Shown: positions 1 through 64,000 of the stretch, piece after piece
How the letters are laid out: each line of letters starts with the position of its first letter
Numbering within the stretch: the first letter of the stretch is position 1
Assembly (NCBI GenBank): GCA_023416745.1
Contig: JAEZHF010000051.1
Location: 140 to 64,139 of the forward strand
DNA length: 64,000 nucleotides
From: Bacillota bacterium
GTDB taxonomy: Bacteria > Bacillota > Clostridia > Christensenellales > SZUA-584
Reading direction: 5' to 3'
Program-made: the position numbers and the translations under genes
Notes under the pieces: model-generated
Database searches by the model: none
What the model saw: the letters and a program-made list of their open reading frames with translations, nothing else
Told to the model about the DNA's origin: nothing

Positions 1-89
1 TCCGGCCTCCCAGAACTGTTGTGGAGATTATAACGTTTTTTGCTGATTATGTATAGAATAGGTTAGGATTATAAGAAACGGGTGCTGCT

Positions 90-560
90 TTACTGCCAAC
101 GGCCTGAATCGCAAAGGCTTAAAACGGCCTGGGCTGCTGCCCGAATTGACATATCAACCGGCGTGCTCTCATCGGGAACTGCTTTACAAGCCGCCATATA
201 CACCGACTCGCAGGCCTTTTTCAGTTTAAGCAGCCGATGAATACACGCTCTGGCCTCCGCCTGCATCTGATTGCTTCTGGCTTCAGCCTCTGCCATACAA
301 TTCATCGCTTTTAGCTCTGCTTGCTCTATGATCTGTTTTGCCGCCTGTTCAGCCTGCGAGATGGCATCGGATACATACTGAGCATCCGCCCGATACTGCT
401 GAACGATTGCCGTCAGCGCCTTGTTCTCTTCACGGAGTTCCATAATGCGCTGTCTTTGTTCCCTCAGGCATTCCTCATAATCTCTTTTAATCCTTTTCAC
501 AAAAATATCAACTTCTCTGGCATTGTAATTCCCAGTCAGCGTCTTTTTCAAGTCTTCCAT
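90..560 (-). CDS. DivIVA-domain coiled-coil protein
   Basis: ORF 90..689 trimmed to the internal ATG (MEDLKK...) behind a GAGAGGGTG SD. GNYNAREVDIFV resembles the DivIVA N-terminal signature and the rest is heptad-like. The long form would overlap pncB. Confidence 0.6.
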   Translation of the reverse strand: MEDLKKTLTGNYNAREVDIFVKRIKRDYEECLREQRQRIMELREENKALTAIVQQYRADAQYVSDAISQAEQAAKQIIEQAELKAMNCMAEAEARSNQMQAEARACIHRLLKLKKACESVYMAACKAVPDESTPVDMSIRAAAQAVLSLCDSGRWQ

Positions 561-648
561 ATCATCACCCTCTCTTACCGAGAGAATAACATTGCAGCCG
601 GGAAAAAGTTGTCGGACGACGCGATGATATGTGTCTATATATATCAAA

Positions 649-2079
649 TTACACTGACCATTGTTCCAAAAGCGACTTCTTGAGTTCATACAGCTTCTGC
701 GACAGGTCCACCTTATACTCCTGAGGGTTGATCAATCGCTTGATCTCATCCCAGAATGTTGCCAGATCCTCTTCGGCATATCTTTGAATTTCTAAAAGCG
801 ATGGCGACCTATATATCTGCTGGCCATCTTTGAAAACAGGTACCATCAGTTCCCTTGCACTGAAGTTAGTCAGGCGCATACGTTTCCAGGTGTCGACAGG
901 GTGAAAAATAGTCAACGGTTTGTTTTCATCAATTGTCTCTTCATCAAGTAAAATCAAGTCGGCAATGGCTTTGCCGTTATTTCTGTCATAAAGCCGCATA
1001 ATTTTTTTGTATCCAGGGTTTGTAATCTTCTCAACATTATCGCTGACTTTAATTTTAGGGACAGTTTCGCCATCAGATATCTCAGCGGACAGTTTATAAA
1101 CGCCGCCCAAGGCAGGACAGCCCTCGCTTGTGATGAGCTTGGTGCCCACGCCCCATACATCAATTCTCGCTCCTTGAAGCTTCATATCGCGGATAAGCCA
1201 TTCATCAATATCGCTGGATGCAAATATTTTCACGTCGTGGAAGCCGGCGCTGTCTAGCATTGCACGCGCCTTTTTGCTAATATAGGCGAGGTCTCCGGAA
1301 TCCAGACGAATGCCGACAGGTTTATGCCCCTTTCTTTGCAGTTCCTCAAAGACCTTGATCGCGTTAGGAACGCCGCTCTTCAGCGTATCATAGGTGTCTA
1401 CCAGCAGCAGGCAAGTATCCGGGAATATATTCGCATATGCGCGGAACGCATCTATCTCCGAAGCGAAGCTCATCACCCAACTGTGCGCGTGCGTTCCTTT
1501 CACGGGTATTCCGTATAACTCGCCAGTCATTACGTTTGATGTTGATGTGCATCCGCCGATGATAGCTGCACGTGCGCCGTATATGCCTGCATCCGGTCCC
1601 TGAGCGCGCCGCAGACCAAATTCTAGCACGCTGTTTCCTTCCGCGGCATAAACAACGCGGGAAGCTTTAGTCGCGATAAGCGTCTGATGATTGATCAGAT
1701 TGAGAAGCGCTGTTTCCAGCAGCTGCGCCTGCATAATGGGCGCCTTAACGCGCAGGATGGGCTCGAAAGGAAACACAACCGTACCCTCCGGCACGGCGTA
1801 AATTTCGCCGGTGAATTTAAATTCTTTCAGCATGCTCAGAAAACGCTCATCAAACAAATTCAAGGTTCGAAGGTATTCAATATCGACGGCATCAAAATGC
1901 AGATTGTTGACAAAATCAATGGCCTGTTCAAGGCCCGCCGCAATAGCATAAGCGCTCCCGCACGGCGCCTTTCTAAAGAACAAATCGAAAACGGCTGCCT
2001 TTTCAGACATGCCGCATCGATAAAATCCATACATCATCGTCAGCTGATACAAATCTGTCAGCATTGTAAGATTTCTCAT
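649..2079 (-). CDS. pncB: nicotinate phosphoribosyltransferase
   Basis: 476 aa. The N-terminus LTDLYQLTMMYGF and overall NAPRTase-like sequence fit the family. Confidence 0.9.
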   Translation of the reverse strand: MRNLTMLTDLYQLTMMYGFYRCGMSEKAAVFDLFFRKAPCGSAYAIAAGLEQAIDFVNNLHFDAVDIEYLRTLNLFDERFLSMLKEFKFTGEIYAVPEGTVVFPFEPILRVKAPIMQAQLLETALLNLINHQTLIATKASRVVYAAEGNSVLEFGLRRAQGPDAGIYGARAAIIGGCTSTSNVMTGELYGIPVKGTHAHSWVMSFASEIDAFRAYANIFPDTCLLLVDTYDTLKSGVPNAIKVFEELQRKGHKPVGIRLDSGDLAYISKKARAMLDSAGFHDVKIFASSDIDEWLIRDMKLQGARIDVWGVGTKLITSEGCPALGGVYKLSAEISDGETVPKIKVSDNVEKITNPGYKKIMRLYDRNNGKAIADLILLDEETIDENKPLTIFHPVDTWKRMRLTNFSARELMVPVFKDGQQIYRSPSLLEIQRYAEEDLATFWDEIKRLINPQEYKVDLSQKLYELKKSLLEQWSV

Positions 2080-2084
2080 TGAAG

Positions 2085-3128
2085 TTACGACTCCTTGCCG
2101 TCGTCTTTCCCCTCTGTCTTCTTCGGGATAACAGTATCGTCTTCAGATACAGATATCTTTTCTTGAATACTCTCCAGCCGCTTCTTAGCTTTTTCCGCCC
2201 TGGAGTTGGCTTTTACCACCCTTTTTAACTGATCGTCATACTTCTGCCTAAGAGCATCCGCTTTTTCTTCAGCCATTTTGGCATCATATCTCGCTTTATA
2301 CAGCTTGCCGTTGGCTTTAAACTCGCTGATCTGCTCCTGTGACCAACTCAAACTGTAATAGCCGTCATATGGCGTAACCTTCACTTTCAAGACTTTCATG
2401 ATAATGATGTACGCAAGACCCAATACGAAGAGTACGGCACTGAGCAACTGAGACACACGAATTTCATTGATCATTAGACTATCGGTACGAAGCGCTTCGA
2501 TCCAAAAGCGGCCCAAGCCATACAGTGCCAAATAGAGCGCGAACACGCCGCCTCTGACCTTAATTCTCTTGCGCACAGCCATGAGTGCAATGAACACCAG
2601 CACGTTCCACATGGACTCATAAAAGAACGTGGCCTGAAACCATTCACCGTTTATGTTGACGCCAACGGGAAACCATTGCAAGCTCGGGTCGGTTATCAAT
2701 CCGCCGTGAGCCTCCTGATTCACATAATTACCCCAGCGACCAATAGCCTGCGCGATGATGAGACTAGGGGCCGCGATATCAAGCATGTCTCCGATGTTGA
2801 TACGCCGCCAGGCTTTAAACACCAGCGCGGCTATGACGCCGCCTATGACAGCGCCATAAATTGCCATTCCGCCTTCCCATATCGCGAATATTTTGAGCAG
2901 GTTGCCCGCATAATTTTCCCATTCGAAAATTACGTAATACAGCCTGCCGCATACGATGCCGATCGGAATGGCAAGCAGCATAAAATCAAGCACCATCTCA
3001 GACCGGAACCCTCTTCTTTTGGCTTCAATCACGCCGAGCACCACGCCCACAATCAAAGCTGTTGCGATTATAATTCCATACCAGTATATATCTTTTCCAA
3101 ATAAAGAAAAGGCGACTCTGCCGTCCAT
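2085..3128 (-). CDS. lgt: prolipoprotein diacylglyceryl transferase with C-terminal charged extension
   Basis: Polytopic membrane protein with the GRWGNYVNQEAHG Lgt signature. AGGAGG SD precedes the ATG. About 90 aa of K/E-rich tail is appended. Confidence 0.9.
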   Translation of the reverse strand: MDGRVAFSLFGKDIYWYGIIIATALIVGVVLGVIEAKRRGFRSEMVLDFMLLAIPIGIVCGRLYYVIFEWENYAGNLLKIFAIWEGGMAIYGAVIGGVIAALVFKAWRRINIGDMLDIAAPSLIIAQAIGRWGNYVNQEAHGGLITDPSLQWFPVGVNINGEWFQATFFYESMWNVLVFIALMAVRKRIKVRGGVFALYLALYGLGRFWIEALRTDSLMINEIRVSQLLSAVLFVLGLAYIIIMKVLKVKVTPYDGYYSLSWSQEQISEFKANGKLYKARYDAKMAEEKADALRQKYDDQLKRVVKANSRAEKAKKRLESIQEKISVSEDDTVIPKKTEGKDDGKES

Positions 3129-3156
3129 ACTGACCTCCTATATTTACATTGTTTAT

Positions 3157-3185
3157 ATTATAGGACCTTCATTCTTTTGGGTCAA
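3157..3185 (-). promoter_or_regulatory. sigma-A type promoter of lgt
   Basis: TTGACC-17 nt-TATAAT on the minus strand, about 30 nt upstream of the lgt ATG. Confidence 0.5.
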
Positions 3186-3229
3186 GCAATGTGCAAAAAA
3201 AGAGCCGCTCTTCCGCAGCCTAGTAAACT

Positions 3230-4081
3230 TCATTGATTAAATATAAACTCGATTGCCTGCCCTTCGATGATGCTTCCTTCAATCTGCAAGTCGGCAGTCA
3301 GTTCCGTCAACCTCTCAGCAATGTCCTCCGTGACCATAAACATCATGGAGCCTGTCTCAATTTCGCCATTATACTCGATGCCATACTCGATGATCATGTC
3401 TTCGAGCGCTTCTCTGATATCGGCCTCAAGCTCATCGGGCACATATACGATACAGGATGGAGTGCGCTCCCCAAGACCACCAGCGATTTTTGGATTTGGC
3501 TGGCCATCCTGAACATAGGAAGCTTCCTCGGTCTCCGTCATAGCGTATTGAATTTCGGGGGCTTCGGCCATTTCTTCTGCCGCTGGTTCTTCCATTGCCG
3601 CCGGCGCTTCGGTGGCAGCAGGTTCTTCAGCAGGCGCTTCAGCCGCGGGCGCCATATCCATTGAATACATTTCGTCCTGCGGCGCGCCCTCCGCGGGTGC
3701 AGCCATCATTATGCTCTCCTCCGCATTTCGGGTGGAACCACCGTCAGCATTTTGCAGTACACCGGAGGTCAGAACAACGACCAGCGTGATGACTGCTGCC
3801 GCAGCCACAGAGATGTAAGCGAAAGGAACCGAACGACGCCTGCTCGCTTTGCGGCAAGCTTCCCTGGCCAGTCCTTCAGGCGGTTGCAGTCCGCCCAGCG
3901 CGGCGAGCGCGTTTTTAAGGCGTATCGCGTTATCAAGTTCCTTTTTGCAGTCAGGGCATGCCTCAGCATGCGAATACAATTCCTCCGTCTGCGCGGAACT
4001 TAAGACGCCATCAATATACAGCTCGATTTTTTCTTTTGCATTCCGACAGTCCATCCCGCGCACATCCTTAAAAAACATCAT
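3230..4081 (-). CDS. zf-HC2 type transmembrane anti-sigma factor (start ambiguous, alternative ATG at 4054)
   Basis: N-terminal H-x3-C-x2-C (HAEACPDC), one TM segment (FAYISVAAAAVITLVVVL), and an A/P/E-rich low-complexity ectodomain. Confidence 0.6.
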   Translation of the reverse strand: MMFFKDVRGMDCRNAKEKIELYIDGVLSSAQTEELYSHAEACPDCKKELDNAIRLKNALAALGGLQPPEGLAREACRKASRRRSVPFAYISVAAAAVITLVVVLTSGVLQNADGGSTRNAEESIMMAAPAEGAPQDEMYSMDMAPAAEAPAEEPAATEAPAAMEEPAAEEMAEAPEIQYAMTETEEASYVQDGQPNPKIAGGLGERTPSCIVYVPDELEADIREALEDMIIEYGIEYNGEIETGSMMFMVTEDIAERLTELTADLQIEGSIIEGQAIEFIFNQ

Positions 4082-4141
4082 TTGAGCGATGGGACGTACT
4101 TAATACTTTTTTAATTTTTCAACACCACCGCTCACTCATAT

Positions 4142-4167
4142 GACGCGCAGCTAAACAGATTTGTTCC
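4142..4167 (-). promoter_or_regulatory. ECF-sigma-like promoter upstream of the anti-sigma gene
   Basis: Minus strand reads GGAAC-17 nt-CGTC, the AAC/CGT pattern of ECF promoters, about 60 nt upstream of the ORF. Confidence 0.3.
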
Positions 4168-4234
4168 GCCGCTTTCACTTCATTTCAAAATTATATTACA
4201 AATATTGCGCAGGTACAACATTTTTCAGAGCATA

Positions 4235-6403
4235 TCAACCACATTTGGAATATCCGCAGGACCGGCACATCACGCAGCCGCTTTCGTGTTCCAGCGGTGA
4301 GGCGCATTCAGGGCATTTACCGCCGCCACTCGTCGCTGTCTCGTCCGTTTCGCCGCCACGCAGTTCCACCACCCGTTCGAGGACGCGTCCGATGGCATCC
4401 GGGCAGGACAGAACTTTGAGGCCCTTTTGGCGCAGTGTTGAATGACACCGTATGCCGCGCAGCTGCTCGATGACGCTTTGCACATCCACGCCGGAGCGCA
4501 GCGCCATCGACACCAAACGGCTGGTTGCCTCCGACTGCGACGGACAACCGCCAGCACGTCCGACGTTGGTGAACACCTCACAAATGCCGTTTGAGTCGTA
4601 ATTGACCGTGACATACAAGTTGCCGCAGCCAATCTTTATCTTTTGCGTGATGCCCTTGGTAATCTCGGGACGTTCGCGCGGCGTCAGCTTGTCGTCAGCA
4701 TTTTCGGGCTCATTCTTGCCGCCGACAGAAAGCACCTGTCCCTGACGGCTGCCGTCCCGGTATATCGTCACCCCTTTGAGCCCCAAACTGTGCGCGAGAT
4801 CATACGCGGCACGCACATCGTCCCTCGTGGCCGTTTTGGGGAAATTGACGGTTTTGGACACCGCGTTGTCCGTAAATTCCTGAAATGCGCTCTGCATGCG
4901 GATGTGATACTCCGGCGTGATGTCATGCGCCGTAACGAAAACGCGAACCACATCGGCTGGTATGCCGTCAATTCCATGCAGCGTGCCCTTTTTGGCGATC
5001 TGCTCCATCAGCGCCCGGCTGTAAACGCCGCGATCTTTGGCCACCTTTTCGAAGTACGGATGTATCTCAAGCAGTTTGTCGTCATCCATCACATTGCGTA
5101 TATAGGATATCGCAAACACCGGTTCGATGCCGCTCGACGCGCCCGCGATAATAGATATGGTGCCTGTGGGCGCGATGGTGGTCACCGTCGCGTTCCGCAT
5201 TGCTACAAAGCCCTGCCGTTTGTAAACGCTCTTCTCGAACATCGGAAAGCTGCCTCGCTGTTTGCCAAGCTCTTCAGACGCGATTCTAGCGGTGTGCTGT
5301 ATCGCCCCCATTACATCACGCGCGAGCTGCACAGCCTGTTCCGAGTTGTACGGTATGCCCAGCTTATACAGCATGTCCGAGAAGCCCATCACACCGAGGC
5401 CAATCTTTCGCATGTTTTTTGTCGTTTGTTCGATGATCTCCAGCGGATAACGATTCACGTCGATCACATTGTCCAAAAAGTGTACAGCTGTCTTAACTGT
5501 CTGTTCAATTCCGTTATAGTCCACCGCACCGTCCTTCACGAACGCGTTCAGGTTGAGAGAGCCGAGATTGCAGCTCTCAAACGGCAGCAGCGGCTGTTCG
5601 CCGCACGGGTTGGTGCTTTCAATCTCTCCGGCAGCGGGAACGGGGTTGTCCTTGTTAATTCGATCTAGAAATACGATACCCGGTTCGCCGTTCTGCCATG
5701 CCATATCCACGATGGCGTCGTATACCTTGCGCGCACTCTCGCTGCCCGTTTTTTTCTTCGTTCTGGGATCGATAAGATCGTATTTCTTGTCGTCGGTGAC
5801 CGCTTGCACGAACTTTTCCGTCAAGCCAACGCTGATGTTGAAGTTAGTCAGCTGCTTTAAGTCGCTCTTACAGCTGATGAACTCGAGTATGTCCGGATGG
5901 TCAACGCGCAGTATTCCCATGTTAGCGCCGCGCCGCGTGCCGCCCTGCTTCACTGCCTCGGTGGATGCATTAAACACCTTCATAAAGCTGACGGGACCGC
6001 TGGCGACACCGCCTGTCGAATTGACGCTCGCGCCTGCCGGACGAAGCCTAGAGAACGAGAAACCTGTCCCGCCGCCGCTCTTGTGTATCATTGCGGCGTT
6101 CTTCAGGCTGTCAAAAATGCCCTCCATACTGTCTTCCACTGGCAGAACAAAGCAGGCTGATAGCTGCCCCAGTTCTCGCCCGGCGTTCATCAGCGTGGGC
6201 GAATTGGGCATAAACTTTAAGCTGTCCATCATGTCGAAAAATTCATCTGCGGTTTTTTCAACATCACTGCCGTAGACTGCATCCGCTTTAGCTATCGCTA
6301 CCGCGACGCGTCGCAGCATATCTTCCGGCGCTTCGCAACCGCTTGCTTCCTTTATTAAGTAACGCCTCTCAAGCACAACACGAGCGTTTTCTGAAATGTT
6401 CAT
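4235..6403 (-). CDS. nrdJ: adenosylcobalamin-dependent (class II) ribonucleotide reductase
   Basis: About 720 aa with RNR barrel motifs (NPCGEQPL, TIAPTGT) and a C-terminal Cys-rich tail. Start moved to MNISEN because GGAGGT lies 5 nt upstream. Confidence 0.9.
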   Translation of the reverse strand: MNISENARVVLERRYLIKEASGCEAPEDMLRRVAVAIAKADAVYGSDVEKTADEFFDMMDSLKFMPNSPTLMNAGRELGQLSACFVLPVEDSMEGIFDSLKNAAMIHKSGGGTGFSFSRLRPAGASVNSTGGVASGPVSFMKVFNASTEAVKQGGTRRGANMGILRVDHPDILEFISCKSDLKQLTNFNISVGLTEKFVQAVTDDKKYDLIDPRTKKKTGSESARKVYDAIVDMAWQNGEPGIVFLDRINKDNPVPAAGEIESTNPCGEQPLLPFESCNLGSLNLNAFVKDGAVDYNGIEQTVKTAVHFLDNVIDVNRYPLEIIEQTTKNMRKIGLGVMGFSDMLYKLGIPYNSEQAVQLARDVMGAIQHTARIASEELGKQRGSFPMFEKSVYKRQGFVAMRNATVTTIAPTGTISIIAGASSGIEPVFAISYIRNVMDDDKLLEIHPYFEKVAKDRGVYSRALMEQIAKKGTLHGIDGIPADVVRVFVTAHDITPEYHIRMQSAFQEFTDNAVSKTVNFPKTATRDDVRAAYDLAHSLGLKGVTIYRDGSRQGQVLSVGGKNEPENADDKLTPRERPEITKGITQKIKIGCGNLYVTVNYDSNGICEVFTNVGRAGGCPSQSEATSRLVSMALRSGVDVQSVIEQLRGIRCHSTLRQKGLKVLSCPDAIGRVLERVVELRGGETDETATSGGGKCPECASPLEHESGCVMCRSCGYSKCG

Positions 6404-6439
6404 AATACCTCCGGTACGCATTATAATGTATATGAGTCA

Positions 6440-6468
6440 AATCATACTACAATATATAGGCACTATCA
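6440..6468 (-). promoter_or_regulatory. nrdJ promoter with candidate NrdR box in the spacer
   Basis: TTGATA-17 nt-TATGAT. The spacer contains CCTATATATTGTAG, whose core CTATATATTG fits the NrdR box core CwAtATaTwG. Confidence 0.45.
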
Positions 6469-6483
6469 AGAATTATTTGCATT

Positions 6484-7272
6484 TTATCCGACAAAGTTAT
6501 AGTAAAGATTTTTAAAGGCGGAGATGTCATAATCCGGTTTGGAGGAGAAGTATTGTATTTGCCCCTGCTGCTGGTTTGCGCACAGCATCCGGCCGTCACT
6601 CAGCACACGCTCTAATTGGCGCGCAGTGCCGTGCCGGCCGTCAAACACCGGGCAGTCTGTACGGGTGATTTTATCGATGTAGCTTTTGATGTGTGCTTCC
6701 ACAAATGAATAATGGGTGCAGCCCAGCACAACAGCCCCGATGGATTGTCCATCCAGAAATGCCAGTTGCTCCGTCAGATATGCGTATATGCTTGCCTCGT
6801 CTGTCCGGCCTTCTTCGATCAGTTCCACCAAACCGCCGCAGCCCACGCTCAGTACCTCGCCGTGAGCGCCCAGCCGCTCGATCAGGCCGAGGTATCGTGC
6901 TTGAGACACCGTAGCGGGCGTCGCCAGCACCAGCACCTTACCTGCGTTTCTGCCCTCCATCGCCGGTTTCACAGCGGGTTCCATGCTGATCACGGGAATG
7001 TTGTAGGCTTCCCGCATCATGATCACCGCAGCGCTCGTGGCCGTGTTGCACGCCACCACAATAGCTTTAACACCCTTGCCATATAGAAAACTACAGGCGT
7101 CAAAAGTCAGGCGTTTGATCTCGTCCTCTGTTTTGTTTCCGTAGGGTGCGTTGAGGTTGTCCCCGTAATAGATGCAGTTTTCCTGCGGCAGCAGAAGGCA
7201 GGCAGTTTTGAGCACGCTGATCCCGCCCACTCCGGAATCGAAAAAACCGATTGGTTTGCAGCTGTCAGACAT
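6484..7272 (-). CDS. murI: glutamate racemase
   Basis: FDSGVGG, VVACNTAT and LGCTHY motifs. Confidence 0.9.
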   Translation of the reverse strand: MSDSCKPIGFFDSGVGGISVLKTACLLLPQENCIYYGDNLNAPYGNKTEDEIKRLTFDACSFLYGKGVKAIVVACNTATSAAVIMMREAYNIPVISMEPAVKPAMEGRNAGKVLVLATPATVSQARYLGLIERLGAHGEVLSVGCGGLVELIEEGRTDEASIYAYLTEQLAFLDGQSIGAVVLGCTHYSFVEAHIKSYIDKITRTDCPVFDGRHGTARQLERVLSDGRMLCANQQQGQIQYFSSKPDYDISAFKNLYYNFVG

Positions 7273-7277
7273 TTTTT

Positions 7278-7320
7278 CTCCCGTCGCAAGTGATAGTTCA
7301 TTATACTCCTTCGACGGGAG
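7278..7320 (-). promoter_or_regulatory. SD-sequestering hairpin at murI
   Basis: Perfect 9-bp inverted repeat CTCCCGTCG-25 nt-CGACGGGAG. The 3' arm contains the murI SD (GGGAG) and the 5' arm lies in the promoter spacer. Confidence 0.5.
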
Positions 7321-7328
7321 CGTTTCAA
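7300..7328 (-). promoter_or_regulatory. sigma-A type promoter of murI
   Basis: TTGAAA-17 nt-TATAAT on the minus strand, 28 nt upstream of the murI ATG. Confidence 0.5.
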
Positions 7329-7350
7329 TACCTGCATCTATTCTGCTTGA

Positions 7351-8439
7351 TTACTGATTACCCAACTCCAGCACTTCGCTCAGCGCTTTCGCCACGTATT
7401 TGGCGGAGTTCATGGCCTGTTCCAGCGTGTTGGCGTTGTGGCCGATCTCGATGAGCAGGCACATGTCGGACACTTGCTGATTATACCGCCCTGTTTTGAC
7501 TCGTATCGGGCGAGTGAACCCCTTCCGGATGTCCTCTAACTCGTTTGTCACAGCCAGTGCGAGCTTATAGTTAGACTCGTAGTTGGGCTTCACCGAATAT
7601 TTCTCACCCGTGCCGACGACGAACATCACACGGGCGCACTCTTCCCCGTTCACCGTAACGAAGTCTTTCTTGCCCGCTTCCTCGTCGCCATAGGCGTCCC
7701 TGTGCACATCGATAAACACCTTGACGGATGGGTATTCGTCCTGATACTGCTCCATTGTCTTCAGCGAACGGTCGTAAGACGTTTTCAGCGATGGTGGTTC
7801 ATGGTTAGTTTTGTCATGCAACACTGAGTAGCCATAACGCTCAAGCTGCGACTCCAGCTCATTTCCCACGGCGACGATGGATCGCAGTTCGTTTGCGGTG
7901 CGCCATGCACCCGCCTCCACGTATTCCTGTCCCGAAGTCTGACGGTAGGCCTCTGTGGTATGCGTATGGTATATCAGTATTTGAGGGCCGCTCATACCGA
8001 CGTGGAAATCCTTCGGTGCATCGTTCGCAAACCCCAGTATCTCCATTTTAATGTCGTCCGGCAGTACGTCGAAGTATATGTCTGTGGCAGGGCTTTGGTT
8101 CTCCGCGTGGTCGTCCATATATATTTCTTCAATATCCGTGCCGTATATCACTGGCATTTCCTGTGCCAGTATCAACCGTGGGTCGATGATGCTTTGCTTG
8201 AATATACCCTCCTCGCCCGAAGCGTCGATGAGCGCCTTATCGGGCAATGCCGTGCCCAATGAAGCCACGTTTTTTGATTGGTCACTTATCCGCGCAACAA
8301 ATAGGCCCGTCAGCGCAAGGCACAGCGCGGTAGCCGTGAGCAGTGCCCCTTTGATCAGCATAGCTGCACATCTGTGAACAGGCGACTGTTCCGGACCCTG
8401 TTCCGTTTCCGGCTTTTCTGTTTCTCTCGTTTTCCTCAT
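7351..8439 (-). CDS. spoIIP: stage II sporulation protein P
   Basis: N-terminal TM segment, an IYHTHTTEAY motif and an amidase-like C-terminal domain. Adjacent to gpr, as is typical in spore formers. Confidence 0.8.
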   Translation of the reverse strand: MRKTRETEKPETEQGPEQSPVHRCAAMLIKGALLTATALCLALTGLFVARISDQSKNVASLGTALPDKALIDASGEEGIFKQSIIDPRLILAQEMPVIYGTDIEEIYMDDHAENQSPATDIYFDVLPDDIKMEILGFANDAPKDFHVGMSGPQILIYHTHTTEAYRQTSGQEYVEAGAWRTANELRSIVAVGNELESQLERYGYSVLHDKTNHEPPSLKTSYDRSLKTMEQYQDEYPSVKVFIDVHRDAYGDEEAGKKDFVTVNGEECARVMFVVGTGEKYSVKPNYESNYKLALAVTNELEDIRKGFTRPIRVKTGRYNQQVSDMCLLIEIGHNANTLEQAMNSAKYVAKALSEVLELGNQ

Positions 8440-8460
8440 CCTTTTGCACTCCTTGAATAA

Positions 8461-8489
8461 AATCTATGCAGTGCGATGAGGGTGTATAC
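8461..8489 (-). promoter_or_regulatory. sigma-E-like promoter candidate for spoIIP
   Basis: GTATACA-14 nt-CATAGATT, compared with the remembered consensus kmATATT-14-CATACAmT. Confidence 0.25.
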
Positions 8490-8504
8490 ATTAATTATGT
8501 AAGT

Positions 8505-9425
8505 TTAGTGCATGTAACGCCTTGTTTCCTCCAGCGTCAGGTTCTTATGCAGTGCAATGTTGAGTGCGTCAGCGATGATGCGCGCGAGATCCTGTACTAC
8601 TTTGTCGATCTCCTTGGGAGTTACAATCAGGTCCGCGCCATCCACATCGTTCAGACCAGCCAGTACCTTTTGCAGTTTGTCGTTCATCCGGAGGTCAATC
8701 GGGGCTTGCTTAAGCGCGGTGTTCATCAGTTCTTCAGCTATTGTGGACGCATACACGACAAGCGGCACGCCCACGGCCAGCACCGGCACGCCGAGGGTTT
8801 CCCTGTCCAATGCCTTGCGCTTGTTTCCGATACCCGCTCCCGGTGCGATACCGGTATCCGCAACCTGTATTGTAGTACGGACGCGTTCCAGCGCACGCGA
8901 CGCCAGCGAGTCCACCGCAATCACCAGCGAAGGCTTCAGGTGATCCACAACGCCGCTGATGATCTCGCCCGTCTCTATACCGGTGATACCCAGCACGCCG
9001 GGCGCCACAGCACTGACCACCCCGATGCGTTCGTCAATATCATCCGGTGCGTACTCATGCATGTGCCGCGTCACGAAAACGGCGTCACAAACGGCGGGTC
9101 CCAGTGCATCGGGTGTCACCTGCCTGTTGCCCAGTCCAACGACGAGCACGCTGCCGTTCACCGCGTCCCCCGCCATGTGTGTGATTTCCTCAGCCAGCGC
9201 TTTTGAGCAGCCCTCGTCCAGCTCCGCGTTGCCTTGCGCGAGAGCCGGAGCTTCCAGCGTCACATATGTACCACGTTTTTTCCCGACCGCTTTTTCGCCC
9301 TGCTCCGTTTCCACCGTCACCCGAACGCGTGTAAGGCCGGACATCACTTCGTCGTTTAATACCGAAACGCCGGGTATCTGCCCCGCGTTCTCCACAGCTT
9401 CCATGGCCAGATCCGTTCTGATCAT
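8505..9425 (-). CDS. gpr: germination (spore) protease
   Basis: Starts MIRTDLAMEA, typical of GPR. Start trimmed to the ATG 5 nt after GGAGG. Confidence 0.85.
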   Translation of the reverse strand: MIRTDLAMEAVENAGQIPGVSVLNDEVMSGLTRVRVTVETEQGEKAVGKKRGTYVTLEAPALAQGNAELDEGCSKALAEEITHMAGDAVNGSVLVVGLGNRQVTPDALGPAVCDAVFVTRHMHEYAPDDIDERIGVVSAVAPGVLGITGIETGEIISGVVDHLKPSLVIAVDSLASRALERVRTTIQVADTGIAPGAGIGNKRKALDRETLGVPVLAVGVPLVVYASTIAEELMNTALKQAPIDLRMNDKLQKVLAGLNDVDGADLIVTPKEIDKVVQDLARIIADALNIALHKNLTLEETRRYMH

Positions 9426-9471
9426 GTGTTCCTCCTGAAATTCAATAATGCTGTTAGTATTTGCAGGCGCA

Positions 9472-9503
9472 CAAAAAAATAAAAGGACGGTATCCATCCT
9501 TTT
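9472..9503 (-). terminator. intrinsic terminator ending the pyr operon
   Basis: AAAAGGA-9 nt loop-TCCTTTT followed by ATTTTTTT on the minus strand. Confidence 0.7.
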
Positions 9504-9654
9504 ACTTTTTCTTTAAGATCTAAGACCTCTGAGGCTCTGCATCCTAATCTAAAAGTTAAAATTACATTACCTGTATTTAGTTTCTTTCTATAAAAGCAGC
9601 GGGAGTCAAAGTGCACCGATTAAAATGTGTAATATAAACCACACGCGTACACTA

Positions 9655-10224
9655 TCACTTCAGACCGCGGCTGCCCGGCTTGACAGCGGGCGTGCCTTCC
9701 CTGCACAGCGGGCAGTCCTCCGGCGGATAAGAGACGACCTCCATCGACAGCACAGCGTGGAATGGCACGCCGAAGTCCACCGCGCCGTTGGAGCGATCGA
9801 CAACGCTGCCGACGCCCGCGACATCGCCGCCCAGTTGCCGCACCAGCTCGATCACTTCCTTGACGCTGCCGCCCGTTGTGACCACGTCCTCTACCACCAG
9901 CACACGCGCACCATGTGGCACAACGAAGCCGCGCCGCAGCGTCATCGCGCCGTTTTCACGTTCGGCGAATATGTTGGGCACCTTCATCTGCCGCGAGACC
10001 TCATACGCCAGTATGATGCCGCCTACGGCAGGCCCGGCCACCAGGTCAACGCCGCTGAACTTATTAGCCAAGTCCTTAGCGAACTTCTCGGCTATGTCCG
10101 GATGTTGGAACAGCTTCGCGCACTGCATGTACCTGTTGGAGTGCCGCCCGGAGGTCAGCAGAAAATGCCCCTCCAGCATCACGCCCGTCTGCCGGAAAAT
10201 GTCCAGTATCTCTTCTCTCGTCAT
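9655..10224 (-). CDS. pyrE: orotate phosphoribosyltransferase
   Basis: 189 aa with the PRPP-binding motif [13 protein letters not shown]. Last gene of the pyr operon. Confidence 0.9.
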
Positions 10225-10225
10225 G

Positions 10226-11137
10226 CTAAACCTCCAGCGCGCCCGTCAGCGCGGTAATATCGTTGATGTTAGCCGATTCGGCATAACTCCCAAGTTCATC
10301 AATGATGCGCAGCGATGCGCCCGGATCCAGCAGATTGGCTGTTCCCGTCATCACGGCGGTTGCGCCGCATAGCATGAACGCCGCCGCGTCCTCCCCAGTC
10401 ATGATGCCGCCCATGCCCACAACGGGTATGCTCACCGCCCGTGAAACATCGTACACCATTTTCAAAGCCACCGGCATAATAGCCGGACCGGACAGCCCGC
10501 CCGTCACGTTGCCGAGTATCGGCCTCCGTGTACGCACATCCACCGCCATGGCAGGCAGCGTGTTGATCAGCGACACCGCATCCGCACCCGCGTCCTGTAC
10601 TGCTTTGGCGACGCTGACGATATCTCCCGCCGCGGGAGTCAGCTTCACAATCAGCAGCTTTTTCGTCACGGCCTTGACCGCTCGCACGCACTCCGCAGCC
10701 GTTGCGGGATCCGTACCCAAACTTGCGCCGCCCAGCTTCACATTAGGACAGGATATATTCAGTTCCAGAAGCTGCACCGGGGCTACATTCATACGCTCAG
10801 CAACCGTCACATAATCCTCGATTCGGCTGCCTGCGATATTGGCGATAACCACAGTTTCCAGCGCATTGACTTCCTTGATCGTCACCGACAGAAACTCCTC
10901 GATGCCGGGGTTTTGCAGCCCGACGCTATTGATAATGCCGGATGCCGTCTCTGCGATGCGCGGCGGCAGGTTGCCGATGCGTTTCTCCGGCGTGATGGAC
11001 TTGAGCGCGATACCGCCCAGCTTATTAACATCAATAAACCACGAGTGCTGCCGTCCGAAAGCAAATGTACCGGACGCCGCGATCACAGGGTTTTTGAGTG
11101 TGACGCCGCACAAATTGACATTCATATTTACTGCCAT
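10226..11137 (-). CDS. pyrD: dihydroorotate dehydrogenase B, catalytic subunit
   Basis: Class 1B DHODH sequence. Start set at MAVNMN, which overlaps the pyrK stop (TAATG). Confidence 0.9.
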
Positions 11138-11916
11138 TACAGCGCCACCTCCTTCATGTCGAATACCGGACCTTCCACGCATACCTTACGGTAATCCACA
11201 CCGTCTGGCGTCTGAATACCGCATACACAGGTGGCGCAAGCGCCGAAGCCACAGCACATGCGCTGCTCCATCGAAACCTGACACCGTAGGCCGTACCTGT
11301 CCAATACGTCTTTCAGCGCACGCAGCATTGGCGTGGGGCCGCAGGACAACACGATGTCAGGCTTATCTTCTTGAAGGTGCTTTTCCAACAGCATCGTCAC
11401 GACACCCGCTTCGCCGATGGTACCGTCGTCAGACGCCACATGCACATCGTCACAAGACGGAAAGTCGTTCTGGCAGTACGCAAACGGCAGACTGCGGTAC
11501 CCCAAAAAGACCTCGTATTGCCTGTCCGGCCAGCGTTTGATGACAGTGGGCAGCGGCGCAATGCCCACGCCTCCGCCGACGAGGAACACCTTATTGTCCC
11601 CTTCTGCCAGATGGAACCCGCGCCCCACCGGCAGTATCGCGTCCATCTCGGTACCAGGCGGCGTTTTCACAAGCGATTGCGTTCCGTTCCCCTTCACCTG
11701 ATAAAGCAGCGTGACTGTCTGCGCCTTAACGTCCCAATCGTTGATGCTGATAGGCCTTTTCATGAGCAGCTCGGCATGGCCCGGGATACCGATATGCGCG
11801 AACTGGCCGGGAATAAAATGAACTAAGTCTGCTCTGGGACAGTGCAGCACCATGCGGTAGATGCCGTCCGCGATTCTCTCATTGCTAACTATGGATGCCC
11901 TTAGGTTTTTTAGCAT
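11137..11916 (-). CDS. pyrK: dihydroorotate dehydrogenase B, electron-transfer subunit
   Basis: FAD/NAD-binding fold plus a C-terminal 2Fe-2S motif (CCGFGACATC...C). Start trimmed to MLKNLR, 2 nt after the carB stop. Confidence 0.85.
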   Translation of the reverse strand: MLKNLRASIVSNERIADGIYRMVLHCPRADLVHFIPGQFAHIGIPGHAELLMKRPISINDWDVKAQTVTLLYQVKGNGTQSLVKTPPGTEMDAILPVGRGFHLAEGDNKVFLVGGGVGIAPLPTVIKRWPDRQYEVFLGYRSLPFAYCQNDFPSCDDVHVASDDGTIGEAGVVTMLLEKHLQEDKPDIVLSCGPTPMLRALKDVLDRYGLRCQVSMEQRMCCGFGACATCVCGIQTPDGVDYRKVCVEGPVFDMKEVAL

Positions 11917-11918
11917 TG

Positions 11919-14900
11919 TTACTCCTGTATATCTGTCAGGCTGACCGGCTTCAAGTCGGTGTCCGTCCAGCCCGATTTCATGCTTTGCAGCAGCACGCGT
12001 GCTGTGTCCAGCGAAGTGACACACGGTATGCGGTGTTCCACCGCCATGCGCCGCAGTTTAAACCCGTCCCTGTCTGCGTGTCGGCCCTTGGTGGGCGTGT
12101 TGACCACCAGCTTCAGCCTGCCGCTCTCGAACAGCCGCTTGATGTCGGGCGCATCTGACAGCTTGTTTACGGTGCTGGCCGCCACGAAATTGAAGTTGAG
12201 CACATTGGCTGTTCCCGGCGTAGCGTAGATGTCGTATCCGAGATAGTCCAATATCGCCGCAATGGGAATCAGCTCCTGCTTATCGCTGTTTGACACCGTC
12301 AGCAGTGCCGCGCCCTTTTCCTTGGGTAGTGACAGTCCCGACGCGATCAATCCTTTTAGAAGCGCTTCGCTGTAGTCGGCGGATATGCCCAATACCTCGC
12401 CGGTGGACTTCATCTCCGGACCGAGGCTTACCTCCACATCCGTCAGTTTCTCAAATGAGAACACCGGCACCTTGACGGCGGTAAAGCTGCGTTGGGGATA
12501 TAGGCCAACCCCAAATCCCATGTTCACGAGCTTTTCTCCCAGCGACGCGCGCACCGCCAGCGTTATCATGGGCACGCCCGTCACCTTGGATATATACGGC
12601 ACGGTTCGGCTGGAACGCGGGTTCACCTCGATTACATAAATCTGTCCGCCGGATATCACATATTGTATGTTGACAATGCCGCGCACATCCAGCGCCAACG
12701 CGAGCCGCCTCGTGATGCCGATCAGCTCCTGCTGCTGCTTGTCTGTGATTCGCCTCGCCGGATAGACGGAGATAGAGTCGCCCGAGTGTACGCCCGCGCG
12801 CTCAATGTGCTCCATGATGCCGGGAATCAGCACGTCTTCCCCATCGCAGATGGCGTCCACCTCCAGCTCAAGGCCCGTCATATACTTGTCCACCAGCACC
12901 GGATGCTCCTGCTCGTGCCGTTCGATGATGCGCATGTATTCTCGGATATCTTCCTCGGCATACGCGATCTCCATGCCCTGACCGCCCAGCACATATGAAG
13001 GGCGCACCAACACCGGATAGCCCAGTGACGCCGCGGCGTCCACCGCCTGCTGCGTGTTCGTCACAGTTGCCGCTTTGGGGCGGCGAATGTCCAGCCGCTC
13101 CAACAGCGCTTCGAATTCCTCCCTGTCCTCCGCGCGGTCGATGCTGATGAGCGGCGTGCCGATGATGGGATAGTCCATCGCCTCCACCGCCTTGGCCAGC
13201 TTGATGGCCGTCTGTCCGCCGAACTGCACGACCACGCCCGCCGGCTGCTCCTGCTCCAGCACGTTGCCCACCTCTTCAGGCGTCAGCGGTTCAAAGTACA
13301 GTCGGTCGGAGGTGTCGAAATCTGTCGAAACCGTTTCCGGATTGTTGTTGATAATGACGGTGTCATAGCCCGCTTCCTTGAGCGCCCACACGCAGTGCAC
13401 GCTGCAGTAGTCGAACTCGATGCCCTGCCCGATGCGTATCGGCCCCGAGCCCAGCACCACGACGGTCTTGTTGTTTGAGCGTTTTGCCTCGTTCTCCTCG
13501 TCATAGGTTGAGTAGTAATACGGGCTGACCGCATCGAATTCAGCACCGCATGTGTCTACCATTTTGAACGCGGGCAGTATGCCAAGGCTTTTTCGGATAT
13601 CCCTGATTTCTTTTTCCGACGTTTGTGTCAGACGCCCAATCGCCATGTCGGAAAAGCCCATGCGTTTGGCTTTTCTCAGCGTGGTATAAGTCAGCGCAGC
13701 TCCTCCTCGCGCAGCAAAATACTCTTCAAGGTCGATAATGGCTTGGAGCTTGGCAAGATACCACAGATCGATGCGCGTGAGCTCATGAATGCGTTGTACG
13801 CTGATGCCTTGGCGCAGCGCCGCTGCGATGAAAAAAATCCTCTCGTCGTCCTGCTCAAGTATGCGGTCAGTCAGCGCTTGTTCATCCATACCCACCGCGA
13901 ACGTGAACTGTAGCGAGTAAAGGCCCAGTTCGAGAGAGCGCACTGCCTTCAGAAAGGCGCTTTCGAAGTTCGCACCGATGGCCATTACTTCGCCCGTCGC
14001 CTTCATGCGCGTACCCAACTGCTTATTGGCTTTAGTGAACTTGTCGAACGGCCAGCGCGGAAATTTGACTACTACATAGTCCAACGTCGGTTCAAAGCAG
14101 GCGAATGTCTTACCCGTCACGCCGTTTCGGATCTCATCCAGCCCGTAACCAATGGCAATCTTAGCGGCGATCTTGGCAATGGGGTAACCTGTCGCTTTGC
14201 TGGCCAGCGCAGATGAGCGGCTGACCCGCGGGTTTACCTCAATGACGTAATACTGCATGCTATCCGTGTCCAGTGCATACTGCACATTGCAGCCGCCTTC
14301 TATCTTCAGCGCATTGATGATGTTGAGCGAAGCAGTGCGCAGCAGCTGGTATTCTGCGTCCCGTAATGTCTGCGACGGCGCGACCACGATGCTGTCGCCC
14401 GTGTGAATACCCACCGGGTCTATGTTTTCCATGTTGCAGACGGTGATGCAATTGCCTTTCCCGTCCCGGATGACCTCGTATTCAATCTCCTTGAACCCGG
14501 CGACGCTTTTCTCGATGAGCACCTCGTGTACGCGGCTGGCCTGCAGTCCGCTGCGGCAGATCTCTTCCAGCTCACTGTCGCTGTGGGCGATGCCGCCGCC
14601 TGTACCGCCCAGCGTGTAGGCGGGACGTACGATCAGCGGATAACCGTGTTCAGCGGCGAATTGGAGCGCCTGCTCTGGTGCACTGGCGATGATGCTCTCG
14701 ATGATGGGCTCGCCGATATCGTTCATCAGCGTTTTGAAGGCTTCCCTGTCTTCCGCCTTCTTGATGGAATCGGCGCTTGTTCCCAGCAGCCTTACGCCCA
14801 GTTCATCCAGCACACCTCTTTCCGCCAGCTCCATGGCGAGGTTCAGTCCCGTCTGGCCGCCAAGCGTCGCCAGCATGCTGTCCGGCTTTTCCTTGATGAT

Positions 14901-15131
14901 GATGTTGCGAATTACAGGCACAGTCAGCGGCTCAATGTATACCTTGTCCGCCATCTCCGGATCCGTCATGATGGTGGCCGGGTTCGAGTTGATCAGCACC
15001 ACCTCTATACCCTCTTCGCGCAATGCGCGGCAGGCTTGCGTACCGGCATAATCGAACTCAGCAGCCTGTCCAATGATGATGGGTCCTGAGCCGATAACCA
15101 GAACTTTCTTAATCGACTCTTGTCTAGGCAT
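11919..15131 (-). CDS. carB: carbamoyl-phosphate synthase large subunit
   Basis: 1070 aa with duplicated ATP-grasp halves and an MGS-like C-terminus. Confidence 0.95.
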   Translation of the reverse strand: MPRQESIKKVLVIGSGPIIIGQAAEFDYAGTQACRALREEGIEVVLINSNPATIMTDPEMADKVYIEPLTVPVIRNIIIKEKPDSMLATLGGQTGLNLAMELAERGVLDELGVRLLGTSADSIKKAEDREAFKTLMNDIGEPIIESIIASAPEQALQFAAEHGYPLIVRPAYTLGGTGGGIAHSDSELEEICRSGLQASRVHEVLIEKSVAGFKEIEYEVIRDGKGNCITVCNMENIDPVGIHTGDSIVVAPSQTLRDAEYQLLRTASLNIINALKIEGGCNVQYALDTDSMQYYVIEVNPRVSRSSALASKATGYPIAKIAAKIAIGYGLDEIRNGVTGKTFACFEPTLDYVVVKFPRWPFDKFTKANKQLGTRMKATGEVMAIGANFESAFLKAVRSLELGLYSLQFTFAVGMDEQALTDRILEQDDERIFFIAAALRQGISVQRIHELTRIDLWYLAKLQAIIDLEEYFAARGGAALTYTTLRKAKRMGFSDMAIGRLTQTSEKEIRDIRKSLGILPAFKMVDTCGAEFDAVSPYYYSTYDEENEAKRSNNKTVVVLGSGPIRIGQGIEFDYCSVHCVWALKEAGYDTVIINNNPETVSTDFDTSDRLYFEPLTPEEVGNVLEQEQPAGVVVQFGGQTAIKLAKAVEAMDYPIIGTPLISIDRAEDREEFEALLERLDIRRPKAATVTNTQQAVDAAASLGYPVLVRPSYVLGGQGMEIAYAEEDIREYMRIIERHEQEHPVLVDKYMTGLELEVDAICDGEDVLIPGIMEHIERAGVHSGDSISVYPARRITDKQQQELIGITRRLALALDVRGIVNIQYVISGGQIYVIEVNPRSSRTVPYISKVTGVPMITLAVRASLGEKLVNMGFGVGLYPQRSFTAVKVPVFSFEKLTDVEVSLGPEMKSTGEVLGISADYSEALLKGLIASGLSLPKEKGAALLTVSNSDKQELIPIAAILDYLGYDIYATPGTANVLNFNFVAASTVNKLSDAPDIKRLFESGRLKLVVNTPTKGRHADRDGFKLRRMAVEHRIPCVTSLDTARVLLQSMKSGWTDTDLKPVSLTDIQE

Positions 15132-16185
15132 GCTGCTTCCTCATCAGGCCGACGAACTCGTCAAATAGATAGGCCGTGTCTTCCGGACCAGGTGATGCTT
15201 CAGGATGAAACTGCACCGTAAACAGGTCGCAGCCTTCGTAACGCACGCCTTCAATCGTGGCGTCATTCCAGTTGCGATGTGTGACCGTTGCGCCCTTGGG
15301 GAGCGAATTCTCTACGATAGTATAGCCGTGATTCTGGGAGGTGATATACACGCGATCCTTGTCTAAGTCCTTGACCGGATGGTTGGCACCGCGGTGTCCA
15401 TATTTGAGCTTTGTGGTGTCGGCCCCTGAGGCGAGTGCCACCAGCTGGTGCCCGAGGCATATGCCGAATATGGGCTTCTTACCGATCAGCTGTTGGATGT
15501 TGCCTATAACTTCGGTGTTGTCCTTCGGGTCTCCGGGGCCGTTGGTCAGCATGATGCCGTCGTACCCACCTGCGAGTATCTCGTCCGCACTGGTGCGAGC
15601 CGGATAGACCGTGACCGCACAGTTTCGCTTTTTAAGGCTGCGGACAATGTTGCGCTTTAAGCCAAAGTCTAGCACCGCCACCTTCAAATCGCCTTCGCAG
15701 TACTGGTATTTCTCCTTGCAGGTAACGGCGTCCACCGGCATCTTGTAGACGAAACGCTGCATCTCCTCAATCTGTGCTTTTGTAGGCTCGTCCTGTGTGA
15801 TGATGCCGCGCATGGTTCCTTTTTCTCGTATGATGCGCGTGAGGGCGCGCGTGTCGATACCAGCCAGACCGCAGATATTGTTCTCAGCCAGATATTCATT
15901 CAGACCGCCCTGGCTGCGCCAGTTGGACGGCGCGTCGCAGACCTCGCGCACAACAAAACCGCTCACTTGGGGTCTGGCCGACTCCGGATCGGTCTCGTTC
16001 ACGCCGTAGTTACCGATCAGCGGATACGTCATCGTCACAATCTGCCCGCAGTAAGACGGGTCTGTCAGCACCTCCTGATATCCCGTCATGCCGGTATTGA
16101 AAACAACCTCCCCTGCAACATCGGCCTTGGCTCCAAAGCTTTGCCCGATAAAGCGGGTGCCATCCTCCAGTGTGAGTATCGCCAT
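15124..16185 (-). CDS. carA: carbamoyl-phosphate synthase small (glutaminase) subunit
   Basis: GATase triad region GICLGHQL. Overlaps carB by 8 nt. Confidence 0.95.
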   Translation of the reverse strand: MAILTLEDGTRFIGQSFGAKADVAGEVVFNTGMTGYQEVLTDPSYCGQIVTMTYPLIGNYGVNETDPESARPQVSGFVVREVCDAPSNWRSQGGLNEYLAENNICGLAGIDTRALTRIIREKGTMRGIITQDEPTKAQIEEMQRFVYKMPVDAVTCKEKYQYCEGDLKVAVLDFGLKRNIVRSLKKRNCAVTVYPARTSADEILAGGYDGIMLTNGPGDPKDNTEVIGNIQQLIGKKPIFGICLGHQLVALASGADTTKLKYGHRGANHPVKDLDKDRVYITSQNHGYTIVENSLPKGATVTHRNWNDATIEGVRYEGCDLFTVQFHPEASPGPEDTAYLFDEFVGLMRKQHA

Positions 16186-16266
16186 GTGGACTCCTCTCCT
16201 TAACCTTGTAAATTCAATCCGATATTAGAATCGGCTTTAAACGTAATTATGATGCTTCCATCGTTC

Positions 16267-17157
16267 TCACCAAGCGATGCCGCGTTTCTCCAATGCCCGA
16301 CTGATATCCTGCTTCATATCAATTAAAGCGGCTCTGGCCGCTTCTGCTGCCGATAGATTCGCGTATTGTGGTTTCTTCCACGCCAGAAGTATGCCGCGCG
16401 AGGAGTTGACCACAGCCCCCATGCCATTTCTATCAAAATTCACGGCGATATCGTCCGCACCCGCGCCCTGCGCACCGTAGCCCGGCACCAGAAAGAACGT
16501 GTGCGGCATCCGTTTACGCAGCTCTGCCGCTTCTTCGGGGTAGGTCGCGCCCACCACCGCCCCCACGCTGCTGTAGCCGGACGCGCCGATAAGGGCTTGT
16601 CCCCATACGGAAACCTTTTCGGACACGGCCTCATAGAGCTTTTTGCCGCCGACGTTAAGGTCCTGAAACTCGCCTCCGGAGGGGTTGGACGTCTTCACCA
16701 GCGCGAATATGCCTTTGCCCGTCTTCGCGCAGCTGTCGATGAAAGGCTGTATTCCGTCAATGCCCAGATACGCATTGACGGTGATGAAATCCGCTGCGCT
16801 GTTCTCCACGTACGCTCTCGCGTACGCACCCGCCGTGGAACCGATGTCGTTGCGCTTCACATCAGCGATCACGACCAGCCCCTTTTGCTGAGCGTAGGCC
16901 ATCGTGTCAAGATAGCACCTCATGCCGTCGGCACCATACTGCTCGTAATAAGCAGCCTGCACCTTCACCGACGGGGCGACGCCCAGTATGGCGTCAATTA
17001 TATCACAGTTATACTTGTAAACGCACGCCGTAACCGCGCTGTCCGTTGCTTCATTTGGCCGGTAATCGGCGGGCAGATGCGACAGCTCGGTGTCCAACCC
17101 GACACACGCCGGACACTGCGTCTGCTGTATGGCTTCGCAAAGCAGGTCTATCTTCAT
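16267..17157 (-). CDS. pyrF: orotidine 5'-phosphate decarboxylase (long type 2 form)
   Basis: 296 aa. OMPdecase-like DVKRNDIGST motif, in pyr operon context. Confidence 0.85.
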   Translation of the reverse strand: MKIDLLCEAIQQTQCPACVGLDTELSHLPADYRPNEATDSAVTACVYKYNCDIIDAILGVAPSVKVQAAYYEQYGADGMRCYLDTMAYAQQKGLVVIADVKRNDIGSTAGAYARAYVENSAADFITVNAYLGIDGIQPFIDSCAKTGKGIFALVKTSNPSGGEFQDLNVGGKKLYEAVSEKVSVWGQALIGASGYSSVGAVVGATYPEEAAELRKRMPHTFFLVPGYGAQGAGADDIAVNFDRNGMGAVVNSSRGILLAWKKPQYANLSAAEAARAALIDMKQDISRALEKRGIAW

Positions 17158-18416
17158 ACCAACCCTCCGAATACGATCTTGCCGTCCACGATGGTTTGCG
17201 TCACCACTCCCCGCAGCGTGTGTCCAATGAACGGCGTATTCTTGCCCCGGGAGATGATATCCGCTTCTTGTACCGTATACACAGCGTTCAGATCGGCAAT
17301 CGTAATGTCGGCAGGCGCACCTACACTGATCACGCCGCCCGTCAAACCAAGTATGCGAGCGGGATTGGCCGACATCAGACGGGCCAGCGTGTCCGAATCA
17401 TCCGTCAGGTGCGTCACCGCCAGCGAGAACGCCGTCTCGAAGCCGGATATACCAAACGCTGCCAGTGCATATTCAATGTTTTTTTCGTCCCTGTGATGCG
17501 GCGCGTGATCCGTCGCTATGCAGTCGATGGTGCCGTCCATCAGGCCTTCCTTCACTGCCGCCACATCGTCTGTTGTGCGCAACGGCGGATTCACCTTTGT
17601 TCTCGCGTCGTAGCTCATGCAGAAGCTGTCGTCCGCGGAAAAGTAATGCGGCGCGGTCTCACACGTCACGCGCACGCCACGGCGTTTGGCTGCCCGAATC
17701 AGTTCGATGCCGGCACGGGTGGAAACATGCTGTATATGCACGCGCATGCTATCTGTTTCCGCTAATATAAGATCCCTCGCGATCATCGCTTCCTCTGCTG
17801 CGCGGGATATGCCAGGCAATCCAAGAATCGTGGAGTTATAGCCTTCGTTCATCACGCCTTTGCCTTTTAAGTCCAGCGCTTCCTCGTGCGCAAGTATGAT
17901 GCGGTCGAAGCTCGCCGCATACTGCATCGCCGCGCGCATGATGCTGCCATCCATTATGGGCCGTCCATCGTCAGAGAAAGCCACGCAGCCCATCTCAGCC
18001 ATCTCGCCCATCTCAGTGAGTTCCTTACCCTCGAGGCCGCGCGTGACTGCGCCAACCGGATACACCTTTACCGCAGCACGCCGCGCTTTTTCCATCACCA
18101 TCGCACAAACTGAAGCGTTATCCACCGGCGGTATCGTATTTGCCATGCAGCAGACAGCCGTAAAACCACCCTTAGCCGCCGCTTTTGCTCCGGACGCGAT
18201 GTCCTCCTTGTACTCCTGTCCCGGTTCACGCAGGTGGCAGTGCAGATCAATAAAGCCAGGGAATACTGTCTTTCCTGACGCATCAATTACCTTATCCGCT
18301 TCGCCCACACTCTGTCCGAAAGCTTTGATAAAGCCGTCCTCAATAAGTATATCGTGAAGGCCTTTCTTTTCTCCCGCCGGGTTGGCCAGCGAACCGCCGA
18401 TTATCTTGATCCTCAT
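17154..18416 (-). CDS. pyrC: dihydroorotase
   Basis: Amidohydrolase motif DLHCHLREPG. Four-nt overlaps with both pyrB and pyrF. Confidence 0.9.
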   Translation of the reverse strand: MRIKIIGGSLANPAGEKKGLHDILIEDGFIKAFGQSVGEADKVIDASGKTVFPGFIDLHCHLREPGQEYKEDIASGAKAAAKGGFTAVCCMANTIPPVDNASVCAMVMEKARRAAVKVYPVGAVTRGLEGKELTEMGEMAEMGCVAFSDDGRPIMDGSIMRAAMQYAASFDRIILAHEEALDLKGKGVMNEGYNSTILGLPGISRAAEEAMIARDLILAETDSMRVHIQHVSTRAGIELIRAAKRRGVRVTCETAPHYFSADDSFCMSYDARTKVNPPLRTTDDVAAVKEGLMDGTIDCIATDHAPHHRDEKNIEYALAAFGISGFETAFSLAVTHLTDDSDTLARLMSANPARILGLTGGVISVGAPADITIADLNAVYTVQEADIISRGKNTPFIGHTLRGVVTQTIVDGKIVFGGLV

Positions 18417-19342
18417 CTTTTGTCTTCCTTCCTTGTCAGCAGATACAGCAGCGCCATGCGTACCGCCACACCGCTCGCCACCTGTTCGTTGATCACAGAT
18501 ATATCCGAATCCATCACCGAGCTGGAGAGCTCCACACCACGGTTAACGGGACCGGGATGCATGATCATGACGTCCTTTTCGCACAGCTGAAGCGATTCGT
18601 CGTTAATGCCGAAATATCGGTGGTATTCCCGTAGGGTGGACAGAAATGCGCCTTCCAGACGCTCCTTCTGAATGCGCAGGCCCATCACCACATCGGCATC
18701 ACGCAGCGCGTGTTCCAGATTCGTTGTGACCGTGGCGCCCATCTGTTCAATCGCGAAAGGCATAAGCGTCTGCGGCCCGCACAGCGTCACCTGCGCGCCC
18801 ATCTTGGTTAGCCCCCACAGATTGCTTCGCGCCACACGGCTGTGGTATATATCACCAACGATAGTCACTTTCAGACCTTCCAAGCGGCCGAAGTGCTCCC
18901 GCATTGTAAACATGTCCAGCAGCGCCTGCGTGGGATGCTCGTGCATGCCGTCGCCTGCGTTGATTACACTGCCCGAAAAATTGTCCGCCAGAAATTTGGG
19001 CGCACCCCCAAGCGGATGCCGGATGATAATGACATCCGTGCCCATCGCCTCGATCGTTTTGCCGGTGTCCAACAGCGTTTCGCCCTTCTTAACGCTGCTC
19101 GTGGAAACACCCAAATTACTCACCGTAGCACCGAGATATTTTCCGGCCAGCTCAAAGCTCAACCGCGTGCGCGTGCTGTCCTCGTAGAACAGCGTTACGA
19201 TGGATTTGCCCTGCAGATGCGGCATCTTCTTGGCGTTCTGTGCCAACAACTGCTTCATAGTCGATGCAGAATCGAGTATTAGCTTGATCTCATCCTCTGA
19301 CATGCTATGCAGCCCGATAACATCCTTTGATTTCAGTACCAT
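18413..19342 (-). CDS. pyrB: aspartate carbamoyltransferase catalytic subunit
   Basis: STRTR and HPTQ motifs. Start trimmed to MVLKSKD behind a GGAGAG SD. Confidence 0.9.
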   Translation of the reverse strand: MVLKSKDVIGLHSMSEDEIKLILDSASTMKQLLAQNAKKMPHLQGKSIVTLFYEDSTRTRLSFELAGKYLGATVSNLGVSTSSVKKGETLLDTGKTIEAMGTDVIIIRHPLGGAPKFLADNFSGSVINAGDGMHEHPTQALLDMFTMREHFGRLEGLKVTIVGDIYHSRVARSNLWGLTKMGAQVTLCGPQTLMPFAIEQMGATVTTNLEHALRDADVVMGLRIQKERLEGAFLSTLREYHRYFGINDESLQLCEKDVMIMHPGPVNRGVELSSSVMDSDISVINEQVASGVAVRMALLYLLTRKEDKR

Positions 19343-19357
19343 AATTCTCTCCACTGT

Positions 19358-19395
19358 AAGAATTGGGGAGCATTGCTGCTCCCCTTGCAATTCTT
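19358..19395 (-). other. strong stem-loop between pyrP and pyrB without U-tract
   Basis: AAGAATT/AATTCTT outer stem plus GGGGAGCA/TGCTCCCC inner stem with a GCAA loop. Starts at the pyrP stop and ends just before the pyrB SD. Confidence 0.5.
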
Positions 19396-20665
19396 ATTCT
19401 TTTTCCACTTTTACATCAAACTTTTCTGGCAGCACCGCGTTGAGTACGATACCAGCCAAAGCGGCAAGCGCCACGCCGGATATCGTGAAGCTCTCGTTGA
19501 CGGTAATTGTCAGCCCGATACCAACCACCAGCGTGATGGAAAGTATCAGCAGATTTCTGCTCTGAGTGAAATCCACCTTCGCTTCCGCCATAGTCCGGAT
19601 ACCAATCGCAGCGATCATACCGAACAGAACGATGCTCATGCCGCCGATGATCGGTGCGGGAATCGTCTGTAGGAATGCACCGAAATACCCGATTACCGAT
19701 AATACCATTGCGTATATTGCGGCAAGACGAATAATCTGGGGATTGTAATTCTTTGTGACTGCAAGCACGCCGGTATTCTCGCCGTAAGTTGTATTGGCCG
19801 GACCACCGATCAGGCCGGCGAACATCGTGGCCACGCCGTCGCCGATCAGTGTGCGGTGCAGACCCGGGTCTTCAAAGAAGTTCTTGCCCACTACCGAGCC
19901 GTTTGTGGTGATATCGCCAAGATGTTCCATAAAAGTCGCAATGGAAATCGGCGCAATAATCAGTATTGCACTCCAGCTGAACTTAGGTAGATGGAAGTTC
20001 GGCAGCTGAATGATCTGTGCTGCGTCAAAAGGTGCAAAATTCATAAGAGCTGTTGTACCTTCTGGAACAGCAACATTATAATGAAGAATCAATGCCACAA
20101 TGTATCCAACAGCAAGTCCGCATAGTATTGGCAACAGTTTAAAGAAGCCTTTGATAAATATCGCAACGATGATAACCGTCAGCACAACTGAAGCCGCAAC
20201 CACCCATTTTGTCCACAGCAGGCCACCGACAAAATCTGCAGTGATATCATTAAATATCACTGTGGGCGCAAGCGTTAAGCCGATGACAACAATAACCGGG
20301 CCGGTAACAATCGCCGGGAATAGTTTTTTAATGCGATCCGGGCCGATCAACTTTGCCAGCGCCGCAAAAACCAGGTAGCATAAACCAGCGACGATAATGG
20401 CTCCAGTCGCGTATTCTTTGCCTTCACTTTGTACGATATACGTGATTGCTGTCATAAAAGCAAAGCTTGAACCTAAGAAAACCGGCACTTTACGCTTGGT
20501 AATAAAGTGAAATAATAACGTACCGCCACCAGCCGCAAAGAGCGCAACCGCCGGGTCAAGCCCTGTCACCGCCGGAACGACGATGGTTGCACCGAACATT
20601 GCAAACATATGCTGCAAGCCCAGCAAAGCCTTCGTCCCCCATCCACTTCTGACCTTTTCCATCAT
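19394..20665 (-). CDS. pyrP: uracil permease (NCS2 family)
   Basis: About 12-TM xanthine/uracil permease-like sequence located between pyrR and pyrB. Confidence 0.85.
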   Translation of the reverse strand: MMEKVRSGWGTKALLGLQHMFAMFGATIVVPAVTGLDPAVALFAAGGGTLLFHFITKRKVPVFLGSSFAFMTAITYIVQSEGKEYATGAIIVAGLCYLVFAALAKLIGPDRIKKLFPAIVTGPVIVVIGLTLAPTVIFNDITADFVGGLLWTKWVVAASVVLTVIIVAIFIKGFFKLLPILCGLAVGYIVALILHYNVAVPEGTTALMNFAPFDAAQIIQLPNFHLPKFSWSAILIIAPISIATFMEHLGDITTNGSVVGKNFFEDPGLHRTLIGDGVATMFAGLIGGPANTTYGENTGVLAVTKNYNPQIIRLAAIYAMVLSVIGYFGAFLQTIPAPIIGGMSIVLFGMIAAIGIRTMAEAKVDFTQSRNLLILSITLVVGIGLTITVNESFTISGVALAALAGIVLNAVLPEKFDVKVEKE

Positions 20666-20702
20666 ACCCTCCTAAAAAATTATTGATTCCTGCCCTTTAC
20701 AT

Positions 20703-21396
<694 letters not shown>

Positions 21397-21455
21397 TTAA
21401 TTAAGATAGCACAAGCTATTGTGCTTGTCCAGTGCGATTTGACAAATATCTTGCG

Positions 21456-22871
21456 TTATTTATCAATCCCTTTGTCGAGGCTCTTCTGATGGTGGCAAAG
21501 GGCAATATAAGCCTTTTCATCCAAACTATTGATGATCATCTCGAGTTCATTATCGCCGTAGGTGGTTGTTCGGCCCTCGGCAAATTCTCTGTCGACGATG
21601 TCCTTGACAGCCACGACCAGCGGGTCGTTCTTGCTGAGACGATCGTCGCCTTTGAGCTTGAAGTGCGCATTAGCCCAGTGTGCGATGCCTGCAAGGCCGG
21701 AATGCGCACTAATGGCGACATGCACGGGACGGTTCAATATCTTCTCCGTATTAAATATATTGTATATTTCCTCATCCTTCAACAGGCCGTCCGCGTGAAT
21801 GCCCGCACGCGTGGAGTTAAAGTTGCGTCCGACAAACGGCGTGCGCGGCCCGATATCCGTCCCCAGCTCGTTCTCAAAGTATTCTGCCATCTCGGTAATA
21901 ACAGAGAGATCCATGCCGTCTGTAGTGCCTTTAAGACCGCAGTATTCCATCACCATTGCCTCAATGGGGCAGTTGCCGGTACGTTCACCGATGCCCAGTA
22001 TCGAGCAGTTGACAGACGATGCACCATACAACCATGCCGTTGCCGCGTTGGTAACCACTTTGTAAAAGTCATTATGGCCGTGCCATTCCAGCAGCTCCGA
22101 CGGGAAACCCGAGTAGAAGTTGAGGCCATAAACGATACCCTGCACGCTGCGCGGCAGCGACGCGCCGGGATAAGTGATACCGTAACCCAAAGTATCACAC
22201 ATGCGGATCTTGATGGGTATGCCGCTCTCTTTCATCAGCTTCATCAGCTCATCCGCAAACGGAATCACGAAGCCGTAGAAATCGGCACGCGTAATGTCTT
22301 CAAAATGGCAGCGCGGACGGATACCGAAATCCAACGCCATTTTAACAACGTCCAGATACTGATCCATCGCCTGGCGCCGTGTCATGTTCATCTTCTTGAA
22401 TATGTGGTAGTCCGAACAGCTGACCAATATGCCCGTTTCCTTGATGCCAAAAGCCTTCACCAGCTCAAAATCCTTCTTGCTGGCACGAATCCACGTGGTC
22501 ACCTCGGGAAAATCGTAACCGAGATCCAAACAGGCCTGTATCGCCTCTTTATCCTTTTGTGTATAGACAAAGAACTCGCTCTGACGGATTATTCCTTTAG
22601 GACCACCCAGCCGGTGCTCCATCTTATACAGATCCACCACCTGCTGTACTGTGAACGGCGTTCTGGACTGCTGGCCGTCACGGAAGGTCGTGTCAGTGAT
22701 CCAGATTTCTTCCGGCATGTTCATCGGAACAACGCGGTGGTTGAAGGTAATTTTTGGCACAGAGTCATAATCGAACATGTCTCTGAACAGCTGCGGCTCC
22801 TCCACATCCTGAAATGAGAAATGATAATCATTCTCATGCAATAAATTCCATTTCTTATTTAACTCAGTCAT
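21456..22871 (-). CDS. HMGL-like / isopropylmalate-homocitrate synthase family enzyme, possibly Re-citrate synthase
   Basis: ITDTTFRDGQQ pyruvate-carboxyltransferase-type TIM barrel, about 470 aa. Start at the ATG 6 nt after GGGAGGG. The Re-citrate synthase call is an inference from family and clostridial context. Confidence 0.6.
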   Translation of the reverse strand: MTELNKKWNLLHENDYHFSFQDVEEPQLFRDMFDYDSVPKITFNHRVVPMNMPEEIWITDTTFRDGQQSRTPFTVQQVVDLYKMEHRLGGPKGIIRQSEFFVYTQKDKEAIQACLDLGYDFPEVTTWIRASKKDFELVKAFGIKETGILVSCSDYHIFKKMNMTRRQAMDQYLDVVKMALDFGIRPRCHFEDITRADFYGFVIPFADELMKLMKESGIPIKIRMCDTLGYGITYPGASLPRSVQGIVYGLNFYSGFPSELLEWHGHNDFYKVVTNAATAWLYGASSVNCSILGIGERTGNCPIEAMVMEYCGLKGTTDGMDLSVITEMAEYFENELGTDIGPRTPFVGRNFNSTRAGIHADGLLKDEEIYNIFNTEKILNRPVHVAISAHSGLAGIAHWANAHFKLKGDDRLSKNDPLVVAVKDIVDREFAEGRTTTYGDNELEMIINSLDEKAYIALCHHQKSLDKGIDK

Positions 22872-22883
22872 CAATAGCCCTCC

Positions 22884-24068
22884 CTATTTCAGCGCCTGCA
22901 CGAATTCTCTGATGCGTGCGAGGCCTTTCTCGATGTTCTCGTCTTTGACAGCATAGCTCAACCGGACGTAGTCGTCCGCACCGAATGCTGCTCCCGGGAC
23001 CACAGCGGTCAAAGTATGCTTCAGCAGCGCTTCGGAAAACTCCAGCGAACTGTTAATCGGCACGCCGTCGTAAGCCTTCCCCTTGATACCCGAAATGTTC
23101 ATCATCACATAGAACGCGCCTCCGGGGATCTCACACGAAAGTCCGTCAATATCGTTGATCAGGCCGCAGAGTAATTTGCGACGTCTGTCAAAAGCCTTCT
23201 TCATGCTCGCGACAGCGTCCTGCGGGCCGCTGAGCGCCTCGATGCTGGCATACTGAGCTATGGAGTTCGGGTTGGACGCCGCGTGCGATTGATAAGCGTC
23301 CATCACTTTGGCAAGCTGTCGCGTACTGGCCGTATAACCAATGCGCCATCCTGTCATCGCATACGTCTTGGACATGCCATTAACGATGATGGTATTATCC
23401 TTGATAGCAGGGCCGAGAGATGCGACGCTCACATGCTCGCCCTCGTAGATGAGCTCGTCGTAGATTTCGTCCGATACAATGAAAATATCTGCGTCCAGTG
23501 CGACCGCGGCGATCTCCTCAAGCTCCTTGCGGGTATAGACTGTGCCGCACGGATTAGACGGTGTGTTGAGTATCAGCGCTTTGGTTTTGGATGTTAGCGC
23601 GCCGCGGATATCGTCTGCCGTCGCTTTGAGCGACGGGTCCGTCTGCACGAACACGGGAACGCCATCTGACATTCGCACCAGTTCAGGGTACGTCACCCAA
23701 TATGGCACGGGAATGATTACCTCGTCACCAGGGTTGAGTATGGCTGCGAATATATTAAAAAGCGAATGCTTCGCGCCGTTGGATACAACAATATCGTCCG
23801 CCTCATAAAGCAGACTGTATTTGCTTTGCAGGTGTGCAGCGATTGCGCTTTTCAGCTCCGGCATGCCCGCGGCGGGTGTGTACCGTGTCAATCCCATATC
23901 CAGCGCCTTTTTTGCTGCTTCTTTAATGTTGTCGGGAGTATCAAAATCCGGCTCACCGGCACCGAATCCGATCACGTCACGGCCCTCTTTTTTGAGTTTC
24001 TTCGCCATGGCGTCAATGCTTAGTGTCATAGAAGGCGTAATGCCCAGCGCCTTATTCGATAATTCCAT
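22884..24068 (-). CDS. class I PLP-dependent aminotransferase (aspartate aminotransferase-like)
   Basis: The NGMSKTYAMTGWR PLP-lysine region is typical of AspAT Ib. Start trimmed to MELSNK behind GGAGG. Confidence 0.85.
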   Translation of the reverse strand: MELSNKALGITPSMTLSIDAMAKKLKKEGRDVIGFGAGEPDFDTPDNIKEAAKKALDMGLTRYTPAAGMPELKSAIAAHLQSKYSLLYEADDIVVSNGAKHSLFNIFAAILNPGDEVIIPVPYWVTYPELVRMSDGVPVFVQTDPSLKATADDIRGALTSKTKALILNTPSNPCGTVYTRKELEEIAAVALDADIFIVSDEIYDELIYEGEHVSVASLGPAIKDNTIIVNGMSKTYAMTGWRIGYTASTRQLAKVMDAYQSHAASNPNSIAQYASIEALSGPQDAVASMKKAFDRRRKLLCGLINDIDGLSCEIPGGAFYVMMNISGIKGKAYDGVPINSSLEFSEALLKHTLTAVVPGAAFGADDYVRLSYAVKDENIEKGLARIREFVQALK

Positions 24069-24280
24069 CTCAGGCCTCCGTTGGTCAAAGATATTATGCA
24101 TTATAAGTTTTCAAAAACTTCATTGTGAGGATATGTTAACACATTATATGATACATTTCAACTGTCTATCCTTATTATTTTGCATGTTACCAAAAAAAAT
24201 ATTGCATTCTAATCATTTAACCCTCCCTTTTCACATCTTCTACATGTTTTCAATATATTGATACCAAAGAGGTGGATCAT

Positions 24281-24538
24281 ATGAAAAATCTAATTGTACT
24301 TTACGGAGATAACTGTGCATACTGTAAGAAGGCGAAAATGCTGATTGGCCGGGCTCTTGAAAAAGACCCCAGATACTCTTCTATTATTATTAAATATATA
24401 AAGGACGACAGTGCAGAAGGCAAATATCTGGCACACAAATATATACCTGCATTTTATATTGAAGGTAAGCGGTTTTTTGAAGGAAATCCTGATATGGACG
24501 ACATAAAGCGGATGCTCTCAGTATGTCTGGCAGAGTAA
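24281..24538 (+). CDS. small glutaredoxin/thioredoxin-fold protein
   Basis: 85 aa with a CAYC redox motif after a beta-strand (LIVLYGDN) and a cis-Pro region (YIPAFYIEG). ATG lies 5 nt after AAAGAGGTGG. Confidence 0.55.
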   Translation: MKNLIVLYGDNCAYCKKAKMLIGRALEKDPRYSSIIIKYIKDDSAEGKYLAHKYIPAFYIEGKRFFEGNPDMDDIKRMLSVCLAE

Positions 24539-24701
24539 CAAATAGAACCTTTCAATAGGAAGCCATATTGAAATGCTGGATAATTACTTGACTGTCCCAG
24601 ACATTTTCAAATATATGTTACGAAAATAATAAATAGCGGTGTTATTGCTTGATTATTGGCAATATTCATAATAAAATGACCAAAAAGAGGAGGACAAGCT
24701 T

Positions 24702-25565
24702 ATGCAGAATTTTGTTATCGGAGCATGTTCCACATGTGATTTGCCGTTGGATTACGTTCAGAAAAACGAGATCGAAATCGTTAAGTTATCCTATATGCTT
24801 GACCACAAGGAATATAAAGATGGCGATATGGATGCAAAAGTCTTCTTTAACTTGGAGCGAGAAGGCTATATGCCAACCACATCGCAAGTGACTCCGGAAG
24901 AATACCTCCAGGTTTTTGACAGAATTCTATCATCAGATCAGGACCTCCTTTACATCGCATTCTCGTCCGGTCTCTCTGGCAGCTGCAACAGCGCGAAGAT
25001 AGCGGCTGAGGAAATGCGGGCCAAATACCCCGGTCGCAAGCTCTACGTTGTGGATTCGCTCTGCGCGTCGCTAGGTCAGGGGTTGCTGGTGGATTACGCC
25101 GTCAAAATGCGCGCGGCCGGAAAGTCTATAGATGATACTTACAAATGGGTGGAAGCTAACAAGCTGGGCCTCAACCACTGGTTCACTGTGGACAGTCTGA
25201 ACCATCTGAAACGCGGTGGCCGCGTGACCGGCGCTGCGGCTTTCGTCGGCAATCTGCTGCACATCAAGCCCGTGCTTAATGTTGACTACGAAGGACATCT
25301 TATTCCTCGGGAAAAGGAGCAGGGCCGTAAAAAGGCTCTCCGCTGCCTCGTTGATAAGATGAGCGAATATATATATAAACCCGAGGGTCAAACCGTATTC
25401 ATCAGCCATGGCGATGACATTGAGGCTGCCGAGAAGGTGGCTGCTATGGTTAAGGAACGCTTCCCGGAGATCGGCGAAGTGATGGTCAGCATGCTCGGTA
25501 CCGTGATCGGTGCGCATTCCGGCCCTGGCACCATCGCGCTGTTCTTTATGGGAAAAACCCGCTGA
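24702..25565 (+). CDS. DegV family fatty-acid-binding protein
   Basis: 287 aa. A DegV-like N-terminus (CSTCDLP...TSQVTPEEY) and typical length. AGGAGG SD. Confidence 0.8.
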   Translation: MQNFVIGACSTCDLPLDYVQKNEIEIVKLSYMLDHKEYKDGDMDAKVFFNLEREGYMPTTSQVTPEEYLQVFDRILSSDQDLLYIAFSSGLSGSCNSAKIAAEEMRAKYPGRKLYVVDSLCASLGQGLLVDYAVKMRAAGKSIDDTYKWVEANKLGLNHWFTVDSLNHLKRGGRVTGAAAFVGNLLHIKPVLNVDYEGHLIPREKEQGRKKALRCLVDKMSEYIYKPEGQTVFISHGDDIEAAEKVAAMVKERFPEIGEVMVSMLGTVIGAHSGPGTIALFFMGKTR

Positions 25566-25580
25566 CAATTTGTGCACCCT

Positions 25581-25606
25581 GCCCTGCCTTGCGGCGGGGC
25601 TTTTTT
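25581..25606 (+). terminator. intrinsic terminator after degV
   Basis: GCCCTGCC-TTGC-GGCGGGGC followed by TTTTTT. Confidence 0.8.
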
Positions 25607-25664
25607 CATATTCGTTCAACTTGTCTCATATAAATATGTATATTATTTTTACGGAGGAATTCTG

Positions 25665-26558
25665 ATGAGATACGGACGAATGATGTCGAAACCGCCGCAG
25701 AAACATCGAAGATTTAGCAGCCTGATCATTGTCGCCGTCATACTTGGCATCACCGCCTACTTCGTGGGTGCGGGAGCTGCGGGCGGTTGGCTGGCTGAAA
25801 ACGTGATCAATCCTGTTTTTAATAGTGGAACAGGCAAGGCGGAAGAGCCCTCTCCTTCAATGACCACGGCTGTATCCCCTGCCTCTACCGTGGAAACTTC
25901 CAATCTGACGGAAACACCCGCCAGTGCCCAGACTGAGGAGCAGATTACCGCACAGAGCATCACGCTCTACACACTGCAGGTTGGTGCCTTTTCCGATGAG
26001 GCCAATGCCCAGCAGGCGGCTAAAGAGGTTATCGGTCGGGGCGGTGCTGGTTTTGTTGCGTACGACGGCAGTCTTTACCGTGTGCTGGTAGCCGGATACA
26101 CATCTGAAAACGATGCCAAGTCCGTGAAAGCTGATCTTGAATCACAAGGCATTTCGACAACTGTGTTCAAATTAGAATCGGGCGCACTTGAATTTAAAAT
26201 CGGTGCAGAAAAACAGCAAATCGATGCAATCAAGGGCTGCTTTGACGTGGTGCCAGCCACGGTATCCGAACTTCAGCAGATCATCTACGCGTCTGATAAG
26301 GGAGAAAAGGTAGATGATCGGGTGACCGCGCTGAAAGCCGGAGCAGCAGAAGTCACCACAAGCCTCAAAGCCATCGTCTCTACGGAATCAGAAGCGATGT
26401 CCAATCTAGTCGCATTTATGGACAGCTTTTGTGAATTGCTTGGCAGCATACACAAATCCTCCGATGTATCAAGTGTGGCTTTTTCTGCAGAATTGAAGTA
26501 TAATCTAATTAGTGTGGTCGTGGATTACTCCACATTTTTTAAAGAATTAAGCAGTTGA
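25665..26558 (+). CDS. membrane-anchored SPOR-domain protein
   Basis: Start at MRYGRMM behind GGAGG. One TM segment and a SPOR-like repeat (YTLQVGAFSDEANAQQAA...YRVLVAGYTSENDAKSVKADL). Confidence 0.65.
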   Translation: MRYGRMMSKPPQKHRRFSSLIIVAVILGITAYFVGAGAAGGWLAENVINPVFNSGTGKAEEPSPSMTTAVSPASTVETSNLTETPASAQTEEQITAQSITLYTLQVGAFSDEANAQQAAKEVIGRGGAGFVAYDGSLYRVLVAGYTSENDAKSVKADLESQGISTTVFKLESGALEFKIGAEKQQIDAIKGCFDVVPATVSELQQIIYASDKGEKVDDRVTALKAGAAEVTTSLKAIVSTESEAMSNLVAFMDSFCELLGSIHKSSDVSSVAFSAELKYNLISVVVDYSTFFKELSS

Positions 26559-26573
26559 TATTCGGAGGTTACA

Positions 26574-26921
26574 ATGACAATAGCTCAGGCTGCAGCTATC
26601 CTGGACTGCCAGGTGGTTTGCGGCAACGAAAATTTGGACAAGACCCTTTCATCCGGTTGCGGCGCGGATCTGATGAGCGACGTGCTTGCATTCGCAAAGG
26701 ACAATTGCATTTTGCTGACTGGTATGGTCAATCCGCATGTTGTGCGCACAGCCGAAATGCTCGATGTTCCCTGTATCGTTTTTGTCCGTGGAAAAAAACC
26801 GGCGAACGACGTCGTTGAACTGGCAATGCAGACAGGCGCAACGCTGCTGACCTGCGACTGCACGCTCTACGAGGCCTGCGGACGTCTGTATTCACAGGGC
26901 TTGCCGCCTTGCGGCCGGTAA
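26574..26921 (+). CDS. DRTGG-like single-domain protein (paralogue 1)
   Basis: 115 aa with a GGAGG SD. Aligns colinearly with the 28667..29008 product. The DRTGG assignment comes from sequence recollection. Confidence 0.55.
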   Translation: MTIAQAAAILDCQVVCGNENLDKTLSSGCGADLMSDVLAFAKDNCILLTGMVNPHVVRTAEMLDVPCIVFVRGKKPANDVVELAMQTGATLLTCDCTLYEACGRLYSQGLPPCGR

Positions 26922-26927
26922 TCGCTT

Positions 26928-27347
26928 ATGTCAGACGGCTTTAAAGAGACCTTTGCAATTACAGCACAGGATTTTGCTTCAGCCGGGGAAGCATCAGCCA
27001 AAATCAAAAGTGTTTTACGTATGATAGGTATCGATCCCGCGTTAACGCGACGCGTGACCATTGCCGCCTATGAAGCGGAACTGAATATGATTATCCACAG
27101 CTTTGGCGGTGAGATGACGGTGGAAATCGATACCGGATCCATTCACCTTAATTGTGTGGACACCGGGCCAGGTATTGCCGATATCGGTCTCGCAATGCAG
27201 GAAGGATTTTCCACTGCATCTTCCGATGTCAGAATGATGGGCTTCGGTGCTGGTATGGGCCTCCCCAACATCAAAAAGAACAGCGACAATATGGATATCC
27301 GATCCGATTCCGGCGGGACAAGTTTAAGTTTGCGATTTGACATTTAG
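26928..27347 (+). CDS. stand-alone GHKL ATPase, RsbW/SpoIIAB-like serine kinase / anti-sigma-type
   Basis: 139 aa with an N box (EAELNMIIH), G1 (DTGPGI) and G2 (GFGAGMG). Confidence 0.65.
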   Translation: MSDGFKETFAITAQDFASAGEASAKIKSVLRMIGIDPALTRRVTIAAYEAELNMIIHSFGGEMTVEIDTGSIHLNCVDTGPGIADIGLAMQEGFSTASSDVRMMGFGAGMGLPNIKKNSDNMDIRSDSGGTSLSLRFDI

Positions 27348-27359
27348 CAGAGGGATAAC

Positions 27360-28670
27360 ATGAACACTTATTTCCATTCCGTGCGGCTCGACCGTGACAA
27401 GTGCAAAGGCTGCACCAACTGCATCAAGCACTGCCCCACCGAGGCCATCCGTGTACGCGGCGGTAAGGCGCAGATTATCGCTGAGCGCTGTATAGATTGC
27501 GGCGAATGCATCCGTGTCTGTCCGTATCACGCCAAAATTGCGTACACTGATCCGTTTTCCGATATCGGTCGGTTTAAGTACAAAATCGCGCTGCCCGCGC
27601 CATCGCTGTACGGACAGTTCAAGAACCTGTCCAGCATTGACCGCGTGGTGATGGGACTTAAGCTGATGGGCTTCGACGATGTGTACGAGGTGGCTCGCGG
27701 CGCCGACATCATCAGCTGCGCCATTCGCCAGCACATTGAAGGCAAGGAAAACCTCCCTGTCATATCTTCCGCGTGTCCCGCTATCGTCCGGCTGATACAG
27801 GTGCGTTTCCCCAATCTTATCGACAACATCATTGATCTTCAGTCTCCGATGGAGATGGCTGCTATAGCTGCCAAGCGCGAATATGCCGAGAAGCACGGTG
27901 TTAGTATTAATGAAATCGGGGTTTTCTTTATCACTCCCTGTCCAGCCAAGATGACGAGCATTAAGAATCCTTACGGCATAGAAAAAAGCAATGTAAACGG
28001 TGCTTTTTCCGTTATCGACATCTACGGGCTGCTCGCCGGACAGCTTAAAAAACCGGGGCTTGTCGTCACCGAAGGCGCAACGGCTTCCGTTTTTGGCGTA
28101 GGCTGGGCCAACTCAGGTGGTGAGGCCGCTGCAGCGGGCCTACAAAACTCTTTAGCTGTGGACGGTATCAGCAACGTGATCAAAGTGCTGGAAGAAATCG
28201 AGAACATGAAACTCAACGATCTGCAGTTTTTTGAGGGGCTGGCGTGCCCGGGCGGCTGTGTAGGTGGGCCTCTTACGTTTGAAAATCCGTTCGTCGCGCG
28301 TTCGCGTATACGAACGCTGTCCTCCAAGATCAAGAATCAAAAACCGTCCTGCGAATATGCCCAAGGCTACATCGATGACGGCTCCGTACTGTTCAGCCAG
28401 CCCATTGAGTCCCGCCCTGTTATGAAGATTGACGTAGACATGCTGACGGCTATGCGCAAGCTGGAACAGATAGAAGAGATAGCTGCCCGTCTGCCGGGGT
28501 TGGACTGCGGGTCATGCGGCAGTCCCTCCTGCCATGCCATGGCCGAGGATATCGTCCGCGGGGATGCCAAGGAAATGGACTGCATATTCAAGCTGCGCGA
28601 TAAAGTGACCAGCCTTGCTGAACAGATGGTGGAGCTGACAGGCCGTGATAAGAAGGAGCCGACAAGATGA
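27360..28670 (+). CDS. HydS-like putative sensory [FeFe]-hydrogenase
   Basis: Two N-terminal CxxCxxCxxxCP ferredoxin motifs. The H-domain has variant motifs SSACP / TPCPAKMTS / EGLACPGGCVGGP. The C-terminus carries Cx2Cx4Cx16C. Confidence 0.75.
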   Translation: MNTYFHSVRLDRDKCKGCTNCIKHCPTEAIRVRGGKAQIIAERCIDCGECIRVCPYHAKIAYTDPFSDIGRFKYKIALPAPSLYGQFKNLSSIDRVVMGLKLMGFDDVYEVARGADIISCAIRQHIEGKENLPVISSACPAIVRLIQVRFPNLIDNIIDLQSPMEMAAIAAKREYAEKHGVSINEIGVFFITPCPAKMTSIKNPYGIEKSNVNGAFSVIDIYGLLAGQLKKPGLVVTEGATASVFGVGWANSGGEAAAAGLQNSLAVDGISNVIKVLEEIENMKLNDLQFFEGLACPGGCVGGPLTFENPFVARSRIRTLSSKIKNQKPSCEYAQGYIDDGSVLFSQPIESRPVMKIDVDMLTAMRKLEQIEEIAARLPGLDCGSCGSPSCHAMAEDIVRGDAKEMDCIFKLRDKVTSLAEQMVELTGRDKKEPTR

Positions 28671-29008
28671 CGATACAGCAACTGATCGAAAAAACCGGCT
28701 GGAAGGCGCTAACCGCTGTGCAGGATGCGGAAATAACGTCGGGCTATGTGTGCGACATGCTGAGTTGGGTGATGGCGCGTGCGCAATTTGGCACCGTCTG
28801 GATCACCGTGCAGGCACACGTGAATGTAGTGGCGGTTGCCGCACTGACAGGATGCGCATGCGTGGTGATCTCCGACAACATTGCGGTATCCGAGGAAACG
28901 CATTTCGCGGCTCGCGACAAGGATGTGTGCATCATCAGCGCTCCTTGCACGTCGTACGGCGCGGCGGTGGCGCTGCACGAACTAGGCGTTGGTGAAGTCG
29001 CGCGATGA
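28667..29008 (+). CDS. DRTGG-like single-domain protein (paralogue 2)
   Basis: 113 aa. ATGA overlap with the upstream gene and an AAGGAG SD. Colinear with the 26574..26921 product. Confidence 0.5.
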   Translation: MTIQQLIEKTGWKALTAVQDAEITSGYVCDMLSWVMARAQFGTVWITVQAHVNVVAVAALTGCACVVISDNIAVSEETHFAARDKDVCIISAPCTSYGAAVALHELGVGEVAR

Positions 29009-29700
29009 TGGACAGATTTTACGATCTGCATATCCATTCCTGCTTGTCGCCGTGCGCTTCAGACGATATGACACTATCCAATATCGCCGGTATGGCCTCC
29101 ATCAAGGGGCTGTCTCTCATCTCTCTGACAGATCATAATTCGGGTCATAATCTGAAAGCTATGGAGAAGGCTGCTTCGGAGTTTGGCCTTATTTTCATTC
29201 CGGGCATTGAGGTAACGACTGTCGAAGAAGTCCATGTCCTCACATATTTCAAAAATACTCATGCAGCCGTTGAATTTGGCGAAATGCTATATGACTCATT
29301 GCCGGATATCTCCAACCGGCCGGACATATTCGGGAGGCAGAATATTATGGACGAGAACGATGAGGCAGCAGGCGAGCTCGATAAGCTGCTGCTGCAGGCC
29401 ACGCCGTTTTCTATCAACGAGCTTGCGACGCTGGCCTTCAAGGCTGGCGGCTGTGCCGTTCCCGCTCACATCAACAGGGATTCGTTCTCTGTGCTCGCGA
29501 ACCTCGGATTTATGCCGCCCGGCCTTTTCCGCACCGCGGAGGTGGCAACCGGCCTTCCCTGCCCCGCGCTGGATCCATCCATATACATTTTCCACTCTTC
29601 AGACGCACATAACCTAGGAGACATATCAGAGCCTGCTTACACCTTAAATGCTATCCATAATTCGTCAGCATTCGTTGATTTTGTTAATCATTCGCGGTGA
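29005..29700 (+). CDS. PHP-family phosphoesterase
   Basis: Motifs DLHIHS, LTDHNS, GIEV, PAHINR and HSSDAH. ATGA overlap with the upstream gene. Confidence 0.7.
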   Translation: MMDRFYDLHIHSCLSPCASDDMTLSNIAGMASIKGLSLISLTDHNSGHNLKAMEKAASEFGLIFIPGIEVTTVEEVHVLTYFKNTHAAVEFGEMLYDSLPDISNRPDIFGRQNIMDENDEAAGELDKLLLQATPFSINELATLAFKAGGCAVPAHINRDSFSVLANLGFMPPGLFRTAEVATGLPCPALDPSIYIFHSSDAHNLGDISEPAYTLNAIHNSSAFVDFVNHSR

Positions 29701-29762
29701 TACTGCTTGTTTTTCCTAACATTCGTCAAAATCTGAGCGTAACATAAAAGTTTATTATTTTT

Positions 29763-29791
29763 TTCACAAATAGTATGTGCATCAGTATAAT
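29763..29791 (+). promoter_or_regulatory. sigma-A type promoter of the hydC-hydA operon
   Basis: TTCACA-17 nt-TATAAT, about 80 nt upstream of hydC. Confidence 0.55.
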
Positions 29792-29873
29792 TATGTGATA
29801 AAATAACCGCTGGATGTTTTGTTACTTTTTTATCAAAGTCAAATATACACCTGACAGGAGGGAGATTTAAGTT

Positions 29874-30350
29874 ATGACCACAGCAGTGGATGATAAAGCT
29901 TTACGAGAAGAACTCATCAGCTTTATCGAAGAGCAGAAAAAAAAACCAGGCCCGTTGATGCCCATCATGCAAAAAGCTCAGAGCCTTTTCGGCGCACTCA
30001 CAATTGACGTGCAGGAGCTTATCTCGGAGCAGTTGGGTATCCCCATGAGCGATGTTTACGGCGTCGCCACATTTTATTCACAGTTTGCATTAGAGCCGAA
30101 AGGAGAGCACATCGTCAGCGTCTGTATGGGTACGGCATGTTACGTCCGGAACATTGAGAAGGTTCTTGACCGACTGGCCGAAGAGTTGGGAGTGAACCCC
30201 GGTGAAACCACGCCAGACAGAAAGTTTACGCTTGAACCCACTCGCTGCCTTGGATGCTGCGGCCTCGCCCCCGTCATCATGATCGACGATCAGGTGTATG
30301 GCCGGCTGACCCCATCCGATGTACCCGACATACTGGCGAAGTACAAGTAG
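29874..30350 (+). CDS. hydC: bifurcating [FeFe]-hydrogenase gamma subunit (NuoE-like 2Fe-2S)
   Basis: NuoE fold with CMGTAC...CLGCCGLAP cysteines and an AGGAGGGAG SD. Confidence 0.85.
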   Translation: MTTAVDDKALREELISFIEEQKKKPGPLMPIMQKAQSLFGALTIDVQELISEQLGIPMSDVYGVATFYSQFALEPKGEHIVSVCMGTACYVRNIEKVLDRLAEELGVNPGETTPDRKFTLEPTRCLGCCGLAPVIMIDDQVYGRLTPSDVPDILAKYK

Positions 30351-30353
30351 GTC

Positions 30354-30905
30354 ATGCGGGACATTTCTTTGCACATACTAGATATTGCCGAGAACTCGCT
30401 TCGCGCGGGCGCCAGCCTGATACGGATCGATATTACGGCAGATATATCGGCAGACAAGCTTACCGTATTAATTGAGGACAACGGCTGCGGTATGAGCAAT
30501 GAAATGCTGGAGCGGGTGAGAAGCCCCTTTGCCACCACGCGTACGACGCGCAAGGTTGGTCTGGGTATCCCGCTGTTTGCAGCTGGGTGTGAATCCACAG
30601 GCGGACATTTGGACATCGAATCGGCCCCCGGCAATGGCACAAAACTGACCGCCGTATATGGCTACAGTCATATCGACAGACCGCCGCTGGGCAGCATAGC
30701 TGAAACGATTGCGGCGCTGGCACTGGCAAACCCGGAAATCGATTTTGTCTTCATGGCAAAGAAGGACGAGGCTTTCGAGTTTGACACCCGGGCCATCAAA
30801 ACCACGCTGGACGGCGTGGCGATTACGGAGCCGGCTGTGATGTCTTTTATCCGGGAATATTTAGAAGAAGGAACCATGCAGGTTTTTGGAGGACATGATA
30901 TATGA
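30354..30905 (+). CDS. GHKL-type ATP-binding protein embedded in the hydrogenase operon
   Basis: 183 aa with an N box (IAENSLRAG), G1 (DNGCGM) and G2 (GLGIP). There is no obvious sensor or DHp domain. Confidence 0.6.
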   Translation: MRDISLHILDIAENSLRAGASLIRIDITADISADKLTVLIEDNGCGMSNEMLERVRSPFATTRTTRKVGLGIPLFAAGCESTGGHLDIESAPGNGTKLTAVYGYSHIDRPPLGSIAETIAALALANPEIDFVFMAKKDEAFEFDTRAIKTTLDGVAITEPAVMSFIREYLEEGTMQVFGGHDI

Positions 30906-31279
30906 AATCTTTAAAAGAATTAGAAGCGATCAGAAACAAGACACTGGCTCAGATAGATATACGCAAGAAGGGTGAAGGCACCCGTATTGTGGTGGGTATG
31001 GCTACTTGCGGCATCGCCGCGGGCGCACGTCCCGTTCTCTCCGCGTTTGTAGAAGAAGTTGCCAAGCGCAACCTCTCTGGTGTTACCGTCTCGCAGACAG
31101 GATGCATCGGAGCTTGCCGCCTGGAACCGATGGTCGAGGTGTTCACACCCGATGCCGACAAGGTAACTTACGTGAAGATTGATCCTGCCATGGTGAGCCG
31201 CATCGTCGCCGAACACATCGTAAACGGCAACCCGGTGACGGAATACACCATCGGCTACAGCGAAGAGAACAACAAGTAA
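30902..31279 (+). CDS. thioredoxin-like [2Fe-2S] ferredoxin
   Basis: 125 aa with cysteines in MATCGIAAGA...CIGACRLEP. ATGA overlap with the upstream gene. Confidence 0.7.
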   Translation: MKSLKELEAIRNKTLAQIDIRKKGEGTRIVVGMATCGIAAGARPVLSAFVEEVAKRNLSGVTVSQTGCIGACRLEPMVEVFTPDADKVTYVKIDPAMVSRIVAEHIVNGNPVTEYTIGYSEENNK

Positions 31280-31298
31280 TTAGGAGGAACGCATTATC

Positions 31299-33089
31299 AT
31301 GGATATTTTCCGTTCACACGTCCTTGTTTGCGGCGGCACGGGCTGCACTTCGTCCGATTCGCCTAAGATCATGGATAAATTTACAGAAGAAATCAGTAAA
31401 AACGGCCTGGATAAAGAGGTCAAGGTCGTCCGCACCGGCTGCTTCGGCCTTTGCGAAGCGGGCCCGATCGTGATCGTATATCCCGAAGGCAGCTTCTATT
31501 CGCACGTGAAGGTGGAAGACGTGGCCGAGATCGTCAGCGAGCACCTCTTAAAGGGTCGCATCGTTCACCGCCTGCTGTATAAGGAAGACACCGGCGATGT
31601 CGAGATGTCGCTCGATAACATCGGCTTCTACAAAAAGCAAAAGCGCGTCGCCTTGCGCAACTGCGGCGTGATCGACCCTGAGCGCATCGAGGAATACATC
31701 GCATTTGACGGCTATAAGGCGCTGGGCACCTGCCTTGGCGAGTATACGCCCGAGCAGGTCATTGAGACCGTTAAGGCGAGTGGTCTGCGCGGCAGAGGCG
31801 GCGGCGGCTTCCCCACCGGAATGAAGTGGCAGTTTTGCGCCAAGGAAACCAGCAGCCAGAAATATGTGATCTGCAACGCAGACGAAGGCGATCCGGGCGC
31901 GTTCATGGACAGAAGCGTGCTTGAGGGCGACCCGCATGCGGTGCTGGAAGCGATGGCCATAGCGGGCTACGCGATCGGCGCGTCAATTGGATATATCTAC
32001 GTTCGCGCGGAATACCCTATTGCCGTCAAGCGGCTGGAAATCGCTATCGGGCAGGCACGCGAGCTGGGCCTGCTGGGCAAGAATATATTTGAATCCGGCT
32101 TTGACTTCGACATCGAGATCCGTCTCGGCGCTGGCGCGTTCGTGTGCGGCGAGGAGATGGCGCTGATCCACTCCATTGAAGGCAATCGCGGTGAGCCGAC
32201 GCCCAAGCCCCCGTTCCCGGCGCAGAAAGGTTTGTTCGGCAAGCCGACGATCATCAACAACGTTGAAACATTTGCGAACATTCCGCAGATAATACTCAAT
32301 GGACCCGAATGGTTTGCGTCCATGGGTACCGAGAAGAGCAAGGGCACAAAAGTGTTCGCGCTGGGCGGCAAAATCAACAACACCGGTCTTGTCGAAATAC
32401 CGATGGGCACCACGCTGCGCGAAATCATATTCGAGATCGGCGGCGGCATCCCGGGCGGCAAGGAGTTCAAGGCGGCGCAGACGGGCGGCCCGTCGGGCGG
32501 CTGCATACCGACCAGCCACCTCGACACCCCCATCGACTACGACTCGCTGACTGCCATCGGCTCAATGATGGGCAGCGGCGGCCTGATCGTCATGGACGAA
32601 GACAACTGCATGGGGGACGTGGCGCGCTACTTCCTCGACTTCACTGTGGACGAATCGTGCGGCAAGTGCCCGCCGTGCCGTATTGGCACCAAGCGTATGC
32701 TGGAGATACTCGAGCGCATCGTATCGGGACGCGGTGAAGAAGGCGATATTGAGAAGCTGATATTGATGGGCGAGAACATCAAGAATGCGTCTCTCTGCGG
32801 TCTTGGCAAGACGGCTCCCAACCCGGTGCTGTCCACCATCAAGTATTTCCGCGACGAATACGAAGCGCACATCCGCGACAAGAAGTGTCCGGCCGGCCAC
32901 TGCAAGGCGCTGCTCAACTACATTATTGACAAGTCGAAGTGTATCGGCTGCGGCGCGTGTGCCAAGGTCTGCCCCACCAACGCAATATCCGGCAAGATCA
33001 AGGAACCTTTCGAGGTCGACCAGAGCAAGTGCATCAAGTGCGGTGCGTGCATGGCGCGCTGCAAGTTCAACGCGATCGAGAAGAAGTAA
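31299..33089 (+). CDS. hydB: bifurcating [FeFe]-hydrogenase beta subunit (NuoF-like, FMN/NAD(H))
   Basis: N-terminal 2Fe-2S domain, a GRGGGGFPTGMKW FMN site, a CGKCPPCR 4Fe-4S site, and two C-terminal CxxCxxCxxxC motifs. Confidence 0.9.
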   Translation: MDIFRSHVLVCGGTGCTSSDSPKIMDKFTEEISKNGLDKEVKVVRTGCFGLCEAGPIVIVYPEGSFYSHVKVEDVAEIVSEHLLKGRIVHRLLYKEDTGDVEMSLDNIGFYKKQKRVALRNCGVIDPERIEEYIAFDGYKALGTCLGEYTPEQVIETVKASGLRGRGGGGFPTGMKWQFCAKETSSQKYVICNADEGDPGAFMDRSVLEGDPHAVLEAMAIAGYAIGASIGYIYVRAEYPIAVKRLEIAIGQARELGLLGKNIFESGFDFDIEIRLGAGAFVCGEEMALIHSIEGNRGEPTPKPPFPAQKGLFGKPTIINNVETFANIPQIILNGPEWFASMGTEKSKGTKVFALGGKINNTGLVEIPMGTTLREIIFEIGGGIPGGKEFKAAQTGGPSGGCIPTSHLDTPIDYDSLTAIGSMMGSGGLIVMDEDNCMGDVARYFLDFTVDESCGKCPPCRIGTKRMLEILERIVSGRGEEGDIEKLILMGENIKNASLCGLGKTAPNPVLSTIKYFRDEYEAHIRDKKCPAGHCKALLNYIIDKSKCIGCGACAKVCPTNAISGKIKEPFEVDQSKCIKCGACMARCKFNAIEKK

Positions 33090-33107
33090 GAAAGGAGCAG
33101 ACAGATT

Positions 33108-34847
33108 ATGGTATCTTTAACGATAGACGGAGTCAAAGTGGAAGTGCCGAACGGTACGTCGGTGCTGGAAGCCGCGCGCAGCGTCGGTGTCCGCATCCCC
33201 ACATTGTGTTATTTAAAAGGCGTCAACGCCATCGGTGCGTGCCGCATGTGTCTGGTTGAAATGGTCGAAGGCGGACGTGGCCTGCAGGCGGCTTGCGTGC
33301 TGCCGGCGGCAAACGGCATGGTAATTTCATCAAACTCCAAGGCTGTTCAGGACGCGCGCCGCGTGAATCTGGAACTGATACTCTCCAATCACGACAAGCG
33401 ATGCCTCTCCTGCGTACGCAACCGCAGCTGTGAGCTGCAGCAGATATGCGAAGAACTCAATATCGAGGACGTTCCCTACGAGGGAGAAGGCTTCGACCGT
33501 CCGCTGGACACGGGTTCCGCGTCCGTCGTGCGCGACCCCAACAAGTGCATACTGTGCCGCCGCTGTGTCGCGGTTTGCGGTAACGTTCAGAAGATCGGCG
33601 CTGTGGGCGCTACCCAGCGGGGCTTCAAGACCATCGTGGAGCCGGTGTTCGGTAAGTCGCTCAAGGATGTGCCTTGTGTGAACTGCGGCCAGTGCATCAC
33701 CGCCTGCCCCGTCGGTGCGCTGACAGAGCGCAGCGAGATCAATAATGTTTGGGAAGCGCTGCATGACAAGACCAAGCATGTCGTCGTTCAGACTGCCCCC
33801 GCTGTGCGGTTCGGCCTCGGCGAAGAGTTTGGTATTCCGGTAGGCAGCAGCGTCACCGGCAAGATGGCCACGGCGCTTAAGCGGCTTGGCTTTGATAAGA
33901 TATTCGACGTTGACTTTTCCGCTGACCTTACCATTATGGAAGAAGGGACGGAACTGCTGGGCCGCATCAAGAACGGCGGCAAGCTGCCGATGATCACGTC
34001 GTGCAGCCCCGGCTGGATAAAATACTGTGAGCACTTCTTCCCGGATTTCCTGGAGAATCTCTCGACCTGCAAGTCCCCTCACCAAATGGGCGGCGCGATT
34101 ATCAAGTCGTATTACGCTGAAAAGTTCGGTATCGATCCGAAGAGCATCTATGTGGTGTCCATCATGCCGTGCACAGCGAAGAAGTTTGAGAAGGAACGCG
34201 ACGAGATGGCAGTCAACGGTCTCAGAGATGTGGACGCCGTGCTGACAACGCGTGAGCTGGCCCGCATGATCAAGCAGGCCAACATCGACTTTGCACGTTT
34301 GCCCGAGAGCGACTTTGACCGGGTTCTGGGAGAATCAACCGGGGCGGCTGTCATATTCGGCGCAACGGGCGGCGTTATGGAAGCGGCACTGAGAACAGTG
34401 GCAGACATTCTGTCCGGTCAGGATCTTAAGGATATCGACTACGAATGTGTGCGCGGCATCGACGGCGTCAAAGAAGCCACACTGAACATCGCCGGCATGG
34501 ATATCAAGGTTGCGGTGGCCAGCGGCACAGGCAATGCCAAGAAACTTCTGGAAGCAGTGCGCTCCGGCGAGAAATTCTATCACTTCATCGAAGTGATGGG
34601 TTGCCCCGGCGGCTGTGTGACGGGCGGCGGTCAGCCTATCGTCTCCGCGCAGGATAAACTGGATTATAATCCGTATGTGCTGCGCGCCAAGGCGACCTAT
34701 GCTGAAGATGCGGGCAAGCCCAAGCGCAAGTCCCACGAGAACGAGGAGATCAAATTACTGTACAAAGAGTTTTTGGGTGAGCCCAACGGCCATAAAACAC
34801 ACGAGCTGTTGCACACACACTATCATGTTCGCCCCAAATACCAATAA
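33108..34847 (+). CDS. hydA: [FeFe]-hydrogenase catalytic subunit (CpI-like M3 architecture)
   Basis: 2Fe-2S, His-ligated 4Fe-4S and 2x4Fe-4S N-terminal domains. H-cluster motifs are TSCSPGW (variant), MPCTAKKFE and EVMGCPGGCVTGGGQP. Confidence 0.9.
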   Translation: MVSLTIDGVKVEVPNGTSVLEAARSVGVRIPTLCYLKGVNAIGACRMCLVEMVEGGRGLQAACVLPAANGMVISSNSKAVQDARRVNLELILSNHDKRCLSCVRNRSCELQQICEELNIEDVPYEGEGFDRPLDTGSASVVRDPNKCILCRRCVAVCGNVQKIGAVGATQRGFKTIVEPVFGKSLKDVPCVNCGQCITACPVGALTERSEINNVWEALHDKTKHVVVQTAPAVRFGLGEEFGIPVGSSVTGKMATALKRLGFDKIFDVDFSADLTIMEEGTELLGRIKNGGKLPMITSCSPGWIKYCEHFFPDFLENLSTCKSPHQMGGAIIKSYYAEKFGIDPKSIYVVSIMPCTAKKFEKERDEMAVNGLRDVDAVLTTRELARMIKQANIDFARLPESDFDRVLGESTGAAVIFGATGGVMEAALRTVADILSGQDLKDIDYECVRGIDGVKEATLNIAGMDIKVAVASGTGNAKKLLEAVRSGEKFYHFIEVMGCPGGCVTGGGQPIVSAQDKLDYNPYVLRAKATYAEDAGKPKRKSHENEEIKLLYKEFLGEPNGHKTHELLHTHYHVRPKYQ

Positions 34848-34876
34848 GATATAACCGTAATCCTTACATAATGAAC

Positions 34877-34920
34877 GAGAAACGGCAGAGAGCACCAAGC
34901 CCTCTGCCGTTTCTCTTTGT
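34877..34920 (+). terminator. intrinsic terminator after hydA
   Basis: Perfect 14-bp inverted repeat GAGAAACGGCAGAG-11 nt-CTCTGCCGTTTCTC followed by TTTGT. Confidence 0.85.
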
Positions 34921-34960
34921 ATGGTTGCTGTCAATATATCCTAATATATTCCAGCCTGCT

Positions 34961-35431
34961 CTATGCCCAGTCCTTGCATACGTCCACCCAGTCAACGCAG
35001 GCCGAGTGGATTTCCAGCTCACCGATGTTGAGTTCGATAGCGCTGTTGCCGCTCCCGCAGGCCGGGAAAACCGTCTCAAACCGCTTCAGAGACTCATCCA
35101 AATACACCGGCACCCCTTCCCGTACGGCGAACGGGCACACTCCGCCCACCGCATGTCCAACCATATCCATCGCCTCATCCGGCGTTAACATTTTTGCCTT
35201 TATGCCAAACCTTGCCCGGTATTTTGCATTATCTACCCGAGTGTCGCCCGCCGTTACAACCAGTATGGCCTGACCGCCGACATTGAAGGACAGCGTTTTT
35301 GCTATTCTTTTCGGCTCGCAGCCCAGCGCGGCGGCAGCCAGCTCCACAGTCGCGCTCGACACATCAAACTCCTGTATGCGGCCAGCCATATTGTACTGAG
35401 CGAAATATTCTCTGACTTTTTCTATTGCCAT
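34961..35431 (-). CDS. YbaK/EbsC-type aminoacyl-tRNA editing domain protein
   Basis: 156 aa. YbaK-like sequence (KTLSF...GGVCPF). Confidence 0.7.
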   Translation of the reverse strand: MAIEKVREYFAQYNMAGRIQEFDVSSATVELAAAALGCEPKRIAKTLSFNVGGQAILVVTAGDTRVDNAKYRARFGIKAKMLTPDEAMDMVGHAVGGVCPFAVREGVPVYLDESLKRFETVFPACGSGNSAIELNIGELEIHSACVDWVDVCKDWA

Positions 35432-35455
35432 GGTTGACCTCCTGATATCTCGTGT

Positions 35456-36673
35456 TTACTCTTGATTCAGGCCCAGCATGCTGTCCGCCACCGCATCGGC
35501 CAGGGCCATCAGTTCATCCATCTGGCAGGTCTTTAGTGACGACTTGATCACCAGCGGCTCTGTCAGCAGTTCCATGTCTTTCATCCCGCCCAGCAGCTTC
35601 TCCATCTCCTTGTGCGCTACTGGCGCCCACGAGCCGTTGCCCACAAGCGCGACTTTACGCCCGCACAGATTGAGAACCGCCATTTCCCGCAGAAGCGTTT
35701 CCATACCAAAGTACAGGCCGTTGTTGTAAGTGGGCGACGCCAGCACCATGTGGCTAAATTTGAACGCATCTGCGATGATGTAGGACGGGTGCGTCTTCGA
35801 CACGTCGTACATGCGCATATCCTGCACGCCGCGCTGTGACAGATGGCCCGCAATCACGCTGGCGGCGTTTTCGGTGTTGCCGTACATCGATGCGTACGCG
35901 ATCAACACGCCCTTCTTTTCCGGTTGATATCGGCTCCAAAGGTCATACTTATTAATAAAACGACCAATATCCGAACGCCACAAAGGCCCGTGCAGCGGCA
36001 GAATCATGCTGATGTCGTTCGCGGCCACCTTTTTTAGTGCCTGCTGAACCTGCATGCCATAACGTCCCACAATGTTTGTGTAATAACGGCGCGCCTCATC
36101 CATAAAGTGTCCTTCAAAGTCCAATTCATCACTGAACAGGTTGCCGGACAACGCGCCGAAGGTGCCGAACGCGTCTGCTGAAAACAGCGCCTTACTGGTC
36201 TCCTCGTACGTCATCATCACCTCTGGCCAGTGCACCATGGGCGTGAAGCAGAACTTCAATGTGGGAGCACCCAGGCACAGCATATCGCCATCCTTCACCT
36301 CATGTGTGCGCAGCTCTATATCAAAGTCATAAAACTGGCGGATCATCTGAAACGTCTTAACGTTGCCGACAATCTTCATATCCGGAAAGCGCCGGGTCAG
36401 CTCGTCGATGCTGGCACAGTGATCCGGTTCCATATGGTTGATCACAAGGTAGTCAATTATCCGACCCTTCAGCACATATTCGATATTTTCGAAGAACACC
36501 TGCATGATGGATGTATCCACCGAGTCGATTAGTGCCGTCTTCTCGTCCATGATAAGATACGAGTTGTAGGACACTCCGTTCGGCAGCGGAAACATATTTT
36601 CAAACAGTGCCAGACGCCTGTCGCTGCCACCCACCCAATAGATTCCGTCTCTGATATGCTGCGATATTTGCAT
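35456..36673 (-). CDS. flavodiiron protein (FprA family)
   Basis: Metallo-beta-lactamase-like HMEPDH di-iron motif plus a C-terminal flavodoxin domain (IAYASMYGNTE). Start trimmed to MQISQH behind GGGAGGAG. Confidence 0.85.
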   Translation of the reverse strand: MQISQHIRDGIYWVGGSDRRLALFENMFPLPNGVSYNSYLIMDEKTALIDSVDTSIMQVFFENIEYVLKGRIIDYLVINHMEPDHCASIDELTRRFPDMKIVGNVKTFQMIRQFYDFDIELRTHEVKDGDMLCLGAPTLKFCFTPMVHWPEVMMTYEETSKALFSADAFGTFGALSGNLFSDELDFEGHFMDEARRYYTNIVGRYGMQVQQALKKVAANDISMILPLHGPLWRSDIGRFINKYDLWSRYQPEKKGVLIAYASMYGNTENAASVIAGHLSQRGVQDMRMYDVSKTHPSYIIADAFKFSHMVLASPTYNNGLYFGMETLLREMAVLNLCGRKVALVGNGSWAPVAHKEMEKLLGGMKDMELLTEPLVIKSSLKTCQMDELMALADAVADSMLGLNQE

Positions 36674-36730
36674 ATGAAGTCTCCTCCCTGTTGAGTTAAA
36701 ATATACAAACGTCTTAGAGACGTTCATTAC

Positions 36731-37906
36731 TTATACTATTTCAGTTACAATATCGCTGGCTAGCGCTGCGGCAATCATAGCCTCTGCATCCAGCGCAGCT
36801 TCCGCTTTCCGAACCGTCTCCATACGCGGTTTGGTAACAGGGTGCTTGGGCACAAACACGGTACAGCAGTCCTCGTACGGCAGTATCGATGTTTCGAAAG
36901 TGCCGTATCGCTCCGCCAGCGTGGTGATCTCCAGCTTGTCCAGTCCGATCAGCGGGCGCAACACCAGCATGTTCACCGCGCTGTTGGTGGCATGCAGGCT
37001 CTCCAGTGTCTGGCTGGCCACCTGCCCCACGCTCTCCCCCGTCACCAGCGCCTGACATTTATCCGAGGCTGCAATACGTTCTGCGATGCGCATCATGAAA
37101 CGGCGCATCAGCACGGTGAGGTAATCCGGCGGGCACTTCTCGTAGAGCGTCATCTGTATATCCGTGAAGCGGATGGTGTGCAGTCTTATCGGCCCCGTGT
37201 AGCGGGCCATGAGCTTGGCGAGGTCATGCACCTTCTCCAGCGCTTTCTCGCTGGTGTACGGGAAACTCTCAAAGTGCACCGCCGAAAGCGCGACACCGCG
37301 CTTGGCAATCATGCAGCCCGCCACCGGGCTGTCGATGCCGCCCGACAGCAGCACTGCCACCCGCCCGTTGCAGCCCACCGGCATGCCGCCGGGACCGGGT
37401 AGCACGCGCGTATAGCAGTACGCCTGCTCCCGTATCTCAATATAGGCGGTCAGTTCCGGACGTTCAAGGCTTACCTTGAGGCCCGGTACGCGGTCCAGTA
37501 TCACGCCGCCCGCTTCAGCCGCAATGTCGTTGGACTTCATTGGAAAACGCTTGTCCGCCCGCTTGGCCTCCACACGAAACAGCACGGTTTCTTGCGGAAG
37601 CTTCGCCCGTACCTCGGCCACCATGTCCGCCAGGGCTGACGCAGCCGCGTTAAAATCCTGATGAAGCCTGAGACCCGGACTGTACGAATGGATACCGTAT
37701 ACGCGCCCCAGAATGTCTAATGCGGTATCCAGCTTGTCGTCCGGCACGTTCTCTACGTACACGCGGCTTGCACCGCGGCGCACCACCGCACCTTCTATAG
37801 GAACCAGTGCGCTCTCCACGTTGCGCACCAGCGCTTTTTCGAAAAACGGGCGGTTCAGCCCCTTTAAATGTATCTCCGCATACCTGATGATGATAACGTT
37901 GTCCAT
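36731..37906 (-). CDS. thiI: tRNA 4-thiouridine synthase
   Basis: THUMP plus PP-loop (SGGIDSPVA). Start trimmed to MDNVIIIRY, 2 nt after the upstream stop. Confidence 0.85.
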   Translation of the reverse strand: MDNVIIIRYAEIHLKGLNRPFFEKALVRNVESALVPIEGAVVRRGASRVYVENVPDDKLDTALDILGRVYGIHSYSPGLRLHQDFNAAASALADMVAEVRAKLPQETVLFRVEAKRADKRFPMKSNDIAAEAGGVILDRVPGLKVSLERPELTAYIEIREQAYCYTRVLPGPGGMPVGCNGRVAVLLSGGIDSPVAGCMIAKRGVALSAVHFESFPYTSEKALEKVHDLAKLMARYTGPIRLHTIRFTDIQMTLYEKCPPDYLTVLMRRFMMRIAERIAASDKCQALVTGESVGQVASQTLESLHATNSAVNMLVLRPLIGLDKLEITTLAERYGTFETSILPYEDCCTVFVPKHPVTKPRMETVRKAEAALDAEAMIAAALASDIVTEIV

Positions 37907-37908
37907 AT

Positions 37909-39048
37909 TTACTTCCTTGCGAACCTCCTGAGTTGTGTTACGGCACTTTTGAGCTGCTCGAGGCACACCGCCACCTCTTCAAATGTATTCAGCGCTGAAA
38001 AGCTTACTCTAACCGTACCTTCCGCATATGCGCGTCCGATGTTGCATTCGAGCAGTACGCGGCTGAGCTTTCCGCGTGAGCAAGCTGCTCCGGTGCCGAT
38101 GCAAATACCCTTCTCCCCCATAACCCGTGCCAGCACTTCGCCGCGTACACCCTCGAAGGATATGCTGACGATATGCGGCACGAACCGCTTTGGTGTGTTG
38201 ACAACGCAATCATCAAACTTTGCGACGCCTTCTATAAACTTTTCGCGCAGACGCTCAACCTGCATATTATTCTCCCCGAACCGGGCGATCTCCTCCAACG
38301 CTTCGCCAAATGCCATGATGCCGAGCGTATTTTCGGTGCCTGCACGCAACGAGAGCTCTTGACCACCACCCAAGTGTAACGGTTTAAGCGACACCTCCTG
38401 CCGTGTCAGCAAAGCGCCGGTGCCTTTCAGCGCATGTATCTTATGTGCGCTCACCGTGTAACAGTCGATATACCCCGCGCTCAGATCCACGTTCGTTTTC
38501 AGCAATGCCTGAACACCGTCCGCATGCACGATTGTGTCTGGATTCTTCGCTTTGACCGCCTTACCGATCGCGATGATATCATTCAGCGCGCCCGTCTCAT
38601 TGTTGACGTGCATCACGCTGACGAGGGCCGTATCCTCTGTCACTAGGGCGGCGACGTCGTCCGGGTTTATGTTAAAATCCTGCGGCTTCACATAATCGAT
38701 AAGAACACCACTCTGCTCCATATACCGGCAGGTTTCATACACACTGGGGTGTTCGATGGCGCTTGTGATCATATGCGAACCGCGTTTACCATATGATGAT
38801 AATACAAGGTTGTTCGCTTCCGTACCGCCGGACGTAAACACACAGCTGCCCTGCAGGTGAACAGCTGAAATGAGCTGCTGCCGTACATGCTTGATTTCTT
38901 TGAATACTGCTTCTGCCTGCCTGTACACCGCCGAAGGGTTGTGCCAAGACTGCTCCATATGCCTCTGCACCGCAGCTTTTGTGATCGGTTTGGTCGTTGC
39001 CGCGTTGTCAAGATAAATTTCCAAAAAGTTAGTGCCTCCCGCGTCCAA
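37909..39048 (-). CDS. cysteine desulfurase (NifS/IscS type); start codon uncertain (TTG at 39048 or 39021)
   Basis: IYLDNAATT, SAHK (PLP Lys) and GTGAACS (catalytic Cys). There is no in-frame ATG near the N-terminus. Confidence 0.85.
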   Translation of the reverse strand: MDAGGTNFLEIYLDNAATTKPITKAAVQRHMEQSWHNPSAVYRQAEAVFKEIKHVRQQLISAVHLQGSCVFTSGGTEANNLVLSSYGKRGSHMITSAIEHPSVYETCRYMEQSGVLIDYVKPQDFNINPDDVAALVTEDTALVSVMHVNNETGALNDIIAIGKAVKAKNPDTIVHADGVQALLKTNVDLSAGYIDCYTVSAHKIHALKGTGALLTRQEVSLKPLHLGGGQELSLRAGTENTLGIMAFGEALEEIARFGENNMQVERLREKFIEGVAKFDDCVVNTPKRFVPHIVSISFEGVRGEVLARVMGEKGICIGTGAACSRGKLSRVLLECNIGRAYAEGTVRVSFSALNTFEEVAVCLEQLKSAVTQLRRFARK

Positions 39049-39122
39049 ATCGGTTATAATAAGTTATCATAACACGGAATGCGCTTTACTTTAAACTTTT
39101 TTTGAAACTGTGGAGGGTCGTA

Positions 39123-41063
39123 ATGGAAAAGTGTCCTAAATGCGGCAATAAGTTGAGCAATATTGATGTTCTTTGCCCCAGATGCGGCGCTTTGGTCGAG
39201 GTGATACAGGTCAAAAGCAGCTTTACTCCTCCGCTTGGCAGTGCAGCTCCGCCTCCGAAAGCCGAACGTCCGAATTTGATCGTCTACAATGAGGATCTGC
39301 CCGGCGAAGGACTTTTTACGGAAACACCGGACGAAGAGCTTGAAGAGTTAATTGAAGAGAATTTTGTCCCGACAGCCGCGGCTGAGGACAACACCGATAT
39401 TTCCGCTTTTTCGCTGCCTGACTTTTCCGACCTCAAGCTGCCGGAGTTTGGAACGGATAAGGATTCGCCAGGCAATTCAGAGGACAATACTGTTGAACCG
39501 CAGACGGATACCCGAATGGCTCGCCGTGTTCGTGAGCGGCAGTGGCTGGAGCTTGAGGAAATGAACGCTGGTGCAGCCACACCCGAGGCTCAACTGCTCA
39601 AAGAGGCTGAGGAACTGACGTCACGTTCAGCGACCCGTGCGCGGTCTGATTATAATTCGGGGCGCAAATCGGTACTTCGTCCTGTTCCGGACGACACTGG
39701 ATTTTCGGATAGTATCAATGATACAGGCAGTCCCTTTGAGGACGAACCCCGTCGCTACCGTTCCCGAGACAAACGCTCTCCTGCTGTCTCAAAGAGTGCC
39801 AGCGTGAAAAAACTGCCTGCTCCTGCTATCATTTTGATCTGGGCGATGCTGGCGGCGGCTATTTTCCTTGGCTTCTTCTACCTGAACCGATTTGTTCAGA
39901 CCACATACGGCGGATATCCGGCTTTTATCAACGAAATCACCAATGGTAAAATTGTATTGGACGGCAGCTCCTCTCATGCCGGTTCCATTGACGTTACTGT
40001 AACCGAATCCAAAACGCAAAGCGGTGCACCCGCCCACACCTTCAACATGGCTGCTGATGGAGCAAAATCGGTCCGCGTGTCTCAGACCGGCGATGAATAT
40101 GAGATGGAGAATGGGACTGCAGTTTTTACTATTGCCGATGAAAGGATTGCTTTGGCACTCGGCGCTGTCACTTATGACAATACTGTTAAAGCTGAAAATC
40201 TGAACCTGGATGTCACGTTTGGCTCCTCAACACAGAAATATGTCATTGAGCCGTTTGATCTGTATTTGATACGCTCCGATTATTCGCGCGAGGCCCCTGC
40301 GCAGACCCATTCCTCTACGAATTCGGATGTTGTATCATTTTCTATAACTGTCGCGCCGGAATCCACCGTGTTCATTAACAATGTGAACTATACAAATAAA
40401 ATTTCTGACAATGGCAAGCTCAGCGCTGAACTAAAGCTGGAGTCCGACGGAGACAACATCTTCGTGATCGATGTAATCCAGCCGGGCCGACAGGCCGTCA
40501 AGGACAGCTTTACCATCACCCGGGAAGCCTCCCTGACGAAGCTTGAACCTACAGCAGAATACCAGCGCGTATACAGTGCAACCTTCGAGTGCCGTGGCAC
40601 GACGGAAGCGGGCGCAACACTCAGCGCCGAGCTTAACGGCAAGACTTTCGCAGGTTTGGTGTCCGAAAGCGGTGCTTTTTCTGCAGCTTGCACCATCTCG
40701 GAATTCGGCTTGTACACGGTCAGTCTTACGGCAGCTAGCCCGGATAAGGCCAACAGCGTCATTGATGTTTCCGTGGAGTATCTGCCGGAGTTCAGCGTCT
40801 TTGCTCCTCAGGCACAGAAAAAGACCGTTGCTGATGCCGTAAAAAACGCTGCCAAACTGACTGATGCCGACATCAAGGTTGCCGGAAAGCCGGAAAATCT
40901 TTCAACGGAGGAACTGGCTCAGAATTTCTCGTTAAAATCTGGTAGCAGTGAGCTCAAATGCTATTATTACGGCGATGCGCCCAAGCTCACCGCTGGCAAC
41001 GAATATACGTTTTATGGCAAGCTGGATGAGACCGGCCAGTTTTATGTGATGTTCGTTGAATAA
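39123..41063 (+). CDS. zinc-ribbon membrane protein of unknown function
   Basis: CPKCG...CPRCG ribbon, an acidic linker, one TM segment (AIILIWAMLAAAIFLGFFYL) and a large beta-rich ectodomain. GGAGGG SD. Confidence 0.5.
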   Translation: MEKCPKCGNKLSNIDVLCPRCGALVEVIQVKSSFTPPLGSAAPPPKAERPNLIVYNEDLPGEGLFTETPDEELEELIEENFVPTAAAEDNTDISAFSLPDFSDLKLPEFGTDKDSPGNSEDNTVEPQTDTRMARRVRERQWLELEEMNAGAATPEAQLLKEAEELTSRSATRARSDYNSGRKSVLRPVPDDTGFSDSINDTGSPFEDEPRRYRSRDKRSPAVSKSASVKKLPAPAIILIWAMLAAAIFLGFFYLNRFVQTTYGGYPAFINEITNGKIVLDGSSSHAGSIDVTVTESKTQSGAPAHTFNMAADGAKSVRVSQTGDEYEMENGTAVFTIADERIALALGAVTYDNTVKAENLNLDVTFGSSTQKYVIEPFDLYLIRSDYSREAPAQTHSSTNSDVVSFSITVAPESTVFINNVNYTNKISDNGKLSAELKLESDGDNIFVIDVIQPGRQAVKDSFTITREASLTKLEPTAEYQRVYSATFECRGTTEAGATLSAELNGKTFAGLVSESGAFSAACTISEFGLYTVSLTAASPDKANSVIDVSVEYLPEFSVFAPQAQKKTVADAVKNAAKLTDADIKVAGKPENLSTEELAQNFSLKSGSSELKCYYYGDAPKLTAGNEYTFYGKLDETGQFYVMFVE

Positions 41064-41072
41064 TGATGATGC

Positions 41073-41108
41073 AAAAAAGGCGCCTACTGCATAGCTTGGC
41101 GCCTTTTT
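41073..41108. terminator. bidirectional terminator between convergent genes (39123..41063 and clpX)
   Basis: AAAAAAGGCGCC-13 nt-GGCGCCTTTTT, with A/T runs on both sides. Confidence 0.8.
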
Positions 41109-41123
41109 GATTGAGTCTATTTG

Positions 41124-42410
41124 TTAAGCGAGGCCTTCCTTCTTAGCCTTGGGCAGCGCTTTCTGCTGCTTTGCGTCCTTTTCGCCAAGTATCAGCATCG
41201 GCACCTTGGAGCTCTTGACGGTGTCCTTCGTGATGACGCACTTCTTCACGTCGCCGCGGGAAGGCACTTCGTACATCACGTCCAGCATGATGGATTCCAG
41301 TATCGCCCGAAGACCGCGGGCGCCCGTCTTGCGCTCGATCGCGAGCTTCGCGATCTCCTTGAGTGCATCTTCCTCGAACTCAAGCTGAACGCCGTCCATC
41401 TCAAGGAGCTTAGAGAACTGCTTCACCAGCGCGTTCTTGGGCTGAGTCAGAATGTTGACCAGCGCGTCCTCTTCCAGCTGATGCAGCGTCACGATGATCG
41501 GTACGCGGCCCACGAATTCCGGGATAAGCCCGAACTTCAAGAGGTCTTCCGGTAAAATATTTTTGTACAGCTCGCCCAAGTCCTTCTTCTCGTTGGACAC
41601 AACCTCAGCGCCGAAGCCCATCGTCTTGCGCCCGATGCGCCGTTCGATGATCTTTTCCAAACCGCCAAAAGCACCGCCGCAAATAAACAGGATGTTGGTC
41701 GTATCAATCTGCAGAAACTCCTGATGCGGGTGCTTACGACCGCCCTGAGGCGGAACACTGGCCACCGTGCCTTCAATGATTTTGAGCAGTGCCTGCTGCA
41801 CCCCCTCGCCCGACACGTCCCGCGTGATGGATGGGTTGTCGCTCTTGCGCGCGATCTTGTCAATCTCATCGATGTAGATGATGCCGCGCTGCGCGCGCTC
41901 GATATCGTAATCTGACGCTTGTATCAGCTTCAAAAGGATGTTCTCCACATCCTCGCCCACATAGCCCGCTTCCGTCAGAGACGTTGCGTCAGCCATCGCA
42001 AACGGCACGTTGAGTATGCGCGCCAGCGTCTGCGCCAGCAGCGTTTTACCGCAGCCCGTGGGTCCCAGCATAACAATGTTGCTCTTTTGCAGTTCAACAT
42101 CGTCCGGCTTAACGTCGGAATTGATGCGCTTGTAGTGGTTGTATACCGCCACGGCCAGGTTTTTCTTGGCGTCTCCCTGACCGATCACATATTCATCCAG
42201 CGCCGCCACGATATCCGCCGGCTTGGGGATATCCCCCATGTCAAACGTCGAGGCGTCCTGATAGTCCTCTTCTATTATCTCTTTACAAAGCTCAATGCAT
42301 TCGTTGCAGATATACACCCCCGGCCCAGCCACAAGCCGCCTGACCTGTTCCTGAGCCTTGCCGCAGAACGAACACTTCAATTGTTTTTGGTCGTCCACAT
42401 AATTGGCCAT
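41124..42410 (-). CDS. clpX: ATP-dependent Clp protease ATP-binding subunit
   Basis: N-terminal zinc ribbon CSFCGK...CNEC, a Walker A motif GPTGCGKT, and a ClpX-like AAA+ domain. Confidence 0.95.
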
Positions 42411-42425
42411 AGATTCACCTCGTTA

Positions 42426-43013
42426 CTATTTGCCTTTGGGCGGAATAATCTCATCGATGATCCCATATTTGAGCGCTTCTTCAGCGGTCATGTAGTTATC
42501 TCTTTCGGTATCCGCAGCCACCTTCTCCACCGGCTGACCTGTTCTTTCCGCCAGTATCGCGTTCATCTTATTCTTAGTCGCGATAATGTGTTCGGCATGA
42601 ATGGCGATATCTGTCGCCTGGCCCCGAGCACCGCCCGAAGGCTGGTGGATCATCACCTCACTATTGGGGAGACACTTTCTCTTCCCCTTGGTGCCCGCAG
42701 CCAGCAGGAACGCGCCCATGGAAGCTGCGAAACCGATGCATATGGTGCTGACATCGCACTGGATATACTGCATCGTATCAAATATCGCCATGCCAGCGGT
42801 CACACTGCCGCCGGGGCTGTTGATGTACAGGAAGATATCCTTATCCGGATCCTCCGCCACCAAAAATATCAGCTGCGCCACGACCAGATCGGCCATGGTG
42901 TCGTCTATCTCACCGGTGATGAACACAATTCGATCCTTGAGCAGCCGCGAGTAAATATCATAGCTGCGCTCGCCTTTGCTTGTCTGCTCGATGACAAATG
43001 GTACCAACGCCAT
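42426..43013 (-). CDS. clpP: ATP-dependent Clp protease proteolytic subunit
   Basis: 195 aa. Ser (AASMGA), His (MIHQP) and Asp of the triad are present. Confidence 0.95.
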
Positions 43014-43047
43014 AGTTTCCTCCTAATCCGTATATCACTATACTATT

Positions 43048-44385
43048 CTATTCGCCGGAAGTGTTTTCCTCCCCGGCGGCTTGCTTTTTGGCTTTTTTCT
43101 TGGGAGCGGAGAGCTTTGCGTTTTCCACCAGGAAAGTCACCGTATTATCATACGCGAGATTATCCTTGATATACGCGCGCTCTTCTTCGCTCAGTGCCTT
43201 GCTGTATTCCTCGATATCTTTCTTTGCGCGGTCTGCACGTTTTTTTATCTCTTCCTCAACCTGCTCGTCCGTCGCTTCGATGTTCTCAGCTTTCGTGATG
43301 GCTTCCACCACCAGCTGCGTTCTTACCGACTTTTCAGCGGATTCGCGGTATTGCGCCCGGATGTCTTCTATCTTTGTGCCCGTCATCTGCAGGTAGTCCT
43401 GCAGCTTGATGCCCTGATACATCATGCTGTATTCCAGCTGCCGCAGTTGATGGTCGATCTGGTTCTCGATCATGGGCTCAGGAATATCGATCTCGGCGGA
43501 CTTGACTACTTCTTCCAGCACCGCGTTTTCGGTATCTTCCTTCGCATGCTCCTCAGCATGAGCCAGCAGCTTGGCACGCACGTCGGCTCTGTACTCGTCC
43601 ATAGAATCGAACTCGGATACGTCTTGTGCGAAATCGTCATCCAGCATCGGAAGCTCTTTCTGCTTCACGTCGTGCAGTACGATATGGAACACCGCTTCCT
43701 TGCCCGCGAGATGCTCTGCTCGATATTCCTCGGGGGATGTCACGGTGATATCCTTCTCCTCTTCCTTCTTCATACCGACGACCTGCTCTTCAAAGCCAGG
43801 GATGAACGTGTTTGAACCCAACTCTATAACCTGATTATCGGCAGTACCGCCGTCAAACTTAACTCCATCCACGCTGCCGGAGTAGTCGATGACGACCTTA
43901 TCACCGTTTAGCGCCTCGCGGTCCACATCAACCCATCTGGAATTTCGCTCTGCCGCTTTCTTGAGCTCAGCTTCCACCTGTTCGTCGGTCACTTCGGCTT
44001 TTTTCTCCTCCGCCTTGACGCCCTTGTATTCGCCCAGTTTGACTTCGGGCTTCACAAATACTTCCGCCGTATAGACGACGCCCTCTTCCTTGCTAATCTT
44101 CTCAAGGTCGATCTCTGGGCGGGAAACCGGCACGATGCCCGTTTCGTCAACAGCTTTGGAATAGCTGTCCGGAAAAGCTATTTCAAAAGCATCCTCAAAG
44201 AAAATACCTTCACCATAATTTCTCTCTATAATCGGCCGCGGCACTTTGCCCTTGCGGAATCCCTGAACGGCAAATTTGCCTTTATTTTTCATATATGCTT
44301 GCTGCAGCGCCGCCGCAAAATCCTCCGCTGAAACCTCAATCGTCAGTTTTACTTTGTTTGCGCCTGCGCTCTCCACCTTCGCCAA
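43048..44385 (-). CDS. tig: trigger factor (TTG start)
   Basis: Canonical N-terminus AKVESAGANKVKLTIEV begins at a TTG 9 nt after GAGGAGG. The 73 aa upstream in the ORF track are AT-rich junk. Confidence 0.85.
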   Translation of the reverse strand: MAKVESAGANKVKLTIEVSAEDFAAALQQAYMKNKGKFAVQGFRKGKVPRPIIERNYGEGIFFEDAFEIAFPDSYSKAVDETGIVPVSRPEIDLEKISKEEGVVYTAEVFVKPEVKLGEYKGVKAEEKKAEVTDEQVEAELKKAAERNSRWVDVDREALNGDKVVIDYSGSVDGVKFDGGTADNQVIELGSNTFIPGFEEQVVGMKKEEEKDITVTSPEEYRAEHLAGKEAVFHIVLHDVKQKELPMLDDDFAQDVSEFDSMDEYRADVRAKLLAHAEEHAKEDTENAVLEEVVKSAEIDIPEPMIENQIDHQLRQLEYSMMYQGIKLQDYLQMTGTKIEDIRAQYRESAEKSVRTQLVVEAITKAENIEATDEQVEEEIKKRADRAKKDIEEYSKALSEEERAYIKDNLAYDNTVTFLVENAKLSAPKKKAKKQAAGEENTSGE

Positions 44386-44588
44386 TGTACATGTCCTCCT
44401 CGTCAAAATAACAGGCGGCACTGCCGCCATAGTAAAAAATATCGCTCTATATAGTAACATATATGCATTTTCAATGCAATCGAAAAAAACATATTGTTCA
44501 TTGAAATTTGCAAAATATATCATTATAATCTTATTAAGCTTTTTTGCGTGGGGCTGAAATCCATAATATATATTATGAAAACAGGGTA

Positions 44589-44617
44589 TTGTATATTTAT
44601 ACATTGTATTGTATAAT
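44589..44617 (+). promoter_or_regulatory. argG promoter with overlapping palindromic operator candidate
   Basis: TTGTAT-17 nt-TATAAT. The 14-bp palindrome TGTATATTTATACA (44590..44603) covers the -35, and the TTGTAT motif recurs three times. Confidence 0.5.
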
Positions 44618-44649
44618 TATAAACATCAATTTTTGTGAGGTTAATGCAG

Positions 44650-45861
44650 ATGGAGAAATTAAAAGTGCTGCTGGCCTATTCTGGCGGGCTCGATACCTCG
44701 GTGATCATACCGTGGCTCAAGGAAAACTATGATTGTGAAGTAATCGCGATGGCCGCCGATGTGGGCCAGGGCGAGGAACTGGAACCCCTCCATGAAAAGG
44801 CTATTCAGAGCGGCGCAAGCAAATTATACATTGAGGATTTGAAGGACGAGTTCGTCACTGACTTCATATACCCCACGCTTAAAGCGGGCGCGGTTTACGA
44901 AAGCAAATACCTTCTCGGAACGTCGATGGCACGGCCCATCATTGCCAAGCGTCTGGTGGAGGTTGCCAAGAAGGAAGGCTGCACCGCCATCTGCCATGGC
45001 GCCACAGGTAAGGGCAACGATCAGGTACGCTTCGAACTGACGATCAAGGCACTTGCGCCCGAGATGAAGATCATCGCCCCTTGGCGCATTTGGGACATCC
45101 GGTCGCGTGAGGACGCGATCGCCTATCTGGAAGAACGCAACCTTCCGCTTCCCGTATCAAAAAAACGGCCTTACAGTATGGACCGCAACCTGTGGCACTT
45201 AAGCCACGAGGGCAGCGATCTGGAAGACCCGTGGAACGAACCGCAGGATGAGCTTTATATGATCTGCAACCCGCCGGAAAAAGCGCCGGACGCTCCCGCC
45301 TATGTGACGGTCAGCTTCGATCAAGGTGTGCCGGTGTCGGTGGACGGCGAGGCTCTCTCCCCTGTCGCCATCATCGAGAAGCTCAACGAACTGGGTGCGC
45401 TGCACGGCGTGGGCATCGACGACATCGTGGAAAACCGCCTCGTCGGCATGAAGTGCCGCGGCGTTTATGAGACACCGGGCGGCACGATATTGTATGAGGC
45501 ACACCGGGCGCTGGAATCGCTCACCATAGACCGCGATACGCTTCACTACAAGCAGGGCGTGGCGATCAAGTTTGCCGAGATGGTCTACTACGGTCAATGG
45601 TATACCCCGCTTCGCGAGGCGTTATCCGCGTTCGTGGATTCCACGCAACAGACAGTGACAGGCGACGTGCGGATCAAGCTGTTCAAGGGCCGCTGTGTGG
45701 CCGCAGGCGTGCAGTCTCCCTACTCGCTGTACAGCGAAGCGTTCGCCACCTTCAGCCGTGATGAGGTGTACAACCAGAAGGATGCGGAAGGCTTCATCAA
45801 CCTGTTCGGCCTGCCGATCAAGGTAAAGGCGCTGCTCGACGCGCAGAGGGAACAAAAATGA
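44650..45861 (+). CDS. argG: argininosuccinate synthase
   Basis: [11 protein letters not shown]-loop. The ATG at 44644 is an alternative start. Confidence 0.9.
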
Positions 45862-47237
45862 GCAAGAAGATGTGGGGCGGGCGGTTTTCTTCGGAGACGG
45901 ACGCACTGGCCGCCGGCTTTCATTCATCCATTACCTTTGACAGCCGCCTGTACCGCGTCGACATACAGGGCAGTATTGCCCACGCCCGCATGTTGGGCAA
46001 AACGGGCATCATCCCGCAGGAGGATGCCGAGCAGATCATCTCGGGGCTGCAGGATATACTGGAGGACATTGACTCAGGGCTGATCGCATTCTCCGAGCAT
46101 GACGAGGACATCCACATGAACGTAGAACGGCTGCTAACGGAGCGTATCGGCGAGGCGGGCAAACGCCTGCACACCGGGCGCAGCCGCAACGACCAGGTGG
46201 CGTTGGATGTGCGCATGTTCCTGATCGAAACATCTGACGAGCTGACCGGTCTGTGCAAGGCGCTGATGAACGCGCTGTGCGACATCGCTTCTGACAACCT
46301 GCACACCATCATGCCGGCCTACACGCACCTGCAGAAGGCGCAGCCCACCACGCTGGCGCACTATATGATGGCGTATGCCGAGATGCTGCTACGCGACTGT
46401 GTCCGCTTCCAGAACGCACGCACTGCCGCCGACATGATGCCGCTGGGGTCTGGCGCTTTGTGCGCCGCCACCTATCCGCTGGACAGGCACATGGTGGCCA
46501 GCGAGCTGGGCTTTGCAGACATCACGCCCAACAGCATGGACGCCGTTTCCGACCGTGACTGCGTGCTGGACTTCATTTACGCCTGCTGCGTATGCGCGAT
46601 GCACCTTTCCCGCTTATCGGAAGAAATCGTGTTGTGGTCCACGGGCGAGTTCGCGTTCATCTCGCTCAGCGATGCGTACTCCACCGGCTCATCCATCATG
46701 CCGCAGAAGAAGAACCCGGACATGGCCGAGCTTATCCGCGGTAAAACAGGACGCGTTTATGGTGACCTGATGGCGTTGCTGACGGTGATGAAGGGTCTGC
46801 CGCTGGCATACAACAAGGACATGCAGGAGGACAAGGAGGCGCTGTTTGACGCCTACGATACGATGGCCGCCTGCCTGCCCGTGATGACAGGTATGCTGCG
46901 CACCGCCGAATGGTGCACGGACAACATGCGTATCGGAGCGGGGCGTGGTTTTACCAATGCGACGGACGCGGCGGATTATCTGGTTCGCAAGGGTCTCCCC
47001 TTCCGTGACGCGCACGAGGTAGTCGGACGGTTGGTGCTGCATTGCGAGCAGCACGGCAAGGCGCTCAGCGAGCTCTCACTTTTAGAGTTAAAGCAGATGT
47101 CGCCCCTGTTCTCTGAAGATGTTTATGAAGCGCTGTCCCTTGAGGCCTGCGTGAAACGCCGCGCAGTAACGGGCGGCCCCAGCGTCGCCAGCGTCCAAAA
47201 GCACATCGACCGCATACAGGAATTCATGATGCAGTAA
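45858..47237 (+). CDS. argH: argininosuccinate lyase
   Basis: Fumarate-lyase signature [12 protein letters not shown]. Four-nt overlap with argG. Confidence 0.9.
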
Positions 47238-47260
47238 ATTTAGATTATTAATGATAGCCG

Positions 47261-47294
47261 ATTGCCGCGGAGAAAAAGATCTGCGGCAATTTTC
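47261..47294 (+). terminator. intrinsic terminator after argH
   Basis: ATTGCCGC-14 nt-GCGGCAAT followed by TTTTC. Confidence 0.6.
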
Positions 47295-47350
47295 ATATTG
47301 TGGTAATATGTACTGGTACTAACCGTTTCAAGATAGAAGGAGTATTGGAT

Positions 47351-47938
47351 ATGAAATACATTGTTCCCGTGATCCTTGTACTGTGTTTACTGATGATGAC
47401 CGGCTGTACCTTACATCCGGATGGTACTCCCGCTGTAACTGATACACCTTCCGTCAATGCGACACCACTCAGTACCCCGACGCCGACGATCGGACCGGAA
47501 CCTGCCGTCCAGCAGATAGAATACATGGCGCAGTACATCCGCAAGGGCAGCGGCGTGGACGGCGAGGAATATCCTTCAACACAGATGATACGTACACTGG
47601 ATGCAATGAGCGCTTATGACACGACTCTGGGATACGACGAAGCGTTCTTCAAGACGCATGTGTTGCTGGTCGTCCGGCTGATGGAATCCAGCGGATCGGT
47701 CAGCCATAATGTTGCCAGCGTAGCGAGCACCGGTAATGCGCTGAGCGTTTCCATCGTCCGTCTGCGTCCCGAAATCGGCACCGACGATATGGCAGCCTGG
47801 CATATACTGATAGAACTGCCCGCAAGTGTGCCTGATGATGTTAAGTTGGATCTGTCCGAGGTTTCGATGTCTCATAAAGAAGAAATTAAAAGGACGGATG
47901 ATGCCAAAAAGCCGGGAGACAAGAAAAAGGAATCCTGA
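47351..47938 (+). CDS. lipoprotein of unknown function
   Basis: Signal peptide with lipobox LMMTGC, an AAGGAG SD, a T/P-rich linker, then one globular domain and a K-rich tail. Confidence 0.55.
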   Translation: MKYIVPVILVLCLLMMTGCTLHPDGTPAVTDTPSVNATPLSTPTPTIGPEPAVQQIEYMAQYIRKGSGVDGEEYPSTQMIRTLDAMSAYDTTLGYDEAFFKTHVLLVVRLMESSGSVSHNVASVASTGNALSVSIVRLRPEIGTDDMAAWHILIELPASVPDDVKLDLSEVSMSHKEEIKRTDDAKKPGDKKKES

Positions 47939-47957
47939 CGGGTTCCCTTTCCCCTCA

Positions 47958-48368
47958 TCATTTAGGTGGGAGCTGTTTTTGAGATTTTTCTTGACAAATC
48001 AGGCAGAGTCCCCGGTGTACGCATATGAGACTTCCGCAGTCCGCGCAAGCCCACTTTTCGGCTTGTGCTTGTAGAAATGAGTCCATTCCATGAATACGGA
48101 TGGTGTCGAGATTTGCCAGCATGCTCATGCCGTACTTTGTTTTGTACCGTTTATCCAGCTGCTTAAGCCGTTGACAGTGCTTATCGCACGGACTGCAGTC
48201 TGCCCAGCCGTGTTCCATCCTGATCTGACAGGTTTTGATCATGCAACGGCGGCAGTATTCAAACGGGATATTGTCGCTGCGGCAGCCGTCGCAATGATTC
48301 TTATCCCGTTGATATGCATAACACAGGGCACAATTCATGCCGCAAGGGGCTATCATTAAAGCGTCCAT
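47958..48368 (-). CDS. Cys-rich protein, DUF3795-like
   Basis: APCGMNCALCYAY...CDGC... pattern recalled from the DUF3795 family. Confidence 0.5.
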   Translation of the reverse strand: MDALMIAPCGMNCALCYAYQRDKNHCDGCRSDNIPFEYCRRCMIKTCQIRMEHGWADCSPCDKHCQRLKQLDKRYKTKYGMSMLANLDTIRIHGMDSFLQAQAEKWACADCGSLICVHRGLCLICQEKSQKQLPPK

Positions 48369-48387
48369 ACCTGTCTCCCTTTAAAAT

Positions 48388-49623
48388 TTACCTGATCTGT
48401 CCATTACCCCGAATGATGTATTTGTATGTCGTTAGCTCTTCCAGTCCCATCGGGCCGCGGGCGTGCAGCTTCTGTGTGCTGATGCCGATCTCCGCTCCGA
48501 AGCCAAACTCGCCGCCGTCCGTGAACCGCGTGGAAGCATTGATGTAAACCGCCGCCGAATCCACCTGCGCAAGGAACTTCTCCGCATTGGCGTAGTCCTT
48601 CGTTACAATGGCTTCCGAGTGCTTGGTGCCGTATTTATTGATGTGCGCGATCGCCGCATCCACGCCGGAGACCACCTTCACGGCGAGTATATAGTCGAGG
48701 AACTCAGTATAGTAGTCCTCCTCCGATGCTTCCTTCGCACTGATGAAGGCGCGCGTCTTCTCACAACCACGAAGCTCGACTTTGGACAGCTTCTCGGCCA
48801 TCTTGGGCAGAAATACTGCCGCAACAGCCTCATGAACCAGCAGGGATTCCGCCGCATTGCACACCGAAGGCCGGCTCGTCTTCGCGTTGTGGATGATCTC
48901 AAGCCCCATCTCAATGTCCGCCGTCTCATCAATATAAACATGGCAGTTGCCCGTACCCGTCTCAATGACCGGTATTGTTGCATTCTTGACGACGCTCTGA
49001 ATGAGCCCCGCCCCGCCGCGCGGTATCAGCACGTCGATCACACCGTTCAAGCCCATCATGTACGTCGCCGCCTCGCGCGATGTGTCATCAATGAGCTGAA
49101 TCGCATCCGCCGGAAAACCCGCCTGCTCCGCCGCATCTCGCAGTACTTGAACCACCGCTTTGTTGGAATGGATGGCGTCGCTGCCGCCGCGCAGCACCAC
49201 CGTGTTGCCTGTCTTCAGACACAGCCCCGCCGCATCCGAAGTCACGTTGGGCCGCGCCTCGTAGATGATGCCGATCACGCCCAGCGGTACACGCTGCTTG
49301 GTAATTGCGAGACCGTTAGGCCGCAGAGCGCCGTTCAGCACCTCGCCCACCGGATCACGCAGCGCCGCGACATCACGAAGCCCCTGCGCCATGCCCTCTA
49401 TGCGTTTCTCAGACAGCGACAAACGGTCGATCATGTAGGCCGCCGTGTTACGTGCCTTCGCAGCCTCCACATCCTTTGCGTTCTCCGCCACAATATAGTC
49501 AGCCCTTGCAACCAGTTCATCCGCCATTGCCAGCAGCGCCTTGTTCTTCTCGCTTTCCCCCATGCAGGCCAACGTGGCCGCAGCCTTCTTTGCGCTCAGC
49601 GCTTTGTCCAGCACGTGCTGCAT
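48388..49623 (-). CDS. proA: gamma-glutamyl phosphate reductase
   Basis: Aldehyde dehydrogenase fold with the catalytic region SVCNAAESLLVH. Confidence 0.9.
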   Translation of the reverse strand: MQHVLDKALSAKKAAATLACMGESEKNKALLAMADELVARADYIVAENAKDVEAAKARNTAAYMIDRLSLSEKRIEGMAQGLRDVAALRDPVGEVLNGALRPNGLAITKQRVPLGVIGIIYEARPNVTSDAAGLCLKTGNTVVLRGGSDAIHSNKAVVQVLRDAAEQAGFPADAIQLIDDTSREAATYMMGLNGVIDVLIPRGGAGLIQSVVKNATIPVIETGTGNCHVYIDETADIEMGLEIIHNAKTSRPSVCNAAESLLVHEAVAAVFLPKMAEKLSKVELRGCEKTRAFISAKEASEEDYYTEFLDYILAVKVVSGVDAAIAHINKYGTKHSEAIVTKDYANAEKFLAQVDSAAVYINASTRFTDGGEFGFGAEIGISTQKLHARGPMGLEELTTYKYIIRGNGQIR

Positions 49624-49667
49624 CGTAACCCTCCCAGATTAGCTAGTATGCGGTATTATAACATTAT

Positions 49668-49696
49668 TTGCATCCAAAGTCACGAGGCGTTATAAT
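49668..49696 (+). promoter_or_regulatory. sigma-A type promoter of rqcH
   Basis: TTGCAT-17 nt-TATAAT, 22 nt upstream of the ATG. Confidence 0.5.
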
Positions 49697-49718
49697 ACTG
49701 TTTCATGGAGGGCGCGAT

Positions 49719-51464
49719 ATGACACTGGACGGACTGACACTGAATGTGGTCGTAAATGAGATAAAGGAGCCTGTTCTGGGCTGCAAGGTGGACAAGGTAC
49801 ACCAGCCGCAGCCGGATACCGTCGTGCTCTCGCTGCGCGCACCAGGACGCAACCCCAAGCTGTTGATCAGCGCAGGCGCTTTTGATTCGCGGCTGCACCT
49901 GACGGAGCAAAAGTACCCCAATCCGCCGTCACCGCCCATGTTCTGTATGTTTTTGCGCAAGCACCTCACGGGCGCGAAGATCATATCCGTAGAGCAGACG
50001 GGGCTGGAGCGCATCGTACGCTTATCACTGGAGGCAAAGGATGAACTGGGTCTGCCGCGCACGCTGACTCTGGTCGCGGAGCTAATGGGCAAATACTCCA
50101 ACGTGATACTCTTAAGTGAGCAGGACATTGTGATGGACAGCATACGTCATGTTTCCTCGGCACAGAGCCGCGTGCGTAGCGTGCTGCCGGGGCTCCTTTA
50201 CGAGGAGCCACCGTCAGTCAAGCTTAACCCGTTTACCATATCACGTGCGACGCTGGCGGAAATGCTGGGGAAGCGCGGTAAGACGAAGCTCAAAAGCTAT
50301 CTGTCGCAGTTTCTTCAGGGCATCTCCGGCCCCACAGCCGATGAGCTGCTGTGGCGTTATATGCCCGAAGGATACGAAGAACATCCGCGCGAAGCGGAGC
50401 GCATGGCAGACGTGATACGCGGCTTTTTCGCGGAGCTTCAGTCCCCTCGCCCGACGATGTACTTACGGGAGGGCGCGCCCTGTTTCTACTCGCCGGTGCC
50501 ATTTCACAGCATTGAGGTGCGGTCCGCGGAGAGCTTTGACACCGCCAACGCGATGGTAGATGCGTATTATTTTCGCCTGCGTCAGATTGAGGCGCTGGCG
50601 CGCAAACGCGAATCACTGTCCAGGCTGACGCTGAAGAATATAGAGAAGCTGAGTCAAACGCTGCAGAAGCAGCTGGAAAGCCTGGAGCAGTCTAAAAAAG
50701 CCGACCGCCATAAGATGCTGGGCGATATCATCACCGCCAACATATATCGTATTTCGCGCGGACAGTCCAAGATGGCTGCGCAAGATTATGTGACGGGTGA
50801 GGATGTATCGGTAGATCTGGATACGCGGTTCTCTCCCGCCGCCAACGCGCAGCAGCACTACAAGAGGTACAATAAACTGAAAAGCGGCTTGGATATTACT
50901 TCACGCCGCATGGCGGAAACGCAGAATGAACTGAGCTTCCTAGACAGTGTGCTGGTGTCGCTCGAATCCTGTGAAACGATGGAGGAGCTGTTTGAGGTGG
51001 AGTATGAGCTGGCCCGTGCCGGTTATGCGCCTCGCTCTAAGGAAGCACCGCAAAAATCCACACAGGAGCCGTCCCGCCCGCACCGTTTCGTTTCGTCGGA
51101 CGGCCTCGTGATACTAGCGGGCAAGAACAACCGCCAGAACGATCTGCTGACGATGAAAACCGCGGAGCAGGACGACATCTGGCTGCACACCAAGGACATA
51201 CCCGGTGCACATGTGCTGATCGTTGGTGCGAAGGGGCAGCCGCCCGAGACCACGCTGCTGGAAGCTGCGGCTATCGCGGCTTATCTCAGCAAGGCCAAAA
51301 ACGGGGGCAAAGTGGCGGTGGACTACGCGCCGCGCAAAAATATCCGAAAGCCCAACGGCGCGCGCCCTGGCATGGTGGTGTATGAGAACTACAAAACCAT
51401 ATTGGTGCCTGCCAGCCGCGAGACCTTTGAGCGCCTGATTGTAAGCGTTTTGAACAAGGCTTAG
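49719..51464 (+). CDS. rqcH: ribosome quality control factor RqcH / FbpA (NFACT family)
   Basis: NFACT-N, a coiled coil and NFACT-R (HTKDIPGAHVLI). Start trimmed to MTLDGLTL behind GGAGGG. Confidence 0.8.
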   Translation: MTLDGLTLNVVVNEIKEPVLGCKVDKVHQPQPDTVVLSLRAPGRNPKLLISAGAFDSRLHLTEQKYPNPPSPPMFCMFLRKHLTGAKIISVEQTGLERIVRLSLEAKDELGLPRTLTLVAELMGKYSNVILLSEQDIVMDSIRHVSSAQSRVRSVLPGLLYEEPPSVKLNPFTISRATLAEMLGKRGKTKLKSYLSQFLQGISGPTADELLWRYMPEGYEEHPREAERMADVIRGFFAELQSPRPTMYLREGAPCFYSPVPFHSIEVRSAESFDTANAMVDAYYFRLRQIEALARKRESLSRLTLKNIEKLSQTLQKQLESLEQSKKADRHKMLGDIITANIYRISRGQSKMAAQDYVTGEDVSVDLDTRFSPAANAQQHYKRYNKLKSGLDITSRRMAETQNELSFLDSVLVSLESCETMEELFEVEYELARAGYAPRSKEAPQKSTQEPSRPHRFVSSDGLVILAGKNNRQNDLLTMKTAEQDDIWLHTKDIPGAHVLIVGAKGQPPETTLLEAAAIAAYLSKAKNGGKVAVDYAPRKNIRKPNGARPGMVVYENYKTILVPASRETFERLIVSVLNKA

Positions 51465-51482
51465 CTTCCCTGTTATTCTTAG

Positions 51483-51734
51483 TTAATAGCCCATATCATT
51501 TTTATTTGGAGGAGGATTATATGTGTCTTCTTCCTTCTTGCTCTTATGCCACAGGTATATTCCAAGGCCCGGTACGAGCGAAGCCAAAGCAAAAACCAGC
51601 ATCCAACCGAAAAGAGCGATGCCGTTGTCTCCGCCCCTTTTGGTATACCGGTAGGCCGTACCGTAAGCGAAAAAAACCTGAACGATATAAACAATATTCC
51701 ATATAACAAGTATCGGTGCGCTGTAAAATGGCAT
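51483..51734 (-). CDS. small two-TM membrane protein, unknown function
   Basis: 83 aa. AAGGAG lies 6 nt upstream of the ATG. Two hydrophobic helices. Confidence 0.45.
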   Translation of the reverse strand: MPFYSAPILVIWNIVYIVQVFFAYGTAYRYTKRGGDNGIALFGWMLVFALASLVPGLGIYLWHKSKKEEDTYNPPPNKNDMGY

Positions 51735-51821
51735 GGCATACTCCTTTTTATGTAAATATTACTACAATTTCTCTCATTATAGCCTATCGTTGTGATGATA
51801 CCAAGTCCTATTTGCTTAAAC

Positions 51822-51848
51822 AAAAAAAGACCCTTTTCAGGTCTTTTT
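51822..51848. terminator. terminator downstream of yajC
   Basis: AAAAAAAGACC-7 nt-GGTCTTTTT. The GC core is short and A/T runs flank both sides. Confidence 0.5.
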
Positions 51849-51861
51849 GCTTTTCGGGGGA

Positions 51862-52158
51862 TTACTTCTTGTCCAATTCCTGCTCAGGCAGTTCTGAGTC
51901 TTCCACAGTAGCGATAGCGCCCTTCGTGTACACGAGACGAACCTTGTCCGGAAGCGCTTCGATCGTTACCAGATCTTCCTTCACCGCCACGATTTTTCCG
52001 TACATGCCACCGATCGTTTTAATCATCTTACCAGGCTTTAAGCTGTCCATAAGCGCCTGCTGCTGCTTTTTGCGGCGTCTCTGGGGAATAACCATGAGCA
52101 GTATGAAAACCACGAATATGCCACCCAGCATTAAATATTGCGTCCACTCCGCATTCAT
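51862..52158 (-). CDS. yajC: preprotein translocase subunit YajC
   Basis: 98 aa with an N-terminal TM segment plus a PQRRRKKQ...L..GD.V.T.GG..G-type motif. Conserved position next to tgt. Confidence 0.8.
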   Translation of the reverse strand: MNAEWTQYLMLGGIFVVFILLMVIPQRRRKKQQQALMDSLKPGKMIKTIGGMYGKIVAVKEDLVTIEALPDKVRLVYTKGAIATVEDSELPEQELDKK

Positions 52159-52239
52159 TATAAAATACCTTCCTTTATCGAATTTCCTAAGTACATATAC
52201 TATATGACCCGCTAATAATTATCAACAACTTTTTTAGTT

Positions 52240-53361
<1,122 letters not shown>

Positions 53362-54384
53362 TCATATAATAAGCATCGCGTCGCCGAAGCTGAAGAAATG
53401 GTAACGCTTCTCCACCGCAGCCTTATACAGTGACAGCGTTCGCCCGCGTCCCGCGAATGCCGAAACCAGCATGATGAGCGTTGATTCTGGCAGATGGAAG
53501 TTGGTCACCAGTGCGTCGACTGCCTTAAAACGGTAACCCGGCGTGATGAATATGCTCGTCTCGCCTCGGCTCGCGTGCACCACTCCCTCATCGTCTGACA
53601 CCGATTCCAGCGTACGCACGCAGGTGGTGCCCACCGCAACGATGCGCCCGCCGCTTTTCCGCGCCGCGTTGATGGCAGCGGCAGCCTCTTCGGACACTTC
53701 GTAGTGCTCGCTGTGCATCACGTGTTCTTCCACGCTCTGTACCTTTACCGGTCGGAACGTACCCAGCCCCACATGCAGCGTCAGCCTTGCGATGGCAACG
53801 CCCATAACCGCAATCTTATCCAGCAGCTCCGGTGTGAAGTGCAGCCCGGCGGTGGGCGCGGCTGCGGACCCCTGCTCTCTCGCGTATACTGTCTGGTAGC
53901 GCGATTTATCCTCCAGCTTTTCGTGGATGTACGGCGGCAGCGGCATCTCGCCCAGCTCGTCCAATATCGCCTCGAACACACCGTCGAATGAGAACCGCGC
54001 CTCGGTGACGCCGTCCTCCTTCTTTTTTATAATCATAGCGGACAGCTTGTCCGAGAACATTACTTCATCACCCACACGCAGCTTTTTGCCCGGCTTGCAG
54101 ATGATGTCCCACGTGTCCAGCGAAAGTCGGCGCAGCAACAGAAACTCCACCGTTCTGTCCGACCCCTTCTTGATGCCGTACAGACGAGCGGGTATGACGC
54201 GTGTGTCGTTGATCACCAGCACGTCACCGGGACGCAAGTATTCTGTGATGTCGGAAAATATGCGGTGCGCCGTCTCGTGTGTCTCGCGGTTGTAAACCAG
54301 CAGGCGGGACGCATCCCGCTGCTCTATCGGTGTCTGAGCGATCAGTGATTCGTCCAGCTCGTAGTAAAAGTCCCTTGTCCTCAA
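53362..54384 (-). CDS. queA: S-adenosylmethionine:tRNA ribosyltransferase-isomerase
   Basis: 340 aa. N-terminus DFYYELDESLIAQTP and a GDAMLI C-terminus. Confidence 0.95.
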   Translation of the reverse strand: MRTRDFYYELDESLIAQTPIEQRDASRLLVYNRETHETAHRIFSDITEYLRPGDVLVINDTRVIPARLYGIKKGSDRTVEFLLLRRLSLDTWDIICKPGKKLRVGDEVMFSDKLSAMIIKKKEDGVTEARFSFDGVFEAILDELGEMPLPPYIHEKLEDKSRYQTVYAREQGSAAAPTAGLHFTPELLDKIAVMGVAIARLTLHVGLGTFRPVKVQSVEEHVMHSEHYEVSEEAAAAINAARKSGGRIVAVGTTCVRTLESVSDDEGVVHASRGETSIFITPGYRFKAVDALVTNFHLPESTLIMLVSAFAGRGRTLSLYKAAVEKRYHFFSFGDAMLII

Positions 54385-55428
54385 TCAGCCCTCCGGCAGG
54401 TCCAGCCTGACCTGCTGCGTATTGTTATTGGCGTTATACGGACAGCCGATGTGCGCATAAGCCAGCGGCGTCGCCACACGCCCGCGCGGCGTTTTATTAA
54501 CAAAGCCGAGCTGTATCAGGAACGGCTCGTATACATCCTCTATAGTCACGCTCTCCTCATTTGTAGCGGCACACAGCGTGTCCAGCCCCACCGGTCCCCC
54601 GCCGAACTTGTAGATGATGGCTTCCAGTATCGCCTTGTCCACACCATCGAGGCCAATCTCGTCCACCTCCAGCTGCTCAAGGCCGTACCGCGCAATGTCC
54701 AGCGACACCTTGCCGCAGCCATCCACCTCCGCAAAATCGCGCACGCGGCGCAGCAGCCGGTTGGCTACACGTGGCGTCCCCCTGGAGCGCGAAGCGATCT
54801 CCAGCGACGCATCGTCGTCGATGCACACATTCAGTATGCCCGCTGAACGCCGGATGATGAGCGCCAGTTCCTCCGGTGTATACATCTGCAACCGGTGGAT
54901 CACGCCGAAGCGGTCCCTCAGCGGCGAGGTCAACTGCCCCGCGCGCGTGGTTGCACCTACCAATGTGAACTGCGGCAGCCCTAAACGCAGCGTGCGTGCG
55001 GATGGCCCTTTGCCAATGATGATATCCAGCGCGTAGTCCTCCATCGCCGGATACAAGACCTCCTCCACGCTGCTGTTCAGACGATGTATCTCATCGATGA
55101 ACAACACGTCACCTTTATTCAAATTGGTCAGTATCGCCGCAAGGTCGCCCGGGCGCTCAATAGCAGGGCCCGAGGTCACACGGATATTGACGCCCATCTC
55201 AGACGCGATGATGTATGACAGCGTCGTTTTGCCGAGACCCGGCGGGCCGTACAGCAGCACGTGATCCAGCGATTCTCCCCTGCTTTTGGCTGCCGCCATG
55301 AACACCTTCAGATTATCCTTTGCCTTGGACTGCCCCACGTAATCATCCAGCGTTTTAGGGCGCAATGAAAGCTCTGAAACGGAATCCGCCTCGTTCACAT
55401 TCGAGGATACGATCCTGTCGTCGTCCAT
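54385..55428 (-). CDS. ruvB: Holliday junction branch migration helicase
   Basis: Walker [10 protein letters not shown] and a RuvB-like sequence. The stop abuts the queA start. Confidence 0.95.
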
Positions 55429-55440
55429 GTCCGCACCTCC

Positions 55441-56034
55441 TTACGCGCCCATGCGCCGCAGCGCCAGCAATATAATATCCTCTGTGGTGTCGCCAAGGTT
55501 TTTCACAGAAGCCACAGCCTTAATTGCTTCAGCGCGGTTGTAGCCCAGCGACACCAGCGCAGCGATGGCTTCAGCCTCCACGCCCGCACCGCCCGGCATA
55601 GTCTCCGCAATGCCGCCGTCATCAATGATTTCGTGCGTCCGGATCTTCTCCGCGAGGTCAATGATGATACGCTGTGCCGTCTTCTTGCCCACACCGGATA
55701 TCTTTGAAAATGCCCGCTCGTCTGACGTAATGATGGCCGCCGCGAGGTCGCTCACCTTCATGGCGGACAGTATCGCCAGCGCCACTTTGGGGCCAATGCC
55801 CGACACACCTGTCAGGCGCAGGAACATTTCCCGCTCCTCCGGCGTATTGAAGCCGTACAGCGTGTGCGCGTCTTCCCGTACCACCAGATGGCAGTGCAGC
55901 TTGGCGGCTTGTCCCGCGCGAATATGCAGCAGCGATTGCGCTGACGTATATACCCGGTAGCCCACACCGCCCGCTTCGATCACCGCGTGATCCTTGTCTG
56001 TGGACGCCACTTCGCCTTTTATGTAATCGTACAT
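55441..56034 (-). CDS. ruvA: Holliday junction DNA-binding protein
   Basis: 197 aa with the N-terminus MYDYIKG and a HhH region GVSGIGPK. Confidence 0.9.
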   Translation of the reverse strand: MYDYIKGEVASTDKDHAVIEAGGVGYRVYTSAQSLLHIRAGQAAKLHCHLVVREDAHTLYGFNTPEEREMFLRLTGVSGIGPKVALAILSAMKVSDLAAAIITSDERAFSKISGVGKKTAQRIIIDLAEKIRTHEIIDDGGIAETMPGGAGVEAEAIAALVSLGYNRAEAIKAVASVKNLGDTTEDIILLALRRMGA

Positions 56035-56043
56035 AAACCCTCT

Positions 56044-56538
56044 CTATCTGATACGGAAGTTTTCCGCAAAACGGCTGGAATGCGCGTGGCATATCGCGCA
56101 GGCCACCGCGTCCGCCGCGTCGTCAGGGCGTATCAGTTTGTTGAGCCCCAGCAGCAGCCGTACCATCTCCTGTATCTGCTTCTTGTCCGCGTGACCGTAG
56201 CCCACGACCGCCTGCTTGATCTGCATGGGCGTGTATTCAAACAGAACTGCGCCGGTGCCGAATGCCGCCGCCATCGCAGCGCCACGTGCCTGTGCCACTC
56301 CGATCACCGTGGTCACGTTCTTGCCCGCGAACAGCTCCTCAAACGCGATACAGTCCGGGTCGTGCTGGCGGATCAGCTTGCCCACGCTCTCGTGAATAAT
56401 GGCTAACCGCCGAGGCAACGGCATTCCCGCCTCCGTCACGATTGTGCCGCAGTCCACCAGCGACGCCTTGCCGTTCTCATAGCTGATAACGCCGTATCCC
56501 ATCAGCGCGAGTCCCGGGTCAATGCCCAGTATGATCAT
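56044..56538 (-). CDS. ruvC: crossover junction endodeoxyribonuclease
   Basis: Starts MIILGIDPG 6 nt after GTGAGG. RNase H-like fold. Confidence 0.9.
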   Translation of the reverse strand: MIILGIDPGLALMGYGVISYENGKASLVDCGTIVTEAGMPLPRRLAIIHESVGKLIRQHDPDCIAFEELFAGKNVTTVIGVAQARGAAMAAAFGTGAVLFEYTPMQIKQAVVGYGHADKKQIQEMVRLLLGLNKLIRPDDAADAVACAICHAHSSRFAENFRIR

Positions 56539-56611
56539 TCGTAACCTCACTTATTATCACTGGTATAACTATAAAGGCAAGCCGCATGGATGTCAAACGG
56601 TTTGCCCCGGA

Positions 56612-57523
56612 TCACGCGCCGCCGCAGATATCGACGACGACCACCTCAGGCGGATTGAACATGCGCGGAACCAAACCGTTGAAAGACAGGCCGCGGCTGA
56701 CGATCAGCGTCTTGCCGCCAAAGTCGTACCGCCCTCCGGCGTACTTCGGGAACCATCCCTGGTCCGGCGCGAACAGACCATTGATCAGCAACGGCACGCG
56801 TATCTGGCCGCCGTGTGTGTGGCCGGACAGTATCATGTCGAAGCTGTATTGCCGATACAAATCGATCAGTTCAGGACGGTGCGCCAGCAGCACATTGAAC
56901 ACGCCATTATCCATGTCAGCAAAGCGCTGTCGGAACAGCTCTTCCATATCGCCCATCGCCAGATATTCCGCTTCCTCGGTATAGTCGAACATATTAGGAT
57001 CGTCCACACCGCTAATGGAGAGACGCACGCCTTTCACGATGATGTCCTCGCTTTCGTTGTCCAGCACCATAACGCCATAGCTTTCCATCATACTCTTGAT
57101 ACCGTCGTAACTGTCCGACCAGTATTCATGGTTGCCGGACACATAATATGCCGGTGCGATGTCTCTGATGCCCGCCAGCAGCAGGTGTGTCCCGTCGTCC
57201 GGCTCATCGTCGTCCGCTATGTCTCCCACCAACGCAATGATATCCGGCTGCTGTGCTTTTATCATATCTATCAGCGGCTTCTGGCTCTCGCCATATATAT
57301 GGCTGTGCAGGTCGGTAACGGCCACGATGCGCACGCTTTGGCCTTCGGGTATCTTGTCAGTCACCACCTCGTATGTCCGCAGCGTCAGCCCGATGTAAAA
57401 CGCCCATACGGTAAGAGCCGCCAGTACAGCAGCCATGGCGGCGCGCCGCAACAGACGGCGGGTTTTTGTTGGTTTATCACGACCGATTGGCTTCATTGAC
57501 TGATTCCGTAAAACTGTAGTCAT
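56612..57523 (-). CDS. membrane-anchored calcineurin-like metallophosphoesterase
   Basis: N-terminal TM segment, then DLHSH, GDIADD, GNHE and GHTHGG motifs. Confidence 0.75.
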   Translation of the reverse strand: MTTVLRNQSMKPIGRDKPTKTRRLLRRAAMAAVLAALTVWAFYIGLTLRTYEVVTDKIPEGQSVRIVAVTDLHSHIYGESQKPLIDMIKAQQPDIIALVGDIADDDEPDDGTHLLLAGIRDIAPAYYVSGNHEYWSDSYDGIKSMMESYGVMVLDNESEDIIVKGVRLSISGVDDPNMFDYTEEAEYLAMGDMEELFRQRFADMDNGVFNVLLAHRPELIDLYRQYSFDMILSGHTHGGQIRVPLLINGLFAPDQGWFPKYAGGRYDFGGKTLIVSRGLSFNGLVPRMFNPPEVVVVDICGGA

Positions 57524-57615
57524 TATTTCTTGTATATTTTATTAGTTTTATTATTATACCATGATTTGGCGGGAAAAACCAGCACATATTTTCGCGTATC
57601 GATTAGGTGCTCAAA

Positions 57616-57650
57616 GAAAAAAGCCTCCGCATGTTGTCCCATGCAAAGGC
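57616..57650 (-). terminator. intrinsic terminator after rplT
   Basis: GCCUUUGCAUG-GGACAA-CAUGCGGAGGC is 11 bp including two G-U pairs that form only on the minus-strand RNA. It is followed by UUUUUU. Confidence 0.85.
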
Positions 57651-57675
57651 GTCTTATCTGCTTTGTAAGGTCATG

Positions 57676-58035
57676 TTACGCATTCAAGCGCTGCTTCGCC
57701 ACGTCAACCATGCCGGCAAACGCCTTCTTGTCGTTCACAGCCATGTCCGCGAGTATCTTTCTGTTGACGGATACACCAGCCTTTTTCAGACCGTCCATCA
57801 TGCGGGAATAACTCATGCCATTGTTTCTGGCTTCCGCGTTGATACGTGTGATCCACAAGCTGCGGAAGTCGCGCTTTTTGAGCTTGCGGCCGATGTATGC
57901 GTAACGCAACGAGCGCATCACAGCCGGATTGGCCGCTCTGAACTGCCGGGATTTCGCGCCAAAATAGCCTCTCGCGAGCTTTAAAATCTTCTTATGCTTC
58001 TTGCGGGCATTGATTGCCCCTTTTACTCTTGCCAT
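57676..58035 (-). CDS. rplT: 50S ribosomal protein L20
   Basis: 119 aa. [16 protein letters not shown]... Confidence 0.95.
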
Positions 58036-58056
58036 TGTCTGATCCTCCTGTCGGCT

Positions 58057-58254
58057 CTATTTATAAGGAATAAGCAGTTTGATGTTCTTTGCTTCCACAT
58101 CAGCAATGAAGGTACCCTTGCGCAGGTTCCGCTTACGCTTTGTGGACTTCTTGTTCAGTATGTGTCTCTTATAGGCTTTTGCCCGCTTGACCTTGCCGCT
58201 TTTCGTGAGCGAAAACCTTTTGGCAGCGCCCCTGTGCGTTTTAATTTTTGGCAT
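58057..58254 (-). CDS. rpmI: 50S ribosomal protein L35
   Basis: 65 aa. [14 protein letters not shown]. Confidence 0.9.
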
Positions 58255-58271
58255 TGCATTTGTCCTCCTTG

Positions 58272-58784
58272 TTAGTTCTTTGGTGCTAATATCATGAACA
58301 TACTCCGGCCTTCAAGTTTGGCGCTCTTTTCCATCGTGGCATCATCCTGCACCATATTGAAAAACAGTTCCATCACTTGCCTTCCCTGATCGGTATGTGT
58401 CATCTGCCGTCCCCTGAACCGAAGCGACACCTTCACCTTGTCGCCTTCTTTTAAAAACTTACTGACGTTTTTCGCCTTCACCTCAAGATCGTGCGTATCG
58501 ATTGTAGCAGACAGCCGCATTTCCTTGAGTACGATGATATTCTGGTTCTTTTTGGCTTCCTTTTGCTTTTTAGCTTGTTCAAAGCGGAATTTCCCGTAAT
58601 CCATGATTTTGCATACGGGCGGCTGTGCGCTGGGCGAAATCTTAACAAGATCCATTCCCTTCTCTTCTGCAATAACCATCGCCTCACGCGCAGACATGAT
58701 GCCGAGCTGAGCGCCATCTTCTCCAACCAGACGGATACTTTTGTCCCTTATCTGCTCGTTGATCTGTTGTTCGGTCGCGATAAT
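58272..58784 (-). CDS. infC: translation initiation factor IF-3 (probable ATT start)
   Basis: IF-3 sequence ([17 protein letters not shown]...). ATT lies 5 nt after GGAGG, whereas the upstream in-frame ATG overlaps that SD. A non-canonical start is the known infC autoregulatory feature. Confidence 0.85.
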
Positions 58785-58947
58785 AAACACCTCCATAATC
58801 TTTGCATACACAGCGCTTATTTGGAAACGCCTGCATTCAGGCAAATAAAAAACGGGCCAAATACCCGTTAGTCACCTTAGATAAGACGCTTACCACGCCT
58901 AACATAACACGTTGGCTGGTGAGAAACGGGTGTTTCCACTTTCAAGC
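58785..58947 (-). ncRNA. infC leader with terminator/antiterminator alternative (L20-leader-like)
   Basis: About 160-nt 5' UTR. ACCCGTT (early) can pair with AACGGGT, which is also the 5' arm of a terminator. The position matches the Firmicute L20 leader. Confidence 0.55.
58845..58869 (-). terminator. leader terminator upstream of infC
   Basis: AACGGG-TATTTGG-CCCGTT followed by TTTTAT. Confidence 0.7.
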
Positions 58948-58953
58948 AGATGC

Positions 58954-58982
58954 ATAATAACACATTAAAAATTGTTTGTCAA
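58954..58982 (-). promoter_or_regulatory. promoter of the infC-rpmI-rplT operon
   Basis: Consensus TTGACA-17 nt-TATTAT on the minus strand. Confidence 0.65.
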
Positions 58983-60190
58983 CAGCTTGATCCCGCTAAG
59001 AAACCCGTAGAAAATGCGATTTGCAGGTTGTATCCACCTGTCAGCGCATCTACGTCGATCACCTCTCCGGCAAAGTACAGCCGCGGACACAGGCGGCTCT
59101 GCATAGTTGACGGATCAATCTGCTTAACGGATACGCCGCCGCGTGTGATAACGGCCTCATCTATGGGACGTTTGCTCTTGATATCGAACCGAAGCGCCTT
59201 TAATATGCTGACCAACCGCGTGCGCTGTTCTTTTGTCAGACTGTTCACCTTGAGTTCAGGGTCTGTGCCGCATGCCAAGCAGAAATACGGCACTAGGCTG
59301 GTGGGCAGCAGCCCGCCCAGCATGTTCGCGAAATTCTTGTTGGGCGCATCGCTGATGTCTCGCACCACGCGTTTGTCCAGCGTCTTCTCGTCCAGCGCCG
59401 GTTTTAAATCTATGACAACACTGTACGCGCCTTCGTCCTTAACATAGGCGCTGGCTGACAACACCAGCGGCCCCGAGATGCCGGTGTGCGTGAAGAGCAT
59501 TTCACCCTGTTGTTGGTACAGTTTTCGTTTACCCTCACACAGCGTGAGTGAAACGTTTTTGAGCGTCAATCCCGCGAGCTCTCTCACATCCTCCTCGATG
59601 TCCAGCCCGACCAGCGATGCCGATGCGGGCGATATGCTGTGCCCTGCATCCTTTGCGAACGCGTAACCGTCCCCAGTAGAGCCGGTGGATGGGTACGATA
59701 ACCCTCCCGTCGCCAGTATCACGCTGTCGAACCGCGTCTGTTTGCCGTCCACACGCACCCCTGCGGCATGGCCATCCTCCAGCAGCAGACTTTGCACGGC
59801 GGCGTTCAACACCACCTTCACGCCCGCGCTCTCCACAGCCCGCACCAGCGCTTTTGTGACATCGCTCGACTTGTCGGATTCCGGGAACACCCGCCCGCCG
59901 CGCTCCGTTTTGGTGATGAGGCCGAAGCGGCCCAGCAGCTCAAGCAGTGCCTTGTTATCAAGCGTATAAAAGGCGCTATACAAAAAGGCGCCGTTGGTCA
60001 CGACGCTCTCAAAAAAATCCTCTATCGGCGCGGCGTTGGTGATATTGCAGCGCCCTTTTCCCGTCAGATACAGCTTCTTTCCCAACTTGGCATTTTTCTC
60101 AAACAGTGTAACACTGTGGCCCTTAGATGCCGCTGCGTACGCTGCCATCATGCCGGCAGGTCCGCCGCCCACCACGCAGATTTCACTCAT
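58979..60190 (-). CDS. HI0933-like FAD-dependent oxidoreductase
   Basis: N-terminal VVGGGPAGMMAA dinucleotide fold. Family-typical GKGRCNITN motif. Confidence 0.75.
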   Translation of the reverse strand: MSEICVVGGGPAGMMAAYAAASKGHSVTLFEKNAKLGKKLYLTGKGRCNITNAAPIEDFFESVVTNGAFLYSAFYTLDNKALLELLGRFGLITKTERGGRVFPESDKSSDVTKALVRAVESAGVKVVLNAAVQSLLLEDGHAAGVRVDGKQTRFDSVILATGGLSYPSTGSTGDGYAFAKDAGHSISPASASLVGLDIEEDVRELAGLTLKNVSLTLCEGKRKLYQQQGEMLFTHTGISGPLVLSASAYVKDEGAYSVVIDLKPALDEKTLDKRVVRDISDAPNKNFANMLGGLLPTSLVPYFCLACGTDPELKVNSLTKEQRTRLVSILKALRFDIKSKRPIDEAVITRGGVSVKQIDPSTMQSRLCPRLYFAGEVIDVDALTGGYNLQIAFSTGFLAGSSC

Positions 60191-61056
60191 TTATGATCAT
60201 CCTTACCTGTATAAACATCGTGCTTGCGCCACAGGTCCTCCAGCATCTCGAAGTTCTGGCGCAGCCCATCCTTCTTGCGCATACCCACCAGCAGCACCAG
60301 CGTGTTGATAACGCTCAAGGGCACCACCAGCGAATCAACGAACAGGTTCATGTCCGAGTTGACAAACAAGCAGTCGTCCGCCATTGTGGCCAGCGGCGAC
60401 ATTTCGTTGTCCGTGATCGCGATCACCTTCGCTCCGTTTTGCTTGGCGAAGTTCGCACCGTCCACCGTGCGCGACGAATAGCGCGGGAAGCTGATTGAGA
60501 TGACGAGGTCTCCCTTGGTGGCGTGCATCAGCTGGCCGAATATGTCCCCGCCGATGCTGGACGTCACCAAACTGGTGTTACTGACGATATAGTTCAGGTA
60601 ATACCAGAAGAACTGCGCCAGCGGCGCGCTGGAACGCAGTCCCATAATGTACACGTGGTTGGCGGACAATATGCTGTCGGCCACCTTCTGCACCATCGTA
60701 TAGTCCAGCACCTCGCGGATGTGCCGCAGGCTGGTGATGTCGTTTCTGAGCGACCATTTGACCAGCTCTTCCTCGGTCATGTCGCTTCCGAGACCCATGC
60801 GCTGCACGTTGGTCAGCCGTGTGCGGATCAGCTCCTGCAGCTTCTTTTGCAGCTCCGGATAGCCATCGAACCCGAGTGCGCACGCGAACCGCACGACGGT
60901 GGATTCGCTGACGCCGACGGTATCACCCAACCTCGATGCAGTGATAAAGGCGGCGGTATCGTAATGGTCGATGATATAGGCAGCAATGGCGCGATGGCCT
61001 TTGCTCATCGTGTTCTGCCGCTCTCTGATGACCTTGATGATATCGTTTCCTTGCAT
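60187..61056 (-). CDS. MurR/RpiR family transcriptional regulator (HTH + SIS)
   Basis: HTH_6-like N-terminus and a SIS domain. Start trimmed to MQGNDI. ATGA overlap with the downstream oxidoreductase. Confidence 0.8.
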   Translation of the reverse strand: MQGNDIIKVIRERQNTMSKGHRAIAAYIIDHYDTAAFITASRLGDTVGVSESTVVRFACALGFDGYPELQKKLQELIRTRLTNVQRMGLGSDMTEEELVKWSLRNDITSLRHIREVLDYTMVQKVADSILSANHVYIMGLRSSAPLAQFFWYYLNYIVSNTSLVTSSIGGDIFGQLMHATKGDLVISISFPRYSSRTVDGANFAKQNGAKVIAITDNEMSPLATMADDCLFVNSDMNLFVDSLVVPLSVINTLVLLVGMRKKDGLRQNFEMLEDLWRKHDVYTGKDDHK

Positions 61057-61105
61057 TTTTAATCCCCCAATATGCAATAACACGATTTATTGTATCATCA
61101 TATCG

Positions 61106-61879
61106 TCATAAATGCAATTTTATTTTGTCAATCCTGCATACAAGCGCGTTTAATCTGTCTTTATCAGTCAGGTTGTACCGGATGGGAACGACGGAAGCGT
61201 ATCCGCGCCTCATCAGACTGACATCAGTATCCTCTACGGTGTTATCTTCTTGCAGCGTTCCGGCCATCCATATGTATTGATGGCCGCGCGGGTCGCTGCG
61301 CACATCCATTTTGTCGTTGTATACCGTCTTGCCCTGGCTCGCCGCACGTATGCCTTTGATCTCCTCCAGCGGTAGGTCAGGTACGTTCAGGTTGTGTAGC
61401 ACGCCCTCCTCTTCGAAGGGAATGCCGCTGTCGATCACGCGCGCAGCCACTTCAGCCGCAGCATCCAAATTCTTTGGATAGTAGGATCCGATGGATACAG
61501 CCAGTGCATGGCAGCCCATGATCACTGCGTCCAGCGCAGCAGCCACCGTGCCTGAGTAAATGATATCCGAACCCATGTTATGGCCGTGGTTGATGCCGGA
61601 CACCACCAGATCGACGTTGCCTTCCATCACATGTTTGATGCCGACCTTCGTACAGTCCACAGGCAGCCCGTCCACCACGAAGCAGCGTATACCCTCAAGA
61701 CCCGCCGGTTCCGTTTTGATCACGCGCAGCGGCCTGTAAAGTGTGATGGAATGAGAGGTCGCACTCTTTTCGGAATCGGGCGCCACCACCGTCACATCGT
61801 GCTCCCGTGCAAGACGGGACGCCAGCACGCGTATCCCCTTCGCATGTATACCATCGTCATTCACTATTAATATACGCAT
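61106..61879 (-). CDS. surE: 5'/3'-nucleotidase SurE
   Basis: MRILIVNDDGIHAKG N-terminus, typical of SurE. Confidence 0.9.
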   Translation of the reverse strand: MRILIVNDDGIHAKGIRVLASRLAREHDVTVVAPDSEKSATSHSITLYRPLRVIKTEPAGLEGIRCFVVDGLPVDCTKVGIKHVMEGNVDLVVSGINHGHNMGSDIIYSGTVAAALDAVIMGCHALAVSIGSYYPKNLDAAAEVAARVIDSGIPFEEEGVLHNLNVPDLPLEEIKGIRAASQGKTVYNDKMDVRSDPRGHQYIWMAGTLQEDNTVEDTDVSLMRRGYASVVPIRYNLTDKDRLNALVCRIDKIKLHL

Positions 61880-61884
61880 ATTGT

Positions 61885-61915
61885 CCTCCTGTACCGTTTG
61901 TTATTGTACAGGAGG
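61885..61915 (-). promoter_or_regulatory. SD-sequestering hairpin at surE
   Basis: Perfect 10-bp inverted repeat CCTCCTGTAC-11 nt-GTACAGGAGG. The 3' arm is the surE SD and the 5' arm overlaps the promoter spacer and -10. Confidence 0.55.
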
Positions 61916-61932
61916 CTTCCCTCGCCTGTCAA
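61903..61932 (-). promoter_or_regulatory. sigma-A type promoter of surE
   Basis: TTGACA-18 nt-TACAAT on the minus strand, 23 nt upstream of the surE ATG. Confidence 0.5.
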
Positions 61933-61939
61933 CGTCGCG

Positions 61940-63079
61940 TCATGAGAACAGCCACCACTTGAGTATCCGCTCCAGCGCGTTGGAGAAGTCCAGTACGTCT
62001 ACGTTATCCTTGGCTACCGCGTCCACGCGGCCGATCTCCTCGCCATCCAGCATGATTCGCAGGTACCCCAGTTTCTGCCCCTCCTCAATGGGGGCACTCA
62101 CGTTTTCCAGCAGCACTAATTCCTTTTCCAGTGTGCCCTCCTTGCCCTTCTCGATCAGCGCCGAGAAATCGTCCGCAGCGTAAACATTGATGAACGGAGC
62201 GGAACCGCCCGCCACCGCCAGATTCTTCGCCAGCTGCTGCCCTTCCCGCACGATATTCTTGGCTGTGAAGCCCGCAAAGGCAAAATCAAACGCGGCTTTG
62301 GCGTCGTCAAAGCGAGTGCTGGAGTTTGCGGAGCCCAGTGACACAAATATGAACCGGCCACCGCTGCGCTTGACGGATGCTGCCAGACAGTATCCGGCCG
62401 TGGGCGTGGAGCCGGTTGCGAAACCATCCGTGCCCTCATAGAAGCGCACGAGCCGGTTCTGGTTCACCATTTCTGTTTCGCGTCCGTCCGGATGGACGTA
62501 ATTCTCCATGTAGATGCCGCTCCAAGTATAAAGCAGGTCGTACTTGGCCAGCTCCTGACAGACCGATGCCACATCGCGCGCGGTCATCGTCTTGTCCGAG
62601 CCCAGACCTGTCGCGTTGGTGAATCGGCCCTTGAGTCCCAGCACTTCCGCCTTCTTGTTCATCATGTCCACAAAGGCATCCTCGCTGCCCGCCACCTTTT
62701 CCGCCAGCGCTACTGTAGCGTCGTTGGCGCTGCACACCACCATGGCTTTGAGCAGGCTCTCAACGGGATGCGACGTGTTGACGTCCAAAAACACCTGTGT
62801 ACCGCCCATCGATGCGGCATGATCGCTGACTGTCACCGGCTCCGTCATCGATATGCGCCCCGTCTTCACCGCGTCGAATATCAACAGCATCGACATCGTT
62901 TTGACAACACCCGCGCACTCCATCGGCTCGTCCGCATTCTTTTCGGACAGCACGTTTCCCGAGCCCGCGTCCACCAGTATCCATGCTTTCGCCTGGCACT
63001 CAAGGCCTTCCGCATTTACGGCCATCAGCGGTGCACACAGCGTGATGACGACCAGCATCACGATCAATATCTTTTTCAT
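61940..63079 (-). CDS. secreted D-alanyl-D-alanine carboxypeptidase (S11/PBP5) homologue with degenerate active site
   Basis: Signal peptide. Colinear with DacA/DacF-type PBPs including the PBP5 C-terminal domain, but SxxK is AGVVK and KTG is ATG. SxN is retained (SAN). Confidence 0.75.
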   Translation of the reverse strand: MKKILIVMLVVITLCAPLMAVNAEGLECQAKAWILVDAGSGNVLSEKNADEPMECAGVVKTMSMLLIFDAVKTGRISMTEPVTVSDHAASMGGTQVFLDVNTSHPVESLLKAMVVCSANDATVALAEKVAGSEDAFVDMMNKKAEVLGLKGRFTNATGLGSDKTMTARDVASVCQELAKYDLLYTWSGIYMENYVHPDGRETEMVNQNRLVRFYEGTDGFATGSTPTAGYCLAASVKRSGGRFIFVSLGSANSSTRFDDAKAAFDFAFAGFTAKNIVREGQQLAKNLAVAGGSAPFINVYAADDFSALIEKGKEGTLEKELVLLENVSAPIEEGQKLGYLRIMLDGEEIGRVDAVAKDNVDVLDFSNALERILKWWLFS

Positions 63080-63133
63080 ATTCCCTACCTCTTAATAATG
63101 CTTTTTTGTTAGTTTCTCCCGAAGAAATGAGAC

Positions 63134-63163
63134 TATTCTGATTGGGGAACTTCTTCTGAATGC
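63134..63163 (-). promoter_or_regulatory. forespore sigma (F/G)-like promoter candidate for the dac-like gene
   Basis: GCATT-18 nt-CAGAATA, compared with the remembered GnATR-N18-CATnnTA. Confidence 0.25.
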
Positions 63164-63197
63164 CGCCAGTTTTTACAAACTGTTCATCGGCAATATG

Positions 63198-63226
63198 TTG
63201 AATACTGGATATTGACTGTATATAAT
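63198..63226 (+). promoter_or_regulatory. promoter placing the transcription start at the ATG of the NlpC/P60 gene
   Basis: TTGAAT-17 nt-TATAAT. The -10 ends 6 nt before the ATG at 63233. Confidence 0.5.
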
Positions 63227-63232
63227 GATAGC

Positions 63233-63937
63233 ATGAAAGTATACAAAAAAATTCTGCCGGGTTTGGCTGCAATTGTATTTGCCCTATCGTTCCTCCTGAC
63301 GGGATGCGCGCCCTCGCCGGAGGAAACCGAGCGGGAAACCAAATACTACGAACTAAAATATGCCGACGAGCCGGAGCCGGAAGGCAATGTGGCAAAGCTG
63401 CTCGAAGTGCTGGATGGTTGCGTGAGCGGACTATATATATTCGCCGGTCAAGGCAATCAGGTCACCCGCCCTTTTATCGACACGATGTATGACAAGTATC
63501 CCGATTATTTCTCGGACGGTCGCTTGGAATATTTTCAGCAGATCGCGGACGACGCAGAGCAAAACGGATGGAACTATCCCGATGACTACTCATGGGATTG
63601 CAGCGGCCTTTGGTGGTACGCCGCTTCCGATGTGCTGAACCTTTACGGCGAGCAGACCGACAGGACTGCGCATGATACCTATCACGATTACTGCACCCCC
63701 ATCACCAAGGACGAACTGCGCCCCGGCGATATCGTCTTCATCGAAGGCGTGGACGGACGCATCACGCATATGGGCATTGTAGGCCGACACGGTTACATCT
63801 ACGAAGCGGTCAGCGGCTTTTGCGGCGTCGTGCTCAAACGTACCATTGATAAGCGTGTGTACGACAATATCGTCAACGGCGGCGTATACGTGGGTACCAA
63901 CTGGAACAAGTTCGGCAGGCCTAAGATATTTGAATAA
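63233..63937 (+). CDS. NlpC/P60-family lipoprotein (cell-wall peptidase)
   Basis: Lipobox LLTGC. Catalytic Cys (WDCSGLWWY) and His (ITHMGIV). The ATG has no SD and sits 7 nt after a TATAAT. Confidence 0.7.
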   Translation: MKVYKKILPGLAAIVFALSFLLTGCAPSPEETERETKYYELKYADEPEPEGNVAKLLEVLDGCVSGLYIFAGQGNQVTRPFIDTMYDKYPDYFSDGRLEYFQQIADDAEQNGWNYPDDYSWDCSGLWWYAASDVLNLYGEQTDRTAHDTYHDYCTPITKDELRPGDIVFIEGVDGRITHMGIVGRHGYIYEAVSGFCGVVLKRTIDKRVYDNIVNGGVYVGTNWNKFGRPKIFE

Positions 63938-63963
63938 GGCTGTATGCTCAGAGTTGAAAACTT

Positions 63964-64000
63964 AAAAGCGAGCGGATATGTGATGTGTCCGCTCGCTTTT
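63964..64000 (+). terminator. intrinsic terminator after the NlpC/P60 gene (runs into window end)
   Basis: AAAAGCGAGCGGA-11 nt-TCCGCTCGCTTTT. Confidence 0.7.

What the first reader, a model, noticed from the sequence alone, without database searches (positions are those of the whole stretch)
27360..28670. HydS-like protein keeps the H-cluster cysteines but lacks the proton-relay Cys and carries a C-terminal Cx2Cx4Cx16C site
Seen: there are two N-terminal 4Fe-4S ferredoxin motifs. The compact H-domain motifs differ from the canonical forms. L1 reads SSACP (nt 27765-27779) where TSCCP is expected. L2 reads TPCPAKMTS (27933-27959) where MPCxxKxxE is expected. L3 reads EGLACPGGCVGGP (28233-28271) where ExMxCxxGCxxGGGQ is expected. 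The four Cys that would bind the [4Fe-4S]H/2Fe site are retained (C139, C194, C296, C300), as is the Lys. The Cys equivalent to the CpI C299 proton relay is Ala. The L2 Glu and the L3 Met are also replaced. A further C383-x2-C-x4-C-x16-C408 motif (28506-28583) follows. Established knowledge: loss of the proton pathway with retention of the H-cluster ligands is the hallmark of putative sensory (non-catalytic) [FeFe]-hydrogenases. The C-terminal four-Cys motif is what I recall for the M2e / group D type. Inference: this protein is a sensor, not an H2-turnover enzyme.
Basis: partly seen in the sequence, partly recalled or inferred. Interest (0 to 1): 0.6.

Follow-up and report, generated by a model that had tools for sequence, protein, structure and literature searches.

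The report
Group D sensory-type [FeFe]-hydrogenase HydS
This gene encodes an ordinary member of an already described class of slow, probably hydrogen-sensing [FeFe]-hydrogenases (group D, "M2e"), and the only less-explored point is that it sits in a conserved five-gene cassette that may be the class's unknown signalling route.

Summary
ORF 27360-28670 (+, 436 aa) has two N-terminal 4Fe-4S motifs and a compact H-domain with SSACP / TPCPAKMTS / EGLACPGGCVGGP. It also has a C-terminal C383x2Cx4Cx16C408 site (Pfam FeS, PF04060).

This is the published definition of the M2e subclass, or phylogenetic group D, of [FeFe]-hydrogenases. The protein is 57% identical to the characterised type enzyme TamHydS and only 24% identical to the group A HydA in the same window. 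It has no PAS domain. It keeps the group-D-specific alternative proton path (S252, E255, D268, E292). It lies upstream of a HydABC-type (bifurcating-type) hydrogenase operon, as TamHydS does.

"Sensor" is the field's working hypothesis and is unproven. "Not a turnover enzyme" is too strong, because TamHydS turns over H2 about 1000-fold more slowly than group A enzymes.

Beyond the finding, hydS is the centre of a conserved cassette: DRTGG, SpoIIAB-like ATPase, HydS, DRTGG, PHP. The ATPase is adjacent in 76 of 77 related loci. Natural fusions of HydS with DRTGG or with the ATPase occur in other genomes. This points to a testable signalling complex that I did not find described in the searched literature.

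Novelty: already known class. Interest: low to moderate.

The parts
26574..26921 (+). DRTGG1: small DRTGG-domain protein (115 aa), first gene of the cassette
   Evidence: Pfam DRTGG at 3.5e-5, just below the gathering score. Found directly upstream of the ATPase in 72 of 74 related loci. Conserved motifs are AC..D.MSDV, TGL.N and RGK.P. DRTGG-HydS fusions exist.
26928..27347 (+). HATP1: SpoIIAB-like histidine-kinase-type ATPase (139 aa)
   Evidence: Pfam HATPase_c_2 at 3.1e-10. NCBIfam anti-sigma F factor model at 3.8e-9, below cut-off. PDB anti-sigma F factor structures at 3e-4. N-box, G1 and G2 ATP-binding motifs conserved in 77 orthologues. Adjacent to hydS in 76 of 77 loci. A HATPase-HydS fusion of 607 aa is seen in at least 5 assemblies.
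27360..28670 (+). hydS: group D (M2e) [FeFe]-hydrogenase homologue, 436 aa (the finding)
27381..27533 (+). N-terminal F-domain with two CxxCxxCxxxCP 4Fe-4S motifs (aa 8-58)
   Evidence: Pfam Fer4 families. All 8 Cys conserved.
27585..28271 (+). Compact H-domain (aa 76-304). L1 is SSACP (27765-27779), L2 is TPCPAKMTS (27933-27959), L3 is EGLACPGGCVGGP (28233-28271).
   Evidence: Pfam PF02906 at 2.7e-34. Motif positions. AF2 model has pLDDT 88.4. Foldseek best matches are [FeFe]-hydrogenases with query-normalised TM 0.60-0.67.
28113..28235 (+). Group-D-type alternative proton-path residues: S252 (28113-28115), E255 (28122-28124), D268 (28161-28163), E292 (28233-28235)
   Evidence: They sit in motifs identical to TamHydS (WANSGGEA, VDGI, FFEGLAC). 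Conserved in 114-118 of 118 homologues. The pathway is defined in PMC10407848.
28491..28589 (+). C-terminal 4Fe-4S domain (aa 378-410), LPGLDCGSCGSPSCHAMAEDIVRGDAKEMDC
   Evidence: Pfam FeS PF04060 at 8.6e-13. Cys, D382, E396, D397 and D407 conserved. These are the same conserved charged residues reported for 70 group D enzymes (PMC13104023).
28667..29008 (+). DRTGG2: second small DRTGG-like protein (113 aa); its start overlaps the hydS stop (ATGA)
   Evidence: Pfam DRTGG at 5.4e-3. Paralogue of DRTGG1 at 23% identity, E 2e-4. Downstream of hydS in 64 of 77 loci. HydS-DRTGG fusions exist.
29005..29700 (+). PHP-domain metallophosphoesterase (231 aa); its start overlaps the DRTGG2 stop
   Evidence: Pfam PHP at 1.6e-5. 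NCBIfam PHP-type phosphatase and metallohydrolase models at 5e-11 to 3e-8, below cut-offs. Metal motifs HxH, DHN, E..H, PAH and SDAH conserved in 57 orthologues. Present in 61 of 74 loci.
29763..29791 (+). Promoter-like site (TTCACA-17-TATAAT, 11 of 12 matches) in the PHP-hydC gap
   Evidence: This is a consensus match only, not evidence of function.
29874..30350 (+). hydC (NuoE-like 2Fe-2S subunit)
   Evidence: Pfam 2Fe-2S_thioredx at 4.4e-51; NCBIfam NuoE/HoxE.
30354..30905 (+). HATP2: second histidine-kinase-like ATPase (183 aa) inside the hydABC operon
   Evidence: Pfam HATPase_c at 8.8e-14. Co-occurs with hydC and hydB in related loci.
30902..31279 (+). Small thioredoxin-like 2Fe-2S ferredoxin (125 aa)
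31299..33089 (+). hydB (NuoF-like FMN/NADH subunit)
   Evidence: Complex1_51K at 3.7e-47; nuoF_fam at 1e-150.
33108..34847 (+). hydA: catalytic group A (A6, NADH-dependent) [FeFe]-hydrogenase
   Evidence: NCBIfam NF040763 scores 898 bits against a cut-off of 765. Pfam Fe_hyd_lg_C at 8e-102 plus Fe_hyd_SSU.
34877..34915 (.). 17-bp-stem hairpin just after the hydA stop, terminator-like

Best explanation
The gene encodes an orthologue of HydS, the group D (M2e) putative sensory [FeFe]-hydrogenase.

Shown here from sequence: it has binding sites for four [4Fe-4S] clusters (two N-terminal, one C-terminal RnfB-type, one in the H-cluster). It has all four H-cluster cysteines and the conserved Lys. 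The group A proton relay is replaced (C299 to A138, with non-protonatable or different residues at the other relay positions). The alternative Glu/Ser/Asp path typical of group D is intact.

Taken from experiments on the 57%-identical TamHydS: such a protein accepts the [2Fe] subcluster, reacts with H2 at a Km of about 0.1 mM, holds a stable one-electron-reduced Hred state, turns over about 1000-fold more slowly than group A enzymes, and changes secondary structure on H2 exposure. Its C-terminal cluster stays oxidised under H2.

Inferred: in this Clostridia-class spore-former (closest named relatives Christensenellales), HydS reports H2 pressure by a conformational change rather than by bulk catalysis. 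The signal passes to the co-encoded proteins DRTGG1, a SpoIIAB-like ATPase/kinase, DRTGG2 and a PHP phosphoesterase, with which HydS forms a complex. The output adjusts expression or activity of the H2-producing or H2-consuming HydABC enzyme encoded just downstream.
For: 57% identity, E 2e-170, over 430 aa to TamHydS, against 24% to the window's own group A HydA. Domain order is Fer4x2, Fe_hyd_lg_C, FeS, with no PAS. Diagnostic group D residues are all present and conserved in 118 homologues, matching the published definitions. Scores are below the curated cut-offs for group A (113 vs 406 bits) and B1 (155 vs 450 bits). The AF2 model is confident (pLDDT 88.4, pTM 0.87) and matches [FeFe]-hydrogenase folds. 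The gene lies upstream of hydC-HATPase-fdx-hydB-hydA, an order repeated in 38 of 69 related loci. The ATPase is adjacent in 76 of 77 loci, DRTGG1 in 72 of 74, DRTGG2 in 64 of 77 and PHP in 61 of 74. The cassette genes overlap or are 6-12 nt apart. Natural HydS fusions with DRTGG (N- or C-terminal) and with the HATPase recur at full length in several independent assemblies. ATP-binding motifs of the ATPase and metal motifs of the PHP protein are conserved.
Against: No group D enzyme has been shown to sense H2 in vivo, and the label is 'putative' in every paper read. TamHydS is a working, if slow, bidirectional catalyst. Its C-terminal cluster does not respond to H2 (PMC13104023), so the signalling step is unknown. 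The cassette has no DNA-binding protein and no STAS, PP2C or PAS element. In 31 of 69 loci it is not followed by hydABC, and the genes that follow are unrelated. No hydEFG maturase genes were found among the 37 window ORFs scanned, which cover most but not all ORFs of 300 aa or more. I did not place the protein in a curated tree with group B, C and E-G references.
Confidence: 0.72

Rival explanations
1. It is a slow but genuinely metabolic hydrogenase or electron-transfer module with no regulatory role. For example, it could be a low-flux, CO- and O2-tolerant back-up enzyme, or an accessory redox partner of HydABC.
For: TamHydS catalyses both directions and has a conserved alternative proton path whose mutation lowers activity (PMC10407848). 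That path is intact here. There are three accessory clusters suited to electron transfer. The gene neighbours hydABC.
Against: Specific activity of the type enzyme is about 0.1 U/mg. The cassette is unlinked to hydABC in 31 of 69 loci. The cryo-EM HydABC complexes are described as HydA, HydB and HydC, with no HydS-like subunit mentioned in the passages read (PMC10021017). The constant partners are ATPase, DRTGG and PHP proteins rather than redox enzymes, and the fusions are with those signalling-type domains.
Confidence: 0.15
2. It is a sensor, but of cellular redox state, O2 or CO rather than H2, using its Fe-S clusters or an altered H-cluster as the receptor.
For: TamHydS reacts with O2 to give a stable mononuclear Hair species and is unusually CO tolerant. 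The C-terminal cluster is reduced only by strong reductants, not by H2. About half of the cassettes are not next to a hydrogenase operon.
Against: All H-cluster ligands and pocket residues are strictly conserved in the family. That conservation is hard to explain unless H2 chemistry at the [2Fe] site matters. Low Km for H2 and a long-lived Hred state fit H2 detection.
Confidence: 0.09
3. It is a hydrogenase-like Fe-S protein that never receives the [2Fe] subcluster (Nar1/NARF-like), or a truncated group C (PAS) HydS.
For: Several canonical group A motif residues are replaced. No hydEFG genes were found among the window ORFs scanned.
Against: The 57%-identical TamHydS assembles an H-cluster spontaneously with [2Fe]adt. 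K197, the APS motif and all four Cys are kept. The ORF is full length, and about 410-460 aa is the norm for most of the best 150 cluster representatives. No PAS domain was found in any of the 10 clearly longer relatives that were scanned.
Confidence: 0.03

Closest known systems
TamHydS, Thermoanaerobacter mathranii HydS (WP_013150113), the characterised group D / M2e [FeFe]-hydrogenase
   Same: 57% identity over 430 aa. Same length and domain order. L1 (SSACP) is identical, as are the WANSGGEA and FFEGLAC motifs. The C-terminal LPGLDCGSCGSP...AEDIV...DCIF pattern is the same, and so are the conserved charged residues around the clusters. Thermoanaerobacteraceae relatives L021 and L052 share the same cassette and the downstream hydABC, and TamHydS is reported upstream of a bifurcating hydrogenase next to an HK-like ATPase.
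   Different: T192 replaces S191; both residues are allowed in M2e. The two vestigial group A relay residues that TamHydS retains (E122, K126) are Q124 and E127 here, so every group A relay position is replaced. The organism is a mesophile-type member of the Clostridia whose closest named relatives are Christensenellales, not a thermophile. The TamHydS sequence came from a machine-read PDF (434 of 435 aa, with a few reading errors), so identity is approximate.
TmHydS, Thermotoga maritima HydS (group C / M2f putative sensory [FeFe]-hydrogenase)
   Same: Two N-terminal clusters, a compact H-domain, C299 replaced by Ala, a C-terminal Cx2Cx4Cx16C cluster, low turnover and a stabilised Hred state.
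   Different: TmHydS has a C-terminal PAS domain, which is absent here. The positions of M353 and M497 are Gly and Ser in TmHydS, and Thr and Leu here. The E255/S252/D268 path is reported as exclusive to group D.
Group A prototypical and bifurcating [FeFe]-hydrogenases (CpI; HydA of HydABC, including the window's own HydA at 33108-34847)
   Same: Same H-cluster ligands and Lys, same F-domain ferredoxin fold, and structural similarity (TMq 0.60-0.67).
   Different: Only 19-24% identity. The Cys relay and the E279/E282/S319/R286 path are missing. The H-domain is about 100 residues shorter and has no small-subunit-like C-terminus (PF02256). Scores fall below the NCBIfam group A cut-off.
Regulatory [NiFe]-hydrogenases (HoxBC / HupUV with the HoxJ kinase)
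   Same: They are a functional analogy only: a slow, inhibitor-tolerant hydrogenase coupled to a kinase that controls expression of the metabolic hydrogenases (discussed in PMC8163306).
   Different: They have an unrelated fold and metal site. They signal through a PAS-containing histidine kinase and a response regulator, and neither is present in this cassette.
SpoIIAA / SpoIIAB / SpoIIE-type partner-switching modules
   Same: HATP1 is SpoIIAB-like in size and motifs. The gene order 'small protein, then kinase, then target' resembles spoIIAA-spoIIAB-sigF. A phosphoesterase is co-encoded.
   Different: There is no STAS protein (DRTGG proteins take its place), no PP2C phosphatase (PHP instead) and no sigma factor. 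Phosphorylation of DRTGG is pure inference.

Membership tests
Group D (M2e) [FeFe]-hydrogenase | H-domain with the four H-cluster Cys ligands and the conserved Lys | tested here: met
   PF02906 at 2.7e-34; C139, C194, C296, C300 and K197 present; invariant in 118 homologues.
Group D (M2e) [FeFe]-hydrogenase | [quoted passage not shown] | tested here: met
   C15/18/21/25 and C44/47/50/54; Fer4 families at about 1e-10.
Group D (M2e) [FeFe]-hydrogenase | C-terminal Cx2Cx4Cx16C [4Fe-4S] motif, with no PAS domain after it | tested here: met
   C383/386/391/408; PF04060 at 8.6e-13; no PAS hit at E<=0.01; the protein ends 28 aa after C408.
Group D (M2e) [FeFe]-hydrogenase | CpI C299 not conserved (Ala), M353 replaced by Ser or Thr, group A proton path absent | tested here: met
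   A138, T192 and L294. By pairwise alignment to TamHydS (F119, E122, K126, L157, which the literature equates to CpI E279, E282, R286, S319) the other relay positions are A121, Q124, E127 and I158. The gap placement around 121-127 is uncertain.
Group D (M2e) [FeFe]-hydrogenase | Group-D-exclusive alternative proton path (TamHydS E252, E289, S249, D265) | tested here: met
   E255, E292, S252 and D268 sit in identical local motifs. Conserved in 114-118 of 118 homologues.
Group D (M2e) [FeFe]-hydrogenase | Conserved charged residues around the clusters (TamHydS R30, R32, K35, K58, D378, E392, D393, D403) | tested here: met
   R31, R33, K36, K59, D382, E396, D397 and D407. The list is from PMC13104023.
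Group D (M2e) [FeFe]-hydrogenase | Close sequence relationship to the type enzyme rather than to other groups | tested here: met
   57% identity to TamHydS, E 2e-170, against 24% to the group A HydA. Most of the best 150 cluster representatives are M2e-sized, and the 10 clearly longer ones scanned carry DRTGG or HATPase extensions (one has no Pfam hit in its extension), none PAS.
Group D (M2e) [FeFe]-hydrogenase | Placement inside group D in a curated phylogeny or HydDB classifier with group A-G references | not tested
   No curated reference set for groups B, C and E-G was available in the tools.
Group D (M2e) [FeFe]-hydrogenase | Forms an H-cluster and shows low, bidirectional H2 turnover with a stabilised Hred state | not testable with these tools
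   Known only for TamHydS (PMC8163306, PMC10407848).
Group A [FeFe]-hydrogenase | TSCCP with the proton-relay Cys, the MPCxxKxxE and ExMxCxxGCxxGGGQ motifs, and the family score cut-off | tested here: not met
   SSACP, TPCPAKMTS and EGLACPGGCVGGP. TIGR02512 scores 112.7 bits against a cut-off of 405.95. NF040763 scores 93.9 against 765.
Group B [FeFe]-hydrogenase (monomeric B1) | NCBIfam TIGR04105 family score cut-off | tested here: not met
   154.5 bits against a cut-off of 450, and only the H-domain aligns.
Group C (M2f) PAS-linked sensory [FeFe]-hydrogenase | PAS domain after the C-terminal cluster | tested here: not met
   No PAS family in the Pfam scan. No PAS in the longer relatives.
SpoIIAB-type partner-switching module (for the cassette) | SpoIIAB/RsbW-like Ser kinase with intact ATP-binding motifs | tested here: inconclusive
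   HATPase_c_2 at 3.1e-10. The spIIAB model scores 36.6 bits against a cut-off of 135. PDB anti-sigma F at 3e-4. N, G1 and G2 boxes are conserved.
SpoIIAB-type partner-switching module (for the cassette) | STAS-domain antagonist, PP2C phosphatase and sigma-factor target | tested here: not met
   The neighbours are DRTGG, DRTGG and PHP. No STAS, PP2C or sigma factor lies between 24702 and 35188.

The most novel reading that the evidence does not exclude
The conserved cassette DRTGG1, SpoIIAB-like ATPase, HydS, DRTGG2, PHP may be the missing signal-transduction apparatus of group D hydrogenases. In this reading HydS is the H2 receptor of a partner-switching-like module. The small ATPase/kinase binds or phosphorylates the DRTGG proteins, possibly at the Ser of the conserved D-[LM]-[LM]-S motif. 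The PHP phosphoesterase resets them. The output acts post-translationally or through a factor encoded elsewhere. Recurrent natural fusions (HATPase-HydS, DRTGG-HydS, HydS-DRTGG) indicate a physical complex. I found no description of this module in the searched literature, and the 2026 TamHydS paper states that partners in the native host are unknown.
Probability: 0.35. Interest if true: 0.6.

Novelty: already known. Interest (0 to 1): 0.3.

Why it matters
The protein itself is a routine member of a class with thousands of database relatives and a characterised model enzyme, so it adds no new kind of biology. Its use is practical. The hydS plus hydABC layout marks this organism as an H2-cycling fermenter that probably tunes its bifurcating-type hydrogenase to H2 pressure, which is relevant to gut and digester H2 economy.

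The less explored part is the signalling route. The field has said repeatedly that it does not know how group D enzymes transmit a signal (PMC8163306, PMC13104023). The near-universal cassette and the natural fusions name concrete candidate partners that can be tested by pull-down, phosphorylation assays and genetics.

Tried and rejected
1. Group A or B membership was rejected, because curated NCBIfam scores are far below cut-off.
2. Group C was rejected, because neither the protein nor the longer relatives that were scanned carry PAS.
3. I looked for a close solved structure. A PDB sequence search finds only group A, bifurcating and CbA5H-type enzymes at E about 1e-22 to 1e-18. Foldseek gives the same set.
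4. I checked whether the gene is a fragment or pseudogene. It is not: the identical protein is called on an independent assembly, and the length is typical of the family.
5. I looked for hydEFG maturases in the window. None was found among the 37 ORFs scanned (most but not all ORFs of 300 aa or more), which are housekeeping and sporulation genes outside the hyd region.
6. I looked for an RNA element or riboswitch in 24000-36000. There is no Rfam hit at gathering score.
7. I looked for a regulator next to the cassette, because an AraC-type neighbour is reported for TamHydS. None is present in this window or in the Thermoanaerobacteraceae loci L021 and L052. Their upstream genes are TypA, SLT and SPOR-domain proteins.
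8. I asked what follows the cassette when hydABC does not. The genes are unrelated (EF-G, GGDEF-EAL, DUF3048, nitrilase, PPIase) with no common theme.
9. Literature searches for DRTGG or PHP together with hydrogenase found nothing relevant.
10. I suspected that TSCSP in HydA was a sequencing error. It is not, since 36 of 36 HydA hits in the related loci share it.
11. The machine-read TamHydS sequence has small reading errors, so the published residue numbers were mapped by local motif rather than by index.
Full report
**1. Observation**

The window has an intact ORF at 27360-28670 on the + strand. It starts with ATG, has a GAGGG ribosome-binding site 8 nt upstream, and encodes 436 aa.
- Two CxxCxxCxxxCP ferredoxin motifs: C15-C25 and C44-C54.
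- SSACP at aa 136-140 (nt 27765-27779).
- TPCPAKMTS at aa 192-200 (nt 27933-27959).
- EGLACPGGCVGGP at aa 292-304 (nt 28233-28271).
- C383-x2-C386-x4-C391-x16-C408 (nt 28506-28583).

Pfam finds Fer4 families (about 1e-10), Fe_hyd_lg_C (PF02906, aa 76-304, 2.7e-34) and the RnfB/CFeSP-type 'FeS' domain (PF04060, aa 378-410, 8.6e-13). It finds no PAS domain. An independent assembly carries exactly the same protein with the same gene boundaries.

**2. What it is**

The literature defines exactly this combination as the M2e subclass, or phylogenetic group D, of [FeFe]-hydrogenases. The features are two N-terminal [4Fe-4S] motifs, a C-terminal Cx2Cx4Cx16C cluster, no PAS domain, CpI C299 replaced (usually by Ala), and M353 replaced by Ser or Thr. 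The gene often lies in the same operon as a group A hydrogenase (PMC8163306; PMC13104023; PMC11803613). The model enzyme is TamHydS from Thermoanaerobacter mathranii.

I took the TamHydS sequence from the supplement of PMC6984386. It is a machine-read PDF giving 434 of 435 aa with a few reading errors. The window protein is 57% identical to it over 430 aa, E 2e-170. It is only 24% identical to the group A HydA encoded 4.4 kb downstream in the same window.

Published diagnostic residues map onto identical local motifs:

| TamHydS | Window protein | Local motif or note |
|---|---|---|
| A137 | A138 | SSACP |
| S191 | T192 | Ser or Thr allowed in M2e |
| L291 | L294 | |
| S249, E252 | S252, E255 | WANSGGEA |
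| D265 | D268 | VDGI |
| E289 | E292 | FFEGLAC |

The last three rows are the alternative proton path, which PMC10407848 describes as exclusive to group D apart from the E289 glutamate. The conserved charged residues around the clusters are also all present (R31, R33, K36, K59, D382, E396, D397, D407; list).

In an alignment of 116 database homologues plus TamHydS, all these positions are conserved in 111-118 of 118 sequences, except R33, which is Arg in 86 and Gln in 31. Curated NCBIfam models for group A and B1 score far below their cut-offs (113 vs 406 bits; 155 vs 450 bits).

An AlphaFold2 model built on 70 homologues is confident (pLDDT 88.4, pTM 0.87). Its best structural matches are [FeFe]-hydrogenases (DdHydAB, CbA5H, TmHydA, CpI; query-normalised TM 0.60-0.67, 19-21% identity). 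No group C or D structure appeared among the matches.

The family is large. There are more than 8000 hits at E<=1e-10 in the 90% clusters. Among 50% cluster representatives there are 7880 hits at E<=1e-3 and 514 at E<=1e-30. Across the best 150 representatives the C299-equivalent position is Ala, Ser, Phe, Thr and others. It is Cys in only one, and 116 of 128 keep the C-terminal four-Cys motif.

One small difference from TamHydS: the two vestigial group A relay residues that TamHydS keeps (E122, K126) are Q124 and E127 here. All five group A relay positions are therefore replaced.

**3. Surroundings**

On the + strand the genes run as follows:

| Coordinates | Gene | Size |
|---|---|---|
| 26574-26921 | DRTGG1 | 115 aa |
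| 26928-27347 | HATP1, a SpoIIAB-like HATPase_c_2 protein | 139 aa |
| 27360-28670 | hydS | 436 aa |
| 28667-29008 | DRTGG2 (start overlaps the hydS stop, ATGA) | 113 aa |
| 29005-29700 | PHP phosphoesterase (start overlaps the DRTGG2 stop) | 231 aa |

After a 173-nt gap that holds an 11-of-12 promoter-like match come the hydrogenase genes:
- hydC (NuoE-like)
- a second HATPase (183 aa)
- a small 2Fe-2S ferredoxin
- hydB (NuoF-like)
- hydA (NCBIfam 'NADH-dependent [FeFe] hydrogenase, group A6', 898 bits against a cut-off of 765)
- a strong hairpin just after the hydA stop

[quoted passage not shown] The other scanned ORFs in the window are housekeeping and sporulation genes. No hydEFG was found among them.

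**4. Conservation of the context**

A scan of one genome per species returned 80 loci. They come from Christensenellales, Oscillospiraceae, Acutalibacteraceae, Thermoanaerobacteraceae and other Clostridia, with HydS 50-87% identical to the window protein. I used tblastn with the window's neighbour proteins and counted only loci with enough flank:

| Gene | Loci with the gene in the same position |
|---|---|
| HATP1 (ATPase) | 76 of 77 |
| DRTGG1 | 72 of 74 |
| DRTGG2 | 64 of 77 |
| PHP | 61 of 74 |
| All five cassette genes | 51 of 68 |
| hydC / hydABC directly downstream | 38 of 69 |

The counts for DRTGG2, PHP and the full cassette are lower bounds, because these are short, divergent proteins.

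In the other 31 loci unrelated genes follow: EF-G, GGDEF-EAL, DUF3048, nitrilase, PPIase. So the five-gene cassette, not the hydS-hydABC pair, is the conserved unit. It contains no DNA-binding protein.

In the orthologue alignments the ATPase keeps its N, G1 and G2 ATP-binding boxes. The PHP protein keeps all its metal-binding motifs (HxH, DHN, E..H, PAH, SDAH). Both DRTGG paralogues (23% identical to each other) share a conserved D-[LM]-[LM]-S motif.

**5. Fusions**

Among the best 150 cluster representatives, most are about 410-460 aa. Nine of the ten clearly longer ones I scanned are HydS fused to a cassette neighbour's domain; the tenth (P0203) has no Pfam hit in its extension. None carries PAS:
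- HydS-DRTGG, C-terminal: 6 representatives of 515-563 aa.
- DRTGG-HydS, N-terminal: 534 and 556 aa.
- HATPase-HydS, N-terminal: 607 aa.

The fusions are not one-off assembly errors. The 607-aa form recurs at the same length in at least five assemblies, on contigs up to 347 kb. The 534-aa form recurs in at least five, including an NCBI record titled 'bacterium 210820-DFI.6.37' (apparently a cultured isolate). The 563-aa form recurs in three. N-terminal fused DRTGG domains carry the DRTGG1-type DLMS motif, and C-terminal ones carry the DRTGG2-type DLLS or DMLS motif. This is Rosetta-stone evidence that HydS, the DRTGG proteins and the ATPase work as one complex.

**6. How it most likely works**

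Shown here: the cofactor-binding sites, loss of the group A relay, retention of the group D path, the cassette and the fusions.

Taken from experiments on TamHydS:
- Four [4Fe-4S] clusters (16 Fe per protein) and spontaneous H-cluster formation with [2Fe]adt.
- H2 evolution of about 0.09 U/mg and H2 oxidation of about 2 U/mg.
- Km for H2 of about 0.1 mM, a long-lived Hred state and CO tolerance.
- An H2-induced change in secondary structure.
- A C-terminal cluster that H2 does not reduce.

Inferred: HydS reports H2 pressure by a conformational change to the DRTGG, ATPase and PHP partners. These in turn adjust HydABC or other targets.

The gene order 'small protein, then SpoIIAB-like kinase, then target', together with a phosphoesterase, resembles a partner-switching module. 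However, the defining STAS, PP2C and sigma components are absent, so this is an analogy and not membership. A nucleotide-based mechanism is equally open. By my own recollection, not a tool result, DRTGG domains occur in nucleotide-regulated enzymes. The PHP protein's best NCBIfam matches include nucleotide phosphatases.

**7. Rivals**

- A slow but metabolic hydrogenase. This is possible, since the enzyme class is catalytically competent. It fits poorly with the signalling-type partners and with the fusions.
- A sensor of redox state, O2 or CO rather than H2. This is not excluded.
- A Nar1-like protein without the [2Fe] site, or a truncated group C enzyme. Both are unlikely given TamHydS biochemistry and the family-wide length.

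**8. Verdict**

It is an ordinary member of an already described and experimentally characterised class, so its novelty is 'already known'. The sensor role remains a hypothesis in the field, and 'not a turnover enzyme' is too strong.

It is the near-universal DRTGG, ATPase, HydS, DRTGG, PHP cassette and its natural fusions. These give concrete candidates for the signalling route that the TamHydS papers describe as unknown. I could not find this module described in the searchable literature, but that library is incomplete.

Noticed in passing
window 33996-34010 (HydA aa 297-301): The catalytic group A HydA has L1 = TSCSP rather than TSCCP. The residue equivalent to CpI C300, a [4Fe-4S]H ligand, is Ser, while the proton-relay Cys is kept. 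All 36 HydA hits in the related loci share this. The solved chain 7q4v_A also has TSCSP. A Ser ligand of this cluster is described for A. woodii HydABC (Ser301) with no effect on the H-cluster spectra (PMC10021017). It is therefore a known lineage trait and not an error. HydS and HydA are complementary at these two adjacent positions (A-C versus C-S).
   Followed up: yes
P0125, P0134, P0135, P0169, P0170, P0183, P0226, P0238, P0258 (relatives): Natural fusion proteins join group D HydS to a DRTGG domain (N- or C-terminal) or to the SpoIIAB-like HATPase (N-terminal). They recur at full length in several independent assemblies.
   Followed up: yes
L001-L080; counts: The five-gene cassette is followed by hydC/hydABC in only 38 of 69 loci. 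In the others unrelated genes follow. Some loci appear to have only the three-gene core DRTGG1-HATP1-HydS (for example L015, L036, L039, L041, L053).
   Followed up: partly
window 30354-30905: A second histidine-kinase-like ATPase (183 aa, HATPase_c at 8.8e-14) sits inside the hydABC operon between hydC and the small 2Fe-2S ferredoxin. It co-occurs with them in nearly all of the related loci that carry hydC downstream. Its role and any link to the HydS cassette are unknown.
   Followed up: no
window 25572-26558; L052 7364-8164; L021 8425-9198: A SPOR-domain protein lies directly upstream of the cassette in this window and in many related loci. This includes the Thermoanaerobacteraceae, where TypA and an SLT transglycosylase precede it. 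The synteny spans orders and has no obvious functional link.
   Followed up: partly
L025, L040, L045, L051 (upstream of the cassette); L059 (upstream, minus strand): Four loci carry a second NuoE-NuoF-HydA set immediately upstream of the cassette. Of these, L025, L040 and L051 also have the usual set downstream; L045 ends just after hydS. L059 has a second HydS-like gene on the opposite strand.
   Followed up: no
window 35456-36727 (- strand): A flavodiiron-type protein (ODP metallo-beta-lactamase domain plus flavodoxin) is encoded convergently just after the hydA terminator hairpin. By my own knowledge such proteins usually detoxify O2 or NO. The 105-aa ORF at 34871-35188, which overlaps the hairpin, has no family hit and is probably not a gene.
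   Followed up: no
P0253: One cluster representative is a 4122-aa protein with 14 separate stretches matching the HydS query at 27% identity. It could be a giant multi-hydrogenase-like protein or a mis-assembly. I did not examine it.
   Followed up: no
window 7351-9497 (- strand): SpoIIP and the GPR spore protease are present, so the organism is a spore-forming Firmicute. The best HydS relatives are named Christensenellales or Christensenellaceae.
   Followed up: partly
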